This document shows, one piece after another, positions 1 through 64,000 of a DNA stretch of 64,000 bases. The notes beneath the pieces are model-generated. The model saw only the letters and a list, made by a program, of their open reading frames with translations, had not been told where the DNA came from and searched no databases. Made by a program: the position numbers and the translations under genes. The stretch comes from Patescibacteria group bacterium (GTDB taxonomy: Bacteria > Patescibacteriota > Doudnabacteria > UBA920), in contig JAMDAY010000030.1 in NCBI GenBank assembly GCA_023484515.1, positions 1,320 through 65,319 of the forward strand. Reading direction: 5' to 3'. Each line of letters begins with the position of its first letter. Position 1 is the first letter of the stretch.

Positions 1-1021
1 TAAGATTGAAACCAGCTGACAAGTTTCGTCCATCGGAATTTACACCGCCCAACCTTTTGGTTTTTGTGTCATCATAAATATAGGCATCGATGCTAACCTT
101 TGCCGTTTCTACAAAATTCCATCTTAAAGGTTCGTAGTGCGAATAGTCTGACAGCGCAGGCTTGATGTCCGTAACCAGAAGAGTCTTTTTGAGAGTAGCG
201 GGAAAATCATCCCCGAAAACTTTTCTCCACTCCTCGACGGACTTTTCCAGATCATCGTCTTCTTCAAACTCACATGCCTTTGTTGCCCGACTAAGGGCAG
301 TGCTTAGGTGGCTTTTTAGATCAGTGTCGGTTGTGGTGAGGTGGAAGTGGCTGAAAAATTCTTTTGCTAAAGTTGAAAGTTCTGTTTCCGCAAAATCGCC
401 GCTCGTAAAAAACTCCACCACCTTATTTTCTATCTGGTAAGATTTTAATTTTGCCGTACAATTTTCCGACCACTTTTTTATCATGCGGATGAGCATCCGG
501 GTCCGGCCGGTTTCCGAATCAGAATCCGCAATTCGTTGCATTTCGGCCCGGGGGTCCCACTGCTCCCAAGAGCCGCCATTTTCGGAATTGGGAATCGTGA
601 AAGTGCCGCTGTCATTTTCCCACGCAGGCAGCAGCTCGACATCGTGCTTGGTATCGGCAAATTCCAAAACTACCACTTTGCCGAAGGCCTTGATCGGCGT
701 GTCCGGATATTTCTCTTCCAAAATGCATTTAACATCCTGAAGCAGTTGGGATTGCTTGTTGGACTGGTTGTCGTTGTACTGGTCGAACTTTTCCGGCGGC
801 ATTATAAAAATAACGTCGATGTCTCGTGCGGGGCGGATATGGGTATGTTTGCCATACGACCCGATCAGCAGCTTTGTGCTGCCGTTGTATTCAAGGTCGG
901 GGTAATAAAAATCGTGAAGTTTTTTGCAAACTCCCGTGTACTTTGTTACTGCGTCCTCCCTTTGGGCGAGAGTCAGCTTTATATTTTCGTAAAATTTCTC
1001 AAATTGTTCTTGAATACTCAT
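1..1021 (-). CDS. cGAS/DncV-like nucleotidyltransferase (CD-NTase, SMODS domain); partial, 3' end runs off window start
   Basis: The minus-strand ORF is absent from the supplied track because it runs off the window edge. Translated by hand it begins MSIQEQFEKFYENIKL at 1021-1019. It contains the GS-loop plus first acidic pair (IGSYGKHTHIRPARDIDVIFIMP) and, about 75 aa later, a third acidic residue in an hDhhPA-type motif (KHDVELLPAW), followed by GGSWEQWDP. This spacing is the CD-NTase/SMODS catalytic arrangement. The plus-strand track ORFs at 483-1045 overlap it and are spurious. Confidence 0.6.
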   Translation of the reverse strand, partial: MSIQEQFEKFYENIKLTLAQREDAVTKYTGVCKKLHDFYYPDLEYNGSTKLLIGSYGKHTHIRPARDIDVIFIMPPEKFDQYNDNQSNKQSQLLQDVKCILEEKYPDTPIKAFGKVVVLEFADTKHDVELLPAWENDSGTFTIPNSENGGSWEQWDPRAEMQRIADSDSETGRTRMLIRMIKKWSENCTAKLKSYQIENKVVEFFTSGDFAETELSTLAKEFFSHFHLTTTDTDLKSHLSTALSRATKACEFEEDDDLEKSVEEWRKVFGDDFPATLKKTLLVTDIKPALSDYSHYEPLRWNFVETAKVSIDAYIYDDTKTKRLGGVNSDGRNLSAGFNL

Positions 1022-1098
1022 AGCTACGAGTTAAAACTGACTTAATTTTAACACAGGGCTTTACAAGAGGCAAAATTTGTGCTAAAATAAGAGTAGAT

Positions 1099-4000
1099 GT
1101 GCATCGGATAGGCAAGGACAATAGCCAAAACAAGGCAAATTGCCTACAAAAGTCTACTCGAAGCTTTATAACCTGTTTCTCCAAAATTAGGGAAATCGGT
1201 TTACGAAACCAAAATAAAATCAAAAATATGTCCCCACAAAAGCGGCAATTATTGCTGGCTTCGGAGCATTTAATCCCCCTGTCCGAAGCGGCTAAGCTTA
1301 CTCCATATAGCGCGGAGTATTTAGGGTATTTGGTCAGGAAAGGTAAAATCGAAGCTATAAAAATGTCCCGCGACTGGATGACTACCAAGGAAATTGTTCT
1401 TGAATATACCGGAGAACAAGAAGGGCGGCAAAGAAGGCTGTTTGAACGGTTTCAGCAGGTCAGCGCGGTTAGCCAAGCCGGCTTTATTGCGTTTAAAACT
1501 TTATTAGGAACGATATGTTTGGCAATTATTGCCACGGAAAGTGTCTTGATTGGCGGCGCGGTACATTTGCAACCGAGAAATCTTTTGTCTGAAACAGCGC
1601 ACCAAATTTATTTTAAAACATCATCTATTACAAATAAGTCGCTAGCCGTGGCTGGCAGTTATGCCGGTTATTTTAACGCCGAGCTGGACCGGACGATTTT
1701 AGCTCTTGGATTAAATATAAACAGTGACTTGGAAAGCGCGGATTATTTGGCGTGCAGCTTGGGATATCAAACTAAGCAGTTAGCCAAAAATTTAATTACC
1801 GACGTCAAAGCGCCGTACATTGCTGCTGGCGATGTTATTCGTTCGGCCCTTGGCGAACAAGCAACGCAAGCTGCCTGGGCTTTTGGCAATGCCAAAAGCG
1901 GATGGAACCAAATGGCTTTATTTTATAATAATCAGTTAAGTGTAGTGGCGCACAATGCAGCACACATGGCAAAACCAGCTGTCTCAAACAGCTGGAATAA
2001 TGTGGTAGAAAATGTGGGGCTGTTGGATAAACTTGCCGGAAATAATTTTAGTACAGACTCTTATGTTTCCAAGGATAGTCATTTGATTTCAGGATCACAG
2101 GTCGTAGCCCAAAATGACACAAAGGGTAAAGTCCTCGGTAAAACTATTTCTGTTAAACCAGCTGTTCCGACTGCCAGCAAAATCGCCACTGTCAAACCGA
2201 AAGCAACAGCCATTAACCAAAGACCAAAAACTCAACCCGTTAAATCCGCAGTAATAACTTATTCAGCCGCTGACCCTAGTTACATAAACCAGCTTATTGA
2301 CTCCCGCTTAAACCAGTATCTGGCGGCAGGTAAGTTCAAAGGCGCAAAGGGCGACAAAGGCGATGCGGGAGGAATGGTTACCGGCAGCAACGGCCAGCAG
2401 ACCGTGGCGGTTGGCGGCTATCCTTTAGTCACTTATTATCCTTCCAACCCCGCCCAAAACTTTAGCGGTGCGTCGCTTGCCGGATTTACGGACTTGTCTT
2501 CCAATAATTTTTCCACTGGCAAGGCAACCGTTAGTAATACTCTAACCGTAAGTGGTGCGGCCTCTTTTCTTAATACCGCTTCCTTTGCCACTACTACCAT
2601 TTCTTCCTTGGCAGTTTCCGGTACAGCCACATTGCCAAATATTGCCACTACCACTATCTCCAGCCTTACGGTCTCCGGGCCCGTAACTCTTTCCGGTTCT
2701 GCTACTATTGTAGGTTTGACCGTAACCGGCTTAAATCCGGGGCTTGCTTTGGGCAGCGTGGCGTTCCAGGGAGATGCCGGTCTTGCGGAAGACAACAGTA
2801 ATTTTTATTGGGATAAAACCAATCACAGGCTGGGTGTAGGTACTAGTTCTCCGGTTACTGCTTTGCAGGTTGCAGGTATCGCGACGTTGTCAGGCCTGCA
2901 AGTTTTTGGCAACTCAACTACGACCGGCAACCAAGTTATTGGCGGTAATAATTCAGTTTCAGGCAACCAAAATATTTCCGGGCTTTCCAGTTTAGCCACC
3001 ACAACCGTTACTCGCCTTACTGCCACAGGTTCCACGACCATCCAAACTTTAACCGCTGGCGTGGTCCGTTCCACTTCGGGCGGAGATTTATTTGTCGGTC
3101 AAATTAATAACGCCGATTTAGTCAATTCGTCCCTGACAGTCACGGCTGGGACGGGATTAACCAGTGGTGGCAGCGTGTCTTTAGGCGGCTCCACTTCTTT
3201 GGGCGTGGCTTATGGAGCGGCACTGGGCACAGCGGTACAAGGTAACACTCAATTAACCGTAACAGCCGGTACTAATTTGACCGGCGGTGGCACTATTACT
3301 TTGGGTTTGGGCGGCACTTTGGCTTTAGCCGTTTCATCAACCCCAACCTTTACCACTATAAATGGGCTGACATTAACAGCAGGCACCGGAACACTGGCTT
3401 TAAATAATAATACTTTGACTGTTACCGGTAATTCCACGATCAATCAAAATTTAACCACAACTTCCACGCCAGCCTTTACCGGCCTAGCTGTTAATGGGAT
3501 ATTAACTGTAACGGGCGCGTCCAATTTAGCAACCGCGACCATTACTTCCCTGGCCGTTTCCGGCCCTGCCGTGTTAAGCGGTTCAACCACCATTGCCAGC
3601 TTAACTGTTTCCGGAATATCAACTTTGCAAAATTTAAATTTTGCAATCGCCACGGGCACCAGTTTGACTGTACTTTCTACCAGCACGTTAAATTCAGTTT
3701 TTGCGGTTAGCCTCACCGTTACAGGTACCAGTACTTTGGCAACTACCTCTGTTACAAATCTATCCGTAACAGGTCCGGCAGTCTTTAATTCCTTAACCGC
3801 CAGTGGTACCGTGTTCAGCAGCGCGAATTTAATCGGCACCACCACCTCTTACGGGCTTTTAACCATTCAGGGCAGCGGCACTTCTTCTCCGTTCACCGTG
3901 CTTTCCGCGCCTGACGCTTCTTCATCAGTCAGCACAATTTTGGCCGTCTCCAGCGTCGGCAATATTAGTATGGGTTTGGCGGCCACAACCAGCACCAGTT

Positions 4001-5379
4001 CATTGGTTTCCCGTTTGAATATAACCGGCGTGGGTACAACTACGGCTTCTTCTTCCTTGAATATCCAGAATTCTGCCGGACTGGCGCTTTTATTTGCCCG
4101 TAATGACGGACAAATAGGCATTGGCACCACCTCGCCTAATGCCACGCTCGCCATTCAGGGTACCGCCGGTTCCACGGCCCAGCTTTTTGATGTGGCCTCT
4201 TCCACCGGCATTTCCTATTTCCATATTACTTCCTCCGGCCAAGTCGGCATTGGCACCTCCACGCCCGCCGCGCTTCTGTATCTTTATTCCACCTCCACCA
4301 GCACGCCGTTATTTGCCATTGCCACTGCCACTAACGCCAGTATTTTTAATATCTTAGCCAACGGCTATACGGGAGTCGGGAAAATTCCGTTGCGTCCTTT
4401 GGATGTTAATGGTATTGCCCGGGCCGATAGTTTTGAACAAAACTGCCCAGCCGGATATATTTGGGTTCCAGGCTCGGCCAAATACGGCACGCTTCCCGGT
4501 TTTTGCGCTATGAAATATGTCGCTTCTTCCGATGGTACTACTAACTGCAATGGCGCCGCTTGTCCGGTGTCAACAGCCGCTAATTTGCCGTGGGTTTCCA
4601 TTAATTGGAACCAGTCCCAAACCGCCTGCCAGTCTTTGGGTCTGAATTATCACCTTATTTCCGACCAGGAATGGATGACTATAGCCGACAACGCGGGCCA
4701 TACGCCGATTAACGATTTAGACAGCGCCGCGGGTTTGCAAATGGCCAATGGCCACAGCGACAACGCTCCGGCCAATGCTTTGGCTTCTTCGGCAGGCAGC
4801 GATCCGGTAGTTTCCGGCTGCAATTTGAACAAACCTATGTATGACGCCAGTAATGCTTATGTTGCAGGTTCTTGCGAGATCCGCGGGGCAGGCAGCGGCG
4901 GTTATACGGATGCGGATAAAGGTTATTATGGCACCGGCCAGCAATACGCCACCACCGGATATTCTTCCGGCGGCTCTAACAGTTCCCAAATGCGCACCAA
5001 AGTTTTGAGTAACGGCACCGTGATTTGGGATATAGGCGGTAATGTTTGGCAGTGGACCGACGCTTATATTTACAGCGCCACTTCCACCGAGCCTACGGAA
5101 ATGCCAACTCCGGCTGACCAAAACTGGCACAATTATTCGTCTATTACTAATTATAAAGGCCTGAATTATATTCGTCCCTGGTTGCAAACTTTAACCAGTT
5201 CTAACGGTATAGGTCAAATCTATACCAGTAATACCAATGCTGATGACGGTAGCGGTTACCACGCCTTCGAACGCGGCGCCGGTTGGGGCATTGGGTCGGC
5301 TGCCGGGGCCTTTGCCCTGATTCTGAACTATGGTCCGTCCTTTACGTTCGGCGACATTGGTTTTCGGTGCTCCCGTTGA
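1099..5379 (+). CDS. DGR target protein: 1426-aa surface protein with N-terminal HTH-like segment, one TM helix, long Thr/Ser/Gly/Leu-rich beta-helix-like repeat region, a short collagen-like GxK run, and a C-terminal C-type-lectin/FGE-sulfatase-like domain carrying the variable region
   Basis: Long ORF. The N-terminus (SEAAKLTPYSAEYLGYLVRKGKIEAIKMSRDWMTTKEI) resembles an excisionase/MerR-type HTH. A TM helix follows (LGTICLAIIATESVLIGGAV). The central region has hundreds of residues of LTVTGxSTL-type repeats and one GAKGDKGDAGG run. The C-terminus has the CLec/FGE hallmarks WNQSQTACQSLG, HLISDQEWMTIA, GGNVWQWTDAYI, ERGAGWGIGSAAGAF and IGFRCSR. The last 120 nt are the VR. An alternative start exists at ATG 1225 (MSPQKRQ). 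Confidence 0.85.
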   Translation: MHRIGKDNSQNKANCLQKSTRSFITCFSKIREIGLRNQNKIKNMSPQKRQLLLASEHLIPLSEAAKLTPYSAEYLGYLVRKGKIEAIKMSRDWMTTKEIVLEYTGEQEGRQRRLFERFQQVSAVSQAGFIAFKTLLGTICLAIIATESVLIGGAVHLQPRNLLSETAHQIYFKTSSITNKSLAVAGSYAGYFNAELDRTILALGLNINSDLESADYLACSLGYQTKQLAKNLITDVKAPYIAAGDVIRSALGEQATQAAWAFGNAKSGWNQMALFYNNQLSVVAHNAAHMAKPAVSNSWNNVVENVGLLDKLAGNNFSTDSYVSKDSHLISGSQVVAQNDTKGKVLGKTISVKPAVPTASKIATVKPKATAINQRPKTQPVKSAVITYSAADPSYINQLIDSRLNQYLAAGKFKGAKGDKGDAGGMVTGSNGQQTVAVGGYPLVTYYPSNPAQNFSGASLAGFTDLSSNNFSTGKATVSNTLTVSGAASFLNTASFATTTISSLAVSGTATLPNIATTTISSLTVSGPVTLSGSATIVGLTVTGLNPGLALGSVAFQGDAGLAEDNSNFYWDKTNHRLGVGTSSPVTALQVAGIATLSGLQVFGNSTTTGNQVIGGNNSVSGNQNISGLSSLATTTVTRLTATGSTTIQTLTAGVVRSTSGGDLFVGQINNADLVNSSLTVTAGTGLTSGGSVSLGGSTSLGVAYGAALGTAVQGNTQLTVTAGTNLTGGGTITLGLGGTLALAVSSTPTFTTINGLTLTAGTGTLALNNNTLTVTGNSTINQNLTTTSTPAFTGLAVNGILTVTGASNLATATITSLAVSGPAVLSGSTTIASLTVSGISTLQNLNFAIATGTSLTVLSTSTLNSVFAVSLTVTGTSTLATTSVTNLSVTGPAVFNSLTASGTVFSSANLIGTTTSYGLLTIQGSGTSSPFTVLSAPDASSSVSTILAVSSVGNISMGLAATTSTSSLVSRLNITGVGTTTASSSLNIQNSAGLALLFARNDGQIGIGTTSPNATLAIQGTAGSTAQLFDVASSTGISYFHITSSGQVGIGTSTPAALLYLYSTSTSTPLFAIATATNASIFNILANGYTGVGKIPLRPLDVNGIARADSFEQNCPAGYIWVPGSAKYGTLPGFCAMKYVASSDGTTNCNGAACPVSTAANLPWVSINWNQSQTACQSLGLNYHLISDQEWMTIADNAGHTPINDLDSAAGLQMANGHSDNAPANALASSAGSDPVVSGCNLNKPMYDASNAYVAGSCEIRGAGSGGYTDADKGYYGTGQQYATTGYSSGGSNSSQMRTKVLSNGTVIWDIGGNVWQWTDAYIYSATSTEPTEMPTPADQNWHNYSSITNYKGLNYIRPWLQTLTSSNGIGQIYTSNTNADDGSGYHAFERGAGWGIGSAAGAFALILNYGPSFTFGDIGFRCSR

Positions 5380-5407
5380 GGCTGGTTGAGGCGGGTTCGC
5401 GAGGGGT
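5260..5407 (+). repeat. DGR variable region (VR) at the 3' end of the target gene, with the IMH region extending past the stop codon
   Basis: This 148-bp segment aligns base-for-base with TR 6575-6722. All of about 17 mismatches fall at positions where the TR has A (A->G, C or T). The 3' part (attggttttcggtgctcccgttgaggctggttgaggcgggttcgcgaggggt) is identical in both. The stop codon TGA lies at 5377-5379, inside the invariant IMH. Confidence 0.9.
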
Positions 5408-5497
5408 TTCCTGGAAATTTAGCAATAACTTAGTTTAAAGCCCAAAATTTTGGAACCGTAAGAACGGTGAATCTAAAATCAAAAATCTAATAATCTA

Positions 5498-5538
5498 AAA
5501 AACCCGCCCCTTCGGGGCGGGTTTTCAAAATTTTTTTA
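5498..5538 (+). terminator. Rho-independent terminator downstream of DGR target gene
   Basis: The sequence acccgcccc-ttcg-gggcgggt forms a GC-rich hairpin followed by ttttcaaaattttttt. Confidence 0.8.
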
Positions 5539-5596
5539 TGGTTCTACGTCAAAATATAATACCTATTCCAGTTTTGCCATTTTTCATAGCAGAAAA

Positions 5597-5896
5597 TTAA
5601 GGAGTTTGCGGAAATGGTTCCAAAGAAAGGATGTCTTTGGCTTCTTTAGTGGAAATGATTTTGTTTTTTTCCAAAACTGATACCAAGGCCAAAAGCTTGC
5701 GGTCTTCTTTTTTTATCAAAACGGTGAGGTCGCCTTTCAAATCCAAAAGCTTTTCGTCCAGATAATCTTTGGTGACCATATTCTGCTCAATTTTTGTGAC
5801 CCGGCTCTCAAGTCCGTCAAACCTTTTTTCCACTTTATTGGAAAACACTTGGACTGCTTCCAGCACGTCGCTGATGGTTGGTTCGTTTTTTGGCAT
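5597..5896 (-). CDS. hypothetical small coiled-coil protein
   Basis: ORF 5597-5953; the likely start is MPKNEPTISDV at 5896. The product is predicted charged and helical (LESRVTKIEQNMVTKDYLDEKLLDLKGDLTVLIKKEDRKLLALVSVLEKNK). It sits between the DGR VR and Avd on the opposite strand. Confidence 0.45.
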   Translation of the reverse strand: MPKNEPTISDVLEAVQVFSNKVEKRFDGLESRVTKIEQNMVTKDYLDEKLLDLKGDLTVLIKKEDRKLLALVSVLEKNKIISTKEAKDILSLEPFPQTP

Positions 5897-6121
5897 ATGT
5901 TTATATGTTAGTATCCGTAATTGCAGTATAGGCCGCCTGGTTTTGGTTGTCAATCATAATCCGCAATTATCAAGACGGCAAACGCGCTAAAATCTTTCAA
6001 GTTTTCCACTTTTTATTATTTGGATAATGTTGTAAAATAAAAATAAGCGCTAAAGCGATTAAAAACCCGAGAAACAAAAAGCAAGAAAATTTGCGCTACA
6101 TAATTGAAGGAGGATTTTTTT

Positions 6122-6493
6122 ATGTTGTCTGATTTGTTAGTCTTTCAAAAAGTTTACGAGTTCGTGCTGTGGGTTAAGCCAACTGTCCAGCGGTTTGAAA
6201 GGGTACATAAATATAGTTTAGGTCAGCAATTGGAGAATGAAACTTTGCAGCTGCTCAAAGACGTGGCTAGGGCCAACTTAAAGCGCGATAAAGCCGCAAG
6301 TATAGAAGACTGCCTGGTGTGTTATGAATTGGTTAAAGTGCTGGTTCGATTAAGCAAAGATTTTAAATTATTGAGCATAAAACAATACGAATTTGCCGCA
6401 GTCAGGCTTGACGAAATAGGCAGGCTTTTAAACGGGTGGAAAAATAAATTCGGCAATATAAACAAGCCGCTTTCGCTCCAAAAGAATACTTAA
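6122..6493 (+). CDS. avd: DGR accessory variability determinant (Avd)-like four-helix-bundle protein
   Basis: A 123-aa ORF preceded by a GGAGG box 8 nt upstream of ATG 6122. It lies between the VR and TR, the usual Avd position. Its sequence (FQKVYEFVLWVKPTVQRFERVHKYSLGQQLENETLQLLKDVARAN) follows the same pattern as the four-helix-bundle/IVS-protein family member at 57764-58186 (FPKEEMFGLAIQIIRAAVSITSNIAEG). Confidence 0.65.
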   Translation: MLSDLLVFQKVYEFVLWVKPTVQRFERVHKYSLGQQLENETLQLLKDVARANLKRDKAASIEDCLVCYELVKVLVRLSKDFKLLSIKQYEFAAVRLDEIGRLLNGWKNKFGNINKPLSLQKNT

Positions 6494-6574
6494 ACAAATT
6501 ATAAGCCGAAAGTCCGTAATTACGTTTATGGATTTTTCGTTTATGGTTTTACGGATTTTAGGGACAAAGCGAAT

Positions 6575-6722
6575 AACGCCTTCAAACGCGGCGCCAATTG
6601 GAACAATGGGTCGAATGCCGGGGCCTTTGCCCTGAATCTGAACAATGGTCCGTCCAATACGAACAGCAACATTGGTTTTCGGTGCTCCCGTTGAGGCTGG
6701 TTGAGGCGGGTTCGCGAGGGGT
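6575..6722 (+). repeat. DGR template repeat (TR)
   Basis: This non-coding 148-bp copy of the VR is adenine/AAC-rich (aattggaacaatggg, ccaatacgaacagcaac). It differs from the VR only at A positions and shares the GC-rich IMH-like 3' end. It lies between Avd and the RT. Confidence 0.9.
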
Positions 6723-6979
6723 GGGTAACACCCTGGCCAAGAAATTGGCCTTGCTGGAATTTTTATCTCCTACGGGAATAAAAAGAGAGCACTATAAACC
6801 CCAGCTTTGCTCCTTCTTGAGTAAGCCTTTTTGGGCTGAAAGGGAAAATATGGGCCGTTACCCCAAAAGCGTAAGGATTATCTTTCGGGTTTGGGTAAAG
6901 TAAAATAGGTCCTTTCGTGGGATGGGTATTTTCTACGTCGTCTTTATGGGCCGGGAAGATACCCATCTTGCTATATTAT

Positions 6980-7996
6980 ATGTTCAACAAAGTTTGCAGT
7001 TTCGAAAATCTCTATCAGGCATACATAAGAGCCCGCAGATGCAAACGGCAGCGCGATTACGTTTTGGAATTTGACGCCCACGCCGAAGAGAACCTGCTGG
7101 CCTTAAAAAATGAATTAAAGGAAGGCAATTATTGCCACGGCGGATATAAGGAAATGGTTGTCTGTGATTCCAAAAAACGGCTTATTAAAGTCGCGCCTTT
7201 TAGGGACCGGATTGTCCACCACGCCTTGTGCGCGGCTATTGAGCCAATTTTTGACAAAGGCTTTATTTTTGATACGTATGCCTGCAGGAACGGCAAGGGT
7301 ACGCACAGCGCCGTAAAAAAGCTGCAGCAATTTTTGAGGCAGCCGGAAGCGCGGTATTGTTTGAAATGCGACATATCCAAATATTTTGCCAGCATTGACC
7401 ATGAAATATTATATCTTCTCATTTGTGAAAAAATAACTGACGAAAACACTTTAAAACTTATCAGGAAAATTATAGATTCCAGCTATGACCGCCTTGTTTA
7501 CGAGGATTTATTTACCGTCCGCAAGACCGGTATTCCGATTGGCAACCTGACTTCCCAATTGTTCGCCAATATTTATTTAAGCGAGTTAGATAATTTCGTC
7601 AAGCATAAACTTAGGGAAAAATTCTATTTGCGGTATATGGATGATTTTTTGGTGCTGGGAAATGAAAAATTACGGTTGGGGCGGATAAAATCCATAATTA
7701 GGCAATTCTTGAGCAGCCGGATGCGCCTTGTTTTGCATCCGAAAAAAGCTGAAATTTTTCCGGTGCGTGGCGGGGTGGATTTTTTGGGTTATAAAGTTTT
7801 TATTAATTACAGACTGCTGCGCAAGAGCACCGTGCGGAGGTTTTTGGCAAAATACCGGCGCGGCAGAAAGCTGGTGAGTTCGGGTAAGATGGAAGAAAAA
7901 ACTTTACGCGATTCGGTACGGTCCTGGCTGGCTTACGCCAAATTCGGCAACTCTTGGAAACTGCGCCAAGAGTTGCAGATTAAGTGGCTGAAATGA
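6980..7996 (+). CDS. DGR reverse transcriptase
   Basis: The RT motifs are present: KCDISKYFASIDH, the DGR-specific IGNLTSQLFANIYL (IGxxxSQ rather than group-II QGxxxSP) and YMDDFLVLG. The N-terminus (FENLYQAYIRARRCKRQ) is typical of DGR RTs. The ORF opens at 6917, but the likely start is M 6980. Confidence 0.9.
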   Translation: MFNKVCSFENLYQAYIRARRCKRQRDYVLEFDAHAEENLLALKNELKEGNYCHGGYKEMVVCDSKKRLIKVAPFRDRIVHHALCAAIEPIFDKGFIFDTYACRNGKGTHSAVKKLQQFLRQPEARYCLKCDISKYFASIDHEILYLLICEKITDENTLKLIRKIIDSSYDRLVYEDLFTVRKTGIPIGNLTSQLFANIYLSELDNFVKHKLREKFYLRYMDDFLVLGNEKLRLGRIKSIIRQFLSSRMRLVLHPKKAEIFPVRGGVDFLGYKVFINYRLLRKSTVRRFLAKYRRGRKLVSSGKMEEKTLRDSVRSWLAYAKFGNSWKLRQELQIKWLK

Positions 7997-8042
7997 ACTA
8001 AAATATAAGCTTGTAAATTTTGAAAAACGCTCCTGAAGGAGC

Positions 8043-8070
8043 GCTTTTTCGTTATCTCTGGCAAAAATTC
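8043..8070 (+). terminator. Rho-independent terminator after DGR RT
   Basis: The sequence acgctcc-tgaa-ggagcgc forms a hairpin followed by tttttcg. Confidence 0.75.
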
Positions 8071-8235
8071 CTTTTGCTTACCTTAGGGCTTCCCATTGTA
8101 ACTCTGGGTTTTTGGCCGTCAAGGGTAAAACCTTTTTATCTGCCGTCAGCCATAAATCGGTTTTAATCCCTGTGACTGCCAAAACATTCCAGAGTTCTTT
8201 TGCTTGCCATAACAAGTTAAGCAAAAAGGAGTTTT

Positions 8236-8718
8236 ATGGAATACCAAATCAACATAAATTACCAGTTCACGGCCGAGAGCGAGGCTGAGGCCAACGACAA
8301 GGCCAAACAATACCTCAGCGATAACCTCACGGTTAAACCTTTGCCGGAGTCCATACTCAGCCCGCTGGAGGTAGCCGCAAAGTGCCAGGATTTCCGAAAG
8401 AAAAAGAAAGAACACTTCTGCGTCTTTTTCCTGGATACCCAAAACCACATTCTTGGCCGAGAAACGGTCAGCATTGGCACGCTGAATGCCAGCCTGGTCC
8501 ATCCCCGAGAATGTTTCCGGACGGCGATCGTAAAAACCGCGGCTTCGGTCATTTTCGTCCACAACCATCCCAGCGACAGCCTGGAGCCGTCTCCCGAAGA
8601 CCTCCAAGTTACCAGACGACTAAAAGACGCCGGAAAACTTCTGGGTATTGAGGTGTTAGACAACGTGATTGTCACGGCCGAAGCTTTTGTCAGCATGAAA
8701 GAGCGAAACCTCCTTTAG
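8236..8718 (+). CDS. radC: RadC-like JAB/MPN domain protein
   Basis: The sequence VIFVHNHPSDSLEPSPEDLQVTRRLKDAGKLLGIEVLDNVIV matches the RadC C-terminal JAMM-like domain. An AAAAAGGAG box lies 6 nt upstream of the ATG. Confidence 0.8.
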   Translation: MEYQININYQFTAESEAEANDKAKQYLSDNLTVKPLPESILSPLEVAAKCQDFRKKKKEHFCVFFLDTQNHILGRETVSIGTLNASLVHPRECFRTAIVKTAASVIFVHNHPSDSLEPSPEDLQVTRRLKDAGKLLGIEVLDNVIVTAEAFVSMKERNLL

Positions 8719-8807
8719 AAAGCTACTAAAGGAGGAAAATATATGGTAATGCGCTTTACCCCAGCCCACCCGTGCGTGCGCATTTATCTATAAACTCCCA
8801 ATAAGTA

Positions 8808-9353
8808 TTACTGCAAGAGTATTTCCGCAGTATTGACTTGGCTGTTGCAGTTGACGAGTAGGTGGATCGGTAGGTTTTTTTGGTTCAGCGCAACCAAGAC
8901 GTAATTGTAAGCGGCCACCGAATACGAATGTCCGGCAACAGTAATTGTTTGTGCTGCGTTGGAACGGTTATCCAGCATGATTGTGACAAGGTTAGCAATA
9001 GCCATTTGGCTCGGAATAGCCTGACAGCTTGAGTTGAATTGTATGCGGGAACTTGCGTACTTAACTACCGTGTCGCCATAACTGAGGGGCTTGGGCGGGG
9101 CAGGTTTTGGTTTGCGGAATGGAATAAACTTGCTAGCCGGAGTAGATGTATTAATCGTATCCGCAGTAGAGGTTGCGGCTTGGGTGGGCGCAGGGATCTG
9201 GTCTTGTACGGGAACGATTGCTGTGATTTTCACTATTGGGGTTTTTTGGGTAGCCAGACGCTTAGGCCTTTGCCTTTCGTAGGTTATTGAACTAATAATA
9301 ATCATAATGACAGCCACAGTCGCCCAAATTATTGCCTTCGTGTTTTTTGTCAT
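8808..9353 (-). CDS. hypothetical membrane-anchored protein (last gene of T4SS-like operon)
   Basis: An N-terminal TM helix (AIIWATVAVIMIIISSITY) is followed by a Pro/Thr-rich linker and a C-terminal domain. The gene is co-directional and contiguous with the upstream T4SS-like genes. Confidence 0.5.
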   Translation of the reverse strand: MTKNTKAIIWATVAVIMIIISSITYERQRPKRLATQKTPIVKITAIVPVQDQIPAPTQAATSTADTINTSTPASKFIPFRKPKPAPPKPLSYGDTVVKYASSRIQFNSSCQAIPSQMAIANLVTIMLDNRSNAAQTITVAGHSYSVAAYNYVLVALNQKNLPIHLLVNCNSQVNTAEILLQ

Positions 9354-9369
9354 AAGTTCAATAAAATAT

Positions 9370-10128
9370 TTACTTTTGCCAATCGCTTAAGCTGGTTTGG
9401 GTAAAAGCATAAGCCGGGTCTATGGGCTGGCTGCTTCGCCACAAGGCAAAGTGCAAGTGTTTGCCCGTAGCCCAGCCGGTGCTGCCTTGCAGGCCAATGA
9501 CTTGTCCTGCTGTGACTTTGTCGCCAACTGCCAGCGGCGGCTCGGTTGCCAAGTGGCAATATTGGCTTGAGAGTGAGTCCGCATGGACAATGATAACTTC
9601 ATAGCCGCAGCCATATTGCACGTCAGCGGCTTCTTTTACTTGGTACCAACAAATGCCGTAGTCGTTATCGTCACAAAATTTCCAGCGTCTTGTTGTGTTT
9701 TCTAAAATATTGCTGTTTACCGCTGCTACTGTTCCGTCGGCAAAAGCCCGGACTTCAGTTTGCCTGGGCTCGTAGTCAGCCATGTCCCAAGCAACATGCA
9801 ACCGCCCGACTTTTGCCGAGGAATCTAGAATTACGCCTTGCGTTAATGACCCCAAGGTCGGGAAAGCATACGGGTGCTTAAAGTCATACCAGGTCTCGCC
9901 GTAAATGGTTTTGTAACTAAAGCTTTGAAATTCGGCAAACTGCGCTAAATTGGGGTTTACCGTGCCGTCTGCAACTTTGCCGTTGCCCTGCAAGACCGCA
10001 ATAATAGTTGCCAAAACCAGATACAAGATAAAGGCGGCGCTCAAAGTTAATAGTGCCAGCCACAGCAAAAATCGCTTAATTCTATTCCTGTTGGCATAAA
10101 GGGTGTAGGCGGCCTGAGCTGGGTTCAT
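9370..10128 (-). CDS. M23/LytM family metallopeptidase (cell-wall hydrolase) with N-terminal TM anchor
   Basis: The C-terminus (GDKVTAGQVIGLQGSTGWATGKHLHFALW) matches the M23 peptidase signature. An N-terminal TM helix is present. Confidence 0.8.
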   Translation of the reverse strand: MNPAQAAYTLYANRNRIKRFLLWLALLTLSAAFILYLVLATIIAVLQGNGKVADGTVNPNLAQFAEFQSFSYKTIYGETWYDFKHPYAFPTLGSLTQGVILDSSAKVGRLHVAWDMADYEPRQTEVRAFADGTVAAVNSNILENTTRRWKFCDDNDYGICWYQVKEAADVQYGCGYEVIIVHADSLSSQYCHLATEPPLAVGDKVTAGQVIGLQGSTGWATGKHLHFALWRSSQPIDPAYAFTQTSLSDWQK

Positions 10129-10142
10129 AAGGCAATAGATAA

Positions 10143-12542
10143 TTAGCGCGGCGGCTTAGTGGTACAAATTAGGTCTTCCTCCTGGCTGCTTTTTATGGAG
10201 AGAGGTATCTTGGAATCATTGATAATGAGCAGGCCTTTGCCAATTTCCAAGCGTTCCAAATAAGCGCGCTCGGGTTTGTTAATATGAACTTTTTCGTTGA
10301 GCTTATCAAAAGAGTCACTGACTTTGTGCTTCATGATCAAGGTCAGGGAAGACTGGTCAAATAAGTCTGAGGTGCGCGCAAACCCGCTGTTGTAATAATG
10401 GTTAATGGATTGGACAATGGTCGTGACCCCCGAGTTGTATTTCCTGCCCCGCAACGCCAAGGAAGCCAGCTTTTCCACAATCAGGCTGGATTGGAACAGT
10501 TGGCTGGCTTCGTCCACAATCAAGCTTTTAAACCGGGCTTTGTTTTTGGGATGGTTAATGTAACTCCAATAACTTTCTAAAATCACGGCCACCACAAAGT
10601 CTCGCTTGTCCACGTACTTTAAGGCAAAAACAATTAAGTCATCGCTGGCAAAATCAATATTTTGCTGCTTGTTAAACAGGTAGTACTGTGGATGCCGCGG
10701 TTCGGTGTAAGACCTTAGGACCGTAAGCAAGTTTTCGATTGTTCGGTTTTTTACCAGCCGGTCAATCTCCCTGATAAAGTCCTTGAGTACCGGTTGGTGG
10801 TTATTTTGGAGGCACTGCTCATACACAGCACCGATAGCTTTTTCCAACTGCGTCATGTCAGTTACGCTGATTTTTTCGTTCTGGTAGAGTTTCTGGAAAA
10901 GCTGCCTGACAAACTCGATTTTTTGCGCCTTGTACTCCGGGCCTGGAATGTGGAAAGGGTTAATGTAATAAATGGATCGATCGGAAAGCTCTATGTATTT
11001 GCCTTTGAGATAACTGGTGACCATTTCAAATTCGTTCTCCACGTCCAGGACAAATGACTGGTAGCCGATCATGCGGCTGCGGATGAGGTCTAGCTTGATA
11101 AAATAGGATTTGCCCGCGCCGGTGGAAGCGATAATTGAGCGGTTGTAGCTTTCCAGCTCTTTAATGTCTATGGTAACCAAGGAGCGGTTGATTTCGTCTA
11201 CGCCGTAAAGGATGCCAGTATTAGAAGAAATTTGTGGGGTAATGAAGGGAAAAGTAAAAGCCGCGACTGAGGTGTCAATGTCCCTGTGGTTTTTGGTGTC
11301 AGTATTGCTTGCGCCCGCAATGAACGTGCCTTTAAGGCCTTCCAGCTGCTCGTAGTGGTAAATCCTGGACTGCATCATTTTGCGGCTTAAGACCCGCTCC
11401 ATGTTCATGTGCACCATGTTTAAGGCCTGTAAGGTACTGGAACGGAACGTAACCTCGATTTTTAAGTCAATGGGCTTGATCTCTGACTTTAAGTATTGCC
11501 TTTCAATCCGTTCCGTGCTTTCCAGCACCAAGTTGTCAGCGATGTTTTTTGGCTTGTGCGCTTGGGTCTCGTCAAAAATTTTGGATTCAATGCGGTGGCG
11601 CTTTTCGGTAATTTTCATCACGGTCTCTTTGGGGTCTTTGCTGGTAAAGGTAAACATAAGGTCTGAGGCGTAAGGGAACATGATGATTTCCTTAAACCAG
11701 TCAATATAGGCATAAGAACCGAGTTCACTAATGAATTCCGATCGCAGGAGGTTTTTGCCGTTAATACTTAACAAATCAATGTTTTCTTCTTCAATAAAAT
11801 CCGGGCTGATTTTGTTAATGATGGAAAACGGCAGGCCTTGCTCTAAAGCCTTTTTGCGAAAGTCCTCAATGTGCCCGTAAAACTGCCGGTTATGGAGGAA
11901 TTTCTCTTCATCCAGGTAAGCCATTATCACCCGGACAAGCTCTTCGGTTTCCATAATTTTGACTTTTAAATTTATAGCCTGGAGCTGCGACTTAAAAGTG
12001 GTGAGGATGGCAATCATGCTTTGCCTGGCTTCTTGGAATATTTCCTGTTCGGTAATCCGCCGCCTTTTTTTGCCATCCTTTTCTTCCCGGCTGACAATGT
12101 CTTTGGACAACGTGTATTTCAGCTCGCTGAATTCCAACAACAGGAAGAATTTTTTGGTGATAATCTCGTAGTCTTTGCTGATGTCCCGGATAAAGTCGGC
12201 GTATTTTTCAAACAGGTCATAGGTGCCCAGGCCGCGGATGCTGTAGGCGTGCTCCAGTTGGCCGATATAGTCATCGGCGTTGGTCTTGCGGGTTTGCACT
12301 AAGACCCGCAGCGGGTACTTTACGTCAATTTCCCTGAGGACCTGCTCAAAGCCTGTAATGGCTCGCTTCTTTTCCGCTTCATCCATGAGGCCAAAGTTGG
12401 CCGGAAAAACTTCCAGGCACATGCGGTATGAGCCGTTCTTCATAATTAGGCAGCCGCCCTTGATGTCCTTGAACTGCCAAAAATTAGCCAGGGTCTGGAA
12501 TTTAGGCTTGGTTTTGAAAAAGAGCTTATTGATAAATGACAT
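10143..12542 (-). CDS. virB4: VirB4/TrbE/CagE-family type IV secretion ATPase
   Basis: A 799-aa protein with Walker A (STGAGKSYFIKLDL) and Walker B-like (SLIVDEASQLF) motifs. Its N-terminal domain resembles the 58204-58917 ORF, and the protein is paralogous to the 59034-60878 ATPase. Confidence 0.8.
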   Translation of the reverse strand: MSFINKLFFKTKPKFQTLANFWQFKDIKGGCLIMKNGSYRMCLEVFPANFGLMDEAEKKRAITGFEQVLREIDVKYPLRVLVQTRKTNADDYIGQLEHAYSIRGLGTYDLFEKYADFIRDISKDYEIITKKFFLLLEFSELKYTLSKDIVSREEKDGKKRRRITEQEIFQEARQSMIAILTTFKSQLQAINLKVKIMETEELVRVIMAYLDEEKFLHNRQFYGHIEDFRKKALEQGLPFSIINKISPDFIEEENIDLLSINGKNLLRSEFISELGSYAYIDWFKEIIMFPYASDLMFTFTSKDPKETVMKITEKRHRIESKIFDETQAHKPKNIADNLVLESTERIERQYLKSEIKPIDLKIEVTFRSSTLQALNMVHMNMERVLSRKMMQSRIYHYEQLEGLKGTFIAGASNTDTKNHRDIDTSVAAFTFPFITPQISSNTGILYGVDEINRSLVTIDIKELESYNRSIIASTGAGKSYFIKLDLIRSRMIGYQSFVLDVENEFEMVTSYLKGKYIELSDRSIYYINPFHIPGPEYKAQKIEFVRQLFQKLYQNEKISVTDMTQLEKAIGAVYEQCLQNNHQPVLKDFIREIDRLVKNRTIENLLTVLRSYTEPRHPQYYLFNKQQNIDFASDDLIVFALKYVDKRDFVVAVILESYWSYINHPKNKARFKSLIVDEASQLFQSSLIVEKLASLALRGRKYNSGVTTIVQSINHYYNSGFARTSDLFDQSSLTLIMKHKVSDSFDKLNEKVHINKPERAYLERLEIGKGLLIINDSKIPLSIKSSQEEDLICTTKPPR

Positions 12543-12984
12543 GGGAGAGGTAGTTGCCTATGAAAGCCAAAAGGAGGAGGCCTAAGGCCAAGGCAATAAA
12601 AATAATAATAAAAGTTTTCATATGGTTTTCTTCCTGGTAAACGAGTTGTTTGGCTTTAAAGCTGGCCGTGCCGCTTGCGGCATGGTGGTGGTAGATTAAG
12701 GCTTTAGGCTGGTTTTTGTAGTAGAAGAAAATAAAGAGCAGGTGACGATAAAAATTTCTGCCATGAATTTCGGCAATGCCGCAAAGCGATAAAGTGGCTA
12801 AAGCAAACATGCCCAGGCCGGTTGGCAGTTGTTTGTCCACTAGGCTAAATACTCCAAGGCCGACAAACAGCGTGGCAATAAATACCAGCACAATTTGTCT
12901 AAGGCCCAATCCCCAAAACAAGGTAACTTTGTAGCCTTCGATGGATTCAGGGATGTCGATTTTAAATGATTTATCTTCGGGCAT
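12526..12984 (-). CDS. small membrane protein, VirB3/PrgI-like candidate
   Basis: A 152-aa protein with two hydrophobic helices. It sits immediately upstream of VirB4 and overlaps it, the typical VirB3 position. Confidence 0.45.
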   Translation of the reverse strand: MPEDKSFKIDIPESIEGYKVTLFWGLGLRQIVLVFIATLFVGLGVFSLVDKQLPTGLGMFALATLSLCGIAEIHGRNFYRHLLFIFFYYKNQPKALIYHHHAASGTASFKAKQLVYQEENHMKTFIIIFIALALGLLLLAFIGNYLSHVIYQ

Positions 12985-13001
12985 AGGGGTTTTGGTTTAG
13001 G

Positions 13002-14312
13002 TTAGCTTTTTAATCTCTTTAACCGGTAATAGAGTCCGGCTCCGGACTGCGCGCCTTTCCTGATGACCGAACGGAAGCCTGCCACTTCAGAGGCATTGGC
13101 AATCTGCTGCAGCAAGTTGTTGCTATCCGCGACAATGGCCATACCAACAAGCATCAAGATTAAATTACCCAAAGAGAAGCCGCCGGAGCTTAAAAACACA
13201 AAAACTATGAGCAGGATCAGCAGGTCAAACATCAGTCCAAAGCTGGTCACAAAAAACTTGTGCCAGAAAATCATAGCCATATTCTTGGTCTCGTTAAAAA
13301 ACAACATGGGCGTGAAAATGGGAGACAAAAGGATCATGATCAGCAGCAGGAAATACCGTTTGGCGTTCCTAAACACCACAAAGCCAAACAGGACAACATA
13401 AACCAGCACAAAGATTGTCAGGCCAATTAAGGCCAGGCCAAAGCTGCCGGAAGAATTCCAGAGGCCGTCGGCAATCAAGGCTTTTAAGGCAATGGTTAAA
13501 CCATTGGCTAGCTGGGTATTAAATAAAAAGGTGGCAAAGGCTTGGGCGGTTAGGATTAAGGCTTCGGCCAAGTACCTGGCCAAAAACACCCCGGCAAACC
13601 CCAGCAATATCTTACCCACGTCTCCCACAAAATCGCTGGAGAAGTCCTGGTCCAAGGAAAAAATTATGGCTTTGAAATAGTGGGTCACCACCAGCAAGTA
13701 GACCCAGGCCAAACCGATAATCTCACTGAGCTTAAGCAGGCTGTTAAAATTGGCAATCTGCTGCAGTTTGCCTGGGGACAGGTTCGGGTCGCTATTAAAC
13801 AGTTCAGCTGGCAGGCTGAATAAAAAATTAAAATTAAATTTTTCCACGACTTTTCCCACCACGGTTCCCAGTCCCCGGACTACTTTTTCAATGATAATGC
13901 CTAAGACGTCATTGATAGTCTTTTTGACGCAGTCAATGGTGTCAACCACAATTAAAATACACTTGGGGTCGGTGATGTTGCTTTGGATGTCACTAATTTC
14001 ACTGCCGAGCAGATTGGTGTTATTAATGTCATTCGTGGAGGGCAGTTTGCCCGTAATGTCCTCTTTAACTCCGGCGTAGAAATTGCTCATGTAGGCTTCG
14101 TGAAAGGCAAAGACAAAGGCTCCGGAAAGGAACAACATAATAAAGCCCACAATTACGGTTTGGACGACCAGGTTGGAGCGAACGACGTCATCGTGCTTGC
14201 CAGTGTTTCTTAAGGCTCCGGCAATGGCAATGACAAAAACACCAACCACCATGCTGATGGCGATTATGGCTGGGACATAATGCGCTAAAACAGCTTTAAT
14301 CAGGTTGTCCAT
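13002..14312 (-). CDS. polytopic membrane protein, VirB6/TrbL-like candidate
   Basis: A 436-aa protein with about 8 predicted TM helices. It lies in a T4SS-like operon between the VirB8-like and VirB3-like genes. Confidence 0.5.
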   Translation of the reverse strand: MDNLIKAVLAHYVPAIIAISMVVGVFVIAIAGALRNTGKHDDVVRSNLVVQTVIVGFIMLFLSGAFVFAFHEAYMSNFYAGVKEDITGKLPSTNDINNTNLLGSEISDIQSNITDPKCILIVVDTIDCVKKTINDVLGIIIEKVVRGLGTVVGKVVEKFNFNFLFSLPAELFNSDPNLSPGKLQQIANFNSLLKLSEIIGLAWVYLLVVTHYFKAIIFSLDQDFSSDFVGDVGKILLGFAGVFLARYLAEALILTAQAFATFLFNTQLANGLTIALKALIADGLWNSSGSFGLALIGLTIFVLVYVVLFGFVVFRNAKRYFLLLIMILLSPIFTPMLFFNETKNMAMIFWHKFFVTSFGLMFDLLILLIVFVFLSSGGFSLGNLILMLVGMAIVADSNNLLQQIANASEVAGFRSVIRKGAQSGAGLYYRLKRLKS

Positions 14313-15240
14313 AATTTATTTGGGAGAGGTTGTTAATTTGTTTACAGCCTTCGTAGCCATATTTAAAATATATTTTTGGAGATTTGGCAAAACCTACGCT
14401 GATCCGGCTAAGCGTGAGCTGGCTGTCCACGCCGTTTTTTTCCAGGATTTCGTTGTCAGCCAAAAATATCCGGTTAGATTGCGAGTCCCGGAGCACCAGA
14501 AAAGAAAACAAGCCTGCGGGCTGGGTCTGGGCATTTCGGGATTTGAGTAAGTCCTTGTCTTCCAGGTTCGGGTCGCGGACGTCCAATATTTTATCCCCGA
14601 TTTGCGCTTTCCAATCCGGGCTCGTTTTTATGAATTCAGCCAGTTTAGCCATGGAAGAATAACGCCAGTCATAAAGCTCAATGCCGGTGGCTTTTTCAGT
14701 CTTGTCATCAAGGTCGCAGACCAAGCCGCCAAGTTTTACCAGAGTTGGCTGGTCGCTTAAGAAGCCCTTATCCTTGGCGTACTGGTAGCGGGCACGGGCG
14801 TGATTTTCCAAATAATTGAAGCTTTCCGGCACGACTGTAGACAAGTCACCGCCGGTTAAAGGCGTCAGGCCGCTGTTAATGAACAGAAGATCTTCGAACT
14901 TCCTGCGGACCAACTCCTGGTTCTTTCCTTCCAGCCACTGCTGCAGTTCGCCCGTAAAAGATTCTACAGTTTGGGTCTGGATTTTTTCCTTGTACGCCTG
15001 GCTTTGCCAATAGGTCTCGTCGGCAATTACCGTTTCCCGGGTCGGAGAAGGTTTTGGGTTGCTTACTTTGGGTTGGGGGGAAATGCGCCAGATTTGCAGG
15101 TAGATTGCCACTGCAAACAACAGGCTAATGTACAAAACCGCCCGCAGGTTAAAGTTGGGAACAAAAGTTTTTACCAAACCATCCAGCCTGTAAAGCCAGC
15201 TATTTCTTTTGGGTTGTTTGGTTTCTTGCTCATCGCTCAT
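14296..15240 (-). CDS. bitopic membrane protein, VirB8-like position (hypothetical)
   Basis: A single N-terminal TM helix (LRAVLYISLLFAVAIYLQIW) is followed by a roughly 250-aa periplasmic/extracellular domain. The assignment rests on operon position only. Confidence 0.4.
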   Translation of the reverse strand: MSDEQETKQPKRNSWLYRLDGLVKTFVPNFNLRAVLYISLLFAVAIYLQIWRISPQPKVSNPKPSPTRETVIADETYWQSQAYKEKIQTQTVESFTGELQQWLEGKNQELVRRKFEDLLFINSGLTPLTGGDLSTVVPESFNYLENHARARYQYAKDKGFLSDQPTLVKLGGLVCDLDDKTEKATGIELYDWRYSSMAKLAEFIKTSPDWKAQIGDKILDVRDPNLEDKDLLKSRNAQTQPAGLFSFLVLRDSQSNRIFLADNEILEKNGVDSQLTLSRISVGFAKSPKIYFKYGYEGCKQINNLSQINYGQPD

Positions 15241-15270
15241 AGGCTAATGTGGTTAATAATTATCTTGGCT

Positions 15271-15642
15271 TTAAGCATTAGACTTTATGCCAACCAGGCC
15301 TAAGACATACAGGATGAGGCCAATGATAAAGATGGCAGCAAAAGTTATGCCCACGCCCACGACCGTGGATCTCAGTCCGGCCTTGGCTTCTTGGGACTTG
15401 ATGGGATCAGAGCCTGAAGACTGCAGCTTAATGCCGTACCAGGCAACCATGATGACCGCGTAGAGGACGGCAATGCCGAAGATGACCCCGATACCGATAT
15501 TGGCAAAATCCCGAACCGGTTTCATTTTATCTGACTCCCAGACTGACATGTCTGGTTTGGGCAGTTCCTGGGCAAGCGCGATTGAGGCGGTTAAAAATAG
15601 GGCGGAGACACTGGCCCCAAGTGAAGCAATAAATTTTTTCAT
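15271..15642 (-). CDS. T4SS pilin-like protein (VirB2/TrbC-like): signal peptide plus two hydrophobic segments
   Basis: A 123-aa protein with a signal peptide (MKKFIASLGASVSALFLTASIALAQE) and two TM segments (IGIGVIFGIAVLYAVIMVAWY and VVGVGITFAAIFIIGLILYVLGLVGI). It lies in the T4SS-like operon. Confidence 0.55.
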   Translation of the reverse strand: MKKFIASLGASVSALFLTASIALAQELPKPDMSVWESDKMKPVRDFANIGIGVIFGIAVLYAVIMVAWYGIKLQSSGSDPIKSQEAKAGLRSTVVGVGITFAAIFIIGLILYVLGLVGIKSNA

Positions 15643-15727
15643 TGTTGTTACGTTAGTGTATTAATAATTGAGATACCCTAAAGATATATTCGCTCTCAGC
15701 TATCATTGGAATAGATGTAATTGTTCA

Positions 15728-16615
15728 TCATAAAAAATTAAATAACTTAATTCTTTGGGTAATTTCAGCTTTGAGCAGCCCGTCTTTACTTAACCTAACT
15801 GTGCTTTCTGTTGCATAAATTGGTTCTAAAAATTGCTTGGCTCCGGCAATTAAGTCCAAGTGGGTAGTGACAATGTTGAGTTTTAGAAGGCCAGGGCGGT
15901 TCATAAAAATATTGAGCCAAAAGGAGCGCTCCATCCCTTGGGTTTGGAACACTAACCGCAGAGTGTATTGTTCAGAGTTTTGCAAAGCAAGAAAGTCCCA
16001 GTACCTTTGGACCTTATTAAGCAAGGATTCGTTGGATTTTCGGGTGCGCTCAAATTCCGTGTAAACTTTGTACTCCGCCTGGCTGGTCTTGTAAACTACG
16101 GTGTAATCGGGGGTTAAGGCTTCCACACGTTTGTCGCTTATATAGTCTTGTGTTTGCGAACTGTCTTCGCCTTTAAAGCTAAAACTTAAATTTGCAGACT
16201 TGTTCAAGCTTTCCAAACTGGCCAGCTCCACGATTTGGGCTTCATGCTTGAACAATCCCCAGGACAGCAAAGTCTTGGCTGTCGGGTAATTTTTCAGGCG
16301 CTGCCACTCATACTGGCCACACTCAGTCAAGACTTTTAGTCCTTGTTTGGAAAGCATATAAAACAGCGAGAAGCCGCCGCCGGAAAAAACCTTAAAGCTT
16401 TCCAAAAGTTTAGCCTGCCACATTCGGCGGAGTTTGGTATACATGTACCGGCTCCGCTCTTTTTGGCTGAGGAACCTGGTAATATGGCAGCTGGAGGCCA
16501 GCCTAAACTCCAAGACTAAAGCCAAAATCTCCAACGCGGACTGGTTTATTTCCACGTTATACGGGCTTACGTTAGCCCTGGGGGTGAGTTTTACGTCAAG
16601 GGTGTTTAAATACAT
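15728..16615 (-). CDS. hypothetical protein (possible winged-helix / relaxation-accessory protein)
   Basis: A 295-aa soluble protein lying between the coupling-ATPase and pilin genes. No decisive motif was seen. Confidence 0.45.
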   Translation of the reverse strand: MYLNTLDVKLTPRANVSPYNVEINQSALEILALVLEFRLASSCHITRFLSQKERSRYMYTKLRRMWQAKLLESFKVFSGGGFSLFYMLSKQGLKVLTECGQYEWQRLKNYPTAKTLLSWGLFKHEAQIVELASLESLNKSANLSFSFKGEDSSQTQDYISDKRVEALTPDYTVVYKTSQAEYKVYTEFERTRKSNESLLNKVQRYWDFLALQNSEQYTLRLVFQTQGMERSFWLNIFMNRPGLLKLNIVTTHLDLIAGAKQFLEPIYATESTVRLSKDGLLKAEITQRIKLFNFL

Positions 16616-16632
16616 ATTTTAGTTTTGCTAAA

Positions 16633-19320
16633 TTAAAAATTTACTGCAGCCGGTGCCCGTTCTTTGTCTGGCTCAAAGGTAGTGTGCCTGCCCATGAGCT
16701 CCCGGAAAATTTGCTCCCTTTTAGCCGAGTAATAAATGCCGTTGATATTGTCCCGTTTTTGTTTTATGACTTCCAAAGGCGTGCCATAGCTTTCCATGGT
16801 TTCTTTAATGAAATATTCTTCCGTGTCCCTTAAAATGTCTTTGGGATGGGGAGTTTTTTGGATATTGATGGACATGGCGTCTTGCGGCACGCCTTGGACT
16901 AAAGTTTTGAGGTAAGCCGTGCCGGTCGGCAGGTTAATAATGTCTTCCACGGTAATCCTGCCGCCTAATATCTTTTCGGCGATTTCACTGTCTCCGACTG
17001 ACTGGGTGCGCATGAAGATTTTGGTGGCAATGTTGGACTCAATGGATTTTTGGATGCGCTCGTCCAGTTGGCCCATGAATTGGTTGGAAATGACCAAAGC
17101 GGTGTTAAACGCCCGAACTTCGGAAAACAGGGTTTCAAAGATGTCGCTGGCCACCCTTTGGAACTCGTCAATAACGAACACACACGGTTTGCGGTCTTCG
17201 CTATTCAGCCTGGCTTGGCCGAAAATTGCTTCGGCAATATGGGCGGAGAGGTATACCGAGTAGTACTTTTTCAGCTGCTCGCTGGATGAGCCAAAGTTGG
17301 CAATAAAGATCTTGCCTTGCTTGATCATGTCTTCAAACGTAATCTTGGTTTCCAGACGGTCGGCAATGTTCATGAATTCCTGGTAATCCAAAAATTTGCC
17401 GATCTTGTTGTTGGTCGTGGCCAAGTACCTGGCAAGGTCGTTATTGGAACGCTTTAAGATTGAATCCGTCCAAAAGCTTTGCAACCTTAAGGGCAGGTAC
17501 TTTAAGAGGTTCTTTATTTGGTTGGGTTCGTGCAATAGCTGGTCCAGACCCGAGAGGGACTGGGCAGGCAGCACGTAAGCCGTGGTAAACAGCTGCCTTA
17601 AGATGTTTTCCAGTTCCGGGCCCCAGGAGTTAGCTGAATCAATCTGCACGAACCGCTTCATAATGGAGATTAAAAAGCCTAAACGCTCTTCGTCGCTTTT
17701 GTCCCCGGAAAACTGTGAAAAGAAGGGAAAGCTTAAAGGCTTGTCTTGCTGTTTGGAGGGATTAAAGTAAACTACATCCGCTTTCCGTTCTTCGGGGATC
17801 ATGGTTAAAAGGTCTGTGGCAAAGTCGTTTTTGGGGTCAATAACCAGGCAGGCGGCTTTGTCCTTGCCTGTTTTTTGCAGGACGTGGCTTAGGATGGTTT
17901 TTAAAGTTTCGGATTTGCCGCTGCCAGTGCCGCCAAGAATATAGACATGCTTTTTCATGTCGTCCCAGGTCGGGATGCCAATTTTGGTGTCTTCCTGCAT
18001 GCGGAAGTTAGACTTGCCCAGCTCCACGTAGAAGCTGTCGTCGTATTCGCGCATTTGCTGGCTGGCGGGTTTCTTTTTGAACTTAACAGTCTTAACCGAA
18101 GACACGGTTTGGTCATTGGTATCAGGCAGGTGCCAGAGGGAAAATAGCTCAATGTCAGAAATCACTTGCCCGAAATTCTGGTAGCCTGAAAAAGGCCATA
18201 ACCATAATTTTCGGGTTCTTAAAACCGGCTTGGTGTCTATAATTTGCCGCAGTTGCCCCGAGGTTGCCAAATCCTCCACCTGCCTGGTAAACAGTCTTTT
18301 ATGCTTGAGCATGTTCATGTTCTTTTGGTTGACCTCTGTCAGCACCCCCTGGATGTTGGCCAGTTTTATTTCCGCGTCTTCCGGGGTTTCGGAAACCGCC
18401 CAGTAAGAAATAATGGTTTGAAACAGGGAGGCTTTCATTTTTTCTTCCATGGCAATCTTCAGCGAACTGGCCAAGTCCGAAACAGGCTCCTTTTTGTAGG
18501 AAGGGGTTTGTTTGGCCGCTTGGGCCACTTCTTGCTGCGCCCGTTCCTGGTCTTCAATCAAGTAGTGGATGATTTGGTTGAAGTAATGGGAAGAAGGGGA
18601 GATGAGGATGTTGTAGGCCATAAACCGGCCCTTGGCCAGCGCTTCCATGGTGGAGATAACGGAATCCACGGGGTCGGAGGACACGTCCTTGAAGGTTTTT
18701 ACCCGGTGGTAAAACTTGCCCTCAATGGTGGTTTGGCCGTAACTCAAATAACTTTTTTGATACTTGGCCACCTCTGCCAAAACCGCGTCTTTGTCTAGCA
18801 TGGTGATTTCGGCATTGGGATAGGCATTAAAAATAGCCTTTTCCATCCGTTGGAAAAAGGCTATGGGGATTTGGAGGCGAAAGGATATGTAAGGGTATTG
18901 GGCCCAGACCTGCATCGTGAAAAATACTTGTTTGGCCAGGGCAACTTTCCAATGGCGGTAGAGCTTCTGGAAGAAGTAAAAATACCTGGAAAATTGGTGC
19001 GGCCCTTCAATCGGATCTTGGTAGACCGAATGGAAGGCCTTGAGGATTTTTTGCTGGATCTGGAAGGCTGTGGTTTGGGAGTCTTTGGGAATGGTAATTT
19101 CAAAATACAGCGTTTTGGGGAATTCTTTGTCTAAATCCTTGTTTTTTATTTTAATTTTTTCAAAAGCGTGGAAAATATCAAGGCGGTAAAGGGAGAAAAG
19201 CTGGTAGAGGGAAAATAGAAAAATGGTGCCACAAAGGGTCAATATTCCAGTCGTCCATTCCCAAGTGGGGATTTTCCTGACTGTCTCTAACCACAGCTGG
19301 TAGCCAATGTTATTAGGCAT
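16633..19320 (-). CDS. virD4: type IV coupling protein-like ATPase (VirD4/TraG/TraD family)
   Basis: An 895-aa protein with an N-terminal TM region, Walker A (YILGGTGSGKSETL) and Walker B (PCVFVIDEFQRVASD) motifs. It is the first gene of the minus-strand T4SS-like operon. Confidence 0.65.
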   Translation of the reverse strand: MPNNIGYQLWLETVRKIPTWEWTTGILTLCGTIFLFSLYQLFSLYRLDIFHAFEKIKIKNKDLDKEFPKTLYFEITIPKDSQTTAFQIQQKILKAFHSVYQDPIEGPHQFSRYFYFFQKLYRHWKVALAKQVFFTMQVWAQYPYISFRLQIPIAFFQRMEKAIFNAYPNAEITMLDKDAVLAEVAKYQKSYLSYGQTTIEGKFYHRVKTFKDVSSDPVDSVISTMEALAKGRFMAYNILISPSSHYFNQIIHYLIEDQERAQQEVAQAAKQTPSYKKEPVSDLASSLKIAMEEKMKASLFQTIISYWAVSETPEDAEIKLANIQGVLTEVNQKNMNMLKHKRLFTRQVEDLATSGQLRQIIDTKPVLRTRKLWLWPFSGYQNFGQVISDIELFSLWHLPDTNDQTVSSVKTVKFKKKPASQQMREYDDSFYVELGKSNFRMQEDTKIGIPTWDDMKKHVYILGGTGSGKSETLKTILSHVLQKTGKDKAACLVIDPKNDFATDLLTMIPEERKADVVYFNPSKQQDKPLSFPFFSQFSGDKSDEERLGFLISIMKRFVQIDSANSWGPELENILRQLFTTAYVLPAQSLSGLDQLLHEPNQIKNLLKYLPLRLQSFWTDSILKRSNNDLARYLATTNNKIGKFLDYQEFMNIADRLETKITFEDMIKQGKIFIANFGSSSEQLKKYYSVYLSAHIAEAIFGQARLNSEDRKPCVFVIDEFQRVASDIFETLFSEVRAFNTALVISNQFMGQLDERIQKSIESNIATKIFMRTQSVGDSEIAEKILGGRITVEDIINLPTGTAYLKTLVQGVPQDAMSINIQKTPHPKDILRDTEEYFIKETMESYGTPLEVIKQKRDNINGIYYSAKREQIFRELMGRHTTFEPDKERAPAAVNF

Positions 19321-19823
19321 AGTAAGCAGAAGTTAAATATTCATGCGTACAGTTACTAGCCCTCCCCGGCGTATTTCTGTCCCGCCGCTTCGCGGCGGGC
19401 AACTCTTCCCCCCATCTTTCCTCTCCAGTCTTTGGGTTTGTTTTTAGGTTTTGGTTTTAGTTAGATATTGGAATTTAGGTATTTGGAATTAAGACAAGAT
19501 AATAGGTTAAGGTAAGAATAGATAGTATTGATGTTTAGTAGAGTTAGTATAGATACTAGTCGTTCAGTTGATTCTCTGGTGAGATAGTAGCCACTGGTAA
19601 GGGATTATTAGAACATCAATAGACACAGGTGATTTAGAAGATTTGCTAGTACAATGGGGTTGCACTATTGGTTGTACTAGCCAGCCGCTGGTTCCATAGC
19701 TCCAGCTTAATAGAAAAATCCCTGATTAGCAAGGGGTAGTTTGCCAGCTTGTCAAGAAGACAAGGCTAGCAGGCCAAGGTCAGGGGTTTTGCATAAAGTA
19801 GGTTTTAGCAGCGTTCAGGATTT

Positions 19824-19950
19824 TCCACCAAGGGAAACTTTCAGGATTTTTAGAATTTTTTTTGGTCGCTTCGCTCCCATTGCAAACGGGGGGAAATGCA
19901 GTTTGAGCCAATATTTCTGCGTGCAAATCCCACGGCGGAAGAAAACGCAA
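19824..19950. repeat. left copy of a perfect 127-bp inverted repeat flanking the recombinase/Ubl cassette
   Basis: By base-by-base comparison, 19824-19950 equals the reverse complement of 24074-24200 over 127/127 positions. Confidence 0.95.
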
Positions 19951-20051
19951 GCGCTTGCCCCACCCTCCCGTGCGCGCGCTAACGCAGCTCCCTATATATT
20001 ATTAAGAGATTAAACAAAAATTTAAAATAATAGCCATAAATGATAGCTATT

Positions 20052-20387
20052 TTAATTTACCCAAACGATCTTATTATCTCTAATCCAAAAGTGACTACCA
20101 CAAGTTCCATATCCTCTCCATAAGGACGGCATTAGCGTTACTCCTTTATTGCTTCTTGTTAGTCTCCAAACTGGATAAATGCTTTTCATCAAATTTACTT
20201 CAATTTTATCGCCACAGCCACACGGACAGGAAAATACTAACCACTTTAAGTGACCCTCATTGACTACTATATAAAAATAGGAACCAAGTCTATCTGGTAG
20301 TTCGTTCAACGATTTAATTTCCCTTGCCTGACCTAACTCACTCTTGCGTTGCCACTTTTTTACTAACTCTTTAAGCCAATTAAACAT
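20052..20387 (-). CDS. small Cys-rich protein (CPCGCG ... CGSHF; possible Zn ribbon), last gene of Ubl-E2-E1 operon
   Basis: A 111-aa protein that overlaps the JAB-E1 gene by 8 bp, indicating translational coupling. Four clustered cysteines are present. Confidence 0.5.
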   Translation of the reverse strand: MFNWLKELVKKWQRKSELGQAREIKSLNELPDRLGSYFYIVVNEGHLKWLVFSCPCGCGDKIEVNLMKSIYPVWRLTRSNKGVTLMPSLWRGYGTCGSHFWIRDNKIVWVN

Positions 20388-21762
20388 TTTGGCTCCAAAC
20401 GGTATCCAGGAAAGGGGTAGTGTCGCCCCTGCCCCAGTTATTTTTATTAGCGCAAAAACAATCGGCCTGTGGCTTTTGCGTGGTTGTTATAACTTTAGCT
20501 CTATCAAAAAAGTAAAGATATTCATTAGTCTCCCTTGCTCCCATAAAGCCGGTAAGTCTTTGTATCATTTCCGACACGGCCGCCGCGGCTACTGAAGAAG
20601 TGAAAGTAATTACAGCCGGTGCAGGCTCAGCTAATTCCGGCGCGTAACCCTCTTGTCTCCTAACAGCTGCTTCTGTCGGGTTTGTCGCTTGAAGTGATTC
20701 CGCTAACATACTTTGCGAGTTAAGTCTCTCACGACAAAGTAAACAAGCGTTTGAGGGGAAAAGGGTTGTTACTCTTCCTAAAATAGACTTTATGTTACCA
20801 TCTTGGGAATCAATTAATACCGCCATATCAATTACCGGAATGTAATAGTAGATAGAGAGTGTATTTAGCAAAGAACGTCCCCACTCATCATCTGTGCAAG
20901 CAAAAACCAAATCACAATTTCTTAATTCTTTAATTGCGACTTGGTTAGTAATGTTAGTTTCGCAAGTAATTACCTTGGTTCCAAGACCCTTGCTATGAGC
21001 TGACCGTTCCGCAATTTTAGTCTTATGGTGCCCTTCGTCCGATAAGAGAGAACCATAAACTCTATTTACGTTTGATTTTTCAAAAGCTTGCCCGTCAAAT
21101 AGTCTTAAGTCGCCAACACCCAACCTCATTAACTGCTCTGCAACTGCGGAACCCGTCCCACCAAGACCCACGATGCCAATCCTTAATTTTTGTAATAACT
21201 TTTGAATATCCTTGCCAAAAGCCCTGATTTGTCGGTCAAAAGAAATCTCGTCTAGGAGTTGCCCCTCGTTGTTATAAAAGAATTTAAACCTATTTCCAAT
21301 AACTCTAATAACTTCCATTGGGTAGCTTTGTCCATCTGCGAGCCAAACTCTACCAATTGGTTTTGTTGGAGAGGAAAAAACTAGGCTGCCGTGTAAATTA
21401 GAACGAGTAATTCTATTATAAGTAGTGCGGAATAATTTCTGCTCTTCCTTGTCATCTTGAGTAGAAAAATTAGGGGTAGTTTCTGGGTGCGAATGGACAA
21501 AAACAAAACTACGCTTTGTATTGTTAGCCTTTTTCAAAGCCCGCATAAACGAAGTTGACGGGATTGACAGACTGGTCGCCGAAGCACTTTCCAGTTCATT
21601 CGGCATTACTGGAATAACCTCTTGCACCAGTAACCTTGAATCCTCACTACCACTAGAAGGTCTGCATAAAAGATAAGCAGCCCGCTCCGTGGATGCATCT
21701 TTAAAGAGATGCTCAATGAGCTGACTGTATTCTGGTTCTAAAAAGGTTAAAGAATAACGCAT
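20380..21762 (-). CDS. JAB/JAMM deubiquitinase-like domain fused to ThiF/MoeB-type E1-like adenylyltransferase
   Basis: The N-terminus (FVFVHSHPETTPNFSTQD) matches the JAMM signature HxHx7Sx2D exactly. The middle (RIGIVGLGGTGSAVAEQLMRLGVGDLRLFDGQAFEKSNVNRV) is a ThiF Rossmann/GxGxxG fold. The C-terminus has CLLCR and CFCAN CxxC pairs, as in the E1 zinc motif. Confidence 0.8.
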   Translation of the reverse strand: MRYSLTFLEPEYSQLIEHLFKDASTERAAYLLCRPSSGSEDSRLLVQEVIPVMPNELESASATSLSIPSTSFMRALKKANNTKRSFVFVHSHPETTPNFSTQDDKEEQKLFRTTYNRITRSNLHGSLVFSSPTKPIGRVWLADGQSYPMEVIRVIGNRFKFFYNNEGQLLDEISFDRQIRAFGKDIQKLLQKLRIGIVGLGGTGSAVAEQLMRLGVGDLRLFDGQAFEKSNVNRVYGSLLSDEGHHKTKIAERSAHSKGLGTKVITCETNITNQVAIKELRNCDLVFACTDDEWGRSLLNTLSIYYYIPVIDMAVLIDSQDGNIKSILGRVTTLFPSNACLLCRERLNSQSMLAESLQATNPTEAAVRRQEGYAPELAEPAPAVITFTSSVAAAAVSEMIQRLTGFMGARETNEYLYFFDRAKVITTTQKPQADCFCANKNNWGRGDTTPFLDTVWSQNV

Positions 21763-21765
21763 TGT

Positions 21766-22167
21766 TTACTTGCTCAAATCATTTTTAATAGAGCTGATAT
21801 AAGTTCTCAAATTATCTTTTCCAGCTCTCCATTGAGATTGGGAAAGATGACGAGACCAGCGTTGCCAAGGTATCTCGTCGTAAGTTTCGTGAACATCTGC
21901 TTTGTCGGGAAGATTACCGTTTGCCAGTTTTACATCAGGATAGGTATAAAACATATCTGGGTTAGCATTGGGGTAGCCAGCTGGAACTCTGATTAGTAAC
22001 TTAACGCTCGCTAGGTTGTATTTTTGTGGCGGTAATAAAAATTCCTCAATGGTAAGATGAACCATACCGTTCACGGATATGGTTTTATATTTATACTGCT
22101 TTTCATCCAAAAATTCTATATCAAATTCCGGAAGGAGTGGTTGATTTGTCCCGTCATTTTCAGGCAT
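21766..22167 (-). CDS. E2/UBC-fold-like protein (UEV-like: YPN motif present but no cysteine in whole ORF)
   Basis: A 133-aa protein lying between the Ubl and E1 genes, as in bacterial Ubl-E2-E1-JAB operons. It carries VPAGYPNANPD, an HPN-like motif, but the ORF encodes no Cys. Confidence 0.5.
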   Translation of the reverse strand: MPENDGTNQPLLPEFDIEFLDEKQYKYKTISVNGMVHLTIEEFLLPPQKYNLASVKLLIRVPAGYPNANPDMFYTYPDVKLANGNLPDKADVHETYDEIPWQRWSRHLSQSQWRAGKDNLRTYISSIKNDLSK

Positions 22168-22417
22168 TGATGGAGCCTGGGTTTAAAGTTTTGGGACCGC
22201 TGTGAAATTGGGTACCATTTTTAAAAGTATACTCTTTGCTGTCGTTCGGAATGGGTTCGTCATCACCAGGACCAGGGATTTCCATTAATAGATTATAATC
22301 CGCTCCAATACCTGCCAGAGTATAAAGAGCTACGCCTGTAATCGGATTCTTAATTTTATATTCCTTCTTATCGATATGGATTACAACCTCATCATGTTGA
22401 TTGTCACCATGGGCCAT
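22160..22417 (-). CDS. small ubiquitin-like (beta-grasp / multiubiquitin-family-like) protein
   Basis: An 85-aa first gene of the operon, overlapping the E2-like gene. Its sequence (VVIHIDKKEYKIKNPITGVALYTLAGIGADYNLLMEIPGPGDDEPIPND) fits a beta-grasp fold. It has no C-terminal GG; it ends NPGSINA. Confidence 0.5.
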   Translation of the reverse strand: MAHGDNQHDEVVIHIDKKEYKIKNPITGVALYTLAGIGADYNLLMEIPGPGDDEPIPNDSKEYTFKNGTQFHSGPKTLNPGSINA

Positions 22418-22663
22418 ACATTCCTTTCCGTTCCCGAATATTAAAGTTTTTTCGGAAACATTGCCTTTATTTTAACACAAAATTGCCTTAATTACCAGAA
22501 GAATATATCTACCCCAGTCATTTTACTCCAAGGTTATTTTTATGACATCCAAAATATGATATAATACCTATGCGACAAACTAACCAACGAGTTTTTTAAT
22601 GGCCGTCTTTGGAAATAAATCCAACTTGTTGGGTTTGTCGCACCAAGGGCGGTCATTATTAAT

Positions 22664-24391
22664 TTGACTAGTATGGCTATTAAATATTTTTTATATGCGC
22701 GTAAATCCACGGAAGACGACGATCATCAAATAATGAGTATTGAAGCTCAGTTATTTGAATTGCGCGAATATGCCCGCAGGGAAAAACTAGAGATTATAGA
22801 AGAGTTAACTGAATCTAAAAGCGCTAAGAAGCCAGGCAGAATAAAATTTGGCGAATTGATGGATAAAATAGAAGAAAGTAACGGTGTTGGAATTCTCGCT
22901 TGGCACCCCGACAGGCTTGCCCGTAATTCCGTTGATGGCGGAAAAATAATTTATTTTGTAGATACCAAAAAGATTGTTTCCTTGCGCTTTCCCACTTTTT
23001 GGTTTGAACCAACACCGCAAGGTTTGTTTATGCTGCAAGTGGCGTTTGGTCAAAGCAAATACTATACAGATAATCTTGCCGAAAACATTAATCGGGGTTT
23101 TCGTCAAAAAATCAGGCGCGGCGAATGGCCGACAAAAGCCCCGTTCGGATACGTTAATAATTTTAAAACTCGTACTATCGAGCCTCATCCCTTTCAATCT
23201 AAAATAGTGGTCAGGGCTTTTGAGGAATTTGCCACGGGAAAATATACCTATGAAAGCCTGGCGGATTTTATGGCAGAGTTGGGAGTGGAAACCAAGAATC
23301 AAACGCCGCTTGGCAAAGCTTCTATTTGGAGAATGTTGACCAATCGGGCTTATTTAGGACTTACTAAGCATAAGGGCGAATATTTTGAGGGCAGCTTTCC
23401 GGCGATTCTTCTCCCCGCAACTTTTGATGCTGTCCAGGCGGTTCTAAAGCGAAAAGCTAGGCCGCGCAAAAGCAAGCAGGCTTTGGACTTTCCGCTGACT
23501 GGTCTTTTGACGTGTGGAGAATGCGGCTGTGCCATTACGGGTTGCAATGTAACTGGCAGGCACGGTCATAACTTTCGTTATTATCGTTGTACCAGAAAGA
23601 AAAATAAATGCTTGCAAGGCAGTTTGCAAGAGCGGCAGCTTGCGATTCAGCTCAAGAGCGAGCTTCAAAAAGTTGCCATTTGTGATAACTGGACAGACAA
23701 AATGCTCCAGCAGATTTCGGTTTGGGAGAAAGAAGAAACCAGTTCATCAAAAAGCCCTGTCCAAGACATAAAAAATAGTTTGGATAAAATTCAGGACAAG
23801 CTTAACCGGTTGGTTAGCGCTTACATTGACCAAGAAATTCCCAAAGAAATTTACTTGGTCAAAAAGGAAGAACTGCTCAAACAAAAGCTTGTCCTAAGCC
23901 AAGCTCTAAAGAATCTTGGACAGGAAGGTGGAGTGTGGATTAAACCCCTCCGGCAGTGGATTTTAGACGTAAAAGAAGCCACTTTCGTGGCTTCTTCGAG
24001 TGATCTATCTGAAGTTAAACAGACCGTTCAAAAGTTAGGATTAAACCCCCAACTTTTGGATAAGAATGTAAAATTGCGTTTTCTTCCGCCGTGGGATTTG
24101 CACGCAGAAATATTGGCTCAAACTGCATTTCCCCCCGTTTGCAATGGGAGCGAAGCGACCAAAAAAAATTCTAAAAATCCTGAAAGTTTCCCTTGGTGGA
24201 GATGGCGGGAGTTAAACCCGCGTCCAGAACGAATCAATTTTCCCATTGTTCACAAGATTAGCCAGTTCATAAGCCTTAATGACAAGAGCTGGCAAGATAT
24301 CATTAAGGTTGATTTACTAAAGCTTGAGCTGGTCAGCGCAAATCAAACCGACCGGCCGCAGCCTCTAATGAAGCCGCTAATTTATCTTTGA
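22664..24391 (+). CDS. large serine recombinase (resolvase/invertase N-domain + recombinase domain + Zn ribbon); ORF reads through the right inverted repeat
   Basis: The N-terminus (YARKSTEDDDHQIMSIEAQ) contains the catalytic Ser region of serine recombinases. The zinc ribbon is CGECGCAITGCNVTGRHGHNFRYYRC. The conserved domains end near aa 470, exactly where IR-R (24074) begins. The remaining 105 codons lie in or beyond the repeat. Confidence 0.8.
   Translation: MTSMAIKYFLYARKSTEDDDHQIMSIEAQLFELREYARREKLEIIEELTESKSAKKPGRIKFGELMDKIEESNGVGILAWHPDRLARNSVDGGKIIYFVDTKKIVSLRFPTFWFEPTPQGLFMLQVAFGQSKYYTDNLAENINRGFRQKIRRGEWPTKAPFGYVNNFKTRTIEPHPFQSKIVVRAFEEFATGKYTYESLADFMAELGVETKNQTPLGKASIWRMLTNRAYLGLTKHKGEYFEGSFPAILLPATFDAVQAVLKRKARPRKSKQALDFPLTGLLTCGECGCAITGCNVTGRHGHNFRYYRCTRKKNKCLQGSLQERQLAIQLKSELQKVAICDNWTDKMLQQISVWEKEETSSSKSPVQDIKNSLDKIQDKLNRLVSAYIDQEIPKEIYLVKKEELLKQKLVLSQALKNLGQEGGVWIKPLRQWILDVKEATFVASSSDLSEVKQTVQKLGLNPQLLDKNVKLRFLPPWDLHAEILAQTAFPPVCNGSEATKKNSKNPESFPWWRWRELNPRPERINFPIVHKISQFISLNDKSWQDIIKVDLLKLELVSANQTDRPQPLMKPLIYL
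24074..24200. repeat. right copy of the perfect 127-bp inverted repeat
   Basis: Reverse complement identical to 19824-19950. Confidence 0.95.
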
Positions 24392-25417
24392 GGCAAAAGA
24401 TAAGGCGGCGCCCTGGCTTAGAATTAAGCGAAGGCAGGCTGGAAAGCAAAGGCGTTAGCCAATGCAGTCTTTACCTTAGAAAATGCGTTAGCATTTATGA
24501 TGCCCAAAAGGATTTCCGAGGCTATTAGGCTTGCTCGTCTTGCATATGGCAAAATGTCAAAGTCCTGTCAAAATCCGTCATCCCCATCCGGATACCTATT
24601 TTAACATATTTTAAAATCACATTCAACCCCTTTTTTATTGTTAGGAAAGTATATATTTAAATATGAATTTAAATATATACTTTTTGGTTATTTAGCTGGG
24701 TTTAATTATTTTCTGTTGACATCGGGGCAGGGATGAGATATAAAATTTATATCAAACATTAAAGGAGAATGCATGAAAATCGTATGGAGGGTTGCTTCCA
24801 TAGTTTGTAAACGGATGCGGCCGTCGGGGGAGGAAAAGAAACGGCGGTGCGGGCGTATTATGCGGAATGCTGCATTGCAGCTGGCTGCGATCAGGCAAGA
24901 ACGCGAGGGCGGTTCCATGTCACTTGGGACGCTTAGGGTCCTGGAAATTATCTGGTGACAGTCCCAGACGGCAGCGTCTGGTGGAGTTATTGGGAGGTTA
25001 TATGAAGACAAGGCAGGACAGGGTTGCAATTTTGAAGCGGAAAGACGATGGGTGGCCGTTGCAAGATGTGGGTTTCCTGGTAAAACGCTTGGAAGTGCTG
25101 GTGTTGTTGGATCCTGAATTTCCCACAGCCCTGGTGCTTTTTGGCAAGTTCAACAAGGGAGCAGTCGCGACAGCGTTGAGAACCCTCAGGGTTGTCTGCG
25201 AATGCGAGGTTGCCAGCAGCCAGAATTTTCAGGAATGCGGCACGCCTTGCTTGCTTCCTGGGAGGACCAGGCAACGGTGATCAAACAAAAACGGCGGGCG
25301 CGAAGGCTTTGCGATCGCCGTTTCAATTTGTCCGGTTTTATGCCGTAGGGGATGGAAAGCCTGTATTATTAAACTTATTATGCCGTCATAAATTAAAAGC
25401 CCAGGAGGACAATATAG

Positions 25418-25639
25418 ATGTTGTTGCGCGTCAGCTTAGTTAAGGACAAAAACGGGACATATTATTTGTGGATGAGTTTTCCCAAGTATAAAAATGCTCC
25501 GGCGCAGGAAACCGCAATTATATCCCACACTGCTCATATGGACCCCGAAAACAGCCAGGAGATCTTAGAAGGGCTGGTAAAAAAGGTCAAGGAGGAAGCG
25601 GCCAGACAAGGCATAACGCAAATTGTCGGTTTGGAATAA
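25418..25639 (+). CDS. hypothetical small protein
   Basis: A 73-aa ORF followed directly by a strong terminator hairpin. Confidence 0.35.
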   Translation: MLLRVSLVKDKNGTYYLWMSFPKYKNAPAQETAIISHTAHMDPENSQEILEGLVKKVKEEAARQGITQIVGLE

Positions 25640-25650
25640 CAAAGCCAAGC

Positions 25651-25687
25651 CAGGGACGGATGCGACAAAGCCCGTCCCTTTTTTTAA
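25651..25687. terminator. bidirectional Rho-independent terminator between convergent genes
   Basis: The sequence agggacgg-atgcgacaaagc-ccgtccct forms a hairpin followed by ttttttt. Confidence 0.8.
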
Positions 25688-25708
25688 AGACAAAAGCTGT
25701 TTGTTTTT

Positions 25709-26320
25709 TTATTTTAGTAGGGATTGCAAATTCGCAATTATCCCGTCAGTAATTTCCCATTCGTAAATGTCAGTGTTGGCAATGTCTTTTTCCGTTTTCA
25801 GGCCGCGGTAAATGCGGGGGATTTCCGGGAAATGGAACAGGATGAGGCGGATAACGCCATTGTGGGTAATAATGCCAATGTTTTTGTCCGGAAAGTTGGC
25901 GATTAAATCCAAAATAGCGCTGACCGAACGCTGCCTGACGTCTTCCACCGATTCCCCGCCGAACGGCCGGTAGTCATATTCCTGGAGGCGCTCCAGTTCG
26001 CGGTGGTTGGGCAGCGTTTTGTCCCAATAATCCAGCGGATGGCCGGTTAAGCTGCCAAAGTCCCGTTCGCGCAGCCGGAAATCATGCACGACTTGGACGG
26101 GTTTTTCCAGTTTTTGGTTAATTAAAGCCACGCTCTCCTCGGCGCGGTGCAAGTGGGAAGTTACCAGCAAATCCAGTTTAAGCTGCTTAATTACGGGAAT
26201 GATTTTTTCCATTTGCAGCACGCCCTGCGTGTCCAAATAGTCGTCTATTTGTATGCCCTGGCGGATTTTTTTTACGTTGCTCGGCGTTTCCCCGTGGCGG
26301 ATAAAGTATATGGTAGGCAT
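25709..26320 (-). CDS. histidine phosphatase family protein (phosphoglycerate mutase-like)
   Basis: The sequence MPTIYFIRHGETPSN matches the RHG catalytic motif. A conserved His lies downstream (TSHLHRAEES). Confidence 0.8.
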   Translation of the reverse strand: MPTIYFIRHGETPSNVKKIRQGIQIDDYLDTQGVLQMEKIIPVIKQLKLDLLVTSHLHRAEESVALINQKLEKPVQVVHDFRLRERDFGSLTGHPLDYWDKTLPNHRELERLQEYDYRPFGGESVEDVRQRSVSAILDLIANFPDKNIGIITHNGVIRLILFHFPEIPRIYRGLKTEKDIANTDIYEWEITDGIIANLQSLLK

Positions 26321-26350
26321 CTTTAGTTAATATTTGGGATTGATTTATGT

Positions 26351-26731
26351 CTACCTCGCGGTCGCACTCTTGCGCCTTCGCGGTTTTGCAGATTTTTTCC
26401 CCGGCTTATCCAGTTCTTTGGAAATCCTGTTCCAATGGCCTTTAAGTTCCGCAGCCATGGCAGCCAGCTCGTCTGCGGGAATGTGCTTGTATTTTTGGTA
26501 TTTGCCGACCACCTGGTCCACTACTCCCGCATACGTATCCTGGCTGACTTCTTTTAGATTTTCCAGGCGTTCCATTACCTCGCCTTGGGCTTTTACCGCC
26601 CAGCTTTTAAGCTGCCTGCGATGCTTGGGCGCTTTTTTGCTGCCGTAAAAATAGTAAGCTCCGGCTGCCGCGGCCAGCAAAGCGGCCAGCCCCAAACCCG
26701 CGCCCATTTTTTTATTATTTTCTTTAGCCAT
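26351..26731 (-). CDS. small membrane-anchored protein (YtxH-like)
   Basis: An N-terminal TM helix (GAGLGLAALLAAAAGAYYFY) is followed by a charged helical tail. Confidence 0.4.
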   Translation of the reverse strand: MAKENNKKMGAGLGLAALLAAAAGAYYFYGSKKAPKHRRQLKSWAVKAQGEVMERLENLKEVSQDTYAGVVDQVVGKYQKYKHIPADELAAMAAELKGHWNRISKELDKPGKKSAKPRRRKSATAR

Positions 26732-26833
26732 AGGTTCTCCTTTTTAAATTAATTGTATTTATTTACTCCCCGGCTTGCTTGCCCGCCTTTGGCGGAAAAG
26801 CTCGCCTAACGCCTGCAAATAAATACAATTAAT

Positions 26834-27097
26834 TTATTTCTTGCTTTTTTTATAGACGTTATGGAAAAAGCTGGAAAAATATTTCAGCTTGGCGCCTTTT
26901 TCCCTGACATTTTCTCGCAGTTCGGAAAGTTCGCCGCTAATTATATCCGTTTCAGTTTTGGCTTTGCGGGTAATATACTTTACATCGCGCAAAATCTTTA
27001 TTATATAAATGGATGCGGCTATGACGATAATTGTAACTACTGCCACCGCAATGGTGGTAATGAAGAAAAATACGTCCTGCTTGTAAAAAGGGTCCAT
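26834..27097 (-). CDS. small membrane protein (DUF948-like)
   Basis: An 87-aa protein with one TM helix and a charged C-terminus. Confidence 0.4.
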   Translation of the reverse strand: MDPFYKQDVFFFITTIAVAVVTIIVIAASIYIIKILRDVKYITRKAKTETDIISGELSELRENVREKGAKLKYFSSFFHNVYKKSKK

Positions 27098-27304
27098 TGG
27101 GTTTGAAGTTATTTGTGACTGTTGTAATTATACCACATTATAATAAATGACGGGGAAATATAAGGATATTTACAAATACCAAATATCAAATTTCAAATTT
27201 CCAATAAATGTCCAATGTCCAAATTTCAAACTACTGCAATCTTTTGACCGTTTGATATCCTAATTTTAAAATTTATTTGAAATTTGATATTTGTAATTTG
27301 AAAT

Positions 27305-27844
27305 TTAACTTCCGTACCTCCGGAACAATTCTTCCAGAATGTTTTGGTACTGCTGGCGCACATTGGGGTCTGTCCCGACTTCCAGGACTTCGTCGTTCAA
27401 ATTGGTGGCGGCCGATGTCCAGTTAAAGCTGCCCGAGGCGTAAGCCTTTTCCGTGACCAAAACTTTCATATGCATAATGGCCGAATGGTCCTGTTCGTAA
27501 ACCGGAATGCCGGCGTCCTTAAGCTCCTGAAAAATTTTAGTTTGCAATTCCGTGCTTTTATCTTGATTTCTATCCATAATCCCTTTTACTTCTAGCCCCC
27601 GGTATTTTGCCGCCAGCAGCGCGTCTTTTATGTCGTTCCTGGTAAACGTATAAACCGCGAAATATACAAATTTGTCAGCGTCCCTAATCCGGCTGATTAT
27701 TTCCTTGTTCAATTCGCGGTCCTGGTTGTAGTAAACGCTAATTTGTCGCTGCGGCTGGTAGCGGTAAGTGTAATAGAATTGGGCGGCAACGCCCGCCAAA
27801 ACAATTATCACAGCCAGGTAAATTAAATCTTTTTTGTTTTTCAT
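27305..27844 (-). CDS. phospholipase D-like (Nuc-family HKD) domain protein with N-terminal TM anchor
   Basis: The HKD-type motif is HMKVLVTEKAYASGSFNWT (HxK ... GSxN). Confidence 0.7.
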   Translation of the reverse strand: MKNKKDLIYLAVIIVLAGVAAQFYYTYRYQPQRQISVYYNQDRELNKEIISRIRDADKFVYFAVYTFTRNDIKDALLAAKYRGLEVKGIMDRNQDKSTELQTKIFQELKDAGIPVYEQDHSAIMHMKVLVTEKAYASGSFNWTSAATNLNDEVLEVGTDPNVRQQYQNILEELFRRYGS

Positions 27845-27852
27845 TTTGAAGG

Positions 27853-28284
27853 TTATAGGAATTTTTTAATTTCTTTGTTTGTTTCCCGCTTTTTTATATA
27901 TTCCCGCTTGTCGATTTTTTTACGCGCCTTGCCCAGGCCGATTTTAATTTTAACCAAACCGCGGTTGGCGGTAAAAATTTCCAAAGGCACAATGACCAGG
28001 CCTTTTTCCTTGCCCAATAACTGGTTTATTTCTTGCCGGTTTAAAAGCAGCTGCCGCGTAGCCGTGGGGTTGTATTTTTCGTTTGGCGCGTACTTGTAAG
28101 GTCCGATGTGGCAGTTAATTAAACTGACCTGGGCGGGGGATACGGTTACATAACTGCCGGTTAAGGACACGTTGCCGTTTTTGACGGATTTAACTTCCGG
28201 TCCGCTTAAGACCATGCCGGCCTGGAAGGTATTTTTTATGTCGTAATCAAAATTCGCGCGCTGGTTTTTTGCCAATATTTTCAT
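27853..28284 (-). CDS. smpB: SsrA-binding protein SmpB
   Basis: The N-terminus (KNQRANFDYDI) and the lysine-rich C-terminal tail (GLGKARKKIDKREYIKKRE) match the SmpB family along the protein length. Confidence 0.85.
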   Translation of the reverse strand: MKILAKNQRANFDYDIKNTFQAGMVLSGPEVKSVKNGNVSLTGSYVTVSPAQVSLINCHIGPYKYAPNEKYNPTATRQLLLNRQEINQLLGKEKGLVIVPLEIFTANRGLVKIKIGLGKARKKIDKREYIKKRETNKEIKKFL

Positions 28285-28466
28285 GGCTTAATTTTACCAT
28301 TTTTTTGCCGTTTGGCATACTTGTTTTATTGCTGCTCGGCCGAGCAGCAATAAAAAATTAGTTAGAACAATAAGTTAAAGGAAGATAGAGTTGAAAATAG
28401 CTATGGTTTGGCTTAAGGCGATGTTTCACTTTTTTATATGTTTTATGCTATAATAACGGTATCTTT

Positions 28467-30218
28467 ATGAATAGTGAAACAACCAAAATTTATCTGACTG
28501 ACTTATTGCTTCAGGCTTTTAACAATCTTGGATTTAATACAGAGGGTCTGAGTTTAAAAATTACGGTGCCGGAACAGGAGTTCGGGGATTATGCCGCTAA
28601 CGCGGCCCTGGTTTTGGCCAAAAAGCTCAAACTTGATCCGCAGGAGGTTGCCGGGCAGGTTGTTGCGGAGTTCGTTAAGCTGGACGAGGCAAAAGTTTTC
28701 CAGGAGGCGTACCAAGCCAAGGGGTTCGTAAATTTCCGGTTGTCACCAAAATCTTTGGTGGAAAACGTGTACCGGATCTTGAACGAAAAAGACAATTTCG
28801 GAAAATCCAAGTTAGGCGAAAACAAGACCGTGGTAGTGGAATATTTCCAGAACAATGTGGCCAAGCCGCCCCACGTAGGACATTTAAGGTCAGCCGTGGT
28901 CGGCGATTCTTTGCTTAGGATTTTCCGCTTTTTGGGTTTCCACGCCATGTCAGACACCCATATTGGCGACTGGGGCACGCAGTTTGGGATTCTAATTTTG
29001 GGATATAAAACGTTTGGAAATAAAACAACAGTGGAAAAAGATCCAATTTTTGAGCTGAATAAAATTTATGTGGAAATGAGCAGCCGGATAGAACAGAATC
29101 CGGAATTGCGCGAACAAGCCAAACAGGAGTTTGCCAAATTGGAAAAGGGCGACGCGGAAAACCGCAAATTATGGCAGTGGTTTGTTATGGAATCGGTGGT
29201 GGACTTTGAACATTACCGCAGGCTATTGGAATTACTGTCTTTTGACCATAACCTGGGAGAAAGCTTTTACGAGGACAAGATGCCGGCAGTAATGGAAGCG
29301 CTAAGGGCCAAGCGTTTAGCGCTAAGAGGAGAAACCGGAGAGGAATATGTAGATCTTGAACAATATGGGTTAGGCAGATGCATTCTAGTTAAATCAGACG
29401 GCGCCACAACCTATCACCTTCGCGATTTTGCCACTTACATTTTCCGCAAAGGGCAATTTGATTTTTACAAAAATATTTACGTGGTGGACAACCGCCAGGC
29501 GCACCACTTTAAGCAGCTTTTTAAAGTGCTGGAATTAATGGGCTATCCGGCGGAACGCGACAGTGTGCACGTTGACTTGGGTTTTATGAGCCTGCCCGAA
29601 GGGCCAATTTCCACGCGCAAAGGAAATATTATTAGCCTGCAAAACCTGGTTGACGAGGCGGAGAAACGCGCAATAAAAATTATAGAAGAAAAAAATCCCG
29701 GCTTGGCCAATAAATCGGCCGTAGCCAAAATGGTGGCCTTGGCGGCCATTAAGTATTTTGATTTGTCTCATAACCGCAAAACTGAATTTACGTTTACCTG
29801 GGAAAATGCCTTGTCATTTGAAGGCAACACCGGCCCGTATCTTCAATATTCCCATGCCAGAATCCATGGAATATTGAAGAAATTCCAAATTACAAATTCC
29901 AAATTACAAATAAATTTGCAGACAAATCTTAAATCTGAAATCTTAAATCTTAAATCCGAAGAGCTCTCCGTCCTCCGCAAGCTTTACCAATTCCCCTTGG
30001 TGTTGGAACAGGCGGCGCAGGATTACTTGCCGAACTTGTTGTGCAATTATTTGTTTGAATTGTCCCAAAATTTTAACGCGTTTTACCAGGAAGTTCCCGT
30101 GCTCCAGGAAAAAGATTCTCAATTAAAATTATTCCGCCTTAATTTAATCACCGCCACCGCGCAAGTAATCAAGAACGGGTTGTATTTATTGGGGATTGAG
30201 GCGCCGGAGGAGATGTAG
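28467..30218 (+). CDS. argS: arginyl-tRNA synthetase, with a low-complexity in-frame insertion near the anticodon-binding region
   Basis: The protein has a class I HIGH-like motif (PPHVGHLRSA), a size of 583 aa and N-terminal Add-1-like features. A simple-sequence insertion lies at 29874-29950. Confidence 0.8.
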   Translation: MNSETTKIYLTDLLLQAFNNLGFNTEGLSLKITVPEQEFGDYAANAALVLAKKLKLDPQEVAGQVVAEFVKLDEAKVFQEAYQAKGFVNFRLSPKSLVENVYRILNEKDNFGKSKLGENKTVVVEYFQNNVAKPPHVGHLRSAVVGDSLLRIFRFLGFHAMSDTHIGDWGTQFGILILGYKTFGNKTTVEKDPIFELNKIYVEMSSRIEQNPELREQAKQEFAKLEKGDAENRKLWQWFVMESVVDFEHYRRLLELLSFDHNLGESFYEDKMPAVMEALRAKRLALRGETGEEYVDLEQYGLGRCILVKSDGATTYHLRDFATYIFRKGQFDFYKNIYVVDNRQAHHFKQLFKVLELMGYPAERDSVHVDLGFMSLPEGPISTRKGNIISLQNLVDEAEKRAIKIIEEKNPGLANKSAVAKMVALAAIKYFDLSHNRKTEFTFTWENALSFEGNTGPYLQYSHARIHGILKKFQITNSKLQINLQTNLKSEILNLKSEELSVLRKLYQFPLVLEQAAQDYLPNLLCNYLFELSQNFNAFYQEVPVLQEKDSQLKLFRLNLITATAQVIKNGLYLLGIEAPEEM

Positions 30219-30259
30219 AACCGCTGATTACACGCAGATAGCTACGCTGATAAAAATGT

Positions 30260-30664
30260 ATGGATTACCAATTTCATCACATTGCAATATCGGTCAGCGA
30301 TTTGGAAAAGTCATCTCATTGGTATAAAGAGATGTTCGGCTTTGAGGAACTAGGAATTTTTGAGAGAAAAGATCTCGATGTTAGATTTAAGCATTTAAAG
30401 TTAGGGAGTTTGATTCTAGAAATTTTCCAATCTAATAATTTCCAAAGCCTGCCGGAGTATCGAAAAGAATTAAAAGATGATTTGGCCGTTGTTGGCGTAA
30501 AGCATTTCGGCATAGGCGTGAAAGACGCGCAGAATGCTTATTTGGATTTAAAGGGGAAAGGTGTGGAATTCACGACCGAATTGCTGACAGGCGCCAGTGG
30601 CATGAATTACGCGTTTTTAAAAGATCCCGATGGTATATTAATTGAATTATCGGAATTAAGGTAA
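30260..30664 (+). CDS. VOC family protein (glyoxalase/bleomycin-resistance fold)
   Basis: The sequences HHIAISVSDLEKSSHWYKEMFGFEE and GILIELSE fit the VOC paired beta-alpha-beta-beta-beta fold pattern. Confidence 0.7.
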   Translation: MDYQFHHIAISVSDLEKSSHWYKEMFGFEELGIFERKDLDVRFKHLKLGSLILEIFQSNNFQSLPEYRKELKDDLAVVGVKHFGIGVKDAQNAYLDLKGKGVEFTTELLTGASGMNYAFLKDPDGILIELSELR

Positions 30665-30904
30665 TATGCAATTTTATCCGAAAGTGGGAAAAATTCCAAT
30701 GGATGCTTGACCGCATGTCATCAAAACAGGCGAAGGAACTGGCCACGCCAATGTATAATGAAGCAATTAAAAAATTAGGATACTAATATGCCGGAAAATA
30801 ATGTAGAGCGGAAAGAATTAAATTTTCAAAGACCTGATTTTAGACAAATTTTTAACCAGCGTCTGACAAAGCCCGAAGAAGATCGGGATTACTCCGTATA
30901 GCCT

Positions 30905-31342
30905 TTGCTTAAAGGTTTGGACAAGATGGGGATAAAAGATGTCAAGAAAGTAGCTTATGCTTCGATATTCGAAAAAAATGACGAAAGTCCGTTAAATATT
31001 TGGATTCAAATGGAACAAGATGCTGACTGGAATTATCCTCATATGGATACGGAGGATAAACTGGATGATCTTATAAAAGAACATAAACAGGAATTTCCCG
31101 AAGGGATTTATAAAAGAATGCGGGCAATGGTTTTACAAGATGCCCAAGGTTCAAATTATTTGTTGGTTAGCGAAGGAACTGGGGAATTAATCAACTTACA
31201 AAAAACTTACTCGGCAACAGATGATTTTAACAAGAAGAGATTTCAGAGATTTTTAAAGCTATTGGAGGAATATAAGATTGATAAAGTGATAGCTAAGGGT
31301 GCAGCTAATGAAGAGGAAAAACAAATGGTTTATGGCAAGTAA
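30905..31342 (+). CDS. hypothetical protein (alternative start 30926)
   Basis: A 138-145-aa acidic ORF with no recognisable motif. Confidence 0.4.
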   Translation: MLKGLDKMGIKDVKKVAYASIFEKNDESPLNIWIQMEQDADWNYPHMDTEDKLDDLIKEHKQEFPEGIYKRMRAMVLQDAQGSNYLLVSEGTGELINLQKTYSATDDFNKKRFQRFLKLLEEYKIDKVIAKGAANEEEKQMVYGK

Positions 31343-31616
31343 GAATATTCTTTTAATCAGTGATGATGTATTAGAAGAATTGACTGAATACAGGCACTTG
31401 CTGGGTTTTGCAGAAAAATATAGAATGAATAATACTCAATTTTTAAGGTTTATGTCCCTTGCACAGAGTTCATCTGAGGCGACTAAACAACAATTAAGGC
31501 AACCAAAGCCGAAATCGGGCAGGAGAAGTTTATATAGCAAATTAAATTTTATTTTTGATTTAGATCAATTAGCTCGGGATATAGTTTCCGGGCAGATTCC
31601 CGAAGGGAAGATATAA
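31332..31616 (+). CDS. hypothetical small protein
   Basis: The ORF begins MASKNILLISDDVLEEL and overlaps the stop of the upstream ORF. Confidence 0.35.
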   Translation: MASKNILLISDDVLEELTEYRHLLGFAEKYRMNNTQFLRFMSLAQSSSEATKQQLRQPKPKSGRRSLYSKLNFIFDLDQLARDIVSGQIPEGKI

Positions 31617-31619
31617 AAT

Positions 31620-34715
<3,096 letters not shown>

Positions 34716-34980
34716 TCTTTACGGAATACGGATAATTACGGATATACGGTTTTAGAGATGCTTGATCCTTTCCGGCAGTATTGGGTGATGACGCACATCT
34801 GGGACAATCTTCCTTAAGTCTGGTTAATGATGGTTATTATCCGGTAATCTAAAGACCACTTATCCCAGATGTGCGTCATCACTGCCTCTAAAGTCAGGTT
34901 GATAATGATCAATGCCTGGCAATCTCAAGTCTGCTTATCCCTCTTCACACTTTATCCGTATAATCCGTATTCCGTAAAGC
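34716..34980. mobile_element. gene-less MITE-like element filling the ileS-recO intergenic space
   Basis: The terminal inverted repeats are ctttacggaatacggat at 34717-34749 and, reverse-complemented, at 34949-34972. An internal perfect 19-bp inverted repeat tgatgacgcacatctggga lies at 34789-34807, with its complement at 34863-34881. The TIR sequence matches that flanking the GxxExxY gene at 55086/55512. Confidence 0.7.
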
Positions 34981-34981
34981 T

Positions 34982-35734
34982 ATGCCGCGGGAAATTATTT
35001 ACAACGCCATAATCCTCAAGAAGCAGCCGTTTGGGGAAGCGGACGAAATGGTGACTGCTTTTACCAGGGAAGCGGGGAAGATCCGCGCCGTGGCTAAGTC
35101 TTCCAAATACAGCAAAAGCAAGCTGCAGTATCTCCTGCAGCCGCTTTTTTATGACAAGCTCAACGTGGTATCGGCCATGCGCATTCCCCGCATTATCGGC
35201 GGGGAAGTGCGGAAACCTTTCGCTAAAATCCGCGAAAGCCTGGAAGCTTCCAAAAAGGCGTTTTATGCCTTGGAGGCAACGCTTAAATTTACGGCTGACG
35301 AGCATAAAAACGAAACCTTGTTTTCCCTGTTGGACGATTATTTTGATTTTTTAAACAAAACCTGCCAAGACAACCAAATGCTTGGTTTGGGTTTGGCCAA
35401 GTTTAAAATAAATTTTTTGCAAAGCGCGGGGTTGTCCGTGCACTCTCAAACAACCCAAGAAAAGCAATATGTGGGTTTTAGCATCAGGCGCGGCGGTTTT
35501 GTGTCCAATGGTAATTCGGCCGACGCCCGCCCCGTGCCGCTTGAAACATTTAACCTATTTTTGCGCCTGCAATCCCTAAGCTTTTCCCGGCTGCGGGAAG
35601 AGGCCGGAAGCATGCTGGAAATTCGCCGGCGGGGCTTGCCCGTTTTGCAAGCCCTGCTGACGGAATTTTTAACTTTTCATTTGGAACGGGACATTAAGTC
35701 GGAAAAATTCCTAAACGGCGAAGGTGTGGTATAA
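34982..35734 (+). CDS. recO: DNA repair protein RecO
   Basis: The N-terminus (IIYNAIILKKQPFGEADEMVTAFTREAGKIRAVAKSSKYSKSK) matches the RecO OB-fold N-terminus. The protein is 250 aa long. Confidence 0.75.
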   Translation: MPREIIYNAIILKKQPFGEADEMVTAFTREAGKIRAVAKSSKYSKSKLQYLLQPLFYDKLNVVSAMRIPRIIGGEVRKPFAKIRESLEASKKAFYALEATLKFTADEHKNETLFSLLDDYFDFLNKTCQDNQMLGLGLAKFKINFLQSAGLSVHSQTTQEKQYVGFSIRRGGFVSNGNSADARPVPLETFNLFLRLQSLSFSRLREEAGSMLEIRRRGLPVLQALLTEFLTFHLERDIKSEKFLNGEGVV

Positions 35735-35951
35735 TAACGGTAACTGATATAGAGGCTGTCTAAAAACTCCATTTGGGCTGCAATTGCAAAATTTCGGCCA
35801 TTTGGGCCAAAAAATTTCTCCGCTTAGCCTACGGCTAAACATCAAAATTTATTTGGCAATCTTAAAGTAAAATAATCCTCGAAGGCGCCCTTTATTTGCA
35901 TCCTGTCGCTCCCTTGCGAGTGGCATTGGCAAAAATTAAATAAAAATATTT

Positions 35952-37817
35952 ATGGATCCAATGCAAAATGAGTCAGGTAACGGACCGGACAACAAAGTTC
36001 CCGATTTTACTCCAAAACCCGTGGAACAGCCGTTTTTGAGCAGCAGGGAAAAGGATAAATTAACCGGTTCAAATGCTGCCAAGCCCCCGGGAGGGTTTAA
36101 AAATTTTTACCGCGCCAACCGGCTATATTTTTGGGCAATTGCGGCCGGTTTGGTAATTATTGGCGCTTTGGCTTTTTTAATTTTCCGCAAGCCCGCCCCA
36201 ACAACGGTAAAAGAAGCCAATGTCAACGTAACGGTAGATACGCCGGACACGGTCCCCAGCGGCGGGGAAATTTTGTATAAGATTAAAATAGACAACCAGG
36301 ACCCGTCCAAGCTGATCAGCATGTCCCTGGAGCTGGCATATCCCGAAGGCGTAACTTATCTGAACAGCACCCCGCCGGCCGGCAACTTGTCGGGCAGCCT
36401 GTTCACTGTGCCGGATTTGGTTTCGGGGCAGAACGCGACAGTATTCGTTAAGGCCAGGGCCACCGGCAATGTCAATGACGCCAAAAAGCTGACGGTAACT
36501 TTGCATTATAAGTTCAGCAATTTTAACTCCGAGTTCACCAAAACCGCGGACAGAACCGTGCGATTAGTGGCTTCCAACATCCTGTTGGAACTGTCCGGGC
36601 CGGTTACCACCAACAATGCCCAATTGGTCATGTATACCGTAAAATACGGCAATAGCGCCGACGCGGACATAAAAAACGCGCGGATCCAAATGGATTATCC
36701 CGACGGGTTTAACTTTGCCCAGGCCGACCCGCGGCCCGACATGGGAAATAACATTTGGAACGTAGGCAATTTGCCTAAGGGTGCGCAAGGCAGCATTCAA
36801 ATTCAGGGAACGTTCCGCTCCGCCTCTCCCGGAGAAAGCCGGATCGCCACGGCCGAACTGCAGGTATTGGGAACTGACGGACAGTATTACAAACAAAATG
36901 AATCTAACTTTACTACTGCCATTGCCAGTTTGCCGCTGCTGGTAACCCAGGAGGTAAGGCAGGCAGGGAATAATCCGGATAGTGCGGTTAACCCGGGCGA
37001 AACGTTAATTTATGACATCAAATACCAAAATAACGCGGCTACGGCGGCAACCGGGGTGAATGTTACCGTGACCCTTGCCTCCAAGGCCTTGGATTTGGCC
37101 ACTTTGCGCGCGGAAGGAGGGCAAATTAACAACAACACCATAACCTGGAACGAGTCTTCGGTTTCCAATTTGGGCAGCCTCTTGCCCAATGAGTCCGGCA
37201 ATTTAAGTTTTTCGGTGCGGGTAAAAAATCCCGCTACCAGGGATTCTTCCAAAAATTTGGACGTGGCCAGCAGCGTCAAAATTAAAGCCAACGAATACGA
37301 GTCATTTTTCCCGGGGAATGAATTGAATTTGAAAATTTCCAGCCCGGCTTCGCTTTCTTCCGCCTTAAGTTTTTTAAGCGGCAGTTTGCCGCCTACGGTC
37401 GGCCAGGCCACGGTTTATAAGGTTATTTTGTCCCTGTCCAATTCCACTAATGATTTTACCAACGGCACATTGACCGCTTATATCCCGCTGGGCGCCGGCG
37501 GTTTTGTGGAAAACAGCGTCAGCGGGGCCGAAGCCGGAAACGCAAGTTACGACGCGTCTACCGGCAAGCTGACCTGGAATTTCGGCAGCTTGCCCGCGCA
37601 TACCGGCCAGTTTACCAAAGCCAAGGCGCTGGAATTTAACGTTCGCATTATCCCGGCCGCGGCCCAGGCTAACACCAGCCCCGTCCTGGTAAAAAATATC
37701 AGCGCTACGGCCAAGGATTCCTTTACCGGCCAGGACATAAGCATTTCCGCAGACGACTTGACCACCTCGGACATATCCGGCAGCTATGGCTGGGACAGCG
37801 GCCAGGTGCGGGAGTAG
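35952..37817 (+). CDS. cell-surface protein with DUF11/CARDB-like repeat domains and an N-terminal TM anchor
   Basis: A TM helix (FWAIAAGLVIIGALAFLIF) is followed by repeated domains of about 100 aa each (ILYKIKIDNQD..., LVMYTVKYGNS..., TLIYDIKYQNN..., TVYKVILSLSN...). Confidence 0.6.
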   Translation: MDPMQNESGNGPDNKVPDFTPKPVEQPFLSSREKDKLTGSNAAKPPGGFKNFYRANRLYFWAIAAGLVIIGALAFLIFRKPAPTTVKEANVNVTVDTPDTVPSGGEILYKIKIDNQDPSKLISMSLELAYPEGVTYLNSTPPAGNLSGSLFTVPDLVSGQNATVFVKARATGNVNDAKKLTVTLHYKFSNFNSEFTKTADRTVRLVASNILLELSGPVTTNNAQLVMYTVKYGNSADADIKNARIQMDYPDGFNFAQADPRPDMGNNIWNVGNLPKGAQGSIQIQGTFRSASPGESRIATAELQVLGTDGQYYKQNESNFTTAIASLPLLVTQEVRQAGNNPDSAVNPGETLIYDIKYQNNAATAATGVNVTVTLASKALDLATLRAEGGQINNNTITWNESSVSNLGSLLPNESGNLSFSVRVKNPATRDSSKNLDVASSVKIKANEYESFFPGNELNLKISSPASLSSALSFLSGSLPPTVGQATVYKVILSLSNSTNDFTNGTLTAYIPLGAGGFVENSVSGAEAGNASYDASTGKLTWNFGSLPAHTGQFTKAKALEFNVRIIPAAAQANTSPVLVKNISATAKDSFTGQDISISADDLTTSDISGSYGWDSGQVRE

Positions 37818-37870
37818 GGGGATTGACAAGAATGAACATGATTGACATGATTGACAAGAATGACAAAAAT

Positions 37871-37931
37871 AAAAATCCGGCAAATTTTGTCTGCATAAGG
37901 TGCTCTTTGGGACAAAATTTGCCGGATTTTT
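37871..37931. terminator. bidirectional terminator hairpin (18-bp perfect stem)
   Basis: The 18-bp stem aatccggcaaattttgtc pairs with gacaaaatttgccggatt around a 22-nt loop, with flanking T/A runs. It lies between convergent genes. Confidence 0.75.
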
Positions 37932-39420
37932 AGGGATATATATAGCCCCTAATTACCGAGCTGTGAATGGGAATGTAGCGGTAGTCCACTTTGCCGAAGG
38001 CGTTGTAATTCATTTCGGAAACATAAATGCTGTCGTCAGTCACTTTTTCCACTATGGCCACGTGGCCGTACCTGGTGTTTTCATTGGTCACCACAATGGC
38101 CCCGGCAGCCGGCTTGCTGTTGGTTACCGCGCCGTAAGCCCTGGCGTTGGCCAGCCAGTTTTTGGCGTTACCGCCCCAGGGGACGTGGATCTTGCTGGCG
38201 ACATACCAGGTGCAATAGCCCCACGGGAAAATGTGCCCGGTGCCGTTGTCTACCTGCGTAGGCTGTGCAGGCGCAACGCTGCCGGACTTGGGCGCGGTTT
38301 TCGGCTTTGGCGGCGCCGGCGGCGTTGCTATAACCCCTCCGGGGATTACAATAATCTGTCCGGCGTCTATGTCTTCGGCGTTAGCCAGCCCGTTATAGGA
38401 AATAATGGTTTTTAACAATTGGTCAGCCGCGGCGTCGCGGACATTTTTGTCCTTGTTATATTTTTCCGGATTAAACTTTGCCGCCAAGTCAGGCAGAGTG
38501 GTGTTGGAATCGGCCTTGGCAATTGTGCCGTCCACGGGCGGGATAAGCAAATACCAACCCGGCTGGATAGTGTCGCCGGCCAGGTTATTGGCCCACTTTA
38601 TGGTTTGGATGGAAATTTTGTTGGCCGCGGCTATGGACTTCAGGCTGTCGCCGGCTTGGGTCTGATACACTTTAATTTGCTTGTCCAAAAGCGCCTGGAT
38701 GCTGTCGGGATTGGGCTTAACAATGGCGCCGTCGCTAATTAGGGCGCTGCCGTCAGCGGCAGGATCCGCGGCGGCCGCCTGGGTGCTAAGCCCTGCGAAT
38801 TGGTCAGCCTGGGCCTGGGTGAAAAAGCTGTTGGCTTCCACCGTAGTAATAATGCTGTTGCTCTTGGCGTAATATTTTTCGTTTAAAGCGACATGGTTGC
38901 TTAAAAATTTGGAAGCCGGGCTGTTGTCGCTCAATATCTTGTTCGTATTGCCCTTGGCAAAGAAAAATAAGTTTAAAAAAGCAACGGCGCCGGCCAAAAT
39001 TAAAACCAGAAGTTCGCTGCTGAACTTCAGGCCAAAGTCCAGCCAATCCATCTTTTTAAGATGGATGGCGGGAAAAGCGTTAAGATGCACTTTTTTTAAC
39101 TGCGGAGTGCGCCGTTTTATCTGAAATAGTAGTTTTTTGGAGTAGTATTGGGTTTTAAAGGCAATCCTAATTACAACATTTTTGCACCAGGAATGCCAAG
39201 CTCGAATTTGGCTAATGTTAACCCCTTTATCTTTAAAAAGGATAAAATTGCGGGAATTACCGTTTAACCGTAAGAACCTTATTAAAGATGCGAGTATCCG
39301 AAGTCCCCAAAATAAAGCGGGAAAATAGGTATATGGGCCAATGTTTCGGACACCTTTAGTGTTAAAACTGCAATAATTCTCCAATAAGCTTACCAAAATT
39401 GTGACGATAAAAGCAAGCAA
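37930..39420 (-). CDS. peptidoglycan hydrolase: N-terminal TM anchor, LysM repeats and a C-terminal CHAP domain
   Basis: The CHAP domain is WGYCTWYVASK ... GAIVVTNENTRYGHVAIVEK. LysM-like segments include VYQTQAGDSLKSIAAANKISIQTIKWAN. Confidence 0.75.
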   Translation of the reverse strand: MLAFIVTILVSLLENYCSFNTKGVRNIGPYTYFPALFWGLRILASLIRFLRLNGNSRNFILFKDKGVNISQIRAWHSWCKNVVIRIAFKTQYYSKKLLFQIKRRTPQLKKVHLNAFPAIHLKKMDWLDFGLKFSSELLVLILAGAVAFLNLFFFAKGNTNKILSDNSPASKFLSNHVALNEKYYAKSNSIITTVEANSFFTQAQADQFAGLSTQAAAADPAADGSALISDGAIVKPNPDSIQALLDKQIKVYQTQAGDSLKSIAAANKISIQTIKWANNLAGDTIQPGWYLLIPPVDGTIAKADSNTTLPDLAAKFNPEKYNKDKNVRDAAADQLLKTIISYNGLANAEDIDAGQIIVIPGGVIATPPAPPKPKTAPKSGSVAPAQPTQVDNGTGHIFPWGYCTWYVASKIHVPWGGNAKNWLANARAYGAVTNSKPAAGAIVVTNENTRYGHVAIVEKVTDDSIYVSEMNYNAFGKVDYRYIPIHSSVIRGYIYP

Positions 39421-39602
39421 TTAATCCACAAGCAGGCCAATGAGGGCTAAATGATAAGGAAAGATATTAAAAATCGCTTAATTAAAAGATAATAATTTAA
39501 AATTTTCGGTTTAGTAACTTTTTTTTAAGATCTTCCGTAAAATAAATATTAAGGTTAGCGCAGGCTTATTTTACGGAAGATCTTATGTTATAATTTTTCA
39601 GT

Positions 39603-41819
39603 ATGGACCTATCGCTTCTCAATGAAAAGCAAAAACAAGCAGTAACCGCGCCCCTGGGGCCGGTTTTAGTCTTGGCGGGCGCGGGCAGCGGTAAAACCAG
39701 GGCCCTGGCTTTTAGGATTGCCTATTTGTGCGAGAAAAAACTGGTAAAGCCCGAGCATATTTTGGCCATAACCTTTACCAACAAAGCGGCCAAGGAAATG
39801 GGAGAAAGAGTTAAAAAAATATTAACCCCCCAACTTCCAACCTCCAACCTCCAACTTCCAACCTCCAATCTCCAACCTCCAACTTCCAACCCCCAACTCC
39901 CAATAATGGGGACTTTCCATTCCGTTTGCGCGCGCATTTTAAGGAAGGAGATTTCCCGCCTGGGCTATACCGGCAGCTTTACCATTTACGACACCGACGA
40001 CCAGCTTAAGGTGATCCGCGAAATTATCCAGGACCTGCATATAGACAAGCGCTTCGGGCCTTCGCTGTTTAAGGCGTATATTTCCGGCGCTAAAAATATC
40101 TTGCAGGCGCCGGCGGAAATGTCGCTGGGCCTGGAAGCGGATTTGGAAAATTTGGTGCGCGAAGTCTATGTGCGCTACCAAAATTTTTTGTTCCGGCAAA
40201 ATTCCGCGGATTTTGACGACCTGCTGATGCTGACGGTCAAAATTTTCCAGAATTTTCCGGACGCGCTGGAAAAATACCAAAAATTATTCCAATACATTCT
40301 GGTGGACGAATACCAGGACACCAACCACGCGCAATACGTCCTGCTCCATTTACTGGCGCAAAAGCGCCATAACTTGTTCGTGGTGGGAGACGACGCCCAA
40401 AGCATTTATGGGTTCCGCGGCAGCAATATCCGCAACATTTTGAATTTTGAAGAAGACTTTCCGGAAAGCAAAGTCATTAAATTGGAACAGAACTACCGGT
40501 CCACGCGCAACATTCTGGCCGCGGCGCAAAAAGTAATAGAAATAAACCCCGAGCAAAAGCAGAAGACTTTATGGACGGAAAACGGGGAAGGCGCCAAGGT
40601 GGAGGTGCGCGAAGTGGCAGACGAGCTGGCCGAGGCGCAGTTCGTGGCCAAAAAGATTATAGACCTGTCAACCGGCCGCGCGGACGAAGATTTAGATTAC
40701 GAGCCGGAACAAGACGGCTTGTCCGGGTTTTCCATTTTGGACCATTTTTTGCGGAAGGCGAAAAAAAACCAGCGCGGCAATTTTCCTTTTTTGCCGCAGC
40801 TGCCCAAGGACCACGCAAGCTTAAACGGCTTTGCCGTGCTGCTGCGCACCCATGCCCAAACCCGCGTATTGGAAGAAGTGTTCATTGAAAGCGGCATCCC
40901 ATACCAGATTGTCGGGGGCGTCAAATTCTACGAGCGCAAGGAAATTAAGGACGTGCTGGCGTATTTGCGGCTGGCCGCCAATTACCGCGACCTGGTCAGC
41001 TTAAAGCGGGTCATTAACGAGCCATCGCGGGGGATTGGGGAAAAATCTTTCCAGGTTATCCGCAAAATCATACTGGATGAAAGCCTGTCTGTAGGAGCAG
41101 GAACTGCCAGACCGCCAGGCGGGAAGACAATATCTTCCCCTACATTAATTGATTTCCGGATCAAACTTTCAAACGCCAGCTTTGGCCCCAAAATTGGCAG
41201 GGCCATAGACGCTTTTTTTGAAATGCTGGAAGTTTTTGCGTCGCTGGATCATTCTGCGGATTTAGGAGGCTTGCTTCGCTTGGTAATCAAAAGGACCAAT
41301 TACGAAGAGTGGCTTAAGGACGGCACGGAAAACGGCGAGGCGCGCTGGGAAAACGTGGAAGAACTGTTCAATGTGGTGGAAAAATACAAAAACTTGCCAT
41401 GGCAGGAAAGCTTGCAGAGGTTTTTGGAAGAAGTGGCGCTAATTACGGAAATTGACGAGTTGAACGAAACGCGCGACTGCGTCACGCTGATGACTTTGCA
41501 CAGCGCCAAGGGTTTGGAGTTTGACACCGTGTTTTTGGCCGGGCTGGAAGAAGGCATTTTGCCCCATTCGCGCAGCCTGCTGGACCCTGCGGAATTGAGC
41601 GAAGAGATCCGCCTGGCTTACGTGGGGCTGACGCGCGCCAAGCAGAGGCTGTATTTAACGTATGCCCGCGCGCGCCGCGCGTTCGGCAGCGTGCAATACA
41701 ACCAGCCGTCCCGCATTTTGCGCGCGCTGCCCAAGGACAAAATTATCCATAAGGGTTCTGCCGCGGAAGAAACATATTATGAAAGGGAAGATGGTGGTGA
41801 GGATGAATTGGACTTTTAA
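39603..41819 (+). CDS. uvrD: UvrD/PcrA-family ATP-dependent DNA helicase with an in-frame tandem heptad insertion
   Basis: Walker A is [19 protein letters not shown], and helicase motifs include FTNKAAKEM and VDEYQDTN. The 21-nt tandem repeat at 39826-39900 encodes (LPTSNLQ)x3. Confidence 0.85.
39826..39900 (+). repeat. 21-bp tandem repeat (about 3.5 copies) inside the helicase ORF
   Basis: The repeat ccaacttccaacctccaacct recurs and encodes [21 protein letters not shown] in frame. Confidence 0.85.
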
Positions 41820-41820
41820 A

Positions 41821-41935
41821 AATTGGAAATGTAAATATCAAAAATCAAAATGAAAATGTAAAATACAAAATTACTTATGCACTTCCATTTTAAATTTTAA
41901 ATTGCCATTTTCCATTTTGATTTTTCAATTTTTAA
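41821..41935. repeat. AT-rich intergenic hairpin repeat (family copy 1) downstream of the helicase gene
   Basis: An internal inverted repeat aaaatcaaaatgaaaatg pairs with cattttccattttgatttt. The element shares tgaaaatgtaaaat, taaattgccat and cattttgattttt with the copy at 58918-59030. Confidence 0.7.
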
Positions 41936-41941
41936 TTATAT

Positions 41942-42871
41942 ATGGATATTAATCGACTGAAAAATGTACTGGCGCGTAATGGCTTAAGACCTAATTTTAC
42001 CTACGGGCAGAATTTTTTGGTTGACGAAAATGCGCTGGACGACATTGTAAAGGCGGCTGGTATAAAAAAGAGCGACGCGGTTCTGGAAATCGGACCGGGC
42101 ATTGGCAACCTGACGGAAAAACTGTTGCAGCGCGCCGGGTTCGTGCTGAGTATAGAAAAGGACCCGAAGTTCTATCCGCTGCTGCGCGCCCTGAAGAAAA
42201 ATCACCGCGAAAATTTTCGGTTTGAAATTGCGGATGCGCTGGAAGTTGATTTTTTAGAAATATTAAATAATCAATCCGGATATATTGATTACCGCAATCC
42301 CGATCTGCAGATAGCCACGGATCCGAGCGTCCGCAAGCATCCCCAGATCCGGATGCCATCCGCATATCAGGGTCGGGATTATAAAGTCGTCGCCAACATC
42401 CCATACTACATTACCGGAAAAATTTTACAGACGCTGCTGAACGCCAAAATTAAACCGCAGAGCATTACCATACTTACGCAGAAAGAAGTCGCGGAAAATA
42501 TTATTGCCAAAGCAGGGGACTTGTCCGTGCTGGCAATCTCCGTGCAGTTGTACGGCCGGCCGAAAATAATCCGCACGGTTCCGGCAGACAGCTTTTACCC
42601 CGCGCCAAAAGTTGACAGCGCCATTTTGCAAATTGACCTTTACAAAAAACCGAAGTATGACCTGGGTGATGAAAAAAAATTTTTTCGCGTTCTCAAGTCG
42701 TGCTTTGCGGGTAAGCGCAAGCAGATACATAACACTCTGCAAAACAACCTGCGCCTGCCTAAGGAACAGGTGGAAAAAATTTTAAGCGAAACAAAAATCA
42801 GCCCCGCGTCCCGTCCGCAAGAGCTGGCCATTGAGCAATGGATAGAGCTGGCAAAAAAAATAAAAGATTAA
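41942..42871 (+). CDS. rsmA: 16S rRNA dimethyladenosine transferase RsmA/KsgA (with an internal insertion)
   Basis: The SAM motif is GQNFLVDENALDDIVKAAGIKKSDAVLEIGPGIGNLTEKL, and NIPYYIT is also present. At 309 aa the protein is longer than typical. Confidence 0.8.
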   Translation: MDINRLKNVLARNGLRPNFTYGQNFLVDENALDDIVKAAGIKKSDAVLEIGPGIGNLTEKLLQRAGFVLSIEKDPKFYPLLRALKKNHRENFRFEIADALEVDFLEILNNQSGYIDYRNPDLQIATDPSVRKHPQIRMPSAYQGRDYKVVANIPYYITGKILQTLLNAKIKPQSITILTQKEVAENIIAKAGDLSVLAISVQLYGRPKIIRTVPADSFYPAPKVDSAILQIDLYKKPKYDLGDEKKFFRVLKSCFAGKRKQIHNTLQNNLRLPKEQVEKILSETKISPASRPQELAIEQWIELAKKIKD

Positions 42872-42972
42872 AAATCAAAATGCAAAACTACAATGCAAAA
42901 TTTAAAGTTAAGCTGCATAAGTAATTTTGTATTTTTCAATGTCATTTTTATTTTTGATATTTAAATTTTTAA
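42872..42972. repeat. AT-rich intergenic hairpin repeat (family copy 2) between convergent genes
   Basis: The element has aaaatcaaaatgcaaaa and its inverted complement atttttgatattt. It fills the whole gap between rsmA and the minus-strand DUF192 gene. Confidence 0.6.
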
Positions 42973-43473
42973 TTATTTAAAATCAACTTCGTCTGCCGCC
43001 TTAATCCCGTTCCTGTCCGCCCATCCCGCGTTGACTTCCAGGACGGAATCTATAGGCGAAGGGGGAGAATAAAAAGGCAGTTGGCTGTCCGGCGTCCCCG
43101 GTTCCGGTTTGGGGACGTTTTTTGTAATTCCGACAATTTTGTTATTTTTTATCCAAATTAAATCCAAATTGAAATTCATATCTTTCATCCAAAAGTACGG
43201 CATATTATTTTCTTGCTGCCCAAAGTCAAACAGCATGCCTTTATTATTTGCCAGGCTTGTTCTGCCGGACAATCCTTGCTGCATGTCTTGGGGGGTATTA
43301 ACTACCTGTACTTCCAAAATTTTATTTCCTATTTGCAGTTCGTGGTTATATCGCGCGTCCATGCCATCCGTGACGTCCTGGGCAGGGGATTGCTTATTGC
43401 ATGCGGCAGACAATAATAAAAACATCAGTACCAAAGCAACTTTATTTACCTTTTTGCGCAAATTTTGTTCCAT
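42973..43473 (-). CDS. DUF192-family lipoprotein
   Basis: A lipobox (LLSAAC) is present. The core sequence (VQVVNTPQDMQQGLSGRTSLANNKGMLFDF ... MPYFWMKDMNFNLDLIWI) follows the DUF192 pattern. Confidence 0.6.
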   Translation of the reverse strand: MEQNLRKKVNKVALVLMFLLLSAACNKQSPAQDVTDGMDARYNHELQIGNKILEVQVVNTPQDMQQGLSGRTSLANNKGMLFDFGQQENNMPYFWMKDMNFNLDLIWIKNNKIVGITKNVPKPEPGTPDSQLPFYSPPSPIDSVLEVNAGWADRNGIKAADEVDFK

Positions 43474-43694
43474 AATGTTATTTTACCCAATGCGCCAAAA
43501 TTGCGCAAAAAAGTATTGCAAAAAAATTCCAAATATGCTATAATAGATATAGAAATACGGAAAATATTACAGAAACCAAAAGAAAAACACAAATTAAAAG
43601 GAGTTTCTTTATTTTTACGCCAATTCATTTGGCTAGGTTTTGTTTTTCCGAAAATCAGGCAAAATTATAAAAGAGGTCGCTTAACAGGCCCATT

Positions 43695-44684
43695 ATGGAC
43701 AATAAAAAAACAAAAAAACACAACGTTTGGTTGATAAAAAAAGCGGGGCTGCTGGCGTCAGCAATTTTGGCAGTTTCATTTCCGCTTATGGTTTCAGGCG
43801 TTGTGTATGTTCCCCAATTGCTCAAGGCCAAGGACAACCCTACCGTATATTACGTGGCAGATAACGGTTTTAAAATTGCCATTCCTTCGGCAAAAATATT
43901 TTTGTCTTATAAATTCAAATGGGGAAACATAAAAACTGTTTCCCAAACAGAATTAAATTCGCATCCGGACGCCCTCTATATTAAACTGGCGGGATCCAGT
44001 CAGGTTTACCGGCTGGAAGGCATGGCTAAGCGCCTGGTAACAGCAGAAGCGGCCCAGTCTTTAAAACTTGATTCGCGATCCGCTGTCGCCTTAAATAAAA
44101 CGCACTTTAATTTTTACCAAAATGGTCCGGATGTAACGGCGCATGAAATAGGTTTTGTCCTGCAAGGCATGGCCGGAAATTTAGAGAGCGGATCAGAAGG
44201 AGCAGAGTGTTATCCCGACCCCGGCTCCGGCGGGGAAGACGGCTGCATAATTTACCAGGCTATGGAAAAAAATGACGTGACCATTTGCGAAGGAATTGCC
44301 AGCCAGAACTGGAAAGGAATTTGCTACAGCGCGTTTGTCCCCGAAGCGGGTGATCCTTTAATCAATTGCCGCAAGCTGACGGACGCCGCGGCAAAGTCCG
44401 ACTGCGCGGAAAAAATCGCGGTCAGGAAAAAAGACCAACAGCTTTGCAGCCTTGCCAGTTCCTTTGGCCGGAGGCTGATTTGCCTTTCCAATGTTGCCAT
44501 TGCCAGCAAGAATCCGAACGCTTGCAATATATTGTTCAACCAGGATTCGCAAGTAAAGGACACCTGCAATTTTTCCTACGCCCTCGTAAACAAAGATTCC
44601 TCTTTTTGCGGCAAAATTTCCGACCAAAATTTTAAAACCAATTGCCTGAATAATTTTTTGCCTAACCAGCAAATTTCGCAATAA
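43695..44684 (+). CDS. hypothetical secreted Cys-rich protein
   Basis: A signal/TM helix is present at the N-terminus. The C-terminal half carries about 14 Cys residues. Confidence 0.5.
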   Translation: MDNKKTKKHNVWLIKKAGLLASAILAVSFPLMVSGVVYVPQLLKAKDNPTVYYVADNGFKIAIPSAKIFLSYKFKWGNIKTVSQTELNSHPDALYIKLAGSSQVYRLEGMAKRLVTAEAAQSLKLDSRSAVALNKTHFNFYQNGPDVTAHEIGFVLQGMAGNLESGSEGAECYPDPGSGGEDGCIIYQAMEKNDVTICEGIASQNWKGICYSAFVPEAGDPLINCRKLTDAAAKSDCAEKIAVRKKDQQLCSLASSFGRRLICLSNVAIASKNPNACNILFNQDSQVKDTCNFSYALVNKDSSFCGKISDQNFKTNCLNNFLPNQQISQ

Positions 44685-44686
44685 AA

Positions 44687-45022
44687 ATGACCAAGAAATT
44701 TACACAAATACTTTTTTACTCAATTTTTGCTTCTGCTGTTTTTTTACCATTTTCAGTTAGCGCCCAATTCACAGGCAAGCCGGTAGGCGGCAGGTTTTTA
44801 CCAGGAGTGTTTGATATTTTTACGCCAAATGTCCTTTGCAGAAGTTTGACCGTAACAGTAGTGGGACCGAATCCGGGAACTTTTACCTGGATGCCTATAA
44901 GCATATACGATTATTTTTACATGACCCCTTTTCATGTGGGCAATAGCATGCTTGGACTTTCCGGGCCCATGGTAGCGTCCTGCGCTCCTCTATATATGCT
45001 CGGATCCAGCATTGCGCCGTAA
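44687..45022 (+). CDS. hypothetical small secreted protein
   Basis: A signal peptide (ILFYSIFASAVFLPFSVSAQ) is present. The ORF starts 3 nt after the upstream stop. Confidence 0.45.
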   Translation: MTKKFTQILFYSIFASAVFLPFSVSAQFTGKPVGGRFLPGVFDIFTPNVLCRSLTVTVVGPNPGTFTWMPISIYDYFYMTPFHVGNSMLGLSGPMVASCAPLYMLGSSIAP

Positions 45023-45062
45023 GATAGAAATTAGGTTTTAGAAATTAGTATTTGGAAAATAT

Positions 45063-45848
45063 ATGCATCCCGAACAATCAATCATGGAAACAAATATTGC
45101 GGATTTACGCCCTGCGCCAAAAGAAAATTTTAACTTCGGCCATGTCAAAATTATTTTTATGGCCGCGCTGCTGCTTTTGGGCCTGGCCTGGTTTAAAAAC
45201 CCGCAATTGTTTTCCGCATTGGGGCGCAAGCAGGAAGTCAAGAAAATTTCGGCTAATGTGCCGCGTTATTACGCTTACGTGCCGCCCGCCGAAGACATGC
45301 AACCCATGGTTGCCGGCGCCAGCACCGTGCAGCAAGGCCCCATGATTATTAACGAAGACGGCAGCGTAACCCCGGCTTTGGACGCGGGAACGGTCCTGGG
45401 AGCAAGTACGGAAAATATCCAACTGCCTTTGGACCAGATTGCGGTCAGTGAAATTCCGGACAGCGGCGGGGCTATCCAAAAATATTTCTCAGACGCGCAG
45501 CTCATAGAAAGCAATTACATTAATAATGCGGACTTTGAAGCGGCTTTAAATTCCGGGAACCAGCAGCAAATAAACGCCCAGGCGCAAAAATTAACGGGCG
45601 TTAAAAACAACCTGCAGAAATTGGAAGTTCCCCGTTCATTGGTAAAGCTGCAAAAATTGAAAATTGCCCAATACCAGGCAGCCATAGCCATTTTGGGAAA
45701 TTTTACCAAAGCGGACGAAAATCCCGAACTGGTAGGCCAATATTTGGATCAGTTTTTAAAGTCGCAGCAGGACCTGGACGCGGAAACAGCGGCCATAAAC
45801 CAAAAGTATAATTTGAACAACCCCTTAACGGATAATGTCCAACAATAA
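45063..45848 (+). CDS. hypothetical membrane-anchored protein
   Basis: A TM helix (IIFMAALLLLGLAWF) is followed by a coiled-coil-like C-terminus. Confidence 0.45.
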   Translation: MHPEQSIMETNIADLRPAPKENFNFGHVKIIFMAALLLLGLAWFKNPQLFSALGRKQEVKKISANVPRYYAYVPPAEDMQPMVAGASTVQQGPMIINEDGSVTPALDAGTVLGASTENIQLPLDQIAVSEIPDSGGAIQKYFSDAQLIESNYINNADFEAALNSGNQQQINAQAQKLTGVKNNLQKLEVPRSLVKLQKLKIAQYQAAIAILGNFTKADENPELVGQYLDQFLKSQQDLDAETAAINQKYNLNNPLTDNVQQ

Positions 45849-47718
45849 ACAAGGAAAAATTATAATTTCGCTGTTAATTGGCGCACAGCTAGCGCTGCTG
45901 CCTGGTTTGGCTTTGGCGCAAATTCCTTCCGCAAATCCTGTCCCGACTTCGGACAGCGCCAATGGCAGCGGAGGTATTGTGGGAACCGGGGCCAATGCTA
46001 CAGCCGCGGCGGCTTTGGAAGCGCAGGATAAAATCAACCAGGGCCTGGCCAACGGGGAGGCGACATATTTTAAAGGCGACAGCACCGTGCAAATGGGTTT
46101 TGGCGGCCTGGCGTTAATTAGCGGCGGCGCATCGGTGCTGGCGCAGCTTAAGGCGAAAATTACGGCCATTGACGGGTTCATCTTAAGCAGGCAGCAAGTC
46201 CGCAACTCTTTAATGGCCATAGTGACTCCGAACACTTATACTGCCACGCGCAAGCAAATGCTGCTGGAGGAGGTAGACGGGGCCATTAGAAGCTTAAAGG
46301 ACCGCGAGGAGCCTATTAAGCAGCAATTGCAAATGGTGGAACAGGGTTTTTGGAAAACTTTGGTTTACAACATTTTAATTAAAACTACCAAGAGCGTATC
46401 TGACCGGCTGGTTGCCAATCTGACCAATAAATTTAAGATTACGAATTTTTCCAGTTACGCGGATGCCGTTGCCACGCAGGTTTACGACAACCAGTTTATC
46501 CAGAATAATTATAAAGGCAACAACATGGACCAGATGATTGTGCGGTCCATGCTTGTCAATCCTTTGGCCCAGAGCGAGGTTTCGCCCGCCGTTTACCAGC
46601 GGGCGGACGCGGCTCTGGGTTTTGACCCGCACGGCGTGGACGTGTCCGATCCGAATTTTTACAATAAAATGACCCAGGTCGGCTCCGGGCAGGCTAATCC
46701 TTTTTTGCAGCAGGTGGTTTTGGCTGACCAGGCCAATAATATCCATAGCCAGGCTTTGGCTAACGCCCAGGCCGAAGTTGCCCAGAGCAGCGGTTTAAAA
46801 ACTCCCCGCACCTGCACGGGCGTGCTTTCCCAGCAACAGGCAATAGACCAGTCTTATAAAGCGGCCAATAACAAACTGGCAGACAGGCAAAAGCTGCTGG
46901 CAGATTTGCAGGCGGCGCAAATGGCTAATATGGAAGTTAACCCGGACGACATAAAGCAGGCGCAGGCGGACGTGGATTCGGCCGCCAAGGAACTGCAGGC
47001 CTTACCCAAGCAAGTTACCGGCGGCGCAGTGGATATTTGCAAGGACATTGTATCGCCGCCGAGCTTGATAAACAAAGGGATAGACGAAGCCTTTAAATCT
47101 TTGGGGCAGAATTTGGGTAACTATAACGAAAATAACATGCCGTTCTTTTTTAGCTTTATTACTGACGTGGCCAACCAGATTAGCAATAACTTAATTTTTG
47201 GCGGCGGCATAAATTCTTCCCAGTTGCTTAGCGAAAATACCGGCAGCCTGGCCAATGCAACGGCCTTAGGACTGGGTTTTGCGAGCACAAATTCCGGCAG
47301 TTCGGTTGAGAGCGGAATAATATTTAACGATCCCGTAAAGAGCAGTAATTTTCCCGACGCTTATACCTTAAGCTGGGAAGTGATAACGGACAAGTTCCCG
47401 ACCGCCAGTTATGTGACAATTAGAGGCACGGGAATTTCCGACGTCAAACAGGATTCCAGCGGAAATAAAGTCGCCAATAAGTTGCCGTTGTCTGGGAGTG
47501 TTGAGGTGAGGACATCGTCTAATTCTTCTTATACGCTTAAAGTTTACGAAGAGACTAAAGACAGCAGCGGTAAGGTTACGGGCACGAAGCAGTTAGGGTC
47601 GCCTTCCGTAGTGGAGCTGGACGTAGGCAGCGTGAAAGGAGCGTTTATAGATAATTCCAAAGCAGAGCCTGTCCATCCGCGCGGGTTGAAACCCGTGGTT
47701 TCCCCAAGAGGGCAATAA
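45835..47718 (+). CDS. hypothetical secreted protein (627 aa)
   Basis: A signal peptide (IIISLLIGAQLALLPGLALAQ) is present. The ORF overlaps the upstream gene by 14 nt. Confidence 0.5.
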   Translation: MSNNKQGKIIISLLIGAQLALLPGLALAQIPSANPVPTSDSANGSGGIVGTGANATAAAALEAQDKINQGLANGEATYFKGDSTVQMGFGGLALISGGASVLAQLKAKITAIDGFILSRQQVRNSLMAIVTPNTYTATRKQMLLEEVDGAIRSLKDREEPIKQQLQMVEQGFWKTLVYNILIKTTKSVSDRLVANLTNKFKITNFSSYADAVATQVYDNQFIQNNYKGNNMDQMIVRSMLVNPLAQSEVSPAVYQRADAALGFDPHGVDVSDPNFYNKMTQVGSGQANPFLQQVVLADQANNIHSQALANAQAEVAQSSGLKTPRTCTGVLSQQQAIDQSYKAANNKLADRQKLLADLQAAQMANMEVNPDDIKQAQADVDSAAKELQALPKQVTGGAVDICKDIVSPPSLINKGIDEAFKSLGQNLGNYNENNMPFFFSFITDVANQISNNLIFGGGINSSQLLSENTGSLANATALGLGFASTNSGSSVESGIIFNDPVKSSNFPDAYTLSWEVITDKFPTASYVTIRGTGISDVKQDSSGNKVANKLPLSGSVEVRTSSNSSYTLKVYEETKDSSGKVTGTKQLGSPSVVELDVGSVKGAFIDNSKAEPVHPRGLKPVVSPRGQ

Positions 47719-47736
47719 TAAAATAATCTTTAAAAA

Positions 47737-47766
47737 TAGGCCGGCGTTTTGCCGGCCTATTTTTGT
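47737..47766 (+). terminator. Rho-independent terminator
   Basis: The sequence aggccggc-gtttt-gccggcct forms a hairpin followed by atttttg. Confidence 0.8.
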
Positions 47767-47874
47767 TGCGTTAACAATTCGTTTTTTACGATCGCAAAAA
47801 TAAATCTTAAGAACATGTAATTAGTGAAAAAATTATACAATTGTATAATTTTTTCACTCGTAGATTAATTATAT

Positions 47875-48185
47875 GGGGCAAGCAAGGCTTCGTTAGGTCT
47901 CCCATAGGATGCCAGCTTGCCGGACAGGCAGATACCCCCATGGTTTTACACTTTCCGCGTCATTGCGAGGCATGCCGCTTGCGAGCGACGTGCCGAGTAA
48001 AAACATCTGCCTTCTGAACGCCTCAACCGCGGTTGAGGTGTTCCCATTGGGGCAGGCTTAGGGTTTAATTACAAATTATCCTTTGTAGGGGCTGCCCTTT
48101 GGGCGCCTGAACTTGCGGGCAGCTAAAGCTTGCCCCTACATTCTTTATGGCACTTGCCTGCTTTAGGGGGCAAGACTTCCAAGTA
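47875..48185 (+). ncRNA. structured non-coding RNA candidate; possible tmRNA (ssrA)
   Basis: This roughly 310-nt stretch has no ORF and a GC content well above its surroundings. It has dense nested stems: ggggcaag/cttgcccc, tgtagggg/cccctaca, ctgccc/gggcag, and the perfect 18-nt palindrome cctcaaccgcggttgagg. Its 5' end (GGGGCAAGCAAGGCUUCGUUAGG) fits the tmRNA 5' consensus GGGG-N7-GG(A/C)UUCG. smpB is present in the window. A canonical T-arm/acceptor 3' end was not found, so the assignment is tentative. Confidence 0.35.
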
Positions 48186-48317
48186 TTCCGGCGTAACATT
48201 AAAATATGCGGAATAAGCAGCTTAATGAATTGGGCAATAGCTGTGTATTACGGCAAATAAAAAACAAAAATAACCCAAAAGTCGTAAATTTGTCAAAATT
48301 TTGTGTTTTAGTTTTAT

Positions 48318-48656
48318 TTGTGTTATAATTTTGGCATGAGTGAACAGGAAACCAGGGAAAAAATTAAGGAAATTGCCCAGAAAATCGCCGTGGAATTTAA
48401 GCCGGAAAAAATTATCCTTTTTGGTTCCTACGCCTGGGGAAAGCCCGATCCGGACAGCGACGTTGATTTGTTCGTGATTAAGGAAGTTGAAAATACTCGT
48501 GGCTGGGCGGGAAAAATTAGAATGGCTTTATGGGATTATCCAATAGCCATGGATATTTTAGTTTACAATAAGGAAAGATTAGGCAGGAGCTTAAAAAAAC
48601 AAAATTTTTTTATTAAAGATATTATTAGCCAAGGGCAAGTTTTATATGAACGATAG
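48318..48656 (+). CDS. minimal nucleotidyltransferase (MNT) antitoxin-like protein
   Basis: The sequence ILFGSYAWGKPDPDSDVDLFVI matches the GS...DxD motif. Confidence 0.75.
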   Translation: MCYNFGMSEQETREKIKEIAQKIAVEFKPEKIILFGSYAWGKPDPDSDVDLFVIKEVENTRGWAGKIRMALWDYPIAMDILVYNKERLGRSLKKQNFFIKDIISQGQVLYER

Positions 48657-49035
48657 CCTTTTATACCAAGATTGGTTAAAGCATGCCGATAACGACGAGA
48701 TTTCCTTACGGGCCGTTCTGAAAGAAGGGACGCCAAATACAGCTTGCTTTCTGGCGCATTTGATTTCAGAAAAGTATTTAAAGGCGCTTTTATTATTTTA
48801 TCGTGCGGAATATCCTAAAGTGCATGATCTGGTTAAGCTAGCCAAGCTCCTTGAATCAAAATTTCCTGATATCAAAGAGCTAGGAACTGATTTGGAATTT
48901 TTAACAGAATTTCATATTGAAGCGCGTTATCCTGCGGATATACCCAATTATACCCCAAGTGACGCAAAAAGAGCTTATGAGTCCGTATTACGAATAAAGG
49001 AATTCGTAAAAGGGAAGATTCAAGCCAACAGCTGA
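48646..49035 (+). CDS. HEPN domain toxin-like protein (HEPN/MNT type VII TA pair)
   Basis: The ORF overlaps the MNT stop. The HEPN Rx4-6H-like motif is EARYPAD ... and the protein is 129 aa long. Confidence 0.65.
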   Translation: MNDSLLYQDWLKHADNDEISLRAVLKEGTPNTACFLAHLISEKYLKALLLFYRAEYPKVHDLVKLAKLLESKFPDIKELGTDLEFLTEFHIEARYPADIPNYTPSDAKRAYESVLRIKEFVKGKIQANS

Positions 49036-49088
49036 AACATAATTGTTTTAAACAAACCCCACCCCTCAGTAACATTAAGCAAAAACCA

Positions 49089-52000
49089 TTGCTACAGAAA
49101 CTAAAACTAAAAGCTAATCTTAACATATTTAAAAAACTGGCAAGCCTCCTTCTGCTTGCAGTTTTTGCGGTGCCTTTGTTAAAGCCGCTTGTTGCCAAAG
49201 CTGCCAGTGGGGATACGCTATATGGCAAATGGTATGACGCTTCCGAAATTAAGCTGGAATCGCATGTAGACGTCTGGGAAGACGGCCAATGGCACAACGA
49301 TTATAATTTTTTAAGGGTCGGAAACGAGCCCGGCAAAAGTTCTTTTAAGGTGCGCATAAGGTTAATATTAAGGTCTCCTGAAACCTTAACCTTTGCCGGA
49401 AACCAATGGATTGGCAGCCCCGTACGGGACGGCGTAAAGGCTCCCGATAAGAATGGAGCGTTTGGCGGGCAAAATATTTATGGCTTGGTCGGAGAAGGAT
49501 CGGCTTGGGGGCTTAAAGAAAATGTGGTTTGCGAAGACAGGAACGTAGCGGCAATATGGCGGGTATGGCATACGGAAAATATAGCGTTTTGTTATGACAA
49601 AAAAGAAGGGGAACCAAATTCCCGATCTGACAAACGGGAAGACGCCAGCGTAACCTATAAAGCCGGAGACGAAATTTATCATAATGAAATTAGTTTCCAG
49701 CAAAAAGATTTTGAAAAATTAGGAATAGTATCGCCAACCAGCGGAGATTACCGCCTTTTTGATTTCCAGGTATGGCCGGAATTGGTAGTAAATACGGGCG
49801 ACCATAGCTTGTCCGATTATGTCATTGCGGGGGCAGAGGGCGTAATTGCGGGAAAGGCAATAAACCAGTCTGCTGGTATAGCCGAATCTGTGGCAAAAGG
49901 CGTCAATGGCGCAGCAGCCAAAGCCTTAGATTTGGTAAAACAAATTAAAAATAAGCTACTTACTCCCTCCCAAGCTACGGAAGAACTGGCTAAAACTATG
50001 CCGCAATTGTCTGCCCAGGAAGCCAAGGCGGTAGCGGAAGCAATGATAAATAATTTTTCAAAGCTCAGCCCTACGGGAACCATTACGAGGGATATGTTGG
50101 ATACGGTTTCTTCCTCCATTGTTAGGGAATTGGCCGCTAAAGGGATGAGCCAGGAAGCTTCACTGGCAGTGGCAAACGAAGCCCTCCGCCAAATGGCGGC
50201 GCTGGCGGGGAAAGATGCTCCGAAAATAGTAGGCGCTACAGGTGAAGCGCTGGAACGTGCGGCCGTGCAGGCAGCTAAAACCGAAGCGGAAAAAGAAGCA
50301 GCAAAAGTTGCAGCCAGGACAGTGGCCAAGACAGTTGCCGGACAAGTGGTAAAAGGGGCTTTAAAATTTGTTTCCGTGGCAGGTTGGGCTTGGACCGTTG
50401 CGGACATAATTGTTTATGCGACAAGCTTTGAAAACGGCCCAATTACTTATTATAGCGGAAACACGCATGACGTTTATATCCAAGTGTTTAAGACCGAAGC
50501 TGCCGCCTTGGCGCAAAAAGGAGAGGCGCCTCCCGATGGAGTAATAATAAACAACGGAGGAAAAATTGGATCTGGACAAAACCCTACTCCCAGCGGAAGT
50601 CCCTTGCTTGGTGCAGTGAACGAGCTGATAGGGATTGTTATAGGTTTTCTCAATGAGCTAATCTACGTAATTTTCTATTGGCTTATTGCGCCGCTGCTGG
50701 AGGCTATGCTTTCCATACATGTTTATACGGATGTGTTTGTGGCGGTTATTTATCCGGGATGGATTGTTATAAGGAATGTCTGCAATATTGTATTTATTGT
50801 GGCGCTAATTGCCATTGCCATGGGCACGCTTTTCCGCGTGGAAAGTTACCAGTTTAGGCATCTTTTGGTGCAATTGATAATTGCCGCTTTACTAATAAAT
50901 TTCAGTTTGGTCATTGCCCAGGCGGTATTGGGCTTGGCCGACACGGTGCAGGCGCAATTTTTGCCGGACAATTTAACAGTTGTCCGGTCTTTGGGTAGGG
51001 ATATGATGCTAAGTTACCGGGATAATAGTAGCGGTAGTATCACTGGCGTTACCAGTGTCAGTATGTCTAGTTTGGCAATGAATGGAACTTTTGCAACAAC
51101 TGTTAAGCCATTATTTTATTTAGCCCTGGCTTTGGGAAGTTTTGCCGTGTTTGCGGCCATTACCGCGTATTTGGTCATCCGCGTGGTAGCGCTTTGGATT
51201 TTACTGATGGTGTCTCCAATAGCTTATGCCGCCGGAGTATTGCCGACCACCAGTCATTACCGCAGCGAATGGTGGGGGCAGTTTATTAAGTATGCGTTTT
51301 TTACGCCAATAATGGCGTTTTTCCTGAACATTGCCGCACTAATAAACGACCAGCAGGCAAATAATCCCGTGCTTAAAACCGTGTCCAGCGCGGATTTTGG
51401 CGGTTCTACCGTTGCCCCATTTGTCTTTAAAGTGGGCAGCAATATTCTATTGCTAATTTTTCTAGTCGTTGCCCTCAAAGTCGCCGAACAGTTCGGCATA
51501 GCAGGGGCTTCCACCATTAACAAATGGGCCAAAGAAGGCATCTATGCGCCGTTTAAAGGCGCAGGCTTCCTGGCTCAACGCGGCAAGGGTTGGGCAACCA
51601 GGAAATGGAACGAAAAAACAGTGCATTGGTTTTTGGAAGGAGAAGGCGAGAAAAAACCAAGGAGTGCTTTAAGCAAAGCCGCTTTTGCCATGCTAAACCC
51701 GGTTTCGTTCTTTAAAGGCTGGGGCAAGCGGGCAGAAGAATTGCAGCACGAAGCGCAAGAAATTGCCCATGCCGGAGGCCGTGAAGTTGCGGAACAAATG
51801 TTGACTATGGGTAAGTTAAAAATCCCTTATCGGCAATTCGTAGAACGCAGCGCGGAAAATAATTACTTGAAAGATTATGAGAATATGCGCAAGGAGAGTT
51901 TGATGACTGCAGCTGTTGCGGCGACAAATATGCATGGGGCAGAAGGTGAAATGCGCAAGAGAGCTATAGTTAAGGCTGCCGCTAAGAATGGTTATTTAGA

Positions 52001-53354
52001 TGACTTACTCGCAATGAAAGAATTTGCCGAAAAGTACGCCGATGCGGATGGCACTTATTATAGCGCTGAAGTGTTAAATAGGTTTTTATTTGGCTATCTC
52101 GGCCAAAGTGAACAATCTATGCGTTTTATGGCTGAAGATATGGAGCAGTTGGGTAAGGACACAGGACATTATGAATATTTGGGCCACGCCGTTTACGATC
52201 CCGATACCAACACATTTAAGAGAGGGATGGAGGTGTTAGGTATGACAAAGGGTGTAGGAGGCCGTAATATTGAGGAGCTTAAAAATACCCACCAGGCTGC
52301 TTTTGCCATTGGAGAGCTAAAGAAAGTGGGTGGTCGGCAGAGGGCTGGTATCGCCCCCCATAATTTAATAACCTTGCGGGCAGAAGTTGATGAAAATGGT
52401 TTTAAAACCAAAGATAAAACTTTGTATGATATTACAAGGAAAGGTAGGGCAGACGGGGAGTTAGATGAATATCAATTAGGTGCTATTGGTATATTTGATC
52501 CTGCAACCTTGCGTGACGCACATTTTGCGCAATCTCGCCTAAAGGAATGGATTTATTCTTTGGAGGTGGATCAGACGACTGGAGAAGTGGTTGTTAAAGA
52601 TGATGCTGACGCTGCAAGGATCTCGTCAATCTGGAAGGTTAATCCGTCTTTTATGAAGCAAATGTATTCGCAAATCACTGGAGTAGATGTTAAAGATGTT
52701 ACGGGGATAAGGTTAAGAAAGGAAGACGGAAGCGGAAAAAAGACAGAAATGAAGATAGGTAATCCATCGACAATGCCAATGCCTGTAGGTAACGAAGTGA
52801 CAAATGATGTCATAAAAGATAAGAGAATCGGTTTAAAAGATGAACAAAAAAAACGCATAGATGCTTACCTGCCTTCTATAGTTAGTTTGCTATATACGTG
52901 TAAAATAGATGAAACTAAGGCGCGACAGGAGCTTAAAGCAAAATGCGGTATAGAAGAAGATAAATTAGAGCAGCAAATTATAGATAGAATTCACGAAAGT
53001 ATTGCGATGCAGTTAGAACAACGATATGATCCGCGCGCAGTAATTGATGCCGTTGATAGCAGGATTGTTAAGGAAAAGCACCACGGCCATGCAAGCGAAG
53101 GATTACCCCAAGGCTTAAAGTTTAATTTTAATACCAGGATCTTGCATCGGTTAAAGGAGGCGTATGGAAAAAGAAAGAGTTTGCAAAAAAAAGATGTTAG
53201 GGAAGCTATTCAAAAAGCATATGGTGACTTGGTTGAATATTATGAAGGTAAACCTGAAGAAGGCAAGGTGGCGGAAATTGAGCCCGGAGACTTAGATAGG
53301 GTTGCAGAGCACGCAGTCCCGATATCCAGAGGAGATTTGGAGACATTAGATTGA
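49089..53354 (+). CDS. giant VirB6/TrbL-like membrane protein (1421 aa) with large N- and C-terminal extramembrane domains
   Basis: A signal peptide is present. The central polytopic block spans about aa 500-850 (IYVIFYWLIAPLLEAMLS, VCNIVFIVALIAIAMGTLF, LLVQLIIAALLINFSLVIAQAVLGLAD, LVIRVVALWILLMVSPIAYAAGVL, FFTPIMAFFLNIAAL) and resembles the TrbL/VirB6 core. Confidence 0.5.
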   Translation: MLQKLKLKANLNIFKKLASLLLLAVFAVPLLKPLVAKAASGDTLYGKWYDASEIKLESHVDVWEDGQWHNDYNFLRVGNEPGKSSFKVRIRLILRSPETLTFAGNQWIGSPVRDGVKAPDKNGAFGGQNIYGLVGEGSAWGLKENVVCEDRNVAAIWRVWHTENIAFCYDKKEGEPNSRSDKREDASVTYKAGDEIYHNEISFQQKDFEKLGIVSPTSGDYRLFDFQVWPELVVNTGDHSLSDYVIAGAEGVIAGKAINQSAGIAESVAKGVNGAAAKALDLVKQIKNKLLTPSQATEELAKTMPQLSAQEAKAVAEAMINNFSKLSPTGTITRDMLDTVSSSIVRELAAKGMSQEASLAVANEALRQMAALAGKDAPKIVGATGEALERAAVQAAKTEAEKEAAKVAARTVAKTVAGQVVKGALKFVSVAGWAWTVADIIVYATSFENGPITYYSGNTHDVYIQVFKTEAAALAQKGEAPPDGVIINNGGKIGSGQNPTPSGSPLLGAVNELIGIVIGFLNELIYVIFYWLIAPLLEAMLSIHVYTDVFVAVIYPGWIVIRNVCNIVFIVALIAIAMGTLFRVESYQFRHLLVQLIIAALLINFSLVIAQAVLGLADTVQAQFLPDNLTVVRSLGRDMMLSYRDNSSGSITGVTSVSMSSLAMNGTFATTVKPLFYLALALGSFAVFAAITAYLVIRVVALWILLMVSPIAYAAGVLPTTSHYRSEWWGQFIKYAFFTPIMAFFLNIAALINDQQANNPVLKTVSSADFGGSTVAPFVFKVGSNILLLIFLVVALKVAEQFGIAGASTINKWAKEGIYAPFKGAGFLAQRGKGWATRKWNEKTVHWFLEGEGEKKPRSALSKAAFAMLNPVSFFKGWGKRAEELQHEAQEIAHAGGREVAEQMLTMGKLKIPYRQFVERSAENNYLKDYENMRKESLMTAAVAATNMHGAEGEMRKRAIVKAAAKNGYLDDLLAMKEFAEKYADADGTYYSAEVLNRFLFGYLGQSEQSMRFMAEDMEQLGKDTGHYEYLGHAVYDPDTNTFKRGMEVLGMTKGVGGRNIEELKNTHQAAFAIGELKKVGGRQRAGIAPHNLITLRAEVDENGFKTKDKTLYDITRKGRADGELDEYQLGAIGIFDPATLRDAHFAQSRLKEWIYSLEVDQTTGEVVVKDDADAARISSIWKVNPSFMKQMYSQITGVDVKDVTGIRLRKEDGSGKKTEMKIGNPSTMPMPVGNEVTNDVIKDKRIGLKDEQKKRIDAYLPSIVSLLYTCKIDETKARQELKAKCGIEEDKLEQQIIDRIHESIAMQLEQRYDPRAVIDAVDSRIVKEKHHGHASEGLPQGLKFNFNTRILHRLKEAYGKRKSLQKKDVREAIQKAYGDLVEYYEGKPEEGKVAEIEPGDLDRVAEHAVPISRGDLETLD

Positions 53355-53372
53355 CTATTTCTAATTTAAAAC

Positions 53373-55085
53373 ATGCTAAATTTAGCTTTCATTAAAACCT
53401 TAAACCTGGAATCGCTGAGATACTTGGACGAAGAAACTTTGGTTTCTCCGGCATGTTTGGCTAAGCTGGAGGAAATGTCGGAAGATATGGCTTTTGAGTA
53501 TGAGGCGGGGCTGGCTGCGGAGTTTTATGAAAAGCTAAGTCAACTTATTACACAATATCAGGATGGTCTTAAGCAAAATCCCGACGCGCATAACCGCTTA
53601 ATTGCCGTGCTTTGGAAGGTCTCTTGGAAAGCTTTGCCTGCCTTGGGCTTGAAAATTCGGCGGAACATTTTGAGCAATAATCTGGTATATGCCTTAAACC
53701 GGGGCGTGGACGTAAAGAATATCCTCAGGAGGGTTTTGGATCCTTACGAGGTAGCGTTTATCCCGGAAGAAAACCAGAGGCGGGAGTTTATCTATTCCCT
53801 GGAATCTAACGAGGAAAAGTTGGGTAAGTCCCTGCTTATGCTTAAGACCGGGGAAAAAGTCCAGCCGACCATAAAAAATTGGCTGGCAAATTACAATATG
53901 CATTCGCCTTTAACGGCAGAACGCGGAGCTTTTCACGAGATCAATTATCTGGACTCAGATTTAAATACCAAAACGCTTTCTCCCCAAGACCGCGAAATTT
54001 TAAGGCAGGTGTTAAATATTTATGACTGGCTGCTGTTCCCGCCATTAACTTCCAGGCACGTAACCGTTAATGAAGAAAGGCAGGTATCCGGTACGCCTTA
54101 CATGAACCAGCAGACCGCGACTTTGTCCAAGGAGACGGGCGAAGCCAAGCAGCCTGAGGCTCCGGTGCCGCCGGGGGTAAGGCCAGCGAAGATGAGGATT
54201 TCGGATTTGATGGCGGAAGAAAAGGTAGGTGACGAGAAAGCGAAAATGGAAAAAGGGCAGGCGGCTGGGGGGAAGGAAGATTTAACGGAAATGCCTTTGC
54301 AGATGCGGCCGCCGGTGGCGCCGGTTAAAGAGGCATTGCCAAGCGTAAACACAACCTCTCTGTCGCCTTCGGCGACATCTCCCCTTAAAAGGGGAGAAGG
54401 GGTGGAGGAAAGGCCTGCGGGGACGACTCTTTTTAGCCAAAAAAAAGAGGACATAAAACCGGCGGAAGACAATAGGATAAATGGGACAAATGAGACAGAT
54501 AGGACTAATAAGACGAATGCGGCAGATATCGCAAACAGGACTGGTGCGGCAAAACCGGTGGAAGTGGTGGAAGAAATTGGGACTTTGAACGAATACCATC
54601 AAATAGCCGGACAAGATGCGGCTCCGGGACTTTCGTTTGGCGGACAGGCGCAGGCGCCTTTTAAGGACAAAGGCATGCATTCGGAAAACCAAAAACCCCG
54701 CCTAAGCGAGGTTGGTTTGGCAAGCTCTGGCGTAGCGCTTGAGCCTGACTTGTCATCTAAAGATAGTATAGCAATTCCTGGGAATTTGTCAAGTCCTGTT
54801 TCTAAGCCTAATGACGGATCAGGTGGTACATCCTTAGGTGGTGGACCGGAGGGGGTTCGAACCCCCAGAGCCATGAATGACAAGTCAGGCTCCGCACCAC
54901 GCCCGGCCCACCTGGATAAATTATATCACAAAGCAGGTGCAATAGCTGCCAATAAAGGCGTTCCCCCCATGGCCGTAAATATGGAAACCATTAAGGCGCA
55001 AATGGAAGAAAAAAAGCGGAAAACGCAGGCGCAAATAGACAGTAAGCTGCAGGAGTTGGAGAAGCGGGTGAATAAGACCCTCTAA
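53373..55085 (+). CDS. hypothetical protein with a structured N-terminal half and a low-complexity Pro/Ala/Gly/Ser-rich C-terminal half
   Basis: A 570-aa ORF. The C-terminal half contains a GC-rich palindromic 16-mer at 54852-54867. Confidence 0.45.
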   Translation: MLNLAFIKTLNLESLRYLDEETLVSPACLAKLEEMSEDMAFEYEAGLAAEFYEKLSQLITQYQDGLKQNPDAHNRLIAVLWKVSWKALPALGLKIRRNILSNNLVYALNRGVDVKNILRRVLDPYEVAFIPEENQRREFIYSLESNEEKLGKSLLMLKTGEKVQPTIKNWLANYNMHSPLTAERGAFHEINYLDSDLNTKTLSPQDREILRQVLNIYDWLLFPPLTSRHVTVNEERQVSGTPYMNQQTATLSKETGEAKQPEAPVPPGVRPAKMRISDLMAEEKVGDEKAKMEKGQAAGGKEDLTEMPLQMRPPVAPVKEALPSVNTTSLSPSATSPLKRGEGVEERPAGTTLFSQKKEDIKPAEDNRINGTNETDRTNKTNAADIANRTGAAKPVEVVEEIGTLNEYHQIAGQDAAPGLSFGGQAQAPFKDKGMHSENQKPRLSEVGLASSGVALEPDLSSKDSIAIPGNLSSPVSKPNDGSGGTSLGGGPEGVRTPRAMNDKSGSAPRPAHLDKLYHKAGAIAANKGVPPMAVNMETIKAQMEEKKRKTQAQIDSKLQELEKRVNKTL

Positions 55086-55552
55086 CTTTACGGAATACGG
55101 ATTTTTACGGATATACGGAATTATGAATACAAAATATCAAACGAAAAAAGAAATAATATACGCAGATTTAAGCGGAAAAATTATTGGAATTTTATTCCAG
55201 GTGTATAATGAGCTTGGTTACGGCCATCTGGAAAAAGTATACCAGAAAGCAATTGCTATAGCATTGGCAAAAGCCGGGATGAAGTTCGTTGAACAACTTT
55301 ACGCTCCGGTAGTATTTGAAGGGAAGGTTGTCGGAAAAAATTACTTTGATTTTTTGATAGAAGGTGTTATTGTTTTGGAAATCAAAAAAGGGGATTATTT
55401 TGTAAAAGCAGATATAGATCAGGTTTATAGATATCTGGTGACTAAGAATCTAAAATTAGGCATATTGGCTTACTTTGCACCTCGAACTTTACATTTTAAA
55501 AGAGTAGTTAATTTACGGAATCCGTATATCCGTAAAAATTCGTAGTCCGTAA
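55086..55552. mobile_element. TIR-bounded element carrying the GxxExxY gene
   Basis: The left TIR is ctttacggaatacggatttttacggatatacgg (55086-55120). The right end, reverse-complemented, is ctttacggactacgaatttttacggatatacgga (about 55512-55550), matching at about 33 of 35 positions. It has the same TIR family as 34716-34980. Confidence 0.65.
55123..55545 (+). CDS. GxxExxY family protein (PD-(D/E)XK nuclease-fold family)
   Basis: The eponymous motif GHLEKVY is present in a 140-aa protein. Confidence 0.7.
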   Translation: MNTKYQTKKEIIYADLSGKIIGILFQVYNELGYGHLEKVYQKAIAIALAKAGMKFVEQLYAPVVFEGKVVGKNYFDFLIEGVIVLEIKKGDYFVKADIDQVYRYLVTKNLKLGILAYFAPRTLHFKRVVNLRNPYIRKNS

Positions 55553-55557
55553 AGATT

Positions 55558-57153
55558 ATGGGCATAATCCAAACAGGAAAATTAAAAATTTTAATTAAAT
55601 CTTCCGCCATCCTGAACAATGCCGAACGGCAGGAGTGGACTGGTTTGTTGGAATTGATGAACGACAAGCAGCTTTTGGAATTGGAAAAAATTTTGGAAGG
55701 GGCAGAAGAAGACAGGAAAAAAGCGGCCAACGCGGCCGTTCCCGCGGCCATTAAGCCGGCGGTTCCGGCTGTGCAGCCCAAACCCGCCTCCTCACCCAAA
55801 CCCCTCCAACCTCCCCAGGTTCGCAAGACAGCCACGGGAATACCGCAGCCGGGAACCGGCTTTAGCCATATTATGAATCTGCCGCAGTCGCCCATGGAAG
55901 GGGCAAAACAGGCTGCCGTTCCGCCCCAAAAAGCCCAGGCGCCCGAAACCAAACCGGAAAGTCCCGCCAAAAAGAATTTCCTGCAGCGTTTAAAGTTTGC
56001 CTTGTCGGAAAAAGAGCTGCCTGCCCCGCAAAAGGAAAAGAAACCGGAAGCGCGGCAGCAAAAACCAAAAGCTGTCGAGCCGCTATTGCCGAAGAAAGAA
56101 ACGCAGCCTGACGCCATGCCCAAGTCGGCGGCTTTGGCCGAGAAGCCTACTTTGACCGCAAAAAAACCGGCACCGGCAGTGCCTTTGCCGCCCAAACCAA
56201 AACCGGTCGTTTACAAACAGGTTATTGGCACTAAAAATGTTTATTACCAGCATCCGGCTGCGCCATTAGGATCGCCGGCTCCGGCTTCGGTTCCGGCACC
56301 GGCGCCAGCGGCCCAGCCGGATCCAATTGCCGCGACAAAATTACCGGAAGCGGCAAAGCCCGTTGAGCCCGGTATAAAATGGCCGTCGCCGGATTTGGCA
56401 ATAAACATGCAAGAGCCAAAACCCCAAACCGTTGCCGCAGGAAAATTGGAATCGCCGCTGCAGCCGGCCAAACCCGCTACTCCTGACGTTGTTCCCGCGG
56501 ATCGCGAAAGCAAGCCGGCCTCGCCTGTCCTCCCTGCTTCGCCGCAGTCAATAATCTCTCAAATAAAAGCTAAGCCTGCCCCGCTGTTTGCGGCCGAGCC
56601 GGACACTATCAAGAAAGAAAAACCGCTGCCAATTGGGCCAAGCTTTCCCCCGCAGCTAAAACTTTCCGAAAATCTAAAAACCGAAACAAACGAGAAATCC
56701 CCGCAGCAGCCCAAGTTTTTTCCGGGAGTGGATTTGCCGCAAATGCCGGCGAACGTTAAGGCTCCGGTCTTTTCCCGTCTAAAATTCAAGCCGGCCAGAA
56801 CCCAGGAAGCGGCAATTGCTCAGGAACCGGGCGCAAAAGAATGGGCGGGCAAAGAGGCCGAGGTAAAAACCTTGCAGGACATTGCGTATCTTACGGTTCC
56901 GCAATTTAAGTCGTTTAGCACTTCTTCCCTGGCGCAAAAACTTAAAGCCCTTATTTCCAAGCAAGGCTACCATGCGGTTATTTTCAGCCTGGAAAAAAGC
57001 CCGTTGTTTAAGGTCTATGTGGATACCGGCCTGAAAATTCTGGAAGAAAGGCTGGATTTTAACTCCTTGGAGTCCGACCTGAAAAAGACTTATTTGAGCA
57101 AGCAAGAATTTGAGGCGTTTGCGGATTTGCTGCAACAGATTCAGGCGGGATAA
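55558..57153 (+). CDS. hypothetical Pro/Ala/Lys-rich low-complexity protein with a structured C-terminal region
   Basis: A 531-aa ORF with PKPAxx-type repeats and a conserved-looking C-terminal 120 aa. Confidence 0.45.
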   Translation: MGIIQTGKLKILIKSSAILNNAERQEWTGLLELMNDKQLLELEKILEGAEEDRKKAANAAVPAAIKPAVPAVQPKPASSPKPLQPPQVRKTATGIPQPGTGFSHIMNLPQSPMEGAKQAAVPPQKAQAPETKPESPAKKNFLQRLKFALSEKELPAPQKEKKPEARQQKPKAVEPLLPKKETQPDAMPKSAALAEKPTLTAKKPAPAVPLPPKPKPVVYKQVIGTKNVYYQHPAAPLGSPAPASVPAPAPAAQPDPIAATKLPEAAKPVEPGIKWPSPDLAINMQEPKPQTVAAGKLESPLQPAKPATPDVVPADRESKPASPVLPASPQSIISQIKAKPAPLFAAEPDTIKKEKPLPIGPSFPPQLKLSENLKTETNEKSPQQPKFFPGVDLPQMPANVKAPVFSRLKFKPARTQEAAIAQEPGAKEWAGKEAEVKTLQDIAYLTVPQFKSFSTSSLAQKLKALISKQGYHAVIFSLEKSPLFKVYVDTGLKILEERLDFNSLESDLKKTYLSKQEFEAFADLLQQIQAG

Positions 57154-57303
57154 GTACATGAATTATGAAGTATGAATTAGGAATTAGGGCATTGGATCTA
57201 TCCATAATTCATAATTCCTGATTCGTAATTCTATTATTTTATAGAGAAATACTTGTCAATTCGGAAAGTAAAAATAATGTGTTATACTTAACATAAGTTA
57301 CAA

Positions 57304-57762
57304 ATGCAATTTCCTGTGCCACAATTTACGGACGTGGAGGACAAAATAATCGGCCCGCTGACCATTAAGCAGTTTGGGATTCTGTTTGCGGGCGGAATAT
57401 TCGTGTTTTTGGGGTATTCGGCGACCAAAAGCGTTGCGGTGGGCGTGGTTTTCCTTATCCTGTTCGGAGTGCCGGCCTTAGGGATTGCCTTTGCCAAAAT
57501 AAACGGCAGGCCATTGTATACTTCTTTTATGTTCCTGATAAAATTTATAACCAGCCCCAAGGTTTTGGTTTTCCACAAGGGCTATGACAGCGCCATGGGG
57601 CTGCGGCAGCCGGCAAAAGGCAAGGTTGCGGAAGTAAAAGCCGAAGAGCCGGCAAAATTGGCAGGTCCTCCCCAGGATCCCAAATCCCGCTTGGCGGAAA
57701 TTAACAGCTTGCTGGAAAAAAAGGTTTCGGAGGAACGGGAGTTGCTTAAGAGGATACACTAG
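57304..57762 (+). CDS. PrgI/VirB3-like small membrane protein
   Basis: A 152-aa protein with two TM helices (FGILFAGGIFVFLGYSA and VGVVFLILFGVPALGIAFA) in a T4SS-like context. Confidence 0.5.
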   Translation: MQFPVPQFTDVEDKIIGPLTIKQFGILFAGGIFVFLGYSATKSVAVGVVFLILFGVPALGIAFAKINGRPLYTSFMFLIKFITSPKVLVFHKGYDSAMGLRQPAKGKVAEVKAEEPAKLAGPPQDPKSRLAEINSLLEKKVSEERELLKRIH

Positions 57763-57763
57763 A

Positions 57764-58186
57764 ATGTTGAATCAGGAATTAGGAATTATGGAAACTGCAA
57801 ATAAGGCCAAAAGCAAAATACAATCTTTTACCGATTTAGATGCCTGGAAAGAAGGACATAAATTGGTCTTGGTAATTTATGAAATGACAAAGGAGTTTCC
57901 AAAAGAAGAAATGTTTGGTTTGGCAATCCAGATAATAAGAGCGGCGGTTTCCATTACTTCCAATATTGCGGAAGGCTTTAGCAGGCAATCATATAAAGAC
58001 AAATTGCATTTTTATTCTATGGCTTTAGGCTCTTTGACAGAAGTTCAAAACCAACTGTTAATATCCAGGGACATAAAATATTTGTCCAGTCATAATTTCC
58101 TAGAGATTGCTAATCAAACCGTAAAGGTAAGCAAGATAATCAACGGCTTAATCAAGAGTTCCAAAACCATAATTCATAATTCCTGA
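57764..58186 (+). CDS. four-helix-bundle protein (23S rRNA IVS-protein / Avd family)
   Basis: The sequence DLDAWKEGHKLVLVIYEMTKEFPKEEMFGLAIQIIRAAVSITSNIAEGFSRQS is a close match to the family signature. Confidence 0.8.
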   Translation: MLNQELGIMETANKAKSKIQSFTDLDAWKEGHKLVLVIYEMTKEFPKEEMFGLAIQIIRAAVSITSNIAEGFSRQSYKDKLHFYSMALGSLTEVQNQLLISRDIKYLSSHNFLEIANQTVKVSKIINGLIKSSKTIIHNS

Positions 58187-58203
58187 TTCCTAATTCCTCT
58201 GCA

Positions 58204-58917
58204 ATGAAAAGTGAAATGCAAAACAAAAAAAAGGCGCAGGTTAAGTCCACCCAGAGCTTTCTGCGCATTAACGAGATAAAAAACGACACCGTGGTCTTGG
58301 ACGACGGGACTTTGCGCGCCATTATTGCCGTTTCCAGCACCAATTTTGACCTAAAAAACCAGGACGAGCAGAACGCCATTATTTTCAGCTTCCAGGGGTT
58401 TTTGAACGCCCTGGAATTTTCCGTGCAAATTTTAATGCAAAGCCGGAAAATGGAGATTGGCAATTATTTGGACAAGTTAAAGCGCCTGGCCGAAAAGCAC
58501 ACCAATGAACTGCTGCGCGTGCAGACCGTGGAATATATTGAATTCATTAACCGCCTCATAGAGAACGCAAGCATCATGAATAAGAATTTTTACATTATTG
58601 TGCCGCTGGGCGAATCCATTACGCCCAAAGCCGCGGGTTTTTTCAGTAAAATGTTCGGCAACGGCAAGGCCAGGGAAGTGGCGGAAAAAATGGAAAATTT
58701 TGAGAAGGCCAAGGAAAAACTGGACAACCGCGTAACTTCCATTATGACCAATTTGGGCGGCATGGGGCTGAGGGGGCTAAGGTTGAAAACCGAGGAAATT
58801 ATCCAGTTATATTACAATTCCTACAATTTTGAGGCCGGCCCCATTATAAACGCCGCGCAGCTGGCCGGAGTGCAAATGGAGCTGGAGGCAAAAGGAGAAA
58901 AAGCCGAGGAAGTGTAA
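58204..58917 (+). CDS. VirB4 N-terminal domain protein (split VirB4, part 1)
   Basis: The sequence FLRINEIKNDTVVLDDGTLRAIIAVSSTNFDLKNQDEQNAIIFSFQGFLNALEFSVQILMQSRK parallels the N-terminal roughly 100 aa of VirB4 at 10143-12542. Confidence 0.55.
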   Translation: MKSEMQNKKKAQVKSTQSFLRINEIKNDTVVLDDGTLRAIIAVSSTNFDLKNQDEQNAIIFSFQGFLNALEFSVQILMQSRKMEIGNYLDKLKRLAEKHTNELLRVQTVEYIEFINRLIENASIMNKNFYIIVPLGESITPKAAGFFSKMFGNGKAREVAEKMENFEKAKEKLDNRVTSIMTNLGGMGLRGLRLKTEEIIQLYYNSYNFEAGPIINAAQLAGVQMELEAKGEKAEEV

Positions 58918-59030
58918 AATGCTAATATCAAAATGGAAAATGAAAATGTAAAATGTTAAATTGCCATAATAACAGTATAAATTCTTTTGGGTGTCATTTT
59001 ATATTTTGATTTTTTTACTTTAAATTTTTA
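58918..59030. repeat. AT-rich hairpin repeat (family copy 3) separating the two VirB4 parts
   Basis: The inverted repeat atatcaaaatggaaaatgaaaatg pairs with cattttatattttgattttt. The element is paralogous to 41821-41935. Confidence 0.7.
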
Positions 59031-59033
59031 TTT

Positions 59034-60878
59034 ATGTCATTATTTGGTTTTAAATCCGAGGAAGAACTGGAAGCCAAGAAGGCGGAGGTTAAGGAGCTGG
59101 AGAGCGAAAAAAACCTCAACCAAAAGCTGGGCGATTTGGAAAAGACTTACCGCGAGGGCATGACCACGCTTAAGGACCTGCTGGCCCCGGCCGCCTTGAA
59201 ATTCCAAAGTTCTTATTTTGAATTGAACGGCAAGGTGGCGCGCAGCTTTTTTGTGCTGGCTTACCCGCGGTTTCTGTCCACCAACTGGCTGTCGTTCATT
59301 ATCCATGCCGAAGGCGCCATTGACGTGTCCATGTTCATTTATCCCATAGATTCGGAAACCATCCTGAAAAAATTAAAATCCAAAGTCGGGGAAATCGGCT
59401 CGCAAATGGCCATTAACCAGGAAAAAGGCCAGGTGCGCGACCCCATGCTGGAAACGGCCTACAAGGACGTGGAAGGCTTGCGCGATGCGCTGATGCAGGG
59501 CACGGAAAAATATTTCAGGTTCGCCTTGTATTTCACCATTTATGCTGACGACATCAAAGAACTGGACAAGAATTCCGCAACTTTGGAGAGCGCTTTGGGC
59601 TCCAAGCTCGTGGTGACCAAGCGGGCCATGTTGCAGACTCAGGCCGGATTTAATTCCACCTTGCCCATGGGCCTGGACGAGCTGGACGTGGCCAATAATA
59701 TGAACACCAGCCCGCTTTCCACCTGTTTTCCGTTCGTGTCGTCTGATCTGACCAGCAACGACGGCATTTTATACGGCATTAACCGCCATAATAACAGCCT
59801 GATTTTATTTGACCGCTTCGCCATGGAAAACGCCAATGCCGTTATTTTTGCCAAGTCCGGCGCCGGGAAATCTTACGCCGTAAAATTGGAAGTGCTGCGG
59901 TCGCTGATGATCGGCACGGAAGTGATAATTATTGATCCGGAAAACGAATACAAGCACCTGGCCGACGCCGTGGGCGGCACTTATTTAAGCGTGTCCTTAA
60001 ATTCCAATTCCCGCATTAACCCGTTTGACTTGCCCGTGGCCATAGAAGGGGAAAATAACGCGGACGTGCTGCGCAGCGCCGTGGTAAATTTGCTGGGACT
60101 ATTCAGCCTCATGCTGGGCAAGCTTAACCCCACGGAAGAAGCCCTGATGGACAAGGCCTTATGGCAGACTTACGCCAAGAAAGACATTACCGAAAATTCA
60201 GATTTCCGCACCGTGGAGTATCCCACCATGAACGACTTGGTGGAAATTTTGCAGGGCATGGTAGGGGCGGAAAGTTTGGCGCAGCGCCTGACCAAATTTA
60301 CGGAAGGCACGTTCGCCGGCCTGTTCAACCAGCCGACCAACGTGGTGTTAAACAACCAATTGGTCGTATTTTCCATCCGTGACCTGGAAGACGAATTGCG
60401 CCCCATTGCCATGTACATTGTGCTAAACCATATTTGGAACGTGGTGCGCAGCGAATTGAAAAAGCGCATCCTGGCGGTGGACGAAGCCTGGATAATGATG
60501 CAGCACGAAGACAGCGCCCGGTTTTTGTTCGGCATTGCCAAGCGCGGCCGCAAATATTATCTGGGACTGTCCACCATTACCCAGGACGTGGCCGACTTCA
60601 TGGCCAGCCCTTACGGCAAGCCTATTGTGACCAACTCGTCCATCCAGTTATTGCTTAAACAGAGTCCGGCGGCCATTAATATTATCGCGGAGACTTTTAA
60701 TTTGACCGAAGGGGAAAAATACCTGCTGCTGGAAAGCGAAGTGGGAGAAGGCATATTCTTCGCAGGCCTTAAGCACGCGGCCATTAAGATTTATGCCTCT
60801 TACGTGGAAGACCAAATTATAACAACCGATCCCAAGCAATTGCTGGAAATTCAGGAGAGCCAGGAAAAAATAAGCTAA
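59034..60878 (+). CDS. virB4: VirB4-family ATPase domain protein (split VirB4, part 2)
   Basis: Walker A is AKSGAGKSYAVKLEVL and Walker B is ILAVDEAWIMM. The protein is colinear with aa 200-799 of the first VirB4. Confidence 0.8.
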   Translation: MSLFGFKSEEELEAKKAEVKELESEKNLNQKLGDLEKTYREGMTTLKDLLAPAALKFQSSYFELNGKVARSFFVLAYPRFLSTNWLSFIIHAEGAIDVSMFIYPIDSETILKKLKSKVGEIGSQMAINQEKGQVRDPMLETAYKDVEGLRDALMQGTEKYFRFALYFTIYADDIKELDKNSATLESALGSKLVVTKRAMLQTQAGFNSTLPMGLDELDVANNMNTSPLSTCFPFVSSDLTSNDGILYGINRHNNSLILFDRFAMENANAVIFAKSGAGKSYAVKLEVLRSLMIGTEVIIIDPENEYKHLADAVGGTYLSVSLNSNSRINPFDLPVAIEGENNADVLRSAVVNLLGLFSLMLGKLNPTEEALMDKALWQTYAKKDITENSDFRTVEYPTMNDLVEILQGMVGAESLAQRLTKFTEGTFAGLFNQPTNVVLNNQLVVFSIRDLEDELRPIAMYIVLNHIWNVVRSELKKRILAVDEAWIMMQHEDSARFLFGIAKRGRKYYLGLSTITQDVADFMASPYGKPIVTNSSIQLLLKQSPAAINIIAETFNLTEGEKYLLLESEVGEGIFFAGLKHAAIKIYASYVEDQIITTDPKQLLEIQESQEKIS

Positions 60879-61092
60879 AGTTACGCGCATATTTTATTCA
60901 AGGTTCACATTAAGAAAAATAAATTTATTCCGGCGCCATTTTGAACAAAGTGAAGGATCTTAACCTTAGCAAAGAAAAGGAGATTCCTCGCTGTGCTTAG
61001 AACGGCGCCGTTGTGTTAAGATTTACGGAAGGCGCAAAGGCTAATAATTTTCTCGGCCGAGAAAATCGTTAGCCATTAATCAATTCAGTTTT

Positions 61093-63882
61093 ATGGCAGA
61101 CGACAATACTACAACTTTAAATCCGGCTGAAAGGGAAGCGGCTCAATCCCCGCAAGAGAACCGGGACAATGGCAGCGGGGGTGACGGCAGTAATTTGCCC
61201 AAGGTTAGGATTCCGGCCAAAGACTGGCATGGGGTCAGGTTTGACCGGCTTGAGGCTGCGGAAAGCCAGAGGGATTCCAAGGGAAATTACATTGTTAAGC
61301 CGTTAGTTTCCATTATTACCATTAGAGGGCAAGGTTTGGCCGGTTACGACCTGGTCAGTTTGAATTTTCAGGGGAAAGATTACATAGTAAGTGATCCCGC
61401 CCCTCCGCGGATAAGGGATAATGCCATAACTTTTACCGTTCCTGATTACCAAAGGACCGGCTTAAGTTCGGGCTGGCTTAAAATTAAGCTGGAAAGCGCT
61501 TTCCGGCCGGAAATTTCGTGCGAATTATTACCCGCGGTATTTTATCAAAGCAAACAAGAACAAGTAGCGGCAAAAGAGGGTGAACAGGAAGAAGAAAGGA
61601 AGAAACGGGGAGCGGAAGGTTCTTCGGATGAGCAAGGCGGAGCGGCTGCACAGGCAAAAAAAAAGCAGGCCGCCGCTCAAGCGGCGGCAGCGGCTCCGGA
61701 AGAAACGCCATCCAAGCTAGGCAAAAAACAACAGGCCGAAAATTTGGACTACGACGAAACAGACGAAAGCGCCGAAGAATCCGCATCCCAAGAAACCGCC
61801 GCCGAAGAGACTGGCGGCGAAGCGGAAATATCCGCAGAATCGCTTTCCGCCCGGGTGACGGCCGAGGGGTCGTCTGCTAACGGAGGCGGCGAAGCGGAAA
61901 TCTCCGTAACGGCTTCCCAAGCCGAAGCGCCTTTAAACATTAACGCATCAGCCCGGCCAGTTGCGCCAGGCGCTGCGCAGGCTGCTCAAGCGGCGGAAAT
62001 TAAGGCGGAAGCGGATTTAACCGGCCAGGCGCAGGCGAAAGCCGAAGTTACGGCGCAGGCGGAAACACCGGGAGTTTCCGTTAAAGCGGAAGAGTCTGTT
62101 AAAACCCAGGTCGAGGCCAAGGCGCCGGGGGTGTCGGTTCAAGGCCAGGCGCAGGCGAAAGCAGAGGAAGAGGAAAAAATTCAAGGAACAGTAGCCCCGC
62201 CTGCCGCAACCGTATCAGCGCAAGCCACGCGGGAAACCGGAGGCGCTACGCCGGCCAGCGCTAAAATTTCCGGAGGTAAAGCCGGATCCGCAGAAGCGGC
62301 GGTGCAGGCAGGCGGGGAAGCTGATATGGAAACTCCCGCTGCGTCAGTAGCGCCGCAGGTCCAGGCCAAGGCCGCCGCAGAAACGGAAATTGAAAAAGGA
62401 CCGAGCGCACCCTTTGCGTCAGCGGCAGGGCAAACCGGGGCAGGATCTGCGGCAAAACCGGCAGGGGAAGCGTCTGCGTTAGAACAAACCGCAAAAGCTG
62501 AAGGCGCTGAGCGAACTGCGCCTCAGGAAGTTACCCCTAAGCAAGAACAGGAAAATCCGGCGAAACCGGAAGAGGAAGCTGACCAACCTGAAAAGATAAA
62601 AACCCCGGCAACAAGCGCACAGGCAGGTAAATCTGCGCCAACAATTCCGCCAAAAGGCGGAGTAACGGACGTACAAGGCCCGGAAACGAGCCTGGAAGCC
62701 GGCGGCAAGGCGGGGATTCCGCCGCAATACGCCCAAATGCTGGGCAAGTTAAAGGAGAACGACGCGCTTCGCGGCCAGCCCGGGGCAATAAAAGGGAAAG
62801 ATCAAATTATTGCCGCTCCCAAGCCGGAAGGCAGCCTGGCGGCAAAGCAGCAGGCAGAAGCAAAACCGGGAATAGACGGGGAAAAATTGAAAAAAGGCAA
62901 AGAATTGGGGATGCGGCAAGGCCAAATGGACGGAATTGGCCGCCCTGCGGCAGAAAGAAAAGACCAGGCTGAAGAACCGGTTCCGGAAGAACCGGGATCT
63001 GCTATCCCCCCGAAACCAAACATGGGAGCGGAAAAACCGGAAGAAGAAAATTCGGAAACGGAACAGCCGCAGGAAGAGGAAGGGCAGGAAGAGGGACCTG
63101 AAGAAATGCCGCCAGTTGTGCCGCCGCGGCCCGGCTTAAAGCAGGAAGCGGCAGGCGCCGTTAAATCTGCTGCCGCAGGCTTGGCAAAGCGATACATTAA
63201 AAAGGTCGCTCTGTCCGCCTTGCTTTGGGTGGGGGCGACCATTGGCGCGGTATTAATTTTCCTGCTGCCGCTTATAGGGTCCATGCTCGTTATTTGCAAA
63301 ACCGCTTCCATTAACGGCAAAGCCATCTTGCCCGGAGTTTGCGAATCATTCCAAAACATCTCCAATCTGACCGGCAGCATGTTTACTTCCACGCCTCCTC
63401 CAATATCACTGCCAGGAGGCCCTTGCTCGCCAGCATTATCCGGTCCGGCCAGCGTAGCCAGCTTGCAGACTACTTGCTTTGGACAATACGCTCCCTATGC
63501 TTCCATAATCGCCAATGCGGAAAGCGGCGGTGACTTTGCCAGGGGAAGCGCCTCGGACAAGTGCAATGCCGACGGAAAGGTGTTTTCCTGGGGTTTGTTT
63601 CAGATTAATTTAATGATGCACCCTATAAAAGATCCCGGCACTGGCAATACCCTAAATTGCCCTGCGGCTTTCAGGGTAGATCCTAAAAACTATGTTAAAA
63701 GAGACGCTAATGGTAAAATATATTATGATTGCCAGGTAAAGAACCAGACGCTTTATGACCAGTGCGTAAAGGCGGCCATTAATCCAACCGCCAATATCCA
63801 GGCTGCCTGCCAAATTTCCAGCAACGGAAAAAATTGGAATGCCTGGAGCACAAATGCCAAGTGCAGCAAGGTTACTCCTTAA
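61093..63882 (+). CDS. large protein with an acidic/Ala/Pro-rich disordered middle, a TM helix and a C-terminal lytic transglycosylase (SLT, VirB1-like) domain
   Basis: The C-terminus (ANAESGGDFARGS ... KVFSWGLFQINLMMH) carries the catalytic Glu-Ser and GLxQI motifs of SLT domains. A TM helix (ALLWVGATIGAVLIFLLPLIGSMLVI) precedes it. Confidence 0.65.
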   Translation: MADDNTTTLNPAEREAAQSPQENRDNGSGGDGSNLPKVRIPAKDWHGVRFDRLEAAESQRDSKGNYIVKPLVSIITIRGQGLAGYDLVSLNFQGKDYIVSDPAPPRIRDNAITFTVPDYQRTGLSSGWLKIKLESAFRPEISCELLPAVFYQSKQEQVAAKEGEQEEERKKRGAEGSSDEQGGAAAQAKKKQAAAQAAAAAPEETPSKLGKKQQAENLDYDETDESAEESASQETAAEETGGEAEISAESLSARVTAEGSSANGGGEAEISVTASQAEAPLNINASARPVAPGAAQAAQAAEIKAEADLTGQAQAKAEVTAQAETPGVSVKAEESVKTQVEAKAPGVSVQGQAQAKAEEEEKIQGTVAPPAATVSAQATRETGGATPASAKISGGKAGSAEAAVQAGGEADMETPAASVAPQVQAKAAAETEIEKGPSAPFASAAGQTGAGSAAKPAGEASALEQTAKAEGAERTAPQEVTPKQEQENPAKPEEEADQPEKIKTPATSAQAGKSAPTIPPKGGVTDVQGPETSLEAGGKAGIPPQYAQMLGKLKENDALRGQPGAIKGKDQIIAAPKPEGSLAAKQQAEAKPGIDGEKLKKGKELGMRQGQMDGIGRPAAERKDQAEEPVPEEPGSAIPPKPNMGAEKPEEENSETEQPQEEEGQEEGPEEMPPVVPPRPGLKQEAAGAVKSAAAGLAKRYIKKVALSALLWVGATIGAVLIFLLPLIGSMLVICKTASINGKAILPGVCESFQNISNLTGSMFTSTPPPISLPGGPCSPALSGPASVASLQTTCFGQYAPYASIIANAESGGDFARGSASDKCNADGKVFSWGLFQINLMMHPIKDPGTGNTLNCPAAFRVDPKNYVKRDANGKIYYDCQVKNQTLYDQCVKAAINPTANIQAACQISSNGKNWNAWSTNAKCSKVTP

Positions 63883-63890
63883 ACGAATTT

Positions 63891-64000
63891 ATGCCTATAA
63901 AAAATAACAAAATTTATAAATGGACAGGGATATTGGCAATAGTTTTGCTGTTTGTTTTTAGCGTCATTTATGCCCTTAAAAATCCCTCTTCTAATACTAA
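63891..64000 (+). CDS. partial ORF (N-terminus of a membrane protein), runs off the window end
   Basis: The ORF begins MPIKNNKIYKWTGILAIVLLFVFSVIYALK. Only 36 codons are visible. Confidence 0.3.
   Translation, partial: MPIKNNKIYKWTGILAIVLLFVFSVIYALKNPSSNT

What the first reader, a model, noticed from the sequence alone, without database searches (positions are those of the whole stretch)
20052..22417. Ubiquitin-like conjugation operon: Ubl, Cys-less E2/UEV-like, JAB-E1 fusion and Cys-rich small protein
Four overlapping, translationally coupled minus-strand genes make up the operon. The first is an 85-aa beta-grasp-like protein. The second is a 133-aa UBC-fold-like protein with a YPN motif but no cysteine anywhere in the ORF. 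The third is a 460-aa protein whose N-terminus matches the JAMM signature HSHPETTPNFSTQD (HxHx7Sx2D), followed by a ThiF/MoeB E1 Rossmann domain (GIVGLGGTGSAV) and C-terminal CxxC pairs. The fourth is a 111-aa protein with a CPCGCG...CGSHF cysteine cluster. The gene set resembles the bacterial Ubl-E2-E1-JAB (Bil/Bub-type and multiubiquitin-type) anti-phage conjugation systems. It differs in having JAB fused N-terminally to E1, an E2-like protein that cannot form a thioester, a Ubl lacking a terminal Gly-Gly (it ends NPGSINA, so it may need JAB processing), and an extra Cys-rich partner. It sits as cargo on a recombinase cassette.
Basis: partly seen in the sequence, partly recalled or inferred. 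Interest (0 to 1): 0.85.

Follow-up and report, generated by a model that had tools for sequence, protein, structure and literature searches.

The report
Type I Bub ubiquitin-like conjugation operon
The four genes are an intact copy of an already described bacterial ubiquitin-like protein-tagging system (Type I Bub), so the operon is ordinary; the more unusual thing is that it sits inside a recombinase gene module, bounded by inverted repeats, next to the tmRNA gene of a Patescibacteria genome.

Summary
Four co-directional minus-strand ORFs lie at exactly the stated coordinates, and every quoted motif is present. These are the defining features of Type I Bub operons (formerly 6E.1/DUF6527; Ye, Gong, Chambers and Corbett, bioRxiv 10.1101/2024.11.21.623953).

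The best solved relatives are Citrobacter BubCD (E=5e-40) and BubB (E=2e-12; model TM 0.83-0.86). The Ubl models as a beta-grasp closest to Bub/Bil multi-ubiquitin proteins. The small protein is BubE (PF20137). All published catalytic residues are conserved:
- BubCD: E26, H90, H92, S100, D103, R234 and Y373
- BubB: D71, S105 and H107
- BubE: S88 and H99, plus four cysteines
- BubA: invariant G81 followed by a 4-residue tail

Separate Ubl and E2 genes are already listed in that paper's Table S1, and they occur in at least 45 of 80 related loci examined here.

The new part is the context. The operon is cargo inside a unit bounded by 127-nt perfect inverted repeats that also holds a large serine recombinase, abutting the tmRNA 3' end. 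Relatives of this unit normally hold the recombinase alone, next to tRNA or tmRNA genes, and appear to be invertible.

The parts
22160..22417 (-). bubA: an 85-aa pro-Ubl with a single beta-grasp domain. The invariant Gly81 is followed by a 4-residue tail (SINA).
   Evidence: ORF. Weak Pfam Multi_ubiq hit, E=0.0056. A profile of homologues hits solved multi-ubiquitin proteins: 8u38 at 7.6e-11 and 9cd2 at 1e-6. The AF2 model has pLDDT 81 and the strand/helix order b-b-a-b-b-b. Its best PDB matches are the Citrobacter, Methylobacterium and E. coli multi-ubiquitin proteins, TM 0.63-0.67. LNPG is invariant in 72 homologues and is followed by non-conserved tails of 1-9 aa.
21766..22167 (-). bubB: a 133-aa E2 without cysteine. 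Predicted catalytic Ser105, with His107 and Asp71.
   Evidence: Pfam Prok-E2_E, 7.5e-33. Matches Citrobacter BubB (9eae_C) at E=2.1e-12 with WQRWSRH aligned. The AF2 model has pLDDT 87 and matches 9eae_C at TM 0.83/0.86, rmsd 1.7 A; canonical E2s (Cdc34, UbcH5c) follow. D71, S105 and H107 are 100% conserved in 81 sequences. No Cys in the ORF.
20380..21762 (-). bubCD: a 460-aa fusion of a JAMM/JAB peptidase (about residues 1-165) and an E1 adenylation domain. Key residues are E26, H90, H92, S100, D103; the G199xGGxG204 motif; R234; crossover-loop Tyr373; and a CxxC...CxC zinc site.
   Evidence: Pfam ThiF 6.6e-32 and Prok-JAB 1.3e-9. Matches Citrobacter BubCD (9ea4) at E=4.9e-40 over residues 11-407, with E28, H91, H93, D104, R227 and Y370 aligned to identical residues. 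The listed residues are 99-100% conserved in 72 loci. The crossover-loop segment lacks Cys in 70 of 72 loci.
20052..20387 (-). bubE: a 111-aa DUF6527 protein. Predicted Ser88-His99 protease dyad and a C54/C56/C58/C96 zinc site.
   Evidence: Pfam PF20137, 1.3e-22 over the full profile. S88, H99 and C54 are invariant in 76 loci; C58 and C96 are conserved in about 76-79% and C56 in about half of the 76 loci. The family has 1438 representatives at E<=1e-3.
22418..22663 (.). Intergenic region between the divergently transcribed bubA and recombinase genes. It presumably holds the promoters. No regulator gene is present.
   Evidence: No ORF of 60 aa or more lies here. Promoter-like matches are no more frequent than in shuffled sequence.
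22664..24391 (+). Large serine recombinase ORF. Similarity to relatives was tested only over residues 1-470 (to 24073), where it holds. From there the ORF reads through the right repeat arm and then antisense through the tmRNA gene.
   Evidence: Pfam Resolvase, Recombinase and Zn_ribbon_recom. More than 588 relatives at 57-73% identity over residues 7-470. ORF extent.
19824..19950 (.). Left arm of the 127-nt perfect inverted repeat.
   Evidence: Logan contigs L001 and L002 end exactly 30 nt inside the arm.
24074..24200 (.). Right arm of the inverted repeat. It encodes recombinase residues 471-512, and its outer 7 nt are the last 7 nt of the tmRNA (UCCACCA).
19780..19823 (-). Conserved "box" just outside the left arm. 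It would encode the conserved recombinase C-terminus (KILNAAKTYFMQNP followed by a stop) if the segment between the arms were inverted.
24194..24585 (-). tmRNA (ssrA) gene, full length. The cassette abuts its 3' end.
   Evidence: ARAGORN. Rfam RF00023, 119.9 bits, model positions 1-374.

Best explanation
Window 20052-22417 is a complete Type I Bub (bacterial ubiquitination-like, formerly 6E.1/DUF6527) operon, bubA-bubB-bubCD-bubE, in the sub-form where the Ubl and the E2 are separate genes.

Proposed mechanism, inferred by homology to the characterised Citrobacter system:
1. The JAMM peptidase domain of BubCD removes the 4-residue tail (SINA) of pro-BubA and exposes Gly81.
2. The E1 domain adenylates Gly81, with R234 and the Rossmann motif in the ATP site.
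3. The Ubl passes to Tyr373 of the cysteine-free crossover loop as an oxyester.
4. It is handed to Ser105 of BubB, activated by His107 and Asp71, as a second oxyester.
5. It is then ligated to lysines of target proteins.
6. BubE, a Ser88-His99 protease with a C4 zinc site, removes conjugates and so restrains the pathway.

The biological role is probably stress or anti-phage defence. This has not been demonstrated for any Bub operon.

Here the operon is passenger DNA inside the integrase module of an ICE-like island inserted at the 3' end of the tmRNA gene of a Patescibacteria genome. The module is bounded by inverted repeats.

Shown here: gene content, folds, family membership, conservation of every published catalytic residue, and genomic context. 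Inferred: every chemical step, the targets and the physiological role.
For: Family assignment:
- Pfam gives Prok-E2_E, ThiF with Prok-JAB, DUF6527/BubE, and a weak Multi_ubiq hit.
- The closest solved structures are Citrobacter BubCD (E=4.9e-40) and Citrobacter BubB (E=2.1e-12).
- The BubB model matches 9eae_C at TM 0.83-0.86, rmsd 1.7 A.
- The BubA model is a beta-grasp closest to the Bub/Bil multi-ubiquitin structures. Its homologue profile hits 8u38 and 9cd2.

Catalytic residues published are conserved in the window and in 72-81 related loci:
- BubCD: E26, H90, H92, D103, R234, Y373
- BubB: D71, S105, H107
- BubE: S88, H99, C54 (C56, C58 and C96, present in the window, are conserved in only about half to 79% of the 76 loci)

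Processing of BubA: the invariant LNPG is followed by non-conserved tails of 1-9 aa in 72 stand-alone BubA proteins. In a fused homologue (L006) the same Gly precedes the E2 part.

Layout: all 80 related GTDB loci carry BubCD next to BubB, and 76 also carry BubE. Table S1 of the Bub paper lists the same four-gene layout with separate Ubl and E2 genes.

Context.
Against: - No biochemistry exists for this operon or for any split-type or Patescibacteria Bub operon.
- Identity to the characterised Citrobacter proteins is only moderate (30% for BubB over the structural alignment).
- The CapH/CapP or CapW regulators found with 39% of Bub operons are absent here.
- The authors of the Bub paper could not show phage protection for any Bub operon, so the physiological role remains conjecture.
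- PADLOC 2.0.0 has no model that recognises the system as a whole.
Confidence: 0.88

Rival explanations
1. It is a sulfur-carrier or cofactor-biosynthesis module of the ThiS/ThiF, MoaD/MoeB or CysO/Mec+ type. The Ubl would be thiocarboxylated rather than conjugated to proteins.
For: The E1 domain belongs to the ThiF/MoeB superfamily and keeps the CxxC...CxC zinc site. JAB peptidases also occur in CysO-type sulfur-carrier systems (own knowledge).
Against: All NCBIfam ThiF/MoeB/MoeZ/UbaA hits score 24-61 bits against cut-offs of 150-650. PDB MoeB and ThiF match at 1e-8 to 1e-6, against 5e-40 for BubCD. No thiamine, molybdopterin or cysteine biosynthesis genes are adjacent. An E2 and BubE are present and invariably linked. 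There is no rhodanese domain and no catalytic Cys in the crossover loop.
Confidence: 0.02
2. It is a thioester-based system of the Bil (BilABCD) or type II CBASS (Cap2/Cap3) kind, as the reader partly suggested.
For: The general parts list is shared: Ubl, E2, E1 and JAB. The E1 domain gives partial PADLOC hits to CBASS E1-E2 models.
Against: The PADLOC hits cover only the adenylation domain (residues about 175-400). There is no CD-NTase or effector gene nearby. The E2 has no cysteine. The E1 has a single adenylation domain without an inserted Cys domain, and the JAB is fused to it. Bil requires a separate JAB, a tandem IAD-AAD-CYS E1 and a Cys E2.
Confidence: 0.02
3. The operon is a decaying, non-functional passenger. 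The Cys-less E2 would be an inert UEV-like protein, and the split Ubl/E2 would come from a frameshift in a formerly fused gene.
For: It lies in a mobile context in a reduced CPR genome. The text of the Bub paper describes Type I operons as Ubl-E2 fusions.
Against: All four ORFs are intact, and every catalytic residue is conserved. The same sequence appears in two further assemblies. In 45 of 80 related loci BubA and BubB are split, with different junction types: 8-nt overlap, 4-nt overlap, a short gap, or an in-frame stop. In the BubB homologue search, 29 of the 30 listed proteins, the window's own included, are stand-alone. Table S1 lists more than 30 such operons.
Confidence: 0.05
4. The link between the Bub operon and the recombinase/tmRNA locus is an assembly artefact. 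The 127-nt repeat equals a common SPAdes k-mer size, so it could mark a chimeric join.
For: The repeat is exactly 127 nt and 100% identical.
Against: Two Logan (k=31) contigs from two runs reproduce the whole interior at 100% identity and break exactly 30 nt into the arms: L001 at both arms, L002 at the left arm only. About 55 other loci, from many metagenomes and assemblers, show the same architecture with arms of 115-131 nt next to tRNA or tmRNA genes.
Confidence: 0.03

Closest known systems
Type I Bub operon of Citrobacter sp. RHBSTW-00271 (BubAB, BubCD, BubE; PDB 9ea4, 9ea5, 9eae, 9eav; Ye et al., bioRxiv 10.1101/2024.11.21.623953)
   Same: It has a JAB-E1 fusion with the same JAMM and adenylation residues and the crossover-loop Tyr. 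Its E2 carries the Ser-x-His and Asp residues and no catalytic Cys. It has a DUF6527 protease with the Ser/His dyad and a C4 site. Its Ubl ends in a conserved Gly and needs cleavage. The gene order is the same.
   Different: Here the Ubl has one beta-grasp domain (three in Citrobacter) and is a separate gene with a 4-aa tail rather than an E2 fusion. BubCD here keeps a CxxC...CxC zinc site; the CxxC half does not align to cysteines in the Citrobacter protein. No CapH/CapP is present. The host is a Patescibacteria MAG.
Type I Bub operons with separate Ubl and E2 genes (for example Verrucomicrobium sp. 3C, Hyphomicrobium denitrificans and Bradyrhizobium spp. in Table S1 of Ye et al.)
   Same: The four-gene layout is identical: Ubl, E2, DUB+E1 fusion, DUF6527.
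   Different: The host phylum and the mobile context differ. None of these operons has been studied biochemically.
Type II Bub operons (BubA, BubBD, BubE), including those listed for Candidatus Yanofskybacteria (CPR)
   Same: They share the oxyester chemistry, the BubE protease and a multiubiquitin-family Ubl. They also occur in CPR genomes.
   Different: In Type II the E2 is fused to the E1 and there is no JAB domain. Here the JAB is fused to the E1 and the E2 is free.
Bil (BilABCD) and type II CBASS Cap2/Cap3 systems
   Same: They have the same E1/E2/JAB logic and a bacterial origin. Bil also has a multi-ubiquitin-type Ubl (8u38 is the best profile hit).
   Different: They use catalytic cysteines and thioesters, a separate JAB, and a different E1 architecture. 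They have no DUF6527 protein.
For the context only: the invertible hin segment of Salmonella, and SSV1-type integrases whose gene is partitioned on integration into a tRNA gene (both from own knowledge)
   Same: A recombinase gene lies inside a segment bounded by inverted repeats (Hin). The integrase coding end is changed by its position at a tRNA gene (SSV1).
   Different: Here the enzyme is a large serine recombinase, the repeats are 115-131 nt and near-perfect, and one arm supplies the last 4-9 nt of the tRNA or tmRNA. No published description was found.

Membership tests
Type I Bub (6E.1 / DUF6527) operon | Ubl of the multiubiquitin beta-grasp family with a conserved C-terminal Gly exposed by cleavage | tested here: met
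   AF2 beta-grasp model, pLDDT 81. Foldseek top hits are Citrobacter, Methylobacterium and E. coli multi-ubiquitin proteins. Profile hits to 8u38 and 9cd2. G81 is invariant in 72 homologues and is followed by variable tails. Cleavage itself was not tested.
Type I Bub (6E.1 / DUF6527) operon | E2 of family Prok-E2_E with an invariant Ser, plus His and Asp, in place of the catalytic Cys | tested here: met
   Pfam 7.5e-33. WSRH aligned to Citrobacter S333/H335. D71, S105 and H107 are 100% conserved. No Cys in the ORF. Model TM 0.83-0.86 to 9eae_C.
Type I Bub (6E.1 / DUF6527) operon | JAB/JAMM peptidase fused N-terminally to a single-domain E1 whose crossover loop lacks Cys and has an invariant Tyr | tested here: met
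   Prok-JAB plus ThiF in one 460-aa ORF. 9ea4 matches at E=4.9e-40. E26, H90, H92, S100, D103, R234 and Y373 are conserved. 70 of 72 crossover loops lack Cys.
Type I Bub (6E.1 / DUF6527) operon | DUF6527 (BubE) gene in the operon, with a Ser-His dyad and a C4 zinc cluster | tested here: met
   PF20137 1.3e-22. S88 and H99 are invariant in 76 loci. C54, C56, C58 and C96 are present.
Type I Bub (6E.1 / DUF6527) operon | Ubl encoded as a fusion to the E2 (BubAB), as the paper's text states | tested here: not met
   The genes are separate and overlap by 8 nt. This feature is not truly defining. Table S1 of the same paper lists more than 30 Type I operons with separate Ubl and E2, and at least 45 of 80 related loci are split.
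Type I Bub (6E.1 / DUF6527) operon | ATP-dependent Ubl conjugation through Tyr and Ser oxyester intermediates; BubE deconjugation | not testable with these tools
   Known only for the Citrobacter and E. coli systems.
Type I Bub (6E.1 / DUF6527) operon | Association with CapH+CapP or CapW regulators (seen in 39% of operons, so not obligatory) | tested here: not met
   No HTH or M78 genes flank the operon in the window. They are present in related loci L005, L006 and L007.
Bil (BilABCD) | Separate JAB, an E2 with catalytic Cys, and an E1 with tandem adenylation domains plus a Cys domain | tested here: not met
   The E2 has no Cys, the JAB is fused to the E1, and the E1 has a single ThiF domain.
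Type II CBASS (Cap2/Cap3) | E2-E1 fusion acting on a CD-NTase, with an effector gene in the operon | tested here: not met
   Only the adenylation domain matches PADLOC E1-E2 models. No CD-NTase or effector gene is present.
Sulfur-carrier E1 systems (ThiF/MoeB/CysO-Mec) | E1 reaching the family-specific score, with cognate biosynthetic genes adjacent | tested here: not met
   All NCBIfam hits are far below their cut-offs. The neighbours are a recombinase, T4SS genes and the tmRNA.

The most novel reading that the evidence does not exclude
The Bub operon has been captured inside a previously undescribed kind of integrase module.

The module is a large serine recombinase gene bounded by 115-131-nt near-perfect inverted repeats, at the end of genomic islands or ICEs nearest the tRNA or tmRNA gene. 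The hosts are inferred to be Patescibacteria; this was not checked for the related contigs. One repeat arm supplies the last 4-9 nt of the RNA gene.

Inverting the module would switch the recombinase between two forms. One is full length and ends in a conserved C-terminus (..ILNFARTYFEQN). The other is fused to antisense tRNA sequence.

In this window the invertible segment would carry the whole Bub operon with it.
Probability: 0.4. Interest if true: 0.6.

Novelty: new member of a known kind. Interest (0 to 1): 0.3.

Why it matters
For the operon itself: it adds a Patescibacteria (CPR) example of Type I Bub. It also shows from sequence data that stand-alone BubA proteins are made as pro-proteins with short, non-conserved tails after an invariant LNPG. 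That fits a processing role for the JAB domain in the split form of the operon. This is incremental.

It also shows that current defence-system models (PADLOC 2.0.0) and public gene calls miss parts of the system. BubE was left uncalled in four related loci.

For the context: if the recombinase unit bounded by inverted repeats at tRNA and tmRNA genes is a true inversion switch, two things would be new. It would be a serine integrase family that targets tRNA/tmRNA 3' ends; to my knowledge serine integrases rarely do so. It would also be a new way of toggling an integrase by exchanging its C-terminal coding end. Both are directly testable with read-level data.

Tried and rejected
- **PADLOC.** It gave only partial CBASS E1-E2 hits on the adenylation domain. 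The 2023 library has no Bub models, so this says nothing against Bub.
- **NCBIfam.** It gave only sub-threshold ThiF/MoeB-type hits, so the biosynthetic reading was rejected.
- **Single-sequence PDB search with BubA.** It returned only noise (casein kinase, E about 0.5). A 6-sequence profile was needed.
- **Single-sequence homologue search with BubA.** It found just 2 proteins. The profile search found 693.
- **Frameshift or pseudogene explanation for the BubA/BubB split.** Rejected from the junction diversity and the census and from Table S1.
- **The 127-nt repeat as a SPAdes k=127 artefact.** Rejected.
- **The recombinase unit as a simple transposon with terminal inverted repeats.** Weakened for two reasons. 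About 40 nt outside the left arm are conserved and encode the recombinase C-terminus on the other strand. The orientation relative to the tRNA is strongly biased, about 57 to 5, rather than random.
- **Exact 35-mer of the repeat in JGI metagenome contigs.** No match.
- **Literature searches for a description of the recombinase unit.** Nothing found.
- **Promoter and terminator scans around the operon.** Matches were no more frequent than in shuffled sequence.


Full report
**1. The observation**

One search lists four minus-strand ORFs at exactly the reported coordinates:
- 22160..22417, 85 aa
- 21766..22167, 133 aa
- 20380..21762, 460 aa
- 20052..20387, 111 aa

The first/second and third/fourth genes overlap by 8 nt. 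The second and third are 3 nt apart. The two small upstream proteins contain no cysteine. The 2.4-kb block has a slightly lower G+C content (0.38-0.41) than its flanks (0.43-0.48).

**2. What the genes are**

Pfam assigns the proteins as follows:

| ORF | Pfam hit | E-value |
|---|---|---|
| 133 aa | Prok-E2_E | 7.5e-33 |
| 460 aa | ThiF and Prok-JAB | 6.6e-32 and 1.3e-9 |
| 111 aa | PF20137 (DUF6527; labelled BubE in the precomputed annotation) | 1.3e-22 |
| 85 aa | Multi_ubiq, weak | 0.0056 |

Against the PDB, the 460-aa protein matches Citrobacter BubCD (9ea4, E=4.9e-40). Ubiquitin E1, MoeB and ThiF follow only at 1e-10 to 1e-6. The 133-aa protein matches Citrobacter BubB (9eae, E=2.1e-12), with the WQRWSRH segment aligned.

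The Ubl alone found nothing significant in the PDB. A profile built from six homologues hit the solved multi-ubiquitin proteins of Methylobacterium (8u38, 7.6e-11) and E. coli ZDHYS365 (9cd2, 1e-6).

Two AlphaFold models were made:
- **Ubl.** 72-sequence alignment, pLDDT 81. The order of secondary-structure elements is that of a beta-grasp. Its best PDB matches are the Citrobacter, Methylobacterium and E. coli multi-ubiquitin structures (TM 0.63-0.67). DIX, UBX, ISG15, SUMO and ubiquitin follow.
- **E2.** pLDDT 87, pTM 0.80. It superposes on Citrobacter BubB at TM 0.83-0.86 and rmsd 1.7 A. Cdc34, UbcH5c, UBE2H and the Tsg101 UEV domain follow.

The two small proteins have the predicted folds, and the E1 does not cluster with biosynthetic E1s. 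NCBIfam scores are far below every cut-off, and no biosynthetic genes are adjacent.

**3. Comparison with what is known**

The gene set is the Type I Bub operon (bacterial ubiquitination-like; earlier "6E.1" or "DUF6527" operons) described by Ye, Gong, Chambers and Corbett (bioRxiv 10.1101/2024.11.21.623953). That work shows the following for the Citrobacter system:
- The JAB domain of BubCD cleaves the Ubl precursor after a conserved Gly.
- The E1 has no cysteine in its crossover loop and uses an invariant Tyr (Y370).
- The E2 has no catalytic Cys and uses an invariant Ser (S333), with His335 and Asp299.
- The DUF6527 protein BubE is a Ser92/His102 protease with a C4 zinc site that removes conjugates.

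I checked each residue in the window and across 72-81 related loci taken from GTDB species representatives:
- **BubCD:** E26, H90, H92, S100, D103, R234 and Y373 are 99-100% conserved. The crossover-loop segment has no Cys in 70 of 72 loci.
- **BubB:** D71, S105 and H107 are 100% conserved.
- **BubE:** S88, H99 and C54 are 100% conserved. C56, C58 and C96 are present in the window.

The BubE family is large. It has 1438 cluster representatives at E<=1e-3 among 1.84 billion proteins.

**4. The one apparent difference: split Ubl and E2 genes**

[quoted passage not shown] Here the two are separate genes.

This is not a frameshift or a sequencing error:
- The same sequence occurs in two Logan assemblies.
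- In the BubB homologue search, 29 of the 30 listed proteins (the window's own among them) are stand-alone proteins of 123-133 aa.
- The profile search for the Ubl found 693 proteins. Nearly all of the best 120 are 79-108 aa.
- Among the 80 best GTDB loci, 45 are split, 20 are fused and 15 have a Ubl too diverged for my profile.
- The junctions differ between loci: 8-nt overlap, 4-nt overlap, a short gap, or an in-frame stop.

It is also not new. Table S1 of the same paper lists more than 30 Type I Bub operons with separate Ubl and E2 gene identifiers. One of them, Verrucomicrobium sp. 3C, is locus L018 here. The table also lists Type II Bub operons in CPR bacteria (Candidatus Yanofskybacteria).

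One modest addition comes from this work. All 72 stand-alone BubA homologues I aligned have an invariant LNPG followed by a non-conserved tail of 1-9 residues; the window has SINA. In the fused homologue of L006 the same Gly is followed directly by the E2 part. So the split-form Ubl is still a pro-protein. This explains why the JAB domain is retained.

**5. How it most likely works**

All steps are inferred by homology:
1. BubC trims SINA from pro-BubA.
2. BubD adenylates Gly81.
3. Tyr373 takes the Ubl as an oxyester.
4. BubB Ser105 receives it.
5. BubB transfers it to target lysines.
6. BubE reverses the modification.

The physiological role is probably defence or stress response. The evidence is the mobile context here, the CapH/CapP-type regulators next to relatives L005, L006 and L007, and the regulator association reported in the paper. 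The authors state that they have not found a Bub operon that protects against phage. The role therefore stays open.

**6. Context: "cargo on a recombinase cassette"**

The window comes from an NCBI MAG labelled Patescibacteria group bacterium.

Genes around the operon:
- **Right:** a large serine recombinase gene transcribed divergently (Resolvase, Recombinase and Zn_ribbon_recom domains), then a full-length tmRNA gene at 24194-24585 on the minus strand, then housekeeping genes (SmpB, ArgRS and a class I tRNA synthetase, PF00133).
- **Left:** conjugation-type genes at about 8.8-19.3 kb, namely a T4 coupling protein, Replic_Relax, a T4SS pilin, PrgI, a VirB4-like ATPase and an M23 peptidase.

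A perfect 127-nt inverted repeat (19824-19950 and 24074-24200) encloses exactly the Bub operon and the recombinase gene. The outer 7 nt of the right arm are the last 7 nt of the tmRNA.

The repeat is not an assembly artefact. Logan contig L001 equals window 19921-24103, and L002 equals 19921-22884. L001 therefore breaks 30 nt (k-1) inside both arms, and L002 breaks 30 nt inside the left arm.

**7. The recombinase unit is a widespread family**

The recombinase has more than 588 close relatives (57-73% identity) in JGI metagenome contigs. In about 57 of the 80 loci fetched I found the following:
- A tRNA gene (Ala, Glu, Ser, Arg, Pro, Met, Lys, Val, Ile, Leu or Tyr) or a tmRNA gene lies convergent, 115-130 nt after recombinase residue 470.
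- Those 115-130 nt recur, inverted and 83-100% identical (most at 92% or more), about 50-75 nt upstream of the recombinase start.
- The arm tip overlaps the last 4-9 nt of the RNA gene.

The standard unit is therefore 1.68-1.71 kb and holds only the recombinase. Cargo between the left arm and the recombinase is rare: 2713 nt (the Bub operon) in the window, 1611 nt in L110 and 574 nt in L116. The ORFs in L110 and L116 have no Pfam hit.

To the left of the unit other loci carry type III restriction-modification genes (L140, L160), a T4 coupling protein (L111) or an HATPase_c_3 protein (L139). This fits a role for the recombinase as the integrase of islands or ICEs.

About 40 nt outside the left arm are conserved between loci. 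Read on the opposite strand they encode a conserved peptide and a stop. If the segment between the arms were inverted, the recombinase ORF would end 13-19 codons after the arm with ..ILNFARTYFEQN-like sequences in 41 of 46 loci, and within 10-28 codons in 44 of 46. The window would give ..KILNAAKTYFMQNP.

In the orientation usually seen, the ORF runs instead into antisense tRNA or tmRNA, with a non-conserved tail of 1-79 codons.

A few loci show the other state:
- L094, L108, L121 and L161 end with the conserved peptide.
- L130 has tRNA-Ser followed by an arm and then the recombinase start.

Both orientations therefore exist. The simplest reading is an invertible integrase module. I could not decide among three possibilities: inversion is catalysed by the recombinase, inversion occurs by homologous recombination, or the two states reflect something else. 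I found no published description. This is a lead, not a result.

A second Patescibacteria Bub locus (L010) also has a distantly related serine recombinase gene (33% identity) divergent from bubA, but it has no long inverted repeat.

**8. Verdict**

The operon is a genuine, intact Type I Bub system and a new member of a known kind. I score the finding 0.3. The residual interest comes from the pro-Ubl tails, the CPR host and, mainly, the unusual recombinase module that carries the operon.

Noticed in passing
window 19780-24391; loci L089-L168: The large serine recombinase belongs to a family with more than 588 metagenomic relatives. In these the gene is flanked by 115-131-nt near-perfect inverted repeats and abuts the 3' end of a tRNA or tmRNA gene. 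The arm tip supplies the last 4-9 nt of the RNA. About 40 nt outside the left arm encode, on the other strand, a conserved recombinase C-terminus. Both orientations of the enclosed segment occur (about 57 loci against 5), which suggests an inversion switch. No description was found in the literature.
   Followed up: partly
window 5261-7996: A diversity-generating retroelement. It has bAvd (6104-6493), a reverse transcriptase (6917-7996), a template repeat at 6576-6722 and a variable repeat at 5261-5407. The variable repeat lies at the 3' end of a 1426-aa ORF (1099-5379) that has no Pfam hit. All 16 mismatches between the two repeats are at adenines of the template repeat.
   Followed up: yes
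window 8236-19320: An ICE-like block of minus-strand conjugation genes: a T4 coupling protein (16633-19320), Replic_Relax (15728-16615), a T4SS pilin (15271-15642), PrgI (12526-12984), a VirB4-like ATPase (10143-12542) and an M23 peptidase (9370-10128). RadC (8236-8718) lies on the plus strand. The far boundary of the island was not located.
   Followed up: partly
L003 7724-8107; L005 7766-8128; L006 4860-5189; L007 about 7649-8215: In four related public contigs the BubE gene is present as an ORF overlapping the end of bubCD but was not called by the gene caller. Censuses based on called genes will therefore undercount complete Bub operons.
   Followed up: yes
window 20380-21762 (BubCD residues C340, C343, C435, C437): The CxxC...CxC cysteines, a ThiF/MoeB-type structural zinc site, are 93-100% conserved in 72 related BubCD proteins. 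In the HMMER alignment, however, the first pair does not align to cysteines in the crystallised Citrobacter BubCD.
   Followed up: partly
L010 2523-3560: A second Patescibacteria MAG with a split Type I Bub operon also has a serine recombinase gene (33% identical to the window's) divergent upstream of bubA. It has no long inverted repeat and no tRNA within the 8.4 kb held.
   Followed up: partly
Ye et al. bioRxiv 10.1101/2024.11.21.623953, text versus Table S1: [quoted passage not shown] The paper's own Table S1 lists more than 30 Type I operons with separate Ubl and E2 genes. In my sample of 80 loci the split form is at least as common as the fused form.
   Followed up: yes
proteins P0188 (3349 aa) and P0193 (1712 aa): Two very long proteins match the 111-aa BubE query in 12 and 15 separate stretches. 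They could be repetitive Cys-rich proteins or arrays of DUF6527-like modules. They were not examined.
   Followed up: no
window 24201-24391: In the orientation present in the window, the recombinase ORF has no stop codon until 24391. Its last 63 codons are therefore antisense to the tmRNA gene.
   Followed up: partly

What the first reader, a model, noticed from the sequence alone, without database searches (positions are those of the whole stretch)
47875..48185. Structured GC-rich non-coding region with a tmRNA-like 5' end
About 310 nt between a terminator and the HEPN/MNT pair has no plausible ORF. Its GC content is well above the flanks. It has many mutually consistent stems (ggggcaag...cttgcccc, tgtagggg...cccctaca, ctgccc...gggcag, and the 18-nt perfect palindrome cctcaaccgcggttgagg). 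Its 5' end (GGGGCAAGCAAGGCUUCGUUAGG) resembles the tmRNA start (GGGG-N7-GG-A/C-UUCG). smpB is present in the window and no other ssrA candidate was seen. No canonical T-arm plus acceptor 3' end and no ALAA-type tag frame was found, so it might instead be another structured RNA or a permuted/two-piece tmRNA.
Basis: partly seen in the sequence, partly recalled or inferred. Interest (0 to 1): 0.55.

Follow-up and report, generated by a model that had tools for sequence, protein, structure and literature searches.

The report
Orphan hairpin-rich spacer, not tmRNA
The flagged 310-base stretch is a real, non-coding, GC-rich chain of hairpins in a Patescibacteria genome, but it is not the tmRNA gene (which lies 23 kb away); it has no relatives apart from one embedded terminator-type palindrome, so it is at most a lineage-specific small RNA or a leftover insert.

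Summary
The physical observation holds. Window 47875-48185 is non-coding, has 53-57% GC against 27-31% in the adjoining intergenic DNA, and folds better than shuffles (z = -4.4 on the + strand).

The tmRNA reading fails. ARAGORN and Rfam both place a canonical one-piece ssrA at 24194-24585 (-), 3.3 kb from smpB (27853-28284). Nothing in the flagged region matches any of 4227 Rfam families.

The region lies in a variable slot. The slot sits between the terminator of a 627-aa gene and the conserved promoter of a MNT-HEPN-TrbL_3 (T4SS-like) operon. Relatives keep the slot empty or hold a PaaX-like gene there.

The element is an orphan. I found no similar DNA or translated ORF in phage, plasmid, viral, metagenome or 5.8-billion-protein searches. 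The exception is the 24-28 nt palindrome at 48016-48043. It belongs to a hairpin family that recurs at gene 3' ends in Candidatus Doudnabacteria.

Without that hairpin the structure signal is modest (z about -2 to -2.8) and gives no strand preference.

Best guess, at low confidence: a lineage-specific + strand small RNA or leader that ends at this terminator-type hairpin. A functionless acquired remnant is almost as likely.

Interest is low.

The parts
47732..47764 (.). Bidirectional terminator hairpin of the upstream 627-aa gene (AAAAATAGGCCGGC-GTTTT-GCCGGCCTATTTTT). It marks the left edge of the variable slot.
   Evidence: I4 (14-nt arms, 100% complementary). The gene ends at 47718.
47823..47858 (.). 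36-nt perfect AT-rich palindrome (AGTGAAAAAATTATACAA/TTGTATAATTTTTTCACT). It carries TATAATTTT on both strands (+ at 47844-47852, - at 47837-47829). It is a candidate -10 element or operator. A + strand start would fall near 47856 (inferred).
   Evidence: I1. TATAATTTT occurs 9 times against 2.1 expected, and the same 9-mer is in the conserved operon promoter. The -35 is poor and there is no TGn, by direct reading. It also explains the Logan contig break at 47852.
47877..47921 (+). Hairpin H1: GGCAAGC pairs with GCUUGCC around an imperfect inner stem.
   Evidence: MFE and centroid structures. GGGGCAAGC can alternatively pair with 48128-48136 (I14).
47922..48015 (+). Long irregular rod. It is closed by AGGCAGAU/AUCUGCCU, followed by GGUUUUAC/GUAAAAAC, CGCGUC/GACGUG and UUGCGAG/CUUGCGA.
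   Evidence: I16.
48016..48043 (.). 14-bp palindromic hairpin GAACGCCTCAACC-GCGG... It is one copy of a hairpin family repeated across Doudnabacteria, (A)ACACCTCAACCGCGGTTGAGGTGT(T). It is terminator-type but lacks a U-rich tail here. It has one G.T position, which gives G.U only in + strand RNA.
   Evidence: I5. 24 distinct contexts were tabulated; 20 are outside any ORF of at least 90 aa and nearly all lie within 100 nt of a gene 3' end. A compensatory variant ACGCC/GGCGT occurs in L113.
48049..48140 (+). Domain H2. GGGGCAGGCUU pairs with AAGCUUGCCCC (48126-48136). The mutually exclusive alternative is UGUAGGGGC (48084-48092) with GCCCCUACA (48132-48140), enclosing CUGCCC/GGGCAG.
   Evidence: I12 and I21. 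Excess structure is weak (z = -2.04).
48148..48181 (+). Hairpin H3 (CUUGCCU / GGGGCAAG).
48267..48296 (-). Consensus-level sigma-70-like site on the minus strand (TTGACA, 18 nt, TATTTT; 10 of 12). It points into the element and would give a convergent transcript.
   Evidence: This is a single consensus match, with 1.3 expected by chance in the 1-kb scan, so it is weak.
48298..48332 (+). Conserved operon promoter (ATTTTGTGTTTTA...TTTGTGTTATAATTTT), with -10 at 48324-48329. The MNT ATG at 48336 is 7 nt downstream, so the mRNA is probably leaderless. It marks the right edge of the slot.
   Evidence: 81-86% identity to the region upstream of TrbL_3 in L003, L007, L008, L010 and L011, and upstream of MNT in L139..
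24194..24585 (-). The genuine tmRNA (ssrA) gene of this genome. It is not part of the element and is listed because it refutes the tmRNA reading.
   Evidence: smpB lies at 27853-28284 (-).

Best explanation
The region is a lineage-specific, non-coding, GC-rich insert of about 310 nt. It sits in a variable intergenic slot of a Doudnabacteria-related Patescibacterium, between the terminator of a 627-aa secreted-protein gene and the conserved promoter of the MNT-HEPN-TrbL_3 (T4SS-like) operon.

It consists of five back-to-back hairpins. The central one is a copy of a palindromic, terminator-type hairpin that recurs at gene 3' ends in this lineage.

Most likely reading: the first half is a small + strand transcription unit.
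- It would start at the TATAAT inside the AT-rich palindrome, near 47856.
- It would end or pause at the 48016-48043 hairpin, giving an RNA of about 190 nt (H1 plus a long rod plus the terminal hairpin).
- Because the hairpin lacks a U tail, some transcripts would read through H2 and H3 towards the operon.
- It would therefore act as a local regulatory small RNA or upstream leader for the T4SS-like operon.

Shown: non-coding nature, composition, hairpins, family membership of the central hairpin, absence from relatives, and that it is not ssrA.

Inferred only: transcription, strand, ends and any regulatory role.
For: - Not coding.
- Composition: GC is 53-57% where the other stretches of the window without a long ORF have 26-45%. 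That suggests either constraint or recent arrival.
- Structure: z = -4.40 for the whole region and -5.07 for 47872-48046 on the + strand, against -3.27 and -3.51 on the - strand. It is the top structural outlier of the window.
- A TATAATTTT 9-mer, identical to that of the conserved operon promoter, lies 26 nt upstream of the GC-rich block.
- The central hairpin belongs to a family that sits 0-100 nt downstream of stop codons, often between convergent genes. That is where terminators sit.
- Its single G.T position pairs only in + strand RNA (direct reading).
- In relatives the same slot holds a regulator gene flanked by palindromes (L003, L010). That fits a regulatory position.
Against: - No homologue of anything but the hairpin was found, so there is no covariation.
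- No Rfam match.
- Syntenic loci of relatives lack it, including L139, which shares the promoter-MNT-HEPN-TrbL_3 arrangement.
- The promoter call rests on a -10 box alone, inside a palindrome. The -35 is poor.
- The hairpin has no U-rich tail here, and no terminator-like site was scored.
- Without the hairpin the structure excess is only z = -2.8 (+) and -2.3 (-), with equal energy on both strands. The strand call is therefore weak.
Confidence: 0.35

Rival explanations
1. Functionless acquired DNA. The segment would be a remnant of a mobile element or of foreign DNA that landed in an insertion-prone intergenic slot. It could have carried a copy of the lineage's palindromic hairpin, or been joined at one. 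Its hairpins would then have no role at this locus.
For: - The slot content differs in every relative examined. It is empty in L005 and L007, and holds a PaaX_M/Cas2-like gene in L003, L010 and L011.
- The element is unique to this genome.
- Structure is moderate once the palindromes are set aside.
- The independent Logan assembly of the same sample breaks on both sides of the segment. The right-hand break at 48208 is unexplained.
- An 11-nt imperfect direct repeat, TATGGGGCAAG/TAGGGGGCAAG, brackets 292 nt (D6).
Against: - No terminal inverted repeats adjoin the direct repeats (direct reading).
- There is no second copy of any part other than the hairpin in the 64-kb window, nor in the collections searched, each of which was probed with only one or two parts of the element.
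- No coding relic is detectable in any frame.
- In a small, dense genome with AT-rich spacers, 55% GC junk should decay, so it would have to be recent.
Confidence: 0.3
2. A DNA-level site rather than an RNA. The cluster of palindromes would be bound or processed as DNA. Candidates are an operator array for the T4SS-like operon, a recombination or attachment site, or an oriT/single-strand-origin-like region.
For: - It contains perfect palindromes of 36 nt (AT-rich) and 28 nt.
- Stems are equally good on both strands for the H1 plus rod part.
- Relatives carry long species-specific palindromes in the same slot, flanking a regulator gene.
- In other genomes the hairpin's TTGAGG arm lies exactly 17 nt upstream of a TATAAT (L024 and L114). 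It may therefore act there as a -35 box or operator.
- The setting is a T4SS-like gene cluster.
Against: - No relaxase, recombinase or regulator gene adjoins it.
- The cluster is a conserved chromosomal one rather than a plasmid.
- In the window no -10 lies 17 nt from either TTGAGG arm (direct reading).
- Nothing about the GC-rich remainder resembles known nic, att or attC cores. Only a loose GTTAGGT was seen, with no matching RYYYAAC partner (direct reading).
Confidence: 0.1
3. Assembly artefact. The MAG contig would join two true flanks through a segment that does not belong there, or that belongs only to a minority variant.
For: The Logan assembly of SRR10267473 carries identical flanking genes on two contigs. 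They end at 47852 and begin at 48208, so the segment is not confirmed by a second assembly.
Against: - The left break is fully explained by the 36-nt perfect palindrome, which exceeds k = 31 (direct reasoning).
- The segment contains a hairpin typical of this very lineage.
- Flanks on both sides are AT-rich spacer rather than truncated genes.
Confidence: 0.08
4. Two tiny convergent protein genes sharing the palindrome as a bidirectional terminator. They would be the + ORF 47841-48017 (58 aa) and the - ORF 48199-48065 (44 aa).
For: - Both ORFs end at or within 22 nt of the hairpin. This mimics the convergent-gene arrangement seen around other copies of the hairpin.
- A minus-strand promoter-like site lies at 48296-48267.
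Against: - Codon-usage scores are -0.41 and -0.32, below all real 50-codon chunks and typical of wrong frames.
- The translations are Cys- and Arg-rich.
- There is no ribosome-binding site by direct reading.
- There are no homologues.
- By my estimate, two such open frames have roughly a 0.2 probability by chance at this GC content.
Confidence: 0.04
5. A tmRNA, a permuted two-piece tmRNA or a tmRNA pseudogene.
For: Only the GGGG start and a UUCG a few bases downstream.
Against: - The canonical ssrA is at 24194-24585.
- There is no ARAGORN or Rfam signal at 47.9 kb, even at E <= 10.
- There is no T-arm, acceptor 3' end or tag frame.
- There is no sequence similarity to the real ssrA.
Confidence: 0.005

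Closest known systems
tmRNA / ssrA (Rfam RF00023 and the permuted alpha, beta and cyano forms)
   Same: It starts with GGGG, it is GC-rich and structured, and smpB is in the same window.
   Different: There is no tRNA-like domain, no tag ORF and no covariance-model score. The genome's real ssrA is 23 kb away.
Repeated palindromic intergenic hairpins that double as terminators. Comparators from my own knowledge: REP/BIME elements of enterobacteria, and inverted pairs of DNA-uptake sequences in Neisseria and Haemophilus.
   Same: The central 24-28 nt palindrome is one copy of a family with identical sequence at many non-orthologous intergenic sites in Doudnabacteria. Most copies lie just after stop codons. 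The element as a whole is a chain of hairpins, like a BIME.
   Different: Only this one hairpin is repeated. The other about 280 nt have no second copy anywhere. Copy number per genome is low: 3 in one MAG. No RAYT-type transposase was seen; the one gene bracketed by two copies in L115 is a CarboxypepD_reg surface protein.
prgQ/prgX control region of Enterococcus plasmid pCF10: Qs and Anti-Q RNAs, with convergent transcription upstream of a Gram-positive-type T4SS operon (PMC3181467; mechanistic details beyond its abstract are from my own knowledge)
   Same: A structured non-coding region lies immediately upstream of a PrgI/TraC/TrbL-type transfer operon. It contains a terminator-type hairpin and, at consensus level, converging promoters.
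   Different: There is no sequence or structural similarity, no prgX-like or peptide gene, and a separate conserved operon promoter lies downstream of the element. No transcript data exist. This is an analogy only.
Orphan, lineage-specific bacterial small RNAs
   Same: Size of roughly 190-310 nt, intergenic position, a possible promoter of its own, a 3' hairpin, and no coding potential.
   Different: No expression evidence, no conservation, and no U-rich terminator tail.

Membership tests
tmRNA (one-piece or permuted) | tRNA-like domain: paired 5' and 3' ends forming an acceptor stem, plus a T-arm | tested here: not met
   ARAGORN finds only 24194-24585. There is no tmRNA-clan hit in 47650-48400 at E <= 10.
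tmRNA (one-piece or permuted) | Tag-peptide reading frame with a resume codon and a stop | tested here: not met
   ARAGORN reports no tag here. The genuine gene encodes ANAFSKVKTALANAFAFQPAFA*.
tmRNA (one-piece or permuted) | Normally a single ssrA per genome, partnered with smpB | tested here: not met
   That position is already filled: RF00023 scores 119.9 bits at 24194-24585, and smpB is at 27853-28284.
Any curated Rfam 15 family (RNase P, 6S, SRP, riboswitches, large ncRNAs, ribozymes) | Covariance-model score at or above the family's gathering threshold | tested here: not met
   The only gathering-level hit in the window is tmRNA. Sub-threshold hits near the element are terminator- or palindrome-driven: IS128 at 30 bits against 80, and miRNA models.
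Doudnabacteria palindromic terminator-type hairpin family (defined here) | Core sequence ACNCCTCAACCGCGGTTGAGGNGT forming a perfect hairpin | tested here: met
   48018-48041 matches with 0 mismatches, against 0.01 expected. 26-33 nt align to family members at 93-97% identity.
Doudnabacteria palindromic terminator-type hairpin family (defined here) | Lies within 100 nt downstream of a gene's stop codon, with an A-run and a T-run as flanks | tested here: not met
   In the window no recognisable gene ends next to it, and the flanks are CTGA.../...CCCATT. The other copies do meet this feature.
REP/BIME or MITE-type mobile repeat (whole element) | Multiple dispersed copies in the genome or in relatives | tested here: not met
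   No second copy was found in the 64-kb window, in 376 kb of related loci, or in the metagenome and viral scans, which tried two other 20-mers. Only about 6% of the source genome was visible.
REP/BIME or MITE-type mobile repeat (whole element) | Terminal inverted repeats flanked by a target-site duplication | tested here: not met
   The 11-nt imperfect direct repeat (D6) is not adjoined by inverted termini (direct reading).
DGR template or variable repeat | A partner repeat differing only at template adenines | tested here: not met
   The window's DGR pairs TR 6576-6722 with VR 5261-5407. The element matches neither, nor anything else in the window.
Cis-regulatory leader or sRNA with antisense control (pCF10 prgQ/prgX-like) | Defined transcripts from converging promoters, with termination controlled at an internal hairpin | not testable with these tools
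   Only consensus-level promoter matches are available. There are no expression data.
Structured ncRNA in general | Base pairs supported by compensatory changes across homologues | tested here: inconclusive
   No homologues exist for H1, the rod, H2 or H3. Only the palindrome shows one compensatory variant (L113 ACGCC/GGCGT against ACACC/GGTGT), and a symmetric protein-binding site would show the same change.

The most novel reading that the evidence does not exclude
The element would be an RNA-based control module for a CPR type-IV-secretion-like operon. It would replace the PaaX-like protein regulator that relatives carry in the same slot. A + strand leader starting at the palindromic promoter and a convergent - strand transcript from 48296-48267 would meet at the palindromic hairpin. 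The competing GGGGCAAGC/GCUUGCC(CC) pairings would then decide between termination and read-through into MNT-HEPN-TrbL_3. Functionally this would be an independent analogue of the pCF10 prgQ/prgX switch.
Probability: 0.08. Interest if true: 0.55.

Novelty: new member of a known kind. Interest (0 to 1): 0.22.

Why it matters
As it stands it matters little. The result corrects a false ssrA lead and leaves one unannotated, orphan, hairpin-rich spacer in a Patescibacteria MAG.

If the RNA reading were confirmed, it would be one of the few candidate regulatory RNAs in a CPR bacterium. It would be tied to the T4SS-like cluster that these episymbionts conserve.

The more general by-product is the palindromic hairpin family. 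An identical 24-26 nt hairpin occurs at many gene ends across Doudnabacteria. This raises the question of how such terminator-type hairpins spread or stay identical in reduced genomes.

Tried and rejected
- tmRNA or permuted tmRNA: rejected.
- Known RNA family: gathering-threshold and permissive Rfam scans gave nothing. The IS128 sub-threshold hit is produced by the upstream terminator.
- I noticed a superficial RNase P-like string (UCCCAUAGG..UGCCAG). With no CM hit and no P4 motifs, I dropped it.
- Similar DNA: none in phages or plasmids. None in IMG/VR for two 19-20-mers. None in JGI metagenomes for TGTAGGGGCTGCCCTTTGGG.
- The genome-collection and second metagenome scans used the palindrome. 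They returned only hairpin copies, plus chance hits in high-GC actinobacteria.
- Orthologous loci: fetched through homologues of the 627-aa protein. None has the element.
- Association with the MNT/HEPN pair: homologues at 60-64% identity lack it. L139 shows the same promoter-MNT-HEPN-TrbL_3 order directly after DUF192.
- Relic of the PaaX-like gene that occupies the slot in relatives: tblastn was negative.
- Coding relic or spurious ORFs on homologous elements: the six-frame query of 5.8 billion proteins was negative. Exact look-up was negative. Pfam was negative. Codon usage is non-coding-like.
- Single-sequence covariance model of 47872-48046, searched over 376 kb of related loci: only the hairpin scores, at 21-30 bits.
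- Relation to the GC-rich spacer upstream of the window's second T4SS-like cluster (19860-19995, which also contains GGGGCAAGC): not significant and unstructured.
- DGR template or variable repeat: no partner.
- Internal tandem duplication: repeat spacings are inconsistent.
- Literature search for Doudnabacteria non-coding RNAs: nothing.

Full report
**1. What was checked first**

ARAGORN on the whole window reports a single tmRNA gene at 24194-24585 on the minus strand, with the tag peptide ANAFSKVKTALANAFAFQPAFA*. Rfam 15 at gathering thresholds reports the same interval as RF00023, full length, 119.9 bits, E = 2.7e-46, and nothing else in the 64 kb. smpB is at 27853-28284 (-) (PF01668, E = 5e-44).

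The premise that no other ssrA candidate exists is therefore wrong. The flagged region is not needed as the partner of smpB. A permissive cmscan (E <= 10) of 47650-48400 gave no tmRNA-clan, RNase P, 6S, SRP, riboswitch or ribozyme match. The listed sub-threshold hits (IS128 at 30 bits against a cut-off of 80, and several miRNA models) sit on the upstream terminator and on an AT-rich palindrome.

Yes, with qualifications.

- The longest ORF in 47841-48260 is 58 aa with a TTG start.
- None of eight ORFs there exists in the 15-billion-protein collection.
- Pfam finds nothing credible.
- A concatenated six-frame translation found no protein at E <= 1 among 5.8 billion.
- Codon-usage log-odds of every ORF (-0.17 to -0.46) lie below all 50-codon chunks of the window's real genes (mean +0.32). 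MNT and HEPN score +0.27 and +0.12.
- Best-of-six-frame scores in 90-nt windows are mostly below the 5th percentile of coding DNA. They resemble the tmRNA gene used as a non-coding control.
- GC is 0.53-0.57 across 47875-48174, against 0.27-0.31 in the spacer on either side. Coding neighbours reach 0.45-0.60, and the window mean is 0.46.
- The + strand of 47870-48190 folds at -133.7 kcal/mol, z = -4.40, with 0 of 100 shuffles as good. The - strand gives z = -3.27.
- In a regression of MFE on GC for all 320-nt windows, the 47.6-48.3 kb area is the strongest outlier on the + strand (residual z down to -4.25).

**3. Dissecting the structure signal**

On the + strand the region reads as five consecutive hairpins:

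| Hairpin | Coordinates | Note |
|---|---|---|
| Rod | 47922-48015 | long, irregular |
| Palindromic hairpin | 48016-48043 | 14 bp |
| H2 | 48049-48140 | two mutually exclusive pairings |
| H3 | 48148-48181 | |

- The first half, 47872-48046, gives z = -5.07 (+) and -3.51 (-).
- Without the palindromic hairpin, H1 plus the rod gives only z = -2.81 (+) and -2.30 (-), with equal energies of -54.0 and -54.2 kcal/mol.
- The second half gives z = -2.04 (+) and -0.97 (-).

So much of the excess, and most of the apparent + strand preference, comes from perfect palindromes. Some also comes from the second half. The window-wide outlier status also includes the neighbouring terminator (47732-47764) and a 36-nt perfect AT-rich palindrome (47823-47858).

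**4. Genomic setting**

The upstream 627-aa protein identifies the source as an NCBI MAG labelled 'Patescibacteria group bacterium' (67-kb contig). Its nearest relatives share only 40-58% protein identity and include Candidatus Doudnabacteria.

The gene order is conserved in L003, L005, L007 and L010/L011: CLIPPER-domain protein, LysM/CHAP hydrolase, UvrD-like helicase, RrnaAD methyltransferase, DUF192, several small genes, the 627-aa homologue, then TrbL_3, PrgI, TraC-like and the rest.

Between the 627-aa homologue and TrbL_3 the content differs:

| Locus | Content of the slot |
|---|---|
| L005, L007 | 198-244 nt of AT-rich spacer only |
| L003, L010, L011 | a 174-180-aa PaaX_M/Cas2-like gene flanked by long species-specific palindromes |
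| Window | the AT-rich palindrome plus the GC-rich element |

A promoter-like block (ATTTTGTGTTTTA...TTTGTGKTATAATTTT) is conserved in all of them. It marks the right edge of the slot.

In the window that promoter is followed 7 nt later by the MNT start codon, so MNT is probably leaderless. L139 has the same promoter-MNT-HEPN-TrbL_3 order, but directly after DUF192 and with no room for such an element. The element is therefore neither part of the toxin-antitoxin cassette nor part of the operon's conserved 5' region.

**5. Search for relatives**

- Nothing similar in the phage or plasmid collections.
- No match for two 19-20-mers in IMG/VR.
- No match for a 20-mer from H2 in JGI metagenomes.
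- No second copy of any part in the window.

The single genome-collection scan used the 18-nt palindrome. Most of its 99 hits are chance matches in high-GC actinobacteria. Five lie in Doudnabacteria MAGs, three of them in one genome, and there the identity extends to 26-28 nt.

The second metagenome scan, with ACNCCTCAACCGCGGTTGAGGNGT, returned 26 stretches. Across both scans I tabulated 24 distinct contexts:

- 20 of the 24 copies lie outside any ORF of at least 90 aa.
- Nearly all have a gene 3' end within 100 nt, often between convergent genes. Examples include the gene ends I read as rplA and rpsI.
- They typically carry A-rich and T-rich flanks.

This is the position and shape of a bidirectional intrinsic terminator. 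In L024 and L114 its TTGAGG arm also lies exactly 17 nt upstream of a TATAAT.

L113 carries the doubly substituted ACGCC/GGCGT form. The window carries the intermediate ACGCC/GGTGT, which pairs as G.U only in + strand RNA.

A covariance model built from 47872-48046 with its MFE structure, searched over 376 kb of related loci, scores only the hairpin (21-30 bits) and never the H1 plus rod part. The element is thus an orphan that contains one copy of a lineage-wide hairpin.

**6. Interpretation**

The data exclude tmRNA, known RNA families, a native coding relic and a high-copy repeat. Two readings of similar weight remain.

(a) A lineage-specific + strand RNA.
- A TATAATTTT identical to the operon promoter's -10 region lies in the AT-rich palindrome, 26 nt before the GC-rich block.
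- A terminator-type hairpin follows about 190 nt later.
- The GC content is maintained in a genome whose other stretches without a long ORF have 26-45% GC.
- The slot holds a regulator in relatives.

(b) A recently acquired, functionless insert in an insertion-prone slot.
- It is unique and has no covariation support.
- Its structure is modest beyond the palindromes.
- It has no U-rich tail.
- The independent Logan assembly breaks on both sides. The left break at 47852 is explained by the 36-nt palindrome exceeding k = 31. The right break at 48208 is not explained.

I rank (a) slightly first at 0.35 against 0.30 for (b). Minor rivals are a DNA-level site, an assembly artefact and two tiny convergent ORFs.

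A consensus-level minus-strand promoter at 48296-48267 permits a more elaborate convergent-transcription model, analogous to prgQ/prgX of pCF10 (PMC3181467). Nothing tests that model here.

**7. Verdict**

- The tmRNA interpretation is refuted.
- 'Some structured RNA' remains possible but unproven.
- The finding is of low interest, as either an orphan sRNA or leader candidate or a remnant.

The most reusable results are the correction of the ssrA location and the description of the Doudnabacteria palindromic hairpin family.

Noticed in passing
window 24194-24585 (-) and 27853-28284 (-): The genuine tmRNA gene (tag ANAFSKVKTALANAFAFQPAFA*) and smpB lie on the same strand, 3.3 kb apart.
   Followed up: yes
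window 1099-7996: A textbook diversity-generating retroelement.
- Target ORF 1099-5379 (1426 aa, no Pfam domain).
- VR 5261-5407 and TR 6576-6722: 147 nt, 89% identical, with all 16 mismatches at TR adenines.
- RT at 6917-7996 (RVT_1).
- ORF 6104-6493 is probably the Avd (not tested).
   Followed up: yes
window 8200-24400: A large serine recombinase ORF (22664-24391 +) overlaps the 3' 198 nt of ssrA on the opposite strand. Next to it lies a second T4SS-like gene set on the minus strand: coupling protein 16633-19320, PrgI 12526-12984 and a TraG/VirB4-like ATPase 10143-12542. The same stretch holds a JAB-ThiF E1 (20380-21762), Prok-E2_E (21766-22167), DUF6527 (20052-20387) and RadC (8236-8718). 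It looks like an integrated conjugative or defence island at ssrA. Its boundaries were not determined.
   Followed up: partly
L024, L025, L035, L041, L081, L111-L136; window 48016-48043: A palindromic hairpin, (A)ACACCTCAACCGCGGTTGAGGTGT(T), is repeated at 24 or more distinct intergenic sites in Doudnabacteria genomes and metagenomes. Most copies lie just after stop codons or between convergent genes. In some loci the TTGAGG arm is exactly 17 nt from a TATAAT. Why the sequence, and not merely the pairing, is identical at non-orthologous sites is unexplained.
   Followed up: partly
L115 459-2299 (the same in L126 5915-7755): Two copies of the hairpin lie 1.8 kb apart. Each is followed inward by about 45 nt that are inverted repeats of one another. 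They bracket a CarboxypepD_reg-domain protein gene and no transposase. It is possibly an invertible or duplicated-terminator segment.
   Followed up: partly
window 34717-34979: A MITE-like non-coding element of about 263 nt. It has 20-nt terminal inverted repeats (CTTTACGGAATACGGATAAT / ATAATCCGTATTCCGTAAAG) and an inner 23-nt inverted repeat. It is the second strongest structural outlier of the window.
   Followed up: partly
L003 9972-10972; L010 2034-3207; L011: In relatives, the slot that holds the element instead contains a 174-180-aa PaaX_M/Cas2-like gene. The gene is flanked by long, species-specific perfect palindromes, for example TTATAATAAAATGCGGCCGCATTTTATTATAA in L010. This is probably a regulator with its operators, upstream of the T4SS-like operon.
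   Followed up: partly
window 48298-48338; L139 3005-3056: The conserved promoter block places TATAAT 7 nt before the MNT start codon in both the window and L139, implying a leaderless MNT-HEPN-TrbL_3 mRNA. In relatives without MNT/HEPN, the same promoter precedes TrbL_3 with a 50-130 nt leader.
   Followed up: partly
window 47852 and 48208 (ends of L002 and L001): The Logan assembly of SRR10267473 splits exactly around the element. The left break is explained by the 36-nt palindrome. The right break has no visible cause and may reflect a population variant or low coverage.
   Followed up: no
window 19333-20051: A 719-nt stretch without a credible ORF lies upstream of the second cluster's coupling-protein gene. 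It has GC-rich ends and contains a GGGGCAAGC, but it is not significantly similar to the element and is not structured (z = +0.35).
   Followed up: partly
window 7921-8240: A structured spacer lies just downstream of the DGR reverse transcriptase (MFE residual z about -3.4 on both strands). It includes a clean terminator hairpin at about 8027-8050. It was not analysed further.
   Followed up: no

Follow-up and report, generated by a model that had tools for sequence, protein, structure and literature searches.

Why does a small gene for a putative nuclease stand alone between two inverted repeats, in the gap between two genes of one cluster? The question is raised by a GxxExxY gene in the 64,000-nt stretch of Doudnabacteria (Patescibacteria) DNA analysed here, hereafter the window. 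The first-pass annotation had read the gene and its repeats as the autonomous member of an element family, a gene-less element between ileS and recO as its non-autonomous partner, and the protein as a possible mobilising nuclease or transposase.

The cassette and its gene-less counterpart

The two elements consisted of the following features.

55086..55554, plus strand: whole gene-bearing cassette (left arm, GxxExxY ORF, right arm), 469 bp
55086..55119, plus strand: left arm of the cassette, CTTTACGGAATACGGATTTTTACGGATATACGGA, four heptamers arranged 2+2 (CTT, then TACGGAA and TACGGAT, then TTT, then TACGGAT, A and TACGGA)
55123..55545, plus strand: GxxExxY / PDDEXK_3 ORF, 140 aa, enclosed by the arms
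55521..55554, minus strand: right arm of the cassette, the left arm inverted, with 2 mismatches over 33-34 nt
34717..34979, no strand assigned: gene-less TACGGA-arm element, 263 bp, with arms at 34717-34749 and 34955-34979

The cassette was located between the stop codon of a 570-aa ORF (55083-55085) and the ATG of a 531-aa ORF (55558), both of them protein-coding ORFs of a T4SS-like cluster, and not within an rRNA gene. The 3' end of the GxxExxY ORF extended 24 nt into the right arm, its final 8 codons being translated arm sequence, and a partial forward heptamer pair was found just internal to that arm (55511-55527). A search of the window for CTTTACGGAATACGGAT, a 17-mer, in which as many as 3 mismatches were allowed, recovered the four arms of the two elements and the partial fifth copy at 55511 and nothing else. 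These 5 matches stood against an expectation of 0.18, and in 100 shuffles the count always stayed below 5. The arms, previously described as 35-bp terminal inverted repeats, were indeed inverted, with two mismatches, but measured 33-34 nt, and as arrays of four heptamers they did not correspond to conventional terminal inverted repeats.

The gene-less element filled the space between the stop codon of an ileS-like ORF (34713-34715), which encoded a class-I tRNA synthetase with an IleS-like domain set, and the ATG of recO (34982). It began and ended with the terminal sequence of the cassette. Since the left arm was complete and the right arm shorter, the repeat came to 20-24 nt. No open frame crossed the element (34717-34979). 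An inner hairpin (34785-34807 / 34860-34882) paired over 23 nt with one mismatch, of which 20 nt were perfect. The shared termini and the lack of an ORF agreed with the earlier description. Using blastn, the interior (34750-34955) matched only itself and shared nothing with the gene-bearing copy or any other sequence compared, so it was no recognisable deletion derivative of that copy. A decayed gene copy was likewise ruled out by the lack of nucleotide similarity and of an open frame. Of the proposed autonomous and non-autonomous pair, what stood was a single repeat family with gene-bearing and gene-less forms; the derivation of one interior from the other did not. An exact-protein look-up of RecO returned no record.

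The enclosed protein is a minimal PD-(D/E)XK nuclease

The 140-aa ORF matched PF13366 PDDEXK_3 (E 3e-27, 95.6 bits, cut-off 22) and TIGR04256 GxxExxY (E 1e-26, 93.7 bits, cut-off 35). Its motifs were G34-E37-Y40, D76, E86-x-K88 and Q100-xxx-Y104, and the residues G34, E37, Y40, D76, E86, K88, Q100 and Y104 were invariant in 35 homologues. With both families matched and the active site intact and invariant, the earlier assignment to the PD-(D/E)XK fold was confirmed; judged by this conservation, the putative nuclease is under selection. The AF2 model (pLDDT 87.6) had as its best PDB neighbours Cas4 SSO0001 (4ic1), lambda-exonuclease-like enzymes and Hjc, and also EndA, with TM-scores to the Cas4 / RecB-family neighbours of only about 0.5.

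Profile searches found PDDEXK_3 to be the sole domain of the protein. Domains of the DDE, HUH, serine-recombinase or tyrosine-recombinase type were absent, as was a separate DNA-binding domain. Known homing endonucleases showed no sequence similarity to it, PADLOC gave no match except a chance-level one to Csn2, PHROGs gave none, and a single distant match in IMG/VR was the extent of phage carriage. The GxxExxY/PDDEXK_3 family comprised 6357 representatives of 50%-identity clusters at E <= 1e-3. It was given no function in the searched literature and was listed as of unknown function in a superfamily survey, in keeping with the earlier remark that a mobilising role had not been established for it. 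Flanking repeats seem general among GxxExxY genes. A distant member on a Fusobacteria plasmid had 52-nt direct repeats on both sides, and another in Treponema had a 16-nt inverted repeat on both sides; these other repeats indicated that the heptamer architecture is specific to the GxxExxY subfamily described here.

Arms and ORF are inherited together in relatives

The relatives compared were metagenomic contigs throughout (cited by L numbers), in which repeats may be mis-assembled. At 58 of 67 distinct GxxExxY loci (46-78% amino acid identity), the flanking inverted repeat exceeded all 30 shuffles. The common arm architecture at those loci was [T/A]ACNNAN[T/A]ACNNAT - spacer - TACNNATNTACNNA, that is, four TACNRAT heptamers arranged 2+2. 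The type of the heptamer core tracked the protein clades, with the GG clade made up of the window, L026, L118, L120 and L121. Compared across loci, the arms and the GxxExxY ORF are inherited as a unit that is found at differing, unrelated operon junctions. The ORFs shared the orientation of the adjacent genes in a ratio of 48:6 upstream and 49:4 downstream.

On the single contig L131, two arm types were each accompanied by their own GxxExxY paralogue and their own hairpin. In L153 the ORF filled the space from arm to arm exactly (arm, ATG to TGA, arm), and an ORF-less copy on that contig had a loop of zero length. The asymmetry between left and right arms was common to the ORF-less and gene-bearing copies of one contig (L153, L131). 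Other layouts were arm-ORF-arm-loop-arm (L026 and L163) and solo or tandemly amplified arms (L122, L138). ORF-less hairpins had a conserved GGGCAC-like loop motif of their own and coexisted with same-arm cassettes in the same genomes, the ileS-recO element among them. A scan of genome contigs with the 17-mer yielded at least 115 loci, with about 100 chance matches, and the MAG of the window itself was not among the matches listed. Gene-less TACGGA copies in species-representative genomes outnumbered gene-bearing ones by about 7 to 1 among the matches listed. No transposase candidate was seen adjoining any element.

A second ORF family has the same architecture

Further elements of the same design were present in the window.

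57762..58196, plus strand: sister cassette of the same architecture, 435 bp, arms at 57762-57791 / 58167-58196 with four GAATNAN heptamers each
57764..58186, plus strand: 23S_rRNA_IVP / Avd-like four-helix ORF in the sister cassette, 140 aa (PF05635, E 8e-37)
57157..57233, no strand assigned: gene-less hairpin with arms of the heptamer type of the four-helix cassette, 77 bp, 3 nt past the stop of the 531-aa ORF
58918..59033, no strand assigned: gene-less AAAATNA-type heptamer-array hairpin, filling exactly the gap from the TraC-like stop to the VirB4-like ATG
41822..41941, no strand assigned: gene-less AAAATNA-type hairpin, from the stop of a UvrD/PcrA-like helicase to the ATG of ksgA/RsmA
42872..42965, no strand assigned: second AAAATNA-type hairpin, immediately 3' of the ksgA stop, with a convergent DUF192 gene opposite
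27170..27303, no strand assigned: gene-less hairpin with four NNCAAAT heptamers per arm (lag-7 autocorrelation 0.82), adjoining the stop of a minus-strand PLD-like ORF

The sister cassette was flanked by PrgI-like and TraC-like genes, 2 kb from the GxxExxY cassette and in the same operon. The heptamer-array architecture surrounded the four-helix (Avd-like) ORF, which has no nuclease fold, in all 5 of the cases compared. Because this unrelated ORF came with the same architecture, the architecture alone does not mark an enclosed protein as a transposase, and the arms may be serviced by something other than the enclosed ORF. A search of 34000-59000 against Rfam (E <= 1) gave nothing relevant, no family being matched.

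These observations bear on the possibility that the heptamer-array palindromes are themselves the propagating unit, served by a factor encoded elsewhere, and that the GxxExxY and four-helix ORFs are cargo of the loop, conserved through functions of their own such as defence, nucleic-acid processing or addiction. Two unrelated ORF families with a common arm architecture, element size and junction placement would be expected on this account. Their heptamers were one base apart (TACGAAT versus TAGGAAT/TATGAAT), and a four-helix-type arm included one TACGAAT unit. Gene-less copies also prevailed, by 6 to 2 in the window and by about 7 to 1 among the TACGGA matches listed for species-representative genomes, and for the AAAATNA and NNCAAAT families no ORF-bearing copy was found within the 64 kb. 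However, arm type followed the phylogeny of the GxxExxY protein across several genomic contexts, L131 paired each arm type with its own paralogue and hairpin, and several arm specificities in one genome would require several trans factors. No transposase candidate adjoined any element, and the lack of a defence-system match in PADLOC also spoke against this account. We consider cargo status unlikely.

Insertion sites differ among genomes and lack duplications

GxxExxY cassettes occupied at least five unrelated types of junction. In the GG clade these were the T4SS-like junction between the 570-aa and 531-aa ORFs (window), the LOG-transaldolase junction (L026, L118, L120) and the position after parB (L121); further insertions, in universal or housekeeping operons, were found downstream of methylmalonyl-CoA mutase in L198, within an rfb-like cluster in L138 and between rpsC and rplP in L153. 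At the left edge of the elements the median gap to the neighbouring stop or start codon was 0 nt, and at the right edge it was 2 nt; the insertions fit almost exactly into the space from one stop codon to the following start codon.

Orthologous sites with and without an element were compared. In L016, whose ParB was 83% identical to that of L121, the position right after the same TAG stop codon was empty and had no hairpin, which indicated that arms and ORF had arrived together in L121. The LOG-transaldolase junction held an ORF-less TACGGA hairpin in L056 and an ORF-bearing one in L026, L118 and L120. From junction maps of the window, L119, L124, L128, L130, L131 and L136, we found that in four related T4SS-like clusters (VirB4 identity 83-84% where measured) the genomes differed in what each junction contained: nothing (0-4 nt), a hairpin alone, a GxxExxY cassette or a four-helix cassette. 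Insertion-site polymorphism among genomes, which the first-pass annotation had named together with target-site duplications as a sign of insertion, was therefore present. Duplications were not: the two window copies, 12 related TACGGA copies, 33 distinct gene-bearing elements and four filled/empty comparisons (including L121/L016 and L130/L136) all lacked them, with more than 40 boundaries inspected overall. Left flanks mostly ended in A and right flanks mostly began with T, making the palindrome merely 1-7 nt longer. No excision or circle junctions were seen, and no strain-level polymorphism appeared in the 3 further samples obtained by exact-protein look-ups, in all of which the arrangement was the same. 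No known insertion mechanism accounts for such exact stop-to-start placement without duplication. From these sequence comparisons, the cassette unit is probably mobile.

A cut-and-paste transposon with terminal inverted repeats, with GxxExxY as its transposase and the ileS-recO element as an internally deleted MITE, would account for the sharp inverted termini, the gene-bearing and gene-less copies, the variable insertion sites and the conserved catalytic residues. Some eukaryotic DNA transposons carry transposase-binding arrays of short subterminal repeats, which would fit the heptamers as well. Against it stand the missing duplications at boundaries and filled/empty pairs, a protein with no transposase, recombinase or separate DNA-binding domain, a MITE interior unrelated to the autonomous copy, a conserved hairpin loop in place of random deletion end-points, and the design held in common with four-helix cassettes. 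We regard this model as improbable. The three findings at odds with a classical transposon/MITE pair were the unmatched interior, the element-wide homogenisation of heptamers described below and the non-nuclease ORF in the same architecture.

Absent duplications would be expected if only the ORF moved. The nuclease would then cut ORF-less palindromes of its arm family in the centre, at which short-loop hairpins or cruciforms arise, and repair off an ORF-bearing copy, with the arms of about 33 bp as homology, would install the ORF, so that hairpins would be targets and not derivatives. The ORF always lay between arms, and in L153 its exact fit, the zero-loop ORF-less copy and the arm asymmetry common to both are consistent with this route, as is the junction that held just a hairpin in L056 and included the ORF in L118 and L120. 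The structural neighbours Hjc and Cas4, the latter a single-strand nuclease, point the same way, and small PD-(D/E)XK homing endonucleases exist (I-Ssp6803I, PMC3384342). But the post-parB site was filled in L121 and hairpin-free in L016, the arm-ORF-arm-loop-arm layouts of L026 and L163 were not simple insertions into a centre, and 33 bp is short for homology-directed repair. Neither the spread of the hairpins themselves nor the four-helix cassettes would be explained. Homing of the ORF into resident hairpins is less likely still than its being cargo.

The arms are probably kept as sequence

The arms could be maintained as a structure or as a sequence. In the predicted RNA fold they paired into a stem of about 34 bp that closed the element, and the MFE and centroid structures agreed on it (z = -6.2). 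Selection on an RNA stem was nevertheless rejected on three counts: mismatches in the arms showed no G-U bias, heptamer core agreement was no higher at pairing (0.72) than at non-pairing positions (0.76), and the arm spacers would not pair in most relatives (0.25 versus a null of 0.33). The identity of heptamer cores was 0.72-0.76 within an element versus 0.36 between elements. The heptamers are homogenised element-wide, not pair-wise, and judged from these patterns the arms are probably kept for sequence recognition rather than mere pairing.

These tests weigh on a further explanation, in which the palindromes are immobile intercistronic RNA or DNA structures, such as RNase III sites or mRNA stabilisers, that are under selection, the ORFs being incidental. 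The predicted closing stem, the exact within-operon placement and the lack of duplications would suit it, and RNase III cuts rRNA intervening sequences built on this design (PMC4990558). Moreover, the ileS-recO junction had a hairpin in 4 of 4 relatives, with a different heptamer type in each. This last observation could mean a host-selected structure there, and it counts against the reading we prefer. Host function is contradicted by the clear presence and absence of elements, including the empty 0-4 nt junctions in close relatives, and by near-identical arms that recur at unrelated loci of one genome and in different samples. Homogenisation without pairwise compensation, non-pairing spacers, the lack of G-U bias and the solo and amplified arms are also at odds with it. 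No Rfam family matched, and the alternative raised by the first-pass annotation, a common regulatory or terminator motif, found no promoter- or terminator-like site in the arms. An immobile host structure is thus a remote prospect, on a level with the cut-and-paste model.

A proposed nuclease-driven palindromic cassette

The reading we prefer, tentatively, makes the 469-bp unit one member of a large and widespread family of small, mobile palindromic cassettes in Patescibacteria (Doudnabacteria-like CPR) and some neighbours, in which a nuclease would drive a selfish element. Each cassette consists of two inverted arms enclosing only the gene of a minimal RecB/Cas4-like PD-(D/E)XK nuclease of about 130 aa, in the orientation of the host operon. 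The nuclease probably acts on its own arms: it would recognise their heptamer arrays, as duplex, hairpin or cruciform DNA, and cut there, and host repair or recombination would copy or re-join the cut cassette at new junctions. ORF-less hairpins would borrow the nuclease in trans. Such a mode would be of the RAYT/REPIN or homing kind and not that of a cut-and-paste DDE transposon. Once transcribed, the arms would close the stem of about 34 bp and bring the upstream stop close to the downstream start, which may make insertion within an operon tolerable, as in rRNA intervening sequences. A role of the GxxExxY nuclease in this mobility is possible, though we hold it with a little more reserve than the family reading as a whole. 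A single-domain nuclease of 130 aa has no obvious strand-transfer or ligation activity, which counts against a nuclease-driven process.

With GxxExxY/PDDEXK_3 tied almost universally to a defined mobile repeat architecture, a "hypothetical nuclease" becomes a testable hypothesis. The cassette design also links the family to 23S rRNA intervening sequences, whose origin and mobility are still called unclear after more than 25 years (PMC4990558). It is a speculative suggestion that GxxExxY nucleases are the propagation enzymes of an unrecognised prokaryotic element class, whose heptamer-array cassettes insert at operon stop/start junctions without duplication, and of which the classical 23S/16S rRNA intervening sequences with S23p ORFs would be the rRNA-resident branch; if true, it would give a first mechanistic handle on the nature and spread of those sequences. 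For CPR genomics, stray small ORFs and odd peptide tails (...PYIRKN, MxTNIRI...) are explained as translated arms. The cassettes also lie inside core operons (ribosomal proteins, aaRS-recO) and interrupt them, and may thereby influence how operons are expressed where genomes are very small.

Comparison with known systems

The protein has the core fold and motif set of Cas4 / RecB-family nucleases (helix-borne Glu, Asp, ExK, QxxxY), but at about 130 aa it has neither an Fe-S cluster module nor accessory domains, and its context is neither CRISPR nor a recombination pathway. Like IS/MITE pairs, the elements have terminal inverted repeats common to gene-bearing and gene-less members, and intergenic copies whose insertion sites vary by genome. 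Unlike them, they have no target-site duplication, no recognised transposase family, a miniature copy with an unrelated interior, and arms that are heptamer arrays with unconserved internal spacers. As in PD-(D/E)XK homing endonucleases (I-Ssp6803I; PMC3384342, PMC3943268), the selfish insert carries one gene only, for a small stand-alone nuclease, and filled and empty versions of one site occur without duplication (L121 versus L016; L026/L118/L120 versus L056). In contrast, there is no intron or intein (no signature, no Rfam match), many genomic sites take the place of one cognate site, and the insert brings its own inverted arms.

In REPIN/RAYT systems, REP doublets form hairpins that are accompanied by a REP-associated tyrosine transposase (PMC3116915, PMC3337134). 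The cassettes are similar in their dispersed intergenic hairpins of two inverted repeat units, in a small accompanying gene that has inverted copies of the same repeats on its two sides, in several repeat families per genome each with its own gene (here L131), and in singlets and tandem clusters without evident target-site duplication. They differ in that the protein is a RecB/Cas4-like PD-(D/E)XK nuclease and not an IS200/IS605-like HUH Y1 transposase, the arms are four heptamers and not a G+C-rich REP of 20-35 nt, the cassettes lie exactly at within-operon stop/start junctions, and the gene-bearing cassette itself shifts position among related genomes.

The intervening sequence in the Coxiella 23S rRNA, with its S23p / 23S_rRNA_IVP ORF, has 428-444 nt, a terminal stem of 28 bp and excision by RNase III (PMC4990558), and ORFs of this family also occur in CPR rRNA insertions (PMC11270868). 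The cassettes are of similar size (435-469 bp), have ends that form an inverted-repeat stem of about 30 bp (here predicted) with a loop filled by one small ORF, and are co-transcribed with the host gene or genes; at a distance of 2 kb, the operon of the GxxExxY cassette includes another cassette with exactly the ORF family of the intervening sequences (57762-58196). They are distinguished by their place between protein-coding genes and not in 23S helix 25 or 45, and 55123-55545 encodes a nuclease and not a four-helix S23p / 23S_rRNA_IVP protein, and PDDEXK_3 is missing from the list of ORFs given for CPR rRNA insertions (PMC11270868). Taken by analogy, the best reading is that the design comes closest to RAYT/REPIN and rRNA intervening sequences. 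The cassette has the look of selfish DNA of a kind not yet described, with a design akin to that of the 23S rRNA intervening sequences.

The GxxExxY cassette and its predicted nuclease

The GxxExxY gene of the window was bracketed by near-identical inverted repeats, as the first-pass annotation had stated. The left arm of this 469-bp cassette (55086-55554), CTTTACGGAATACGGATTTTTACGGATATACGGA, recurred in inverted orientation with two mismatches.

55086-55119, left arm
55123-55545, GxxExxY ORF of 140 aa, between both arms
55521-55554, right arm

Each arm was composed of four heptamers in a 2+2 array (CTT-TACGGAA-TACGGAT, a 3-nt spacer, TACGGAT-A-TACGGA), which ruled out a plain terminal inverted repeat as its description. 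Upstream, the left arm directly followed the TAA of the 570-aa ORF; downstream, a 3-nt gap lay between the right arm and the ATG of the 531-aa ORF. The last eight codons of the GxxExxY ORF (...LRNPYIRKNS) were translated right arm, and several homologues had PYIRKN-like C-terminal tails or TNIRI-like starts encoded by TACGAAT-variant arms. When up to 3 mismatches were allowed, the 17-mer terminus was matched five times in 64 kb (0.18 expected; 0 of 100 shuffles reached 5), only at the arms of the gene-bearing copy and of an ORF-less element between ileS and recO.

Profile hits of the ORF, to PDDEXK_3 in Pfam (E 3e-27) and to TIGR04256 "GxxExxY protein" in NCBIfam (E 1e-26), scored well over the cut-offs. 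The RecB/Cas4-type motif set was complete (Glu37 in the GxxExxY helix, Asp76, Glu86-x-Lys88, and Gln100-xxx-Tyr104), and these six named residues were invariant among 35 aligned homologues; the predicted nuclease of the window is conserved, with its catalytic residues intact. The AlphaFold model was confident (pLDDT 87.6). Its best PDB neighbour was Cas4 SSO0001 (E 4e-5), other top neighbours being lambda-exonuclease-like enzymes, tRNA-splicing endonucleases, and Hjc resolvase, all with modest TM-scores of about 0.5; a sequence search detected no related solved structure. The source of the window is a Patescibacteria MAG whose nearest named relatives are Doudnabacteria.

Arms and gene across the GxxExxY family

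One metagenome scan provided 80 loci encoding GxxExxY relatives (46-78% identity; 67 distinct), and all relatives compared were metagenomic contigs. The best inverted repeat between the gene flanks exceeded all 30 shuffles in 58 of the 67 distinct loci, against only 7 for direct repeats. Nearly all arms fitted the consensus [T/A]ACNNAN[T/A]ACNNAT - 1-8 nt - TACNNATNTACNNA, with a lineage-dependent core (TACGGAT, TACGAAT, TACTAAT, TACAAAT, or TACAGAT). One copy, from a MAG with a Bacteroidetes label, kept its right arm and had a shortened left arm, and distant members (31-36% identity; Fusobacteria, Treponema plasmids) carried other flanking repeats.

On the Fusobacteria plasmid CP102406.1 (L200, 2284-2936), the flanks of a distant GxxExxY gene (36% identity) held three copies of a 52-nt direct repeat (AATCAGTGAAAA...AATCCGTGTACC) in place of inverted heptamer arms; the 16-nt inverted repeat of the Treponema plasmid copy contained the same AATCCGTG core. 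At L122 (2670-2989), the left arm together with a 28-nt spacer occurred as six nearly identical tandem units (period 58 bp) upstream of a GxxExxY gene with a single right arm; here, one arm has been amplified locally. Within one clade (L125, L126, L131, L133, L134, L136, and L140) the intra-arm spacer, e.g. TTG, was identical on the + strand in both arms, so that the spacer is direct while the heptamers are inverted; such a spacer would form an internal loop in a hairpin.

Placement and relocation between operon junctions

The stop-to-start gap was filled almost to the nucleotide by the window cassette and 33 distinct gene-bearing elements (L118-L197). Median distances were 0 nt from the upstream stop codon to the outer repeat end (24 loci) and 2 nt from the other repeat end to the downstream ATG (26 loci), the ORF followed the direction of its neighbours (48:6 upstream, 49:4 downstream), and the ORF-less hairpins of the window were placed in the same way. 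Insertion at random sites with later selection would be expected to leave elements mainly in the larger intergenic regions, so the placement observed suggests either targeting or selection for residence within operon transcripts. We know of no insertion mechanism that explains it. Empty orthologous junctions had spacers of 0-4 nt, which contradicts the improbable reading that the elements are resident RNA structures.

In a neighbour-joining tree, a simple distance tree, arm core type followed the protein clades; therefore, arms and ORF descend together. Within the TACGGA clade, the cassette nevertheless occupied unrelated sites: the junction of the 570-aa and 531-aa ORFs in a T4SS-like cluster (window), the gap separating a LOG-family gene from transaldolase (L026, L118, L120), and the position following parB (L121). 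Cassettes of other clades interrupted rpsC-rplP (L153), an rfb-like operon (L138), and a methylmalonyl-CoA mutase operon (L198, L122). A 500-bp cassette followed the TAG stop of parB in L121, and nothing was present there in L016, whose ParB was 83% identical. This filled/empty pair contradicts a homing model in which the ORF inserts into pre-existing hairpins. That model, which we consider quite unlikely, is favoured by L056, where the LOG-transaldolase junction held only an ORF-less TACGGA hairpin, and by L153, where the ORF exactly filled the space between the arms (arm-ATG...TGA-arm).

Each junction of the T4SS-like cluster also differed between genomes. VirB4 of the window was 83-84% identical to that of L119 and L124; the L128 contig ends before virB4, and its TraC-like protein was 75% identical to that of the window.

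Occupancy of T4SS-like cluster junctions in the window and related loci
570 aa to 531 aa: window, GxxExxY cassette; L124, empty (0 nt); L119 and L128 contigs start later
531 aa to PrgI: window, hairpin; L119, decayed four-helix pseudogene; L124 and L128, GxxExxY cassette
PrgI to TraC: window, four-helix cassette; L119, GxxExxY cassette 78% identical to that of the window; L124, degenerate hairpin; L128, ORF-less hairpin whose arms are homologous to the window four-helix arms; L130, GxxExxY cassette; L136, empty (TAG-CT-ATG)
TraC to VirB4: window, AAAATNA hairpin; L119, empty (4 nt); L124, four-helix cassette; L128 contig ends

Comparison of these loci showed an arms-plus-ORF unit that appears to relocate between operon junctions without duplication.

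The T4SS/conjugation-like cluster housing the cassettes (48318-63882) included a TrbL_3-like 1421-aa ORF, PrgI-like, TraC-like, and VirB4/TraG-like ATPase genes, and an SLT-like 929-aa ORF, and was preceded by an MNT-HEPN pair (NTP_transf_2 + HEPN). The homologous cluster also housed many of the closest GxxExxY homologues in other genomes, with the junction varying. A four-helix ORF separating the 531-aa homologue from the PrgI-like gene in L119 (about 580-870) was disrupted by stop codons and frameshifts, with a single heptamer arm of the ATCCTTA type retained; this is apparently a cassette in decay.

ORF-less forms

Eight heptamer-array palindromes of four heptamer families were found in the window, with lag-7 autocorrelation of the arms up to 0.82. 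ORF-less forms included the following.

27170-27303, NNCAAAT hairpin, four heptamers per arm, 76-nt loop, adjoining the stop of a PLD-like ORF
34717-34979, 263-bp element in the spacer of an ileS-like ORF and recO, with the termini of the cassette and an inner 23-nt hairpin
41822-41941 and 42872-42965, AAAATNA-family hairpins flanking ksgA/rsmA
58918-59033, AAAATNA-family hairpin occupying exactly the gap that separates the TraC-like stop codon from the VirB4-like start codon

No ORF-bearing copy of the AAAATNA family was present within the window. In L168, from another metagenome, a GxxExxY gene was surrounded by TACAAAT arms. Two perfect intergenic hairpins of 20-22 nt with loops of about 20 nt (37870-37932 and 39526-39585) had no heptamer periodicity; the latter contained TCCGTAAAA/TTTTACGGA, opposite in arrangement to the cassette termini.

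The ileS-recO element had been proposed as the gene-less partner of the cassette. It did share the termini, lack an ORF, and contain an inner hairpin; its interior was unrelated to the gene-bearing copy, and it shared only arms with anything else compared. Its left arm was 97% identical to a hairpin arm in another MAG and 94% to the gene-bearing arm. Target-site duplications, sought as the first-pass annotation had suggested, were found neither at element boundaries nor in the filled/empty comparisons inspected. The literal IS/MITE pairing, contradicted by this lack and by the unrelated interior, did not hold up, and we regard it as very unlikely.

Three relatives with RecO 48-52% identical had ORF-less hairpins at the orthologous ileS-recO position, all of other heptamer types (TACAAAT, TACGAAA, TACGAAC). 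A 17-mer scan of a genome collection listed matches mostly arising by chance. Among the matches listed, 12 were true arms, in Doudnabacteria and Patescibacteria MAGs, and included seven intact hairpins of 80-105 bp (two arms around a 10-40-nt loop), a single gene-bearing copy, and three one-armed or diverged copies. These hairpins had a GGGCAC-like loop motif in common and therefore form a lineage of their own, not random deletions. ORF-less hairpins also coexisted with a gene-bearing copy of the same arms on one contig (L153, L131), keeping its left/right arm differences around a zero-length loop.

RNA stem or binding sites

When the cassette was folded as RNA, the arms closed a stem of about 34 bp (MFE -134.7 kcal/mol, z = -6.2). 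Arm mismatches were mostly transversions with no G-U excess, and intra-arm spacers would pair at 25% of positions versus a null of 33%. Heptamer cores were equally alike at non-pairing (0.76) and pairing (0.72) positions, and far less alike between elements (0.36). In L119, nested in the TACGGA clade, 7 of 8 cores had changed to AG, TG, or AA. Arm variation does not look like selection for pairing, and element-wide homogenisation would fit a lineage-specific recognition factor or concerted evolution better than mere structural constraint.

Four-helix cassettes

A second ORF family was carried in the same architecture.

57157-57233, ORF-less GAATNAN-type hairpin, one gene upstream of the four-helix cassette
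57762-58196, four-helix cassette between protein-coding genes, 140-aa ORF at 57764-58186

The ORF matched 23S_rRNA_IVP (E 8e-37), bAvd weakly, and PHROG "Avd protein of DGR", and lay between inverted arms of 30 nt, each comprising four GAATNAN heptamers. Heptamer-array inverted arms surrounded all five four-helix ORFs in the loci compared. These cassettes favour a passenger model, which we hold to be unlikely, in which the ORFs ride in palindromes mobilised by something else. The 23S rRNA intervening sequence of Coxiella (428-444 nt) has a 28-bp terminal stem and an S23p ORF in its loop and is excised by RNase III, its origin and mobility being called unclear (PMC4990558). 23S_rRNA_IVP ORFs are known from rRNA insertions (16S and 23S) of CPR bacteria, for which PDDEXK_3 is not listed (PMC11270868). 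The four-helix cassette matches a 23S rRNA intervening sequence in design but lies between protein-coding genes, not in rRNA.

Proposed mechanism and known systems

We propose that the nuclease would recognise and cut the heptamer arms of its own cassette, after which host repair would propagate the cassette. ORF-less hairpins could be propagated in trans, and the stem in the transcript may make the insert tolerable within operons.

In the literature searched, GxxExxY/PDDEXK_3 was mentioned only in passing with its function listed as unknown, and no description of the heptamer-arm architecture was found; curators may have noticed it informally. Intervening sequences in rRNA are closest in look to the GxxExxY element, which differs from their defining rRNA location and ORF family. 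RAYT/REPIN (PMC3116915) is most alike in working, but the element does not carry its defining enzyme class, and it departs from an IS/MITE pair in two tests. In our view, the GxxExxY element belongs with selfish cassettes that are flanked by repeats and accompanied by non-autonomous hairpins; its standing as a separate class of mobile element is a tentative possibility.
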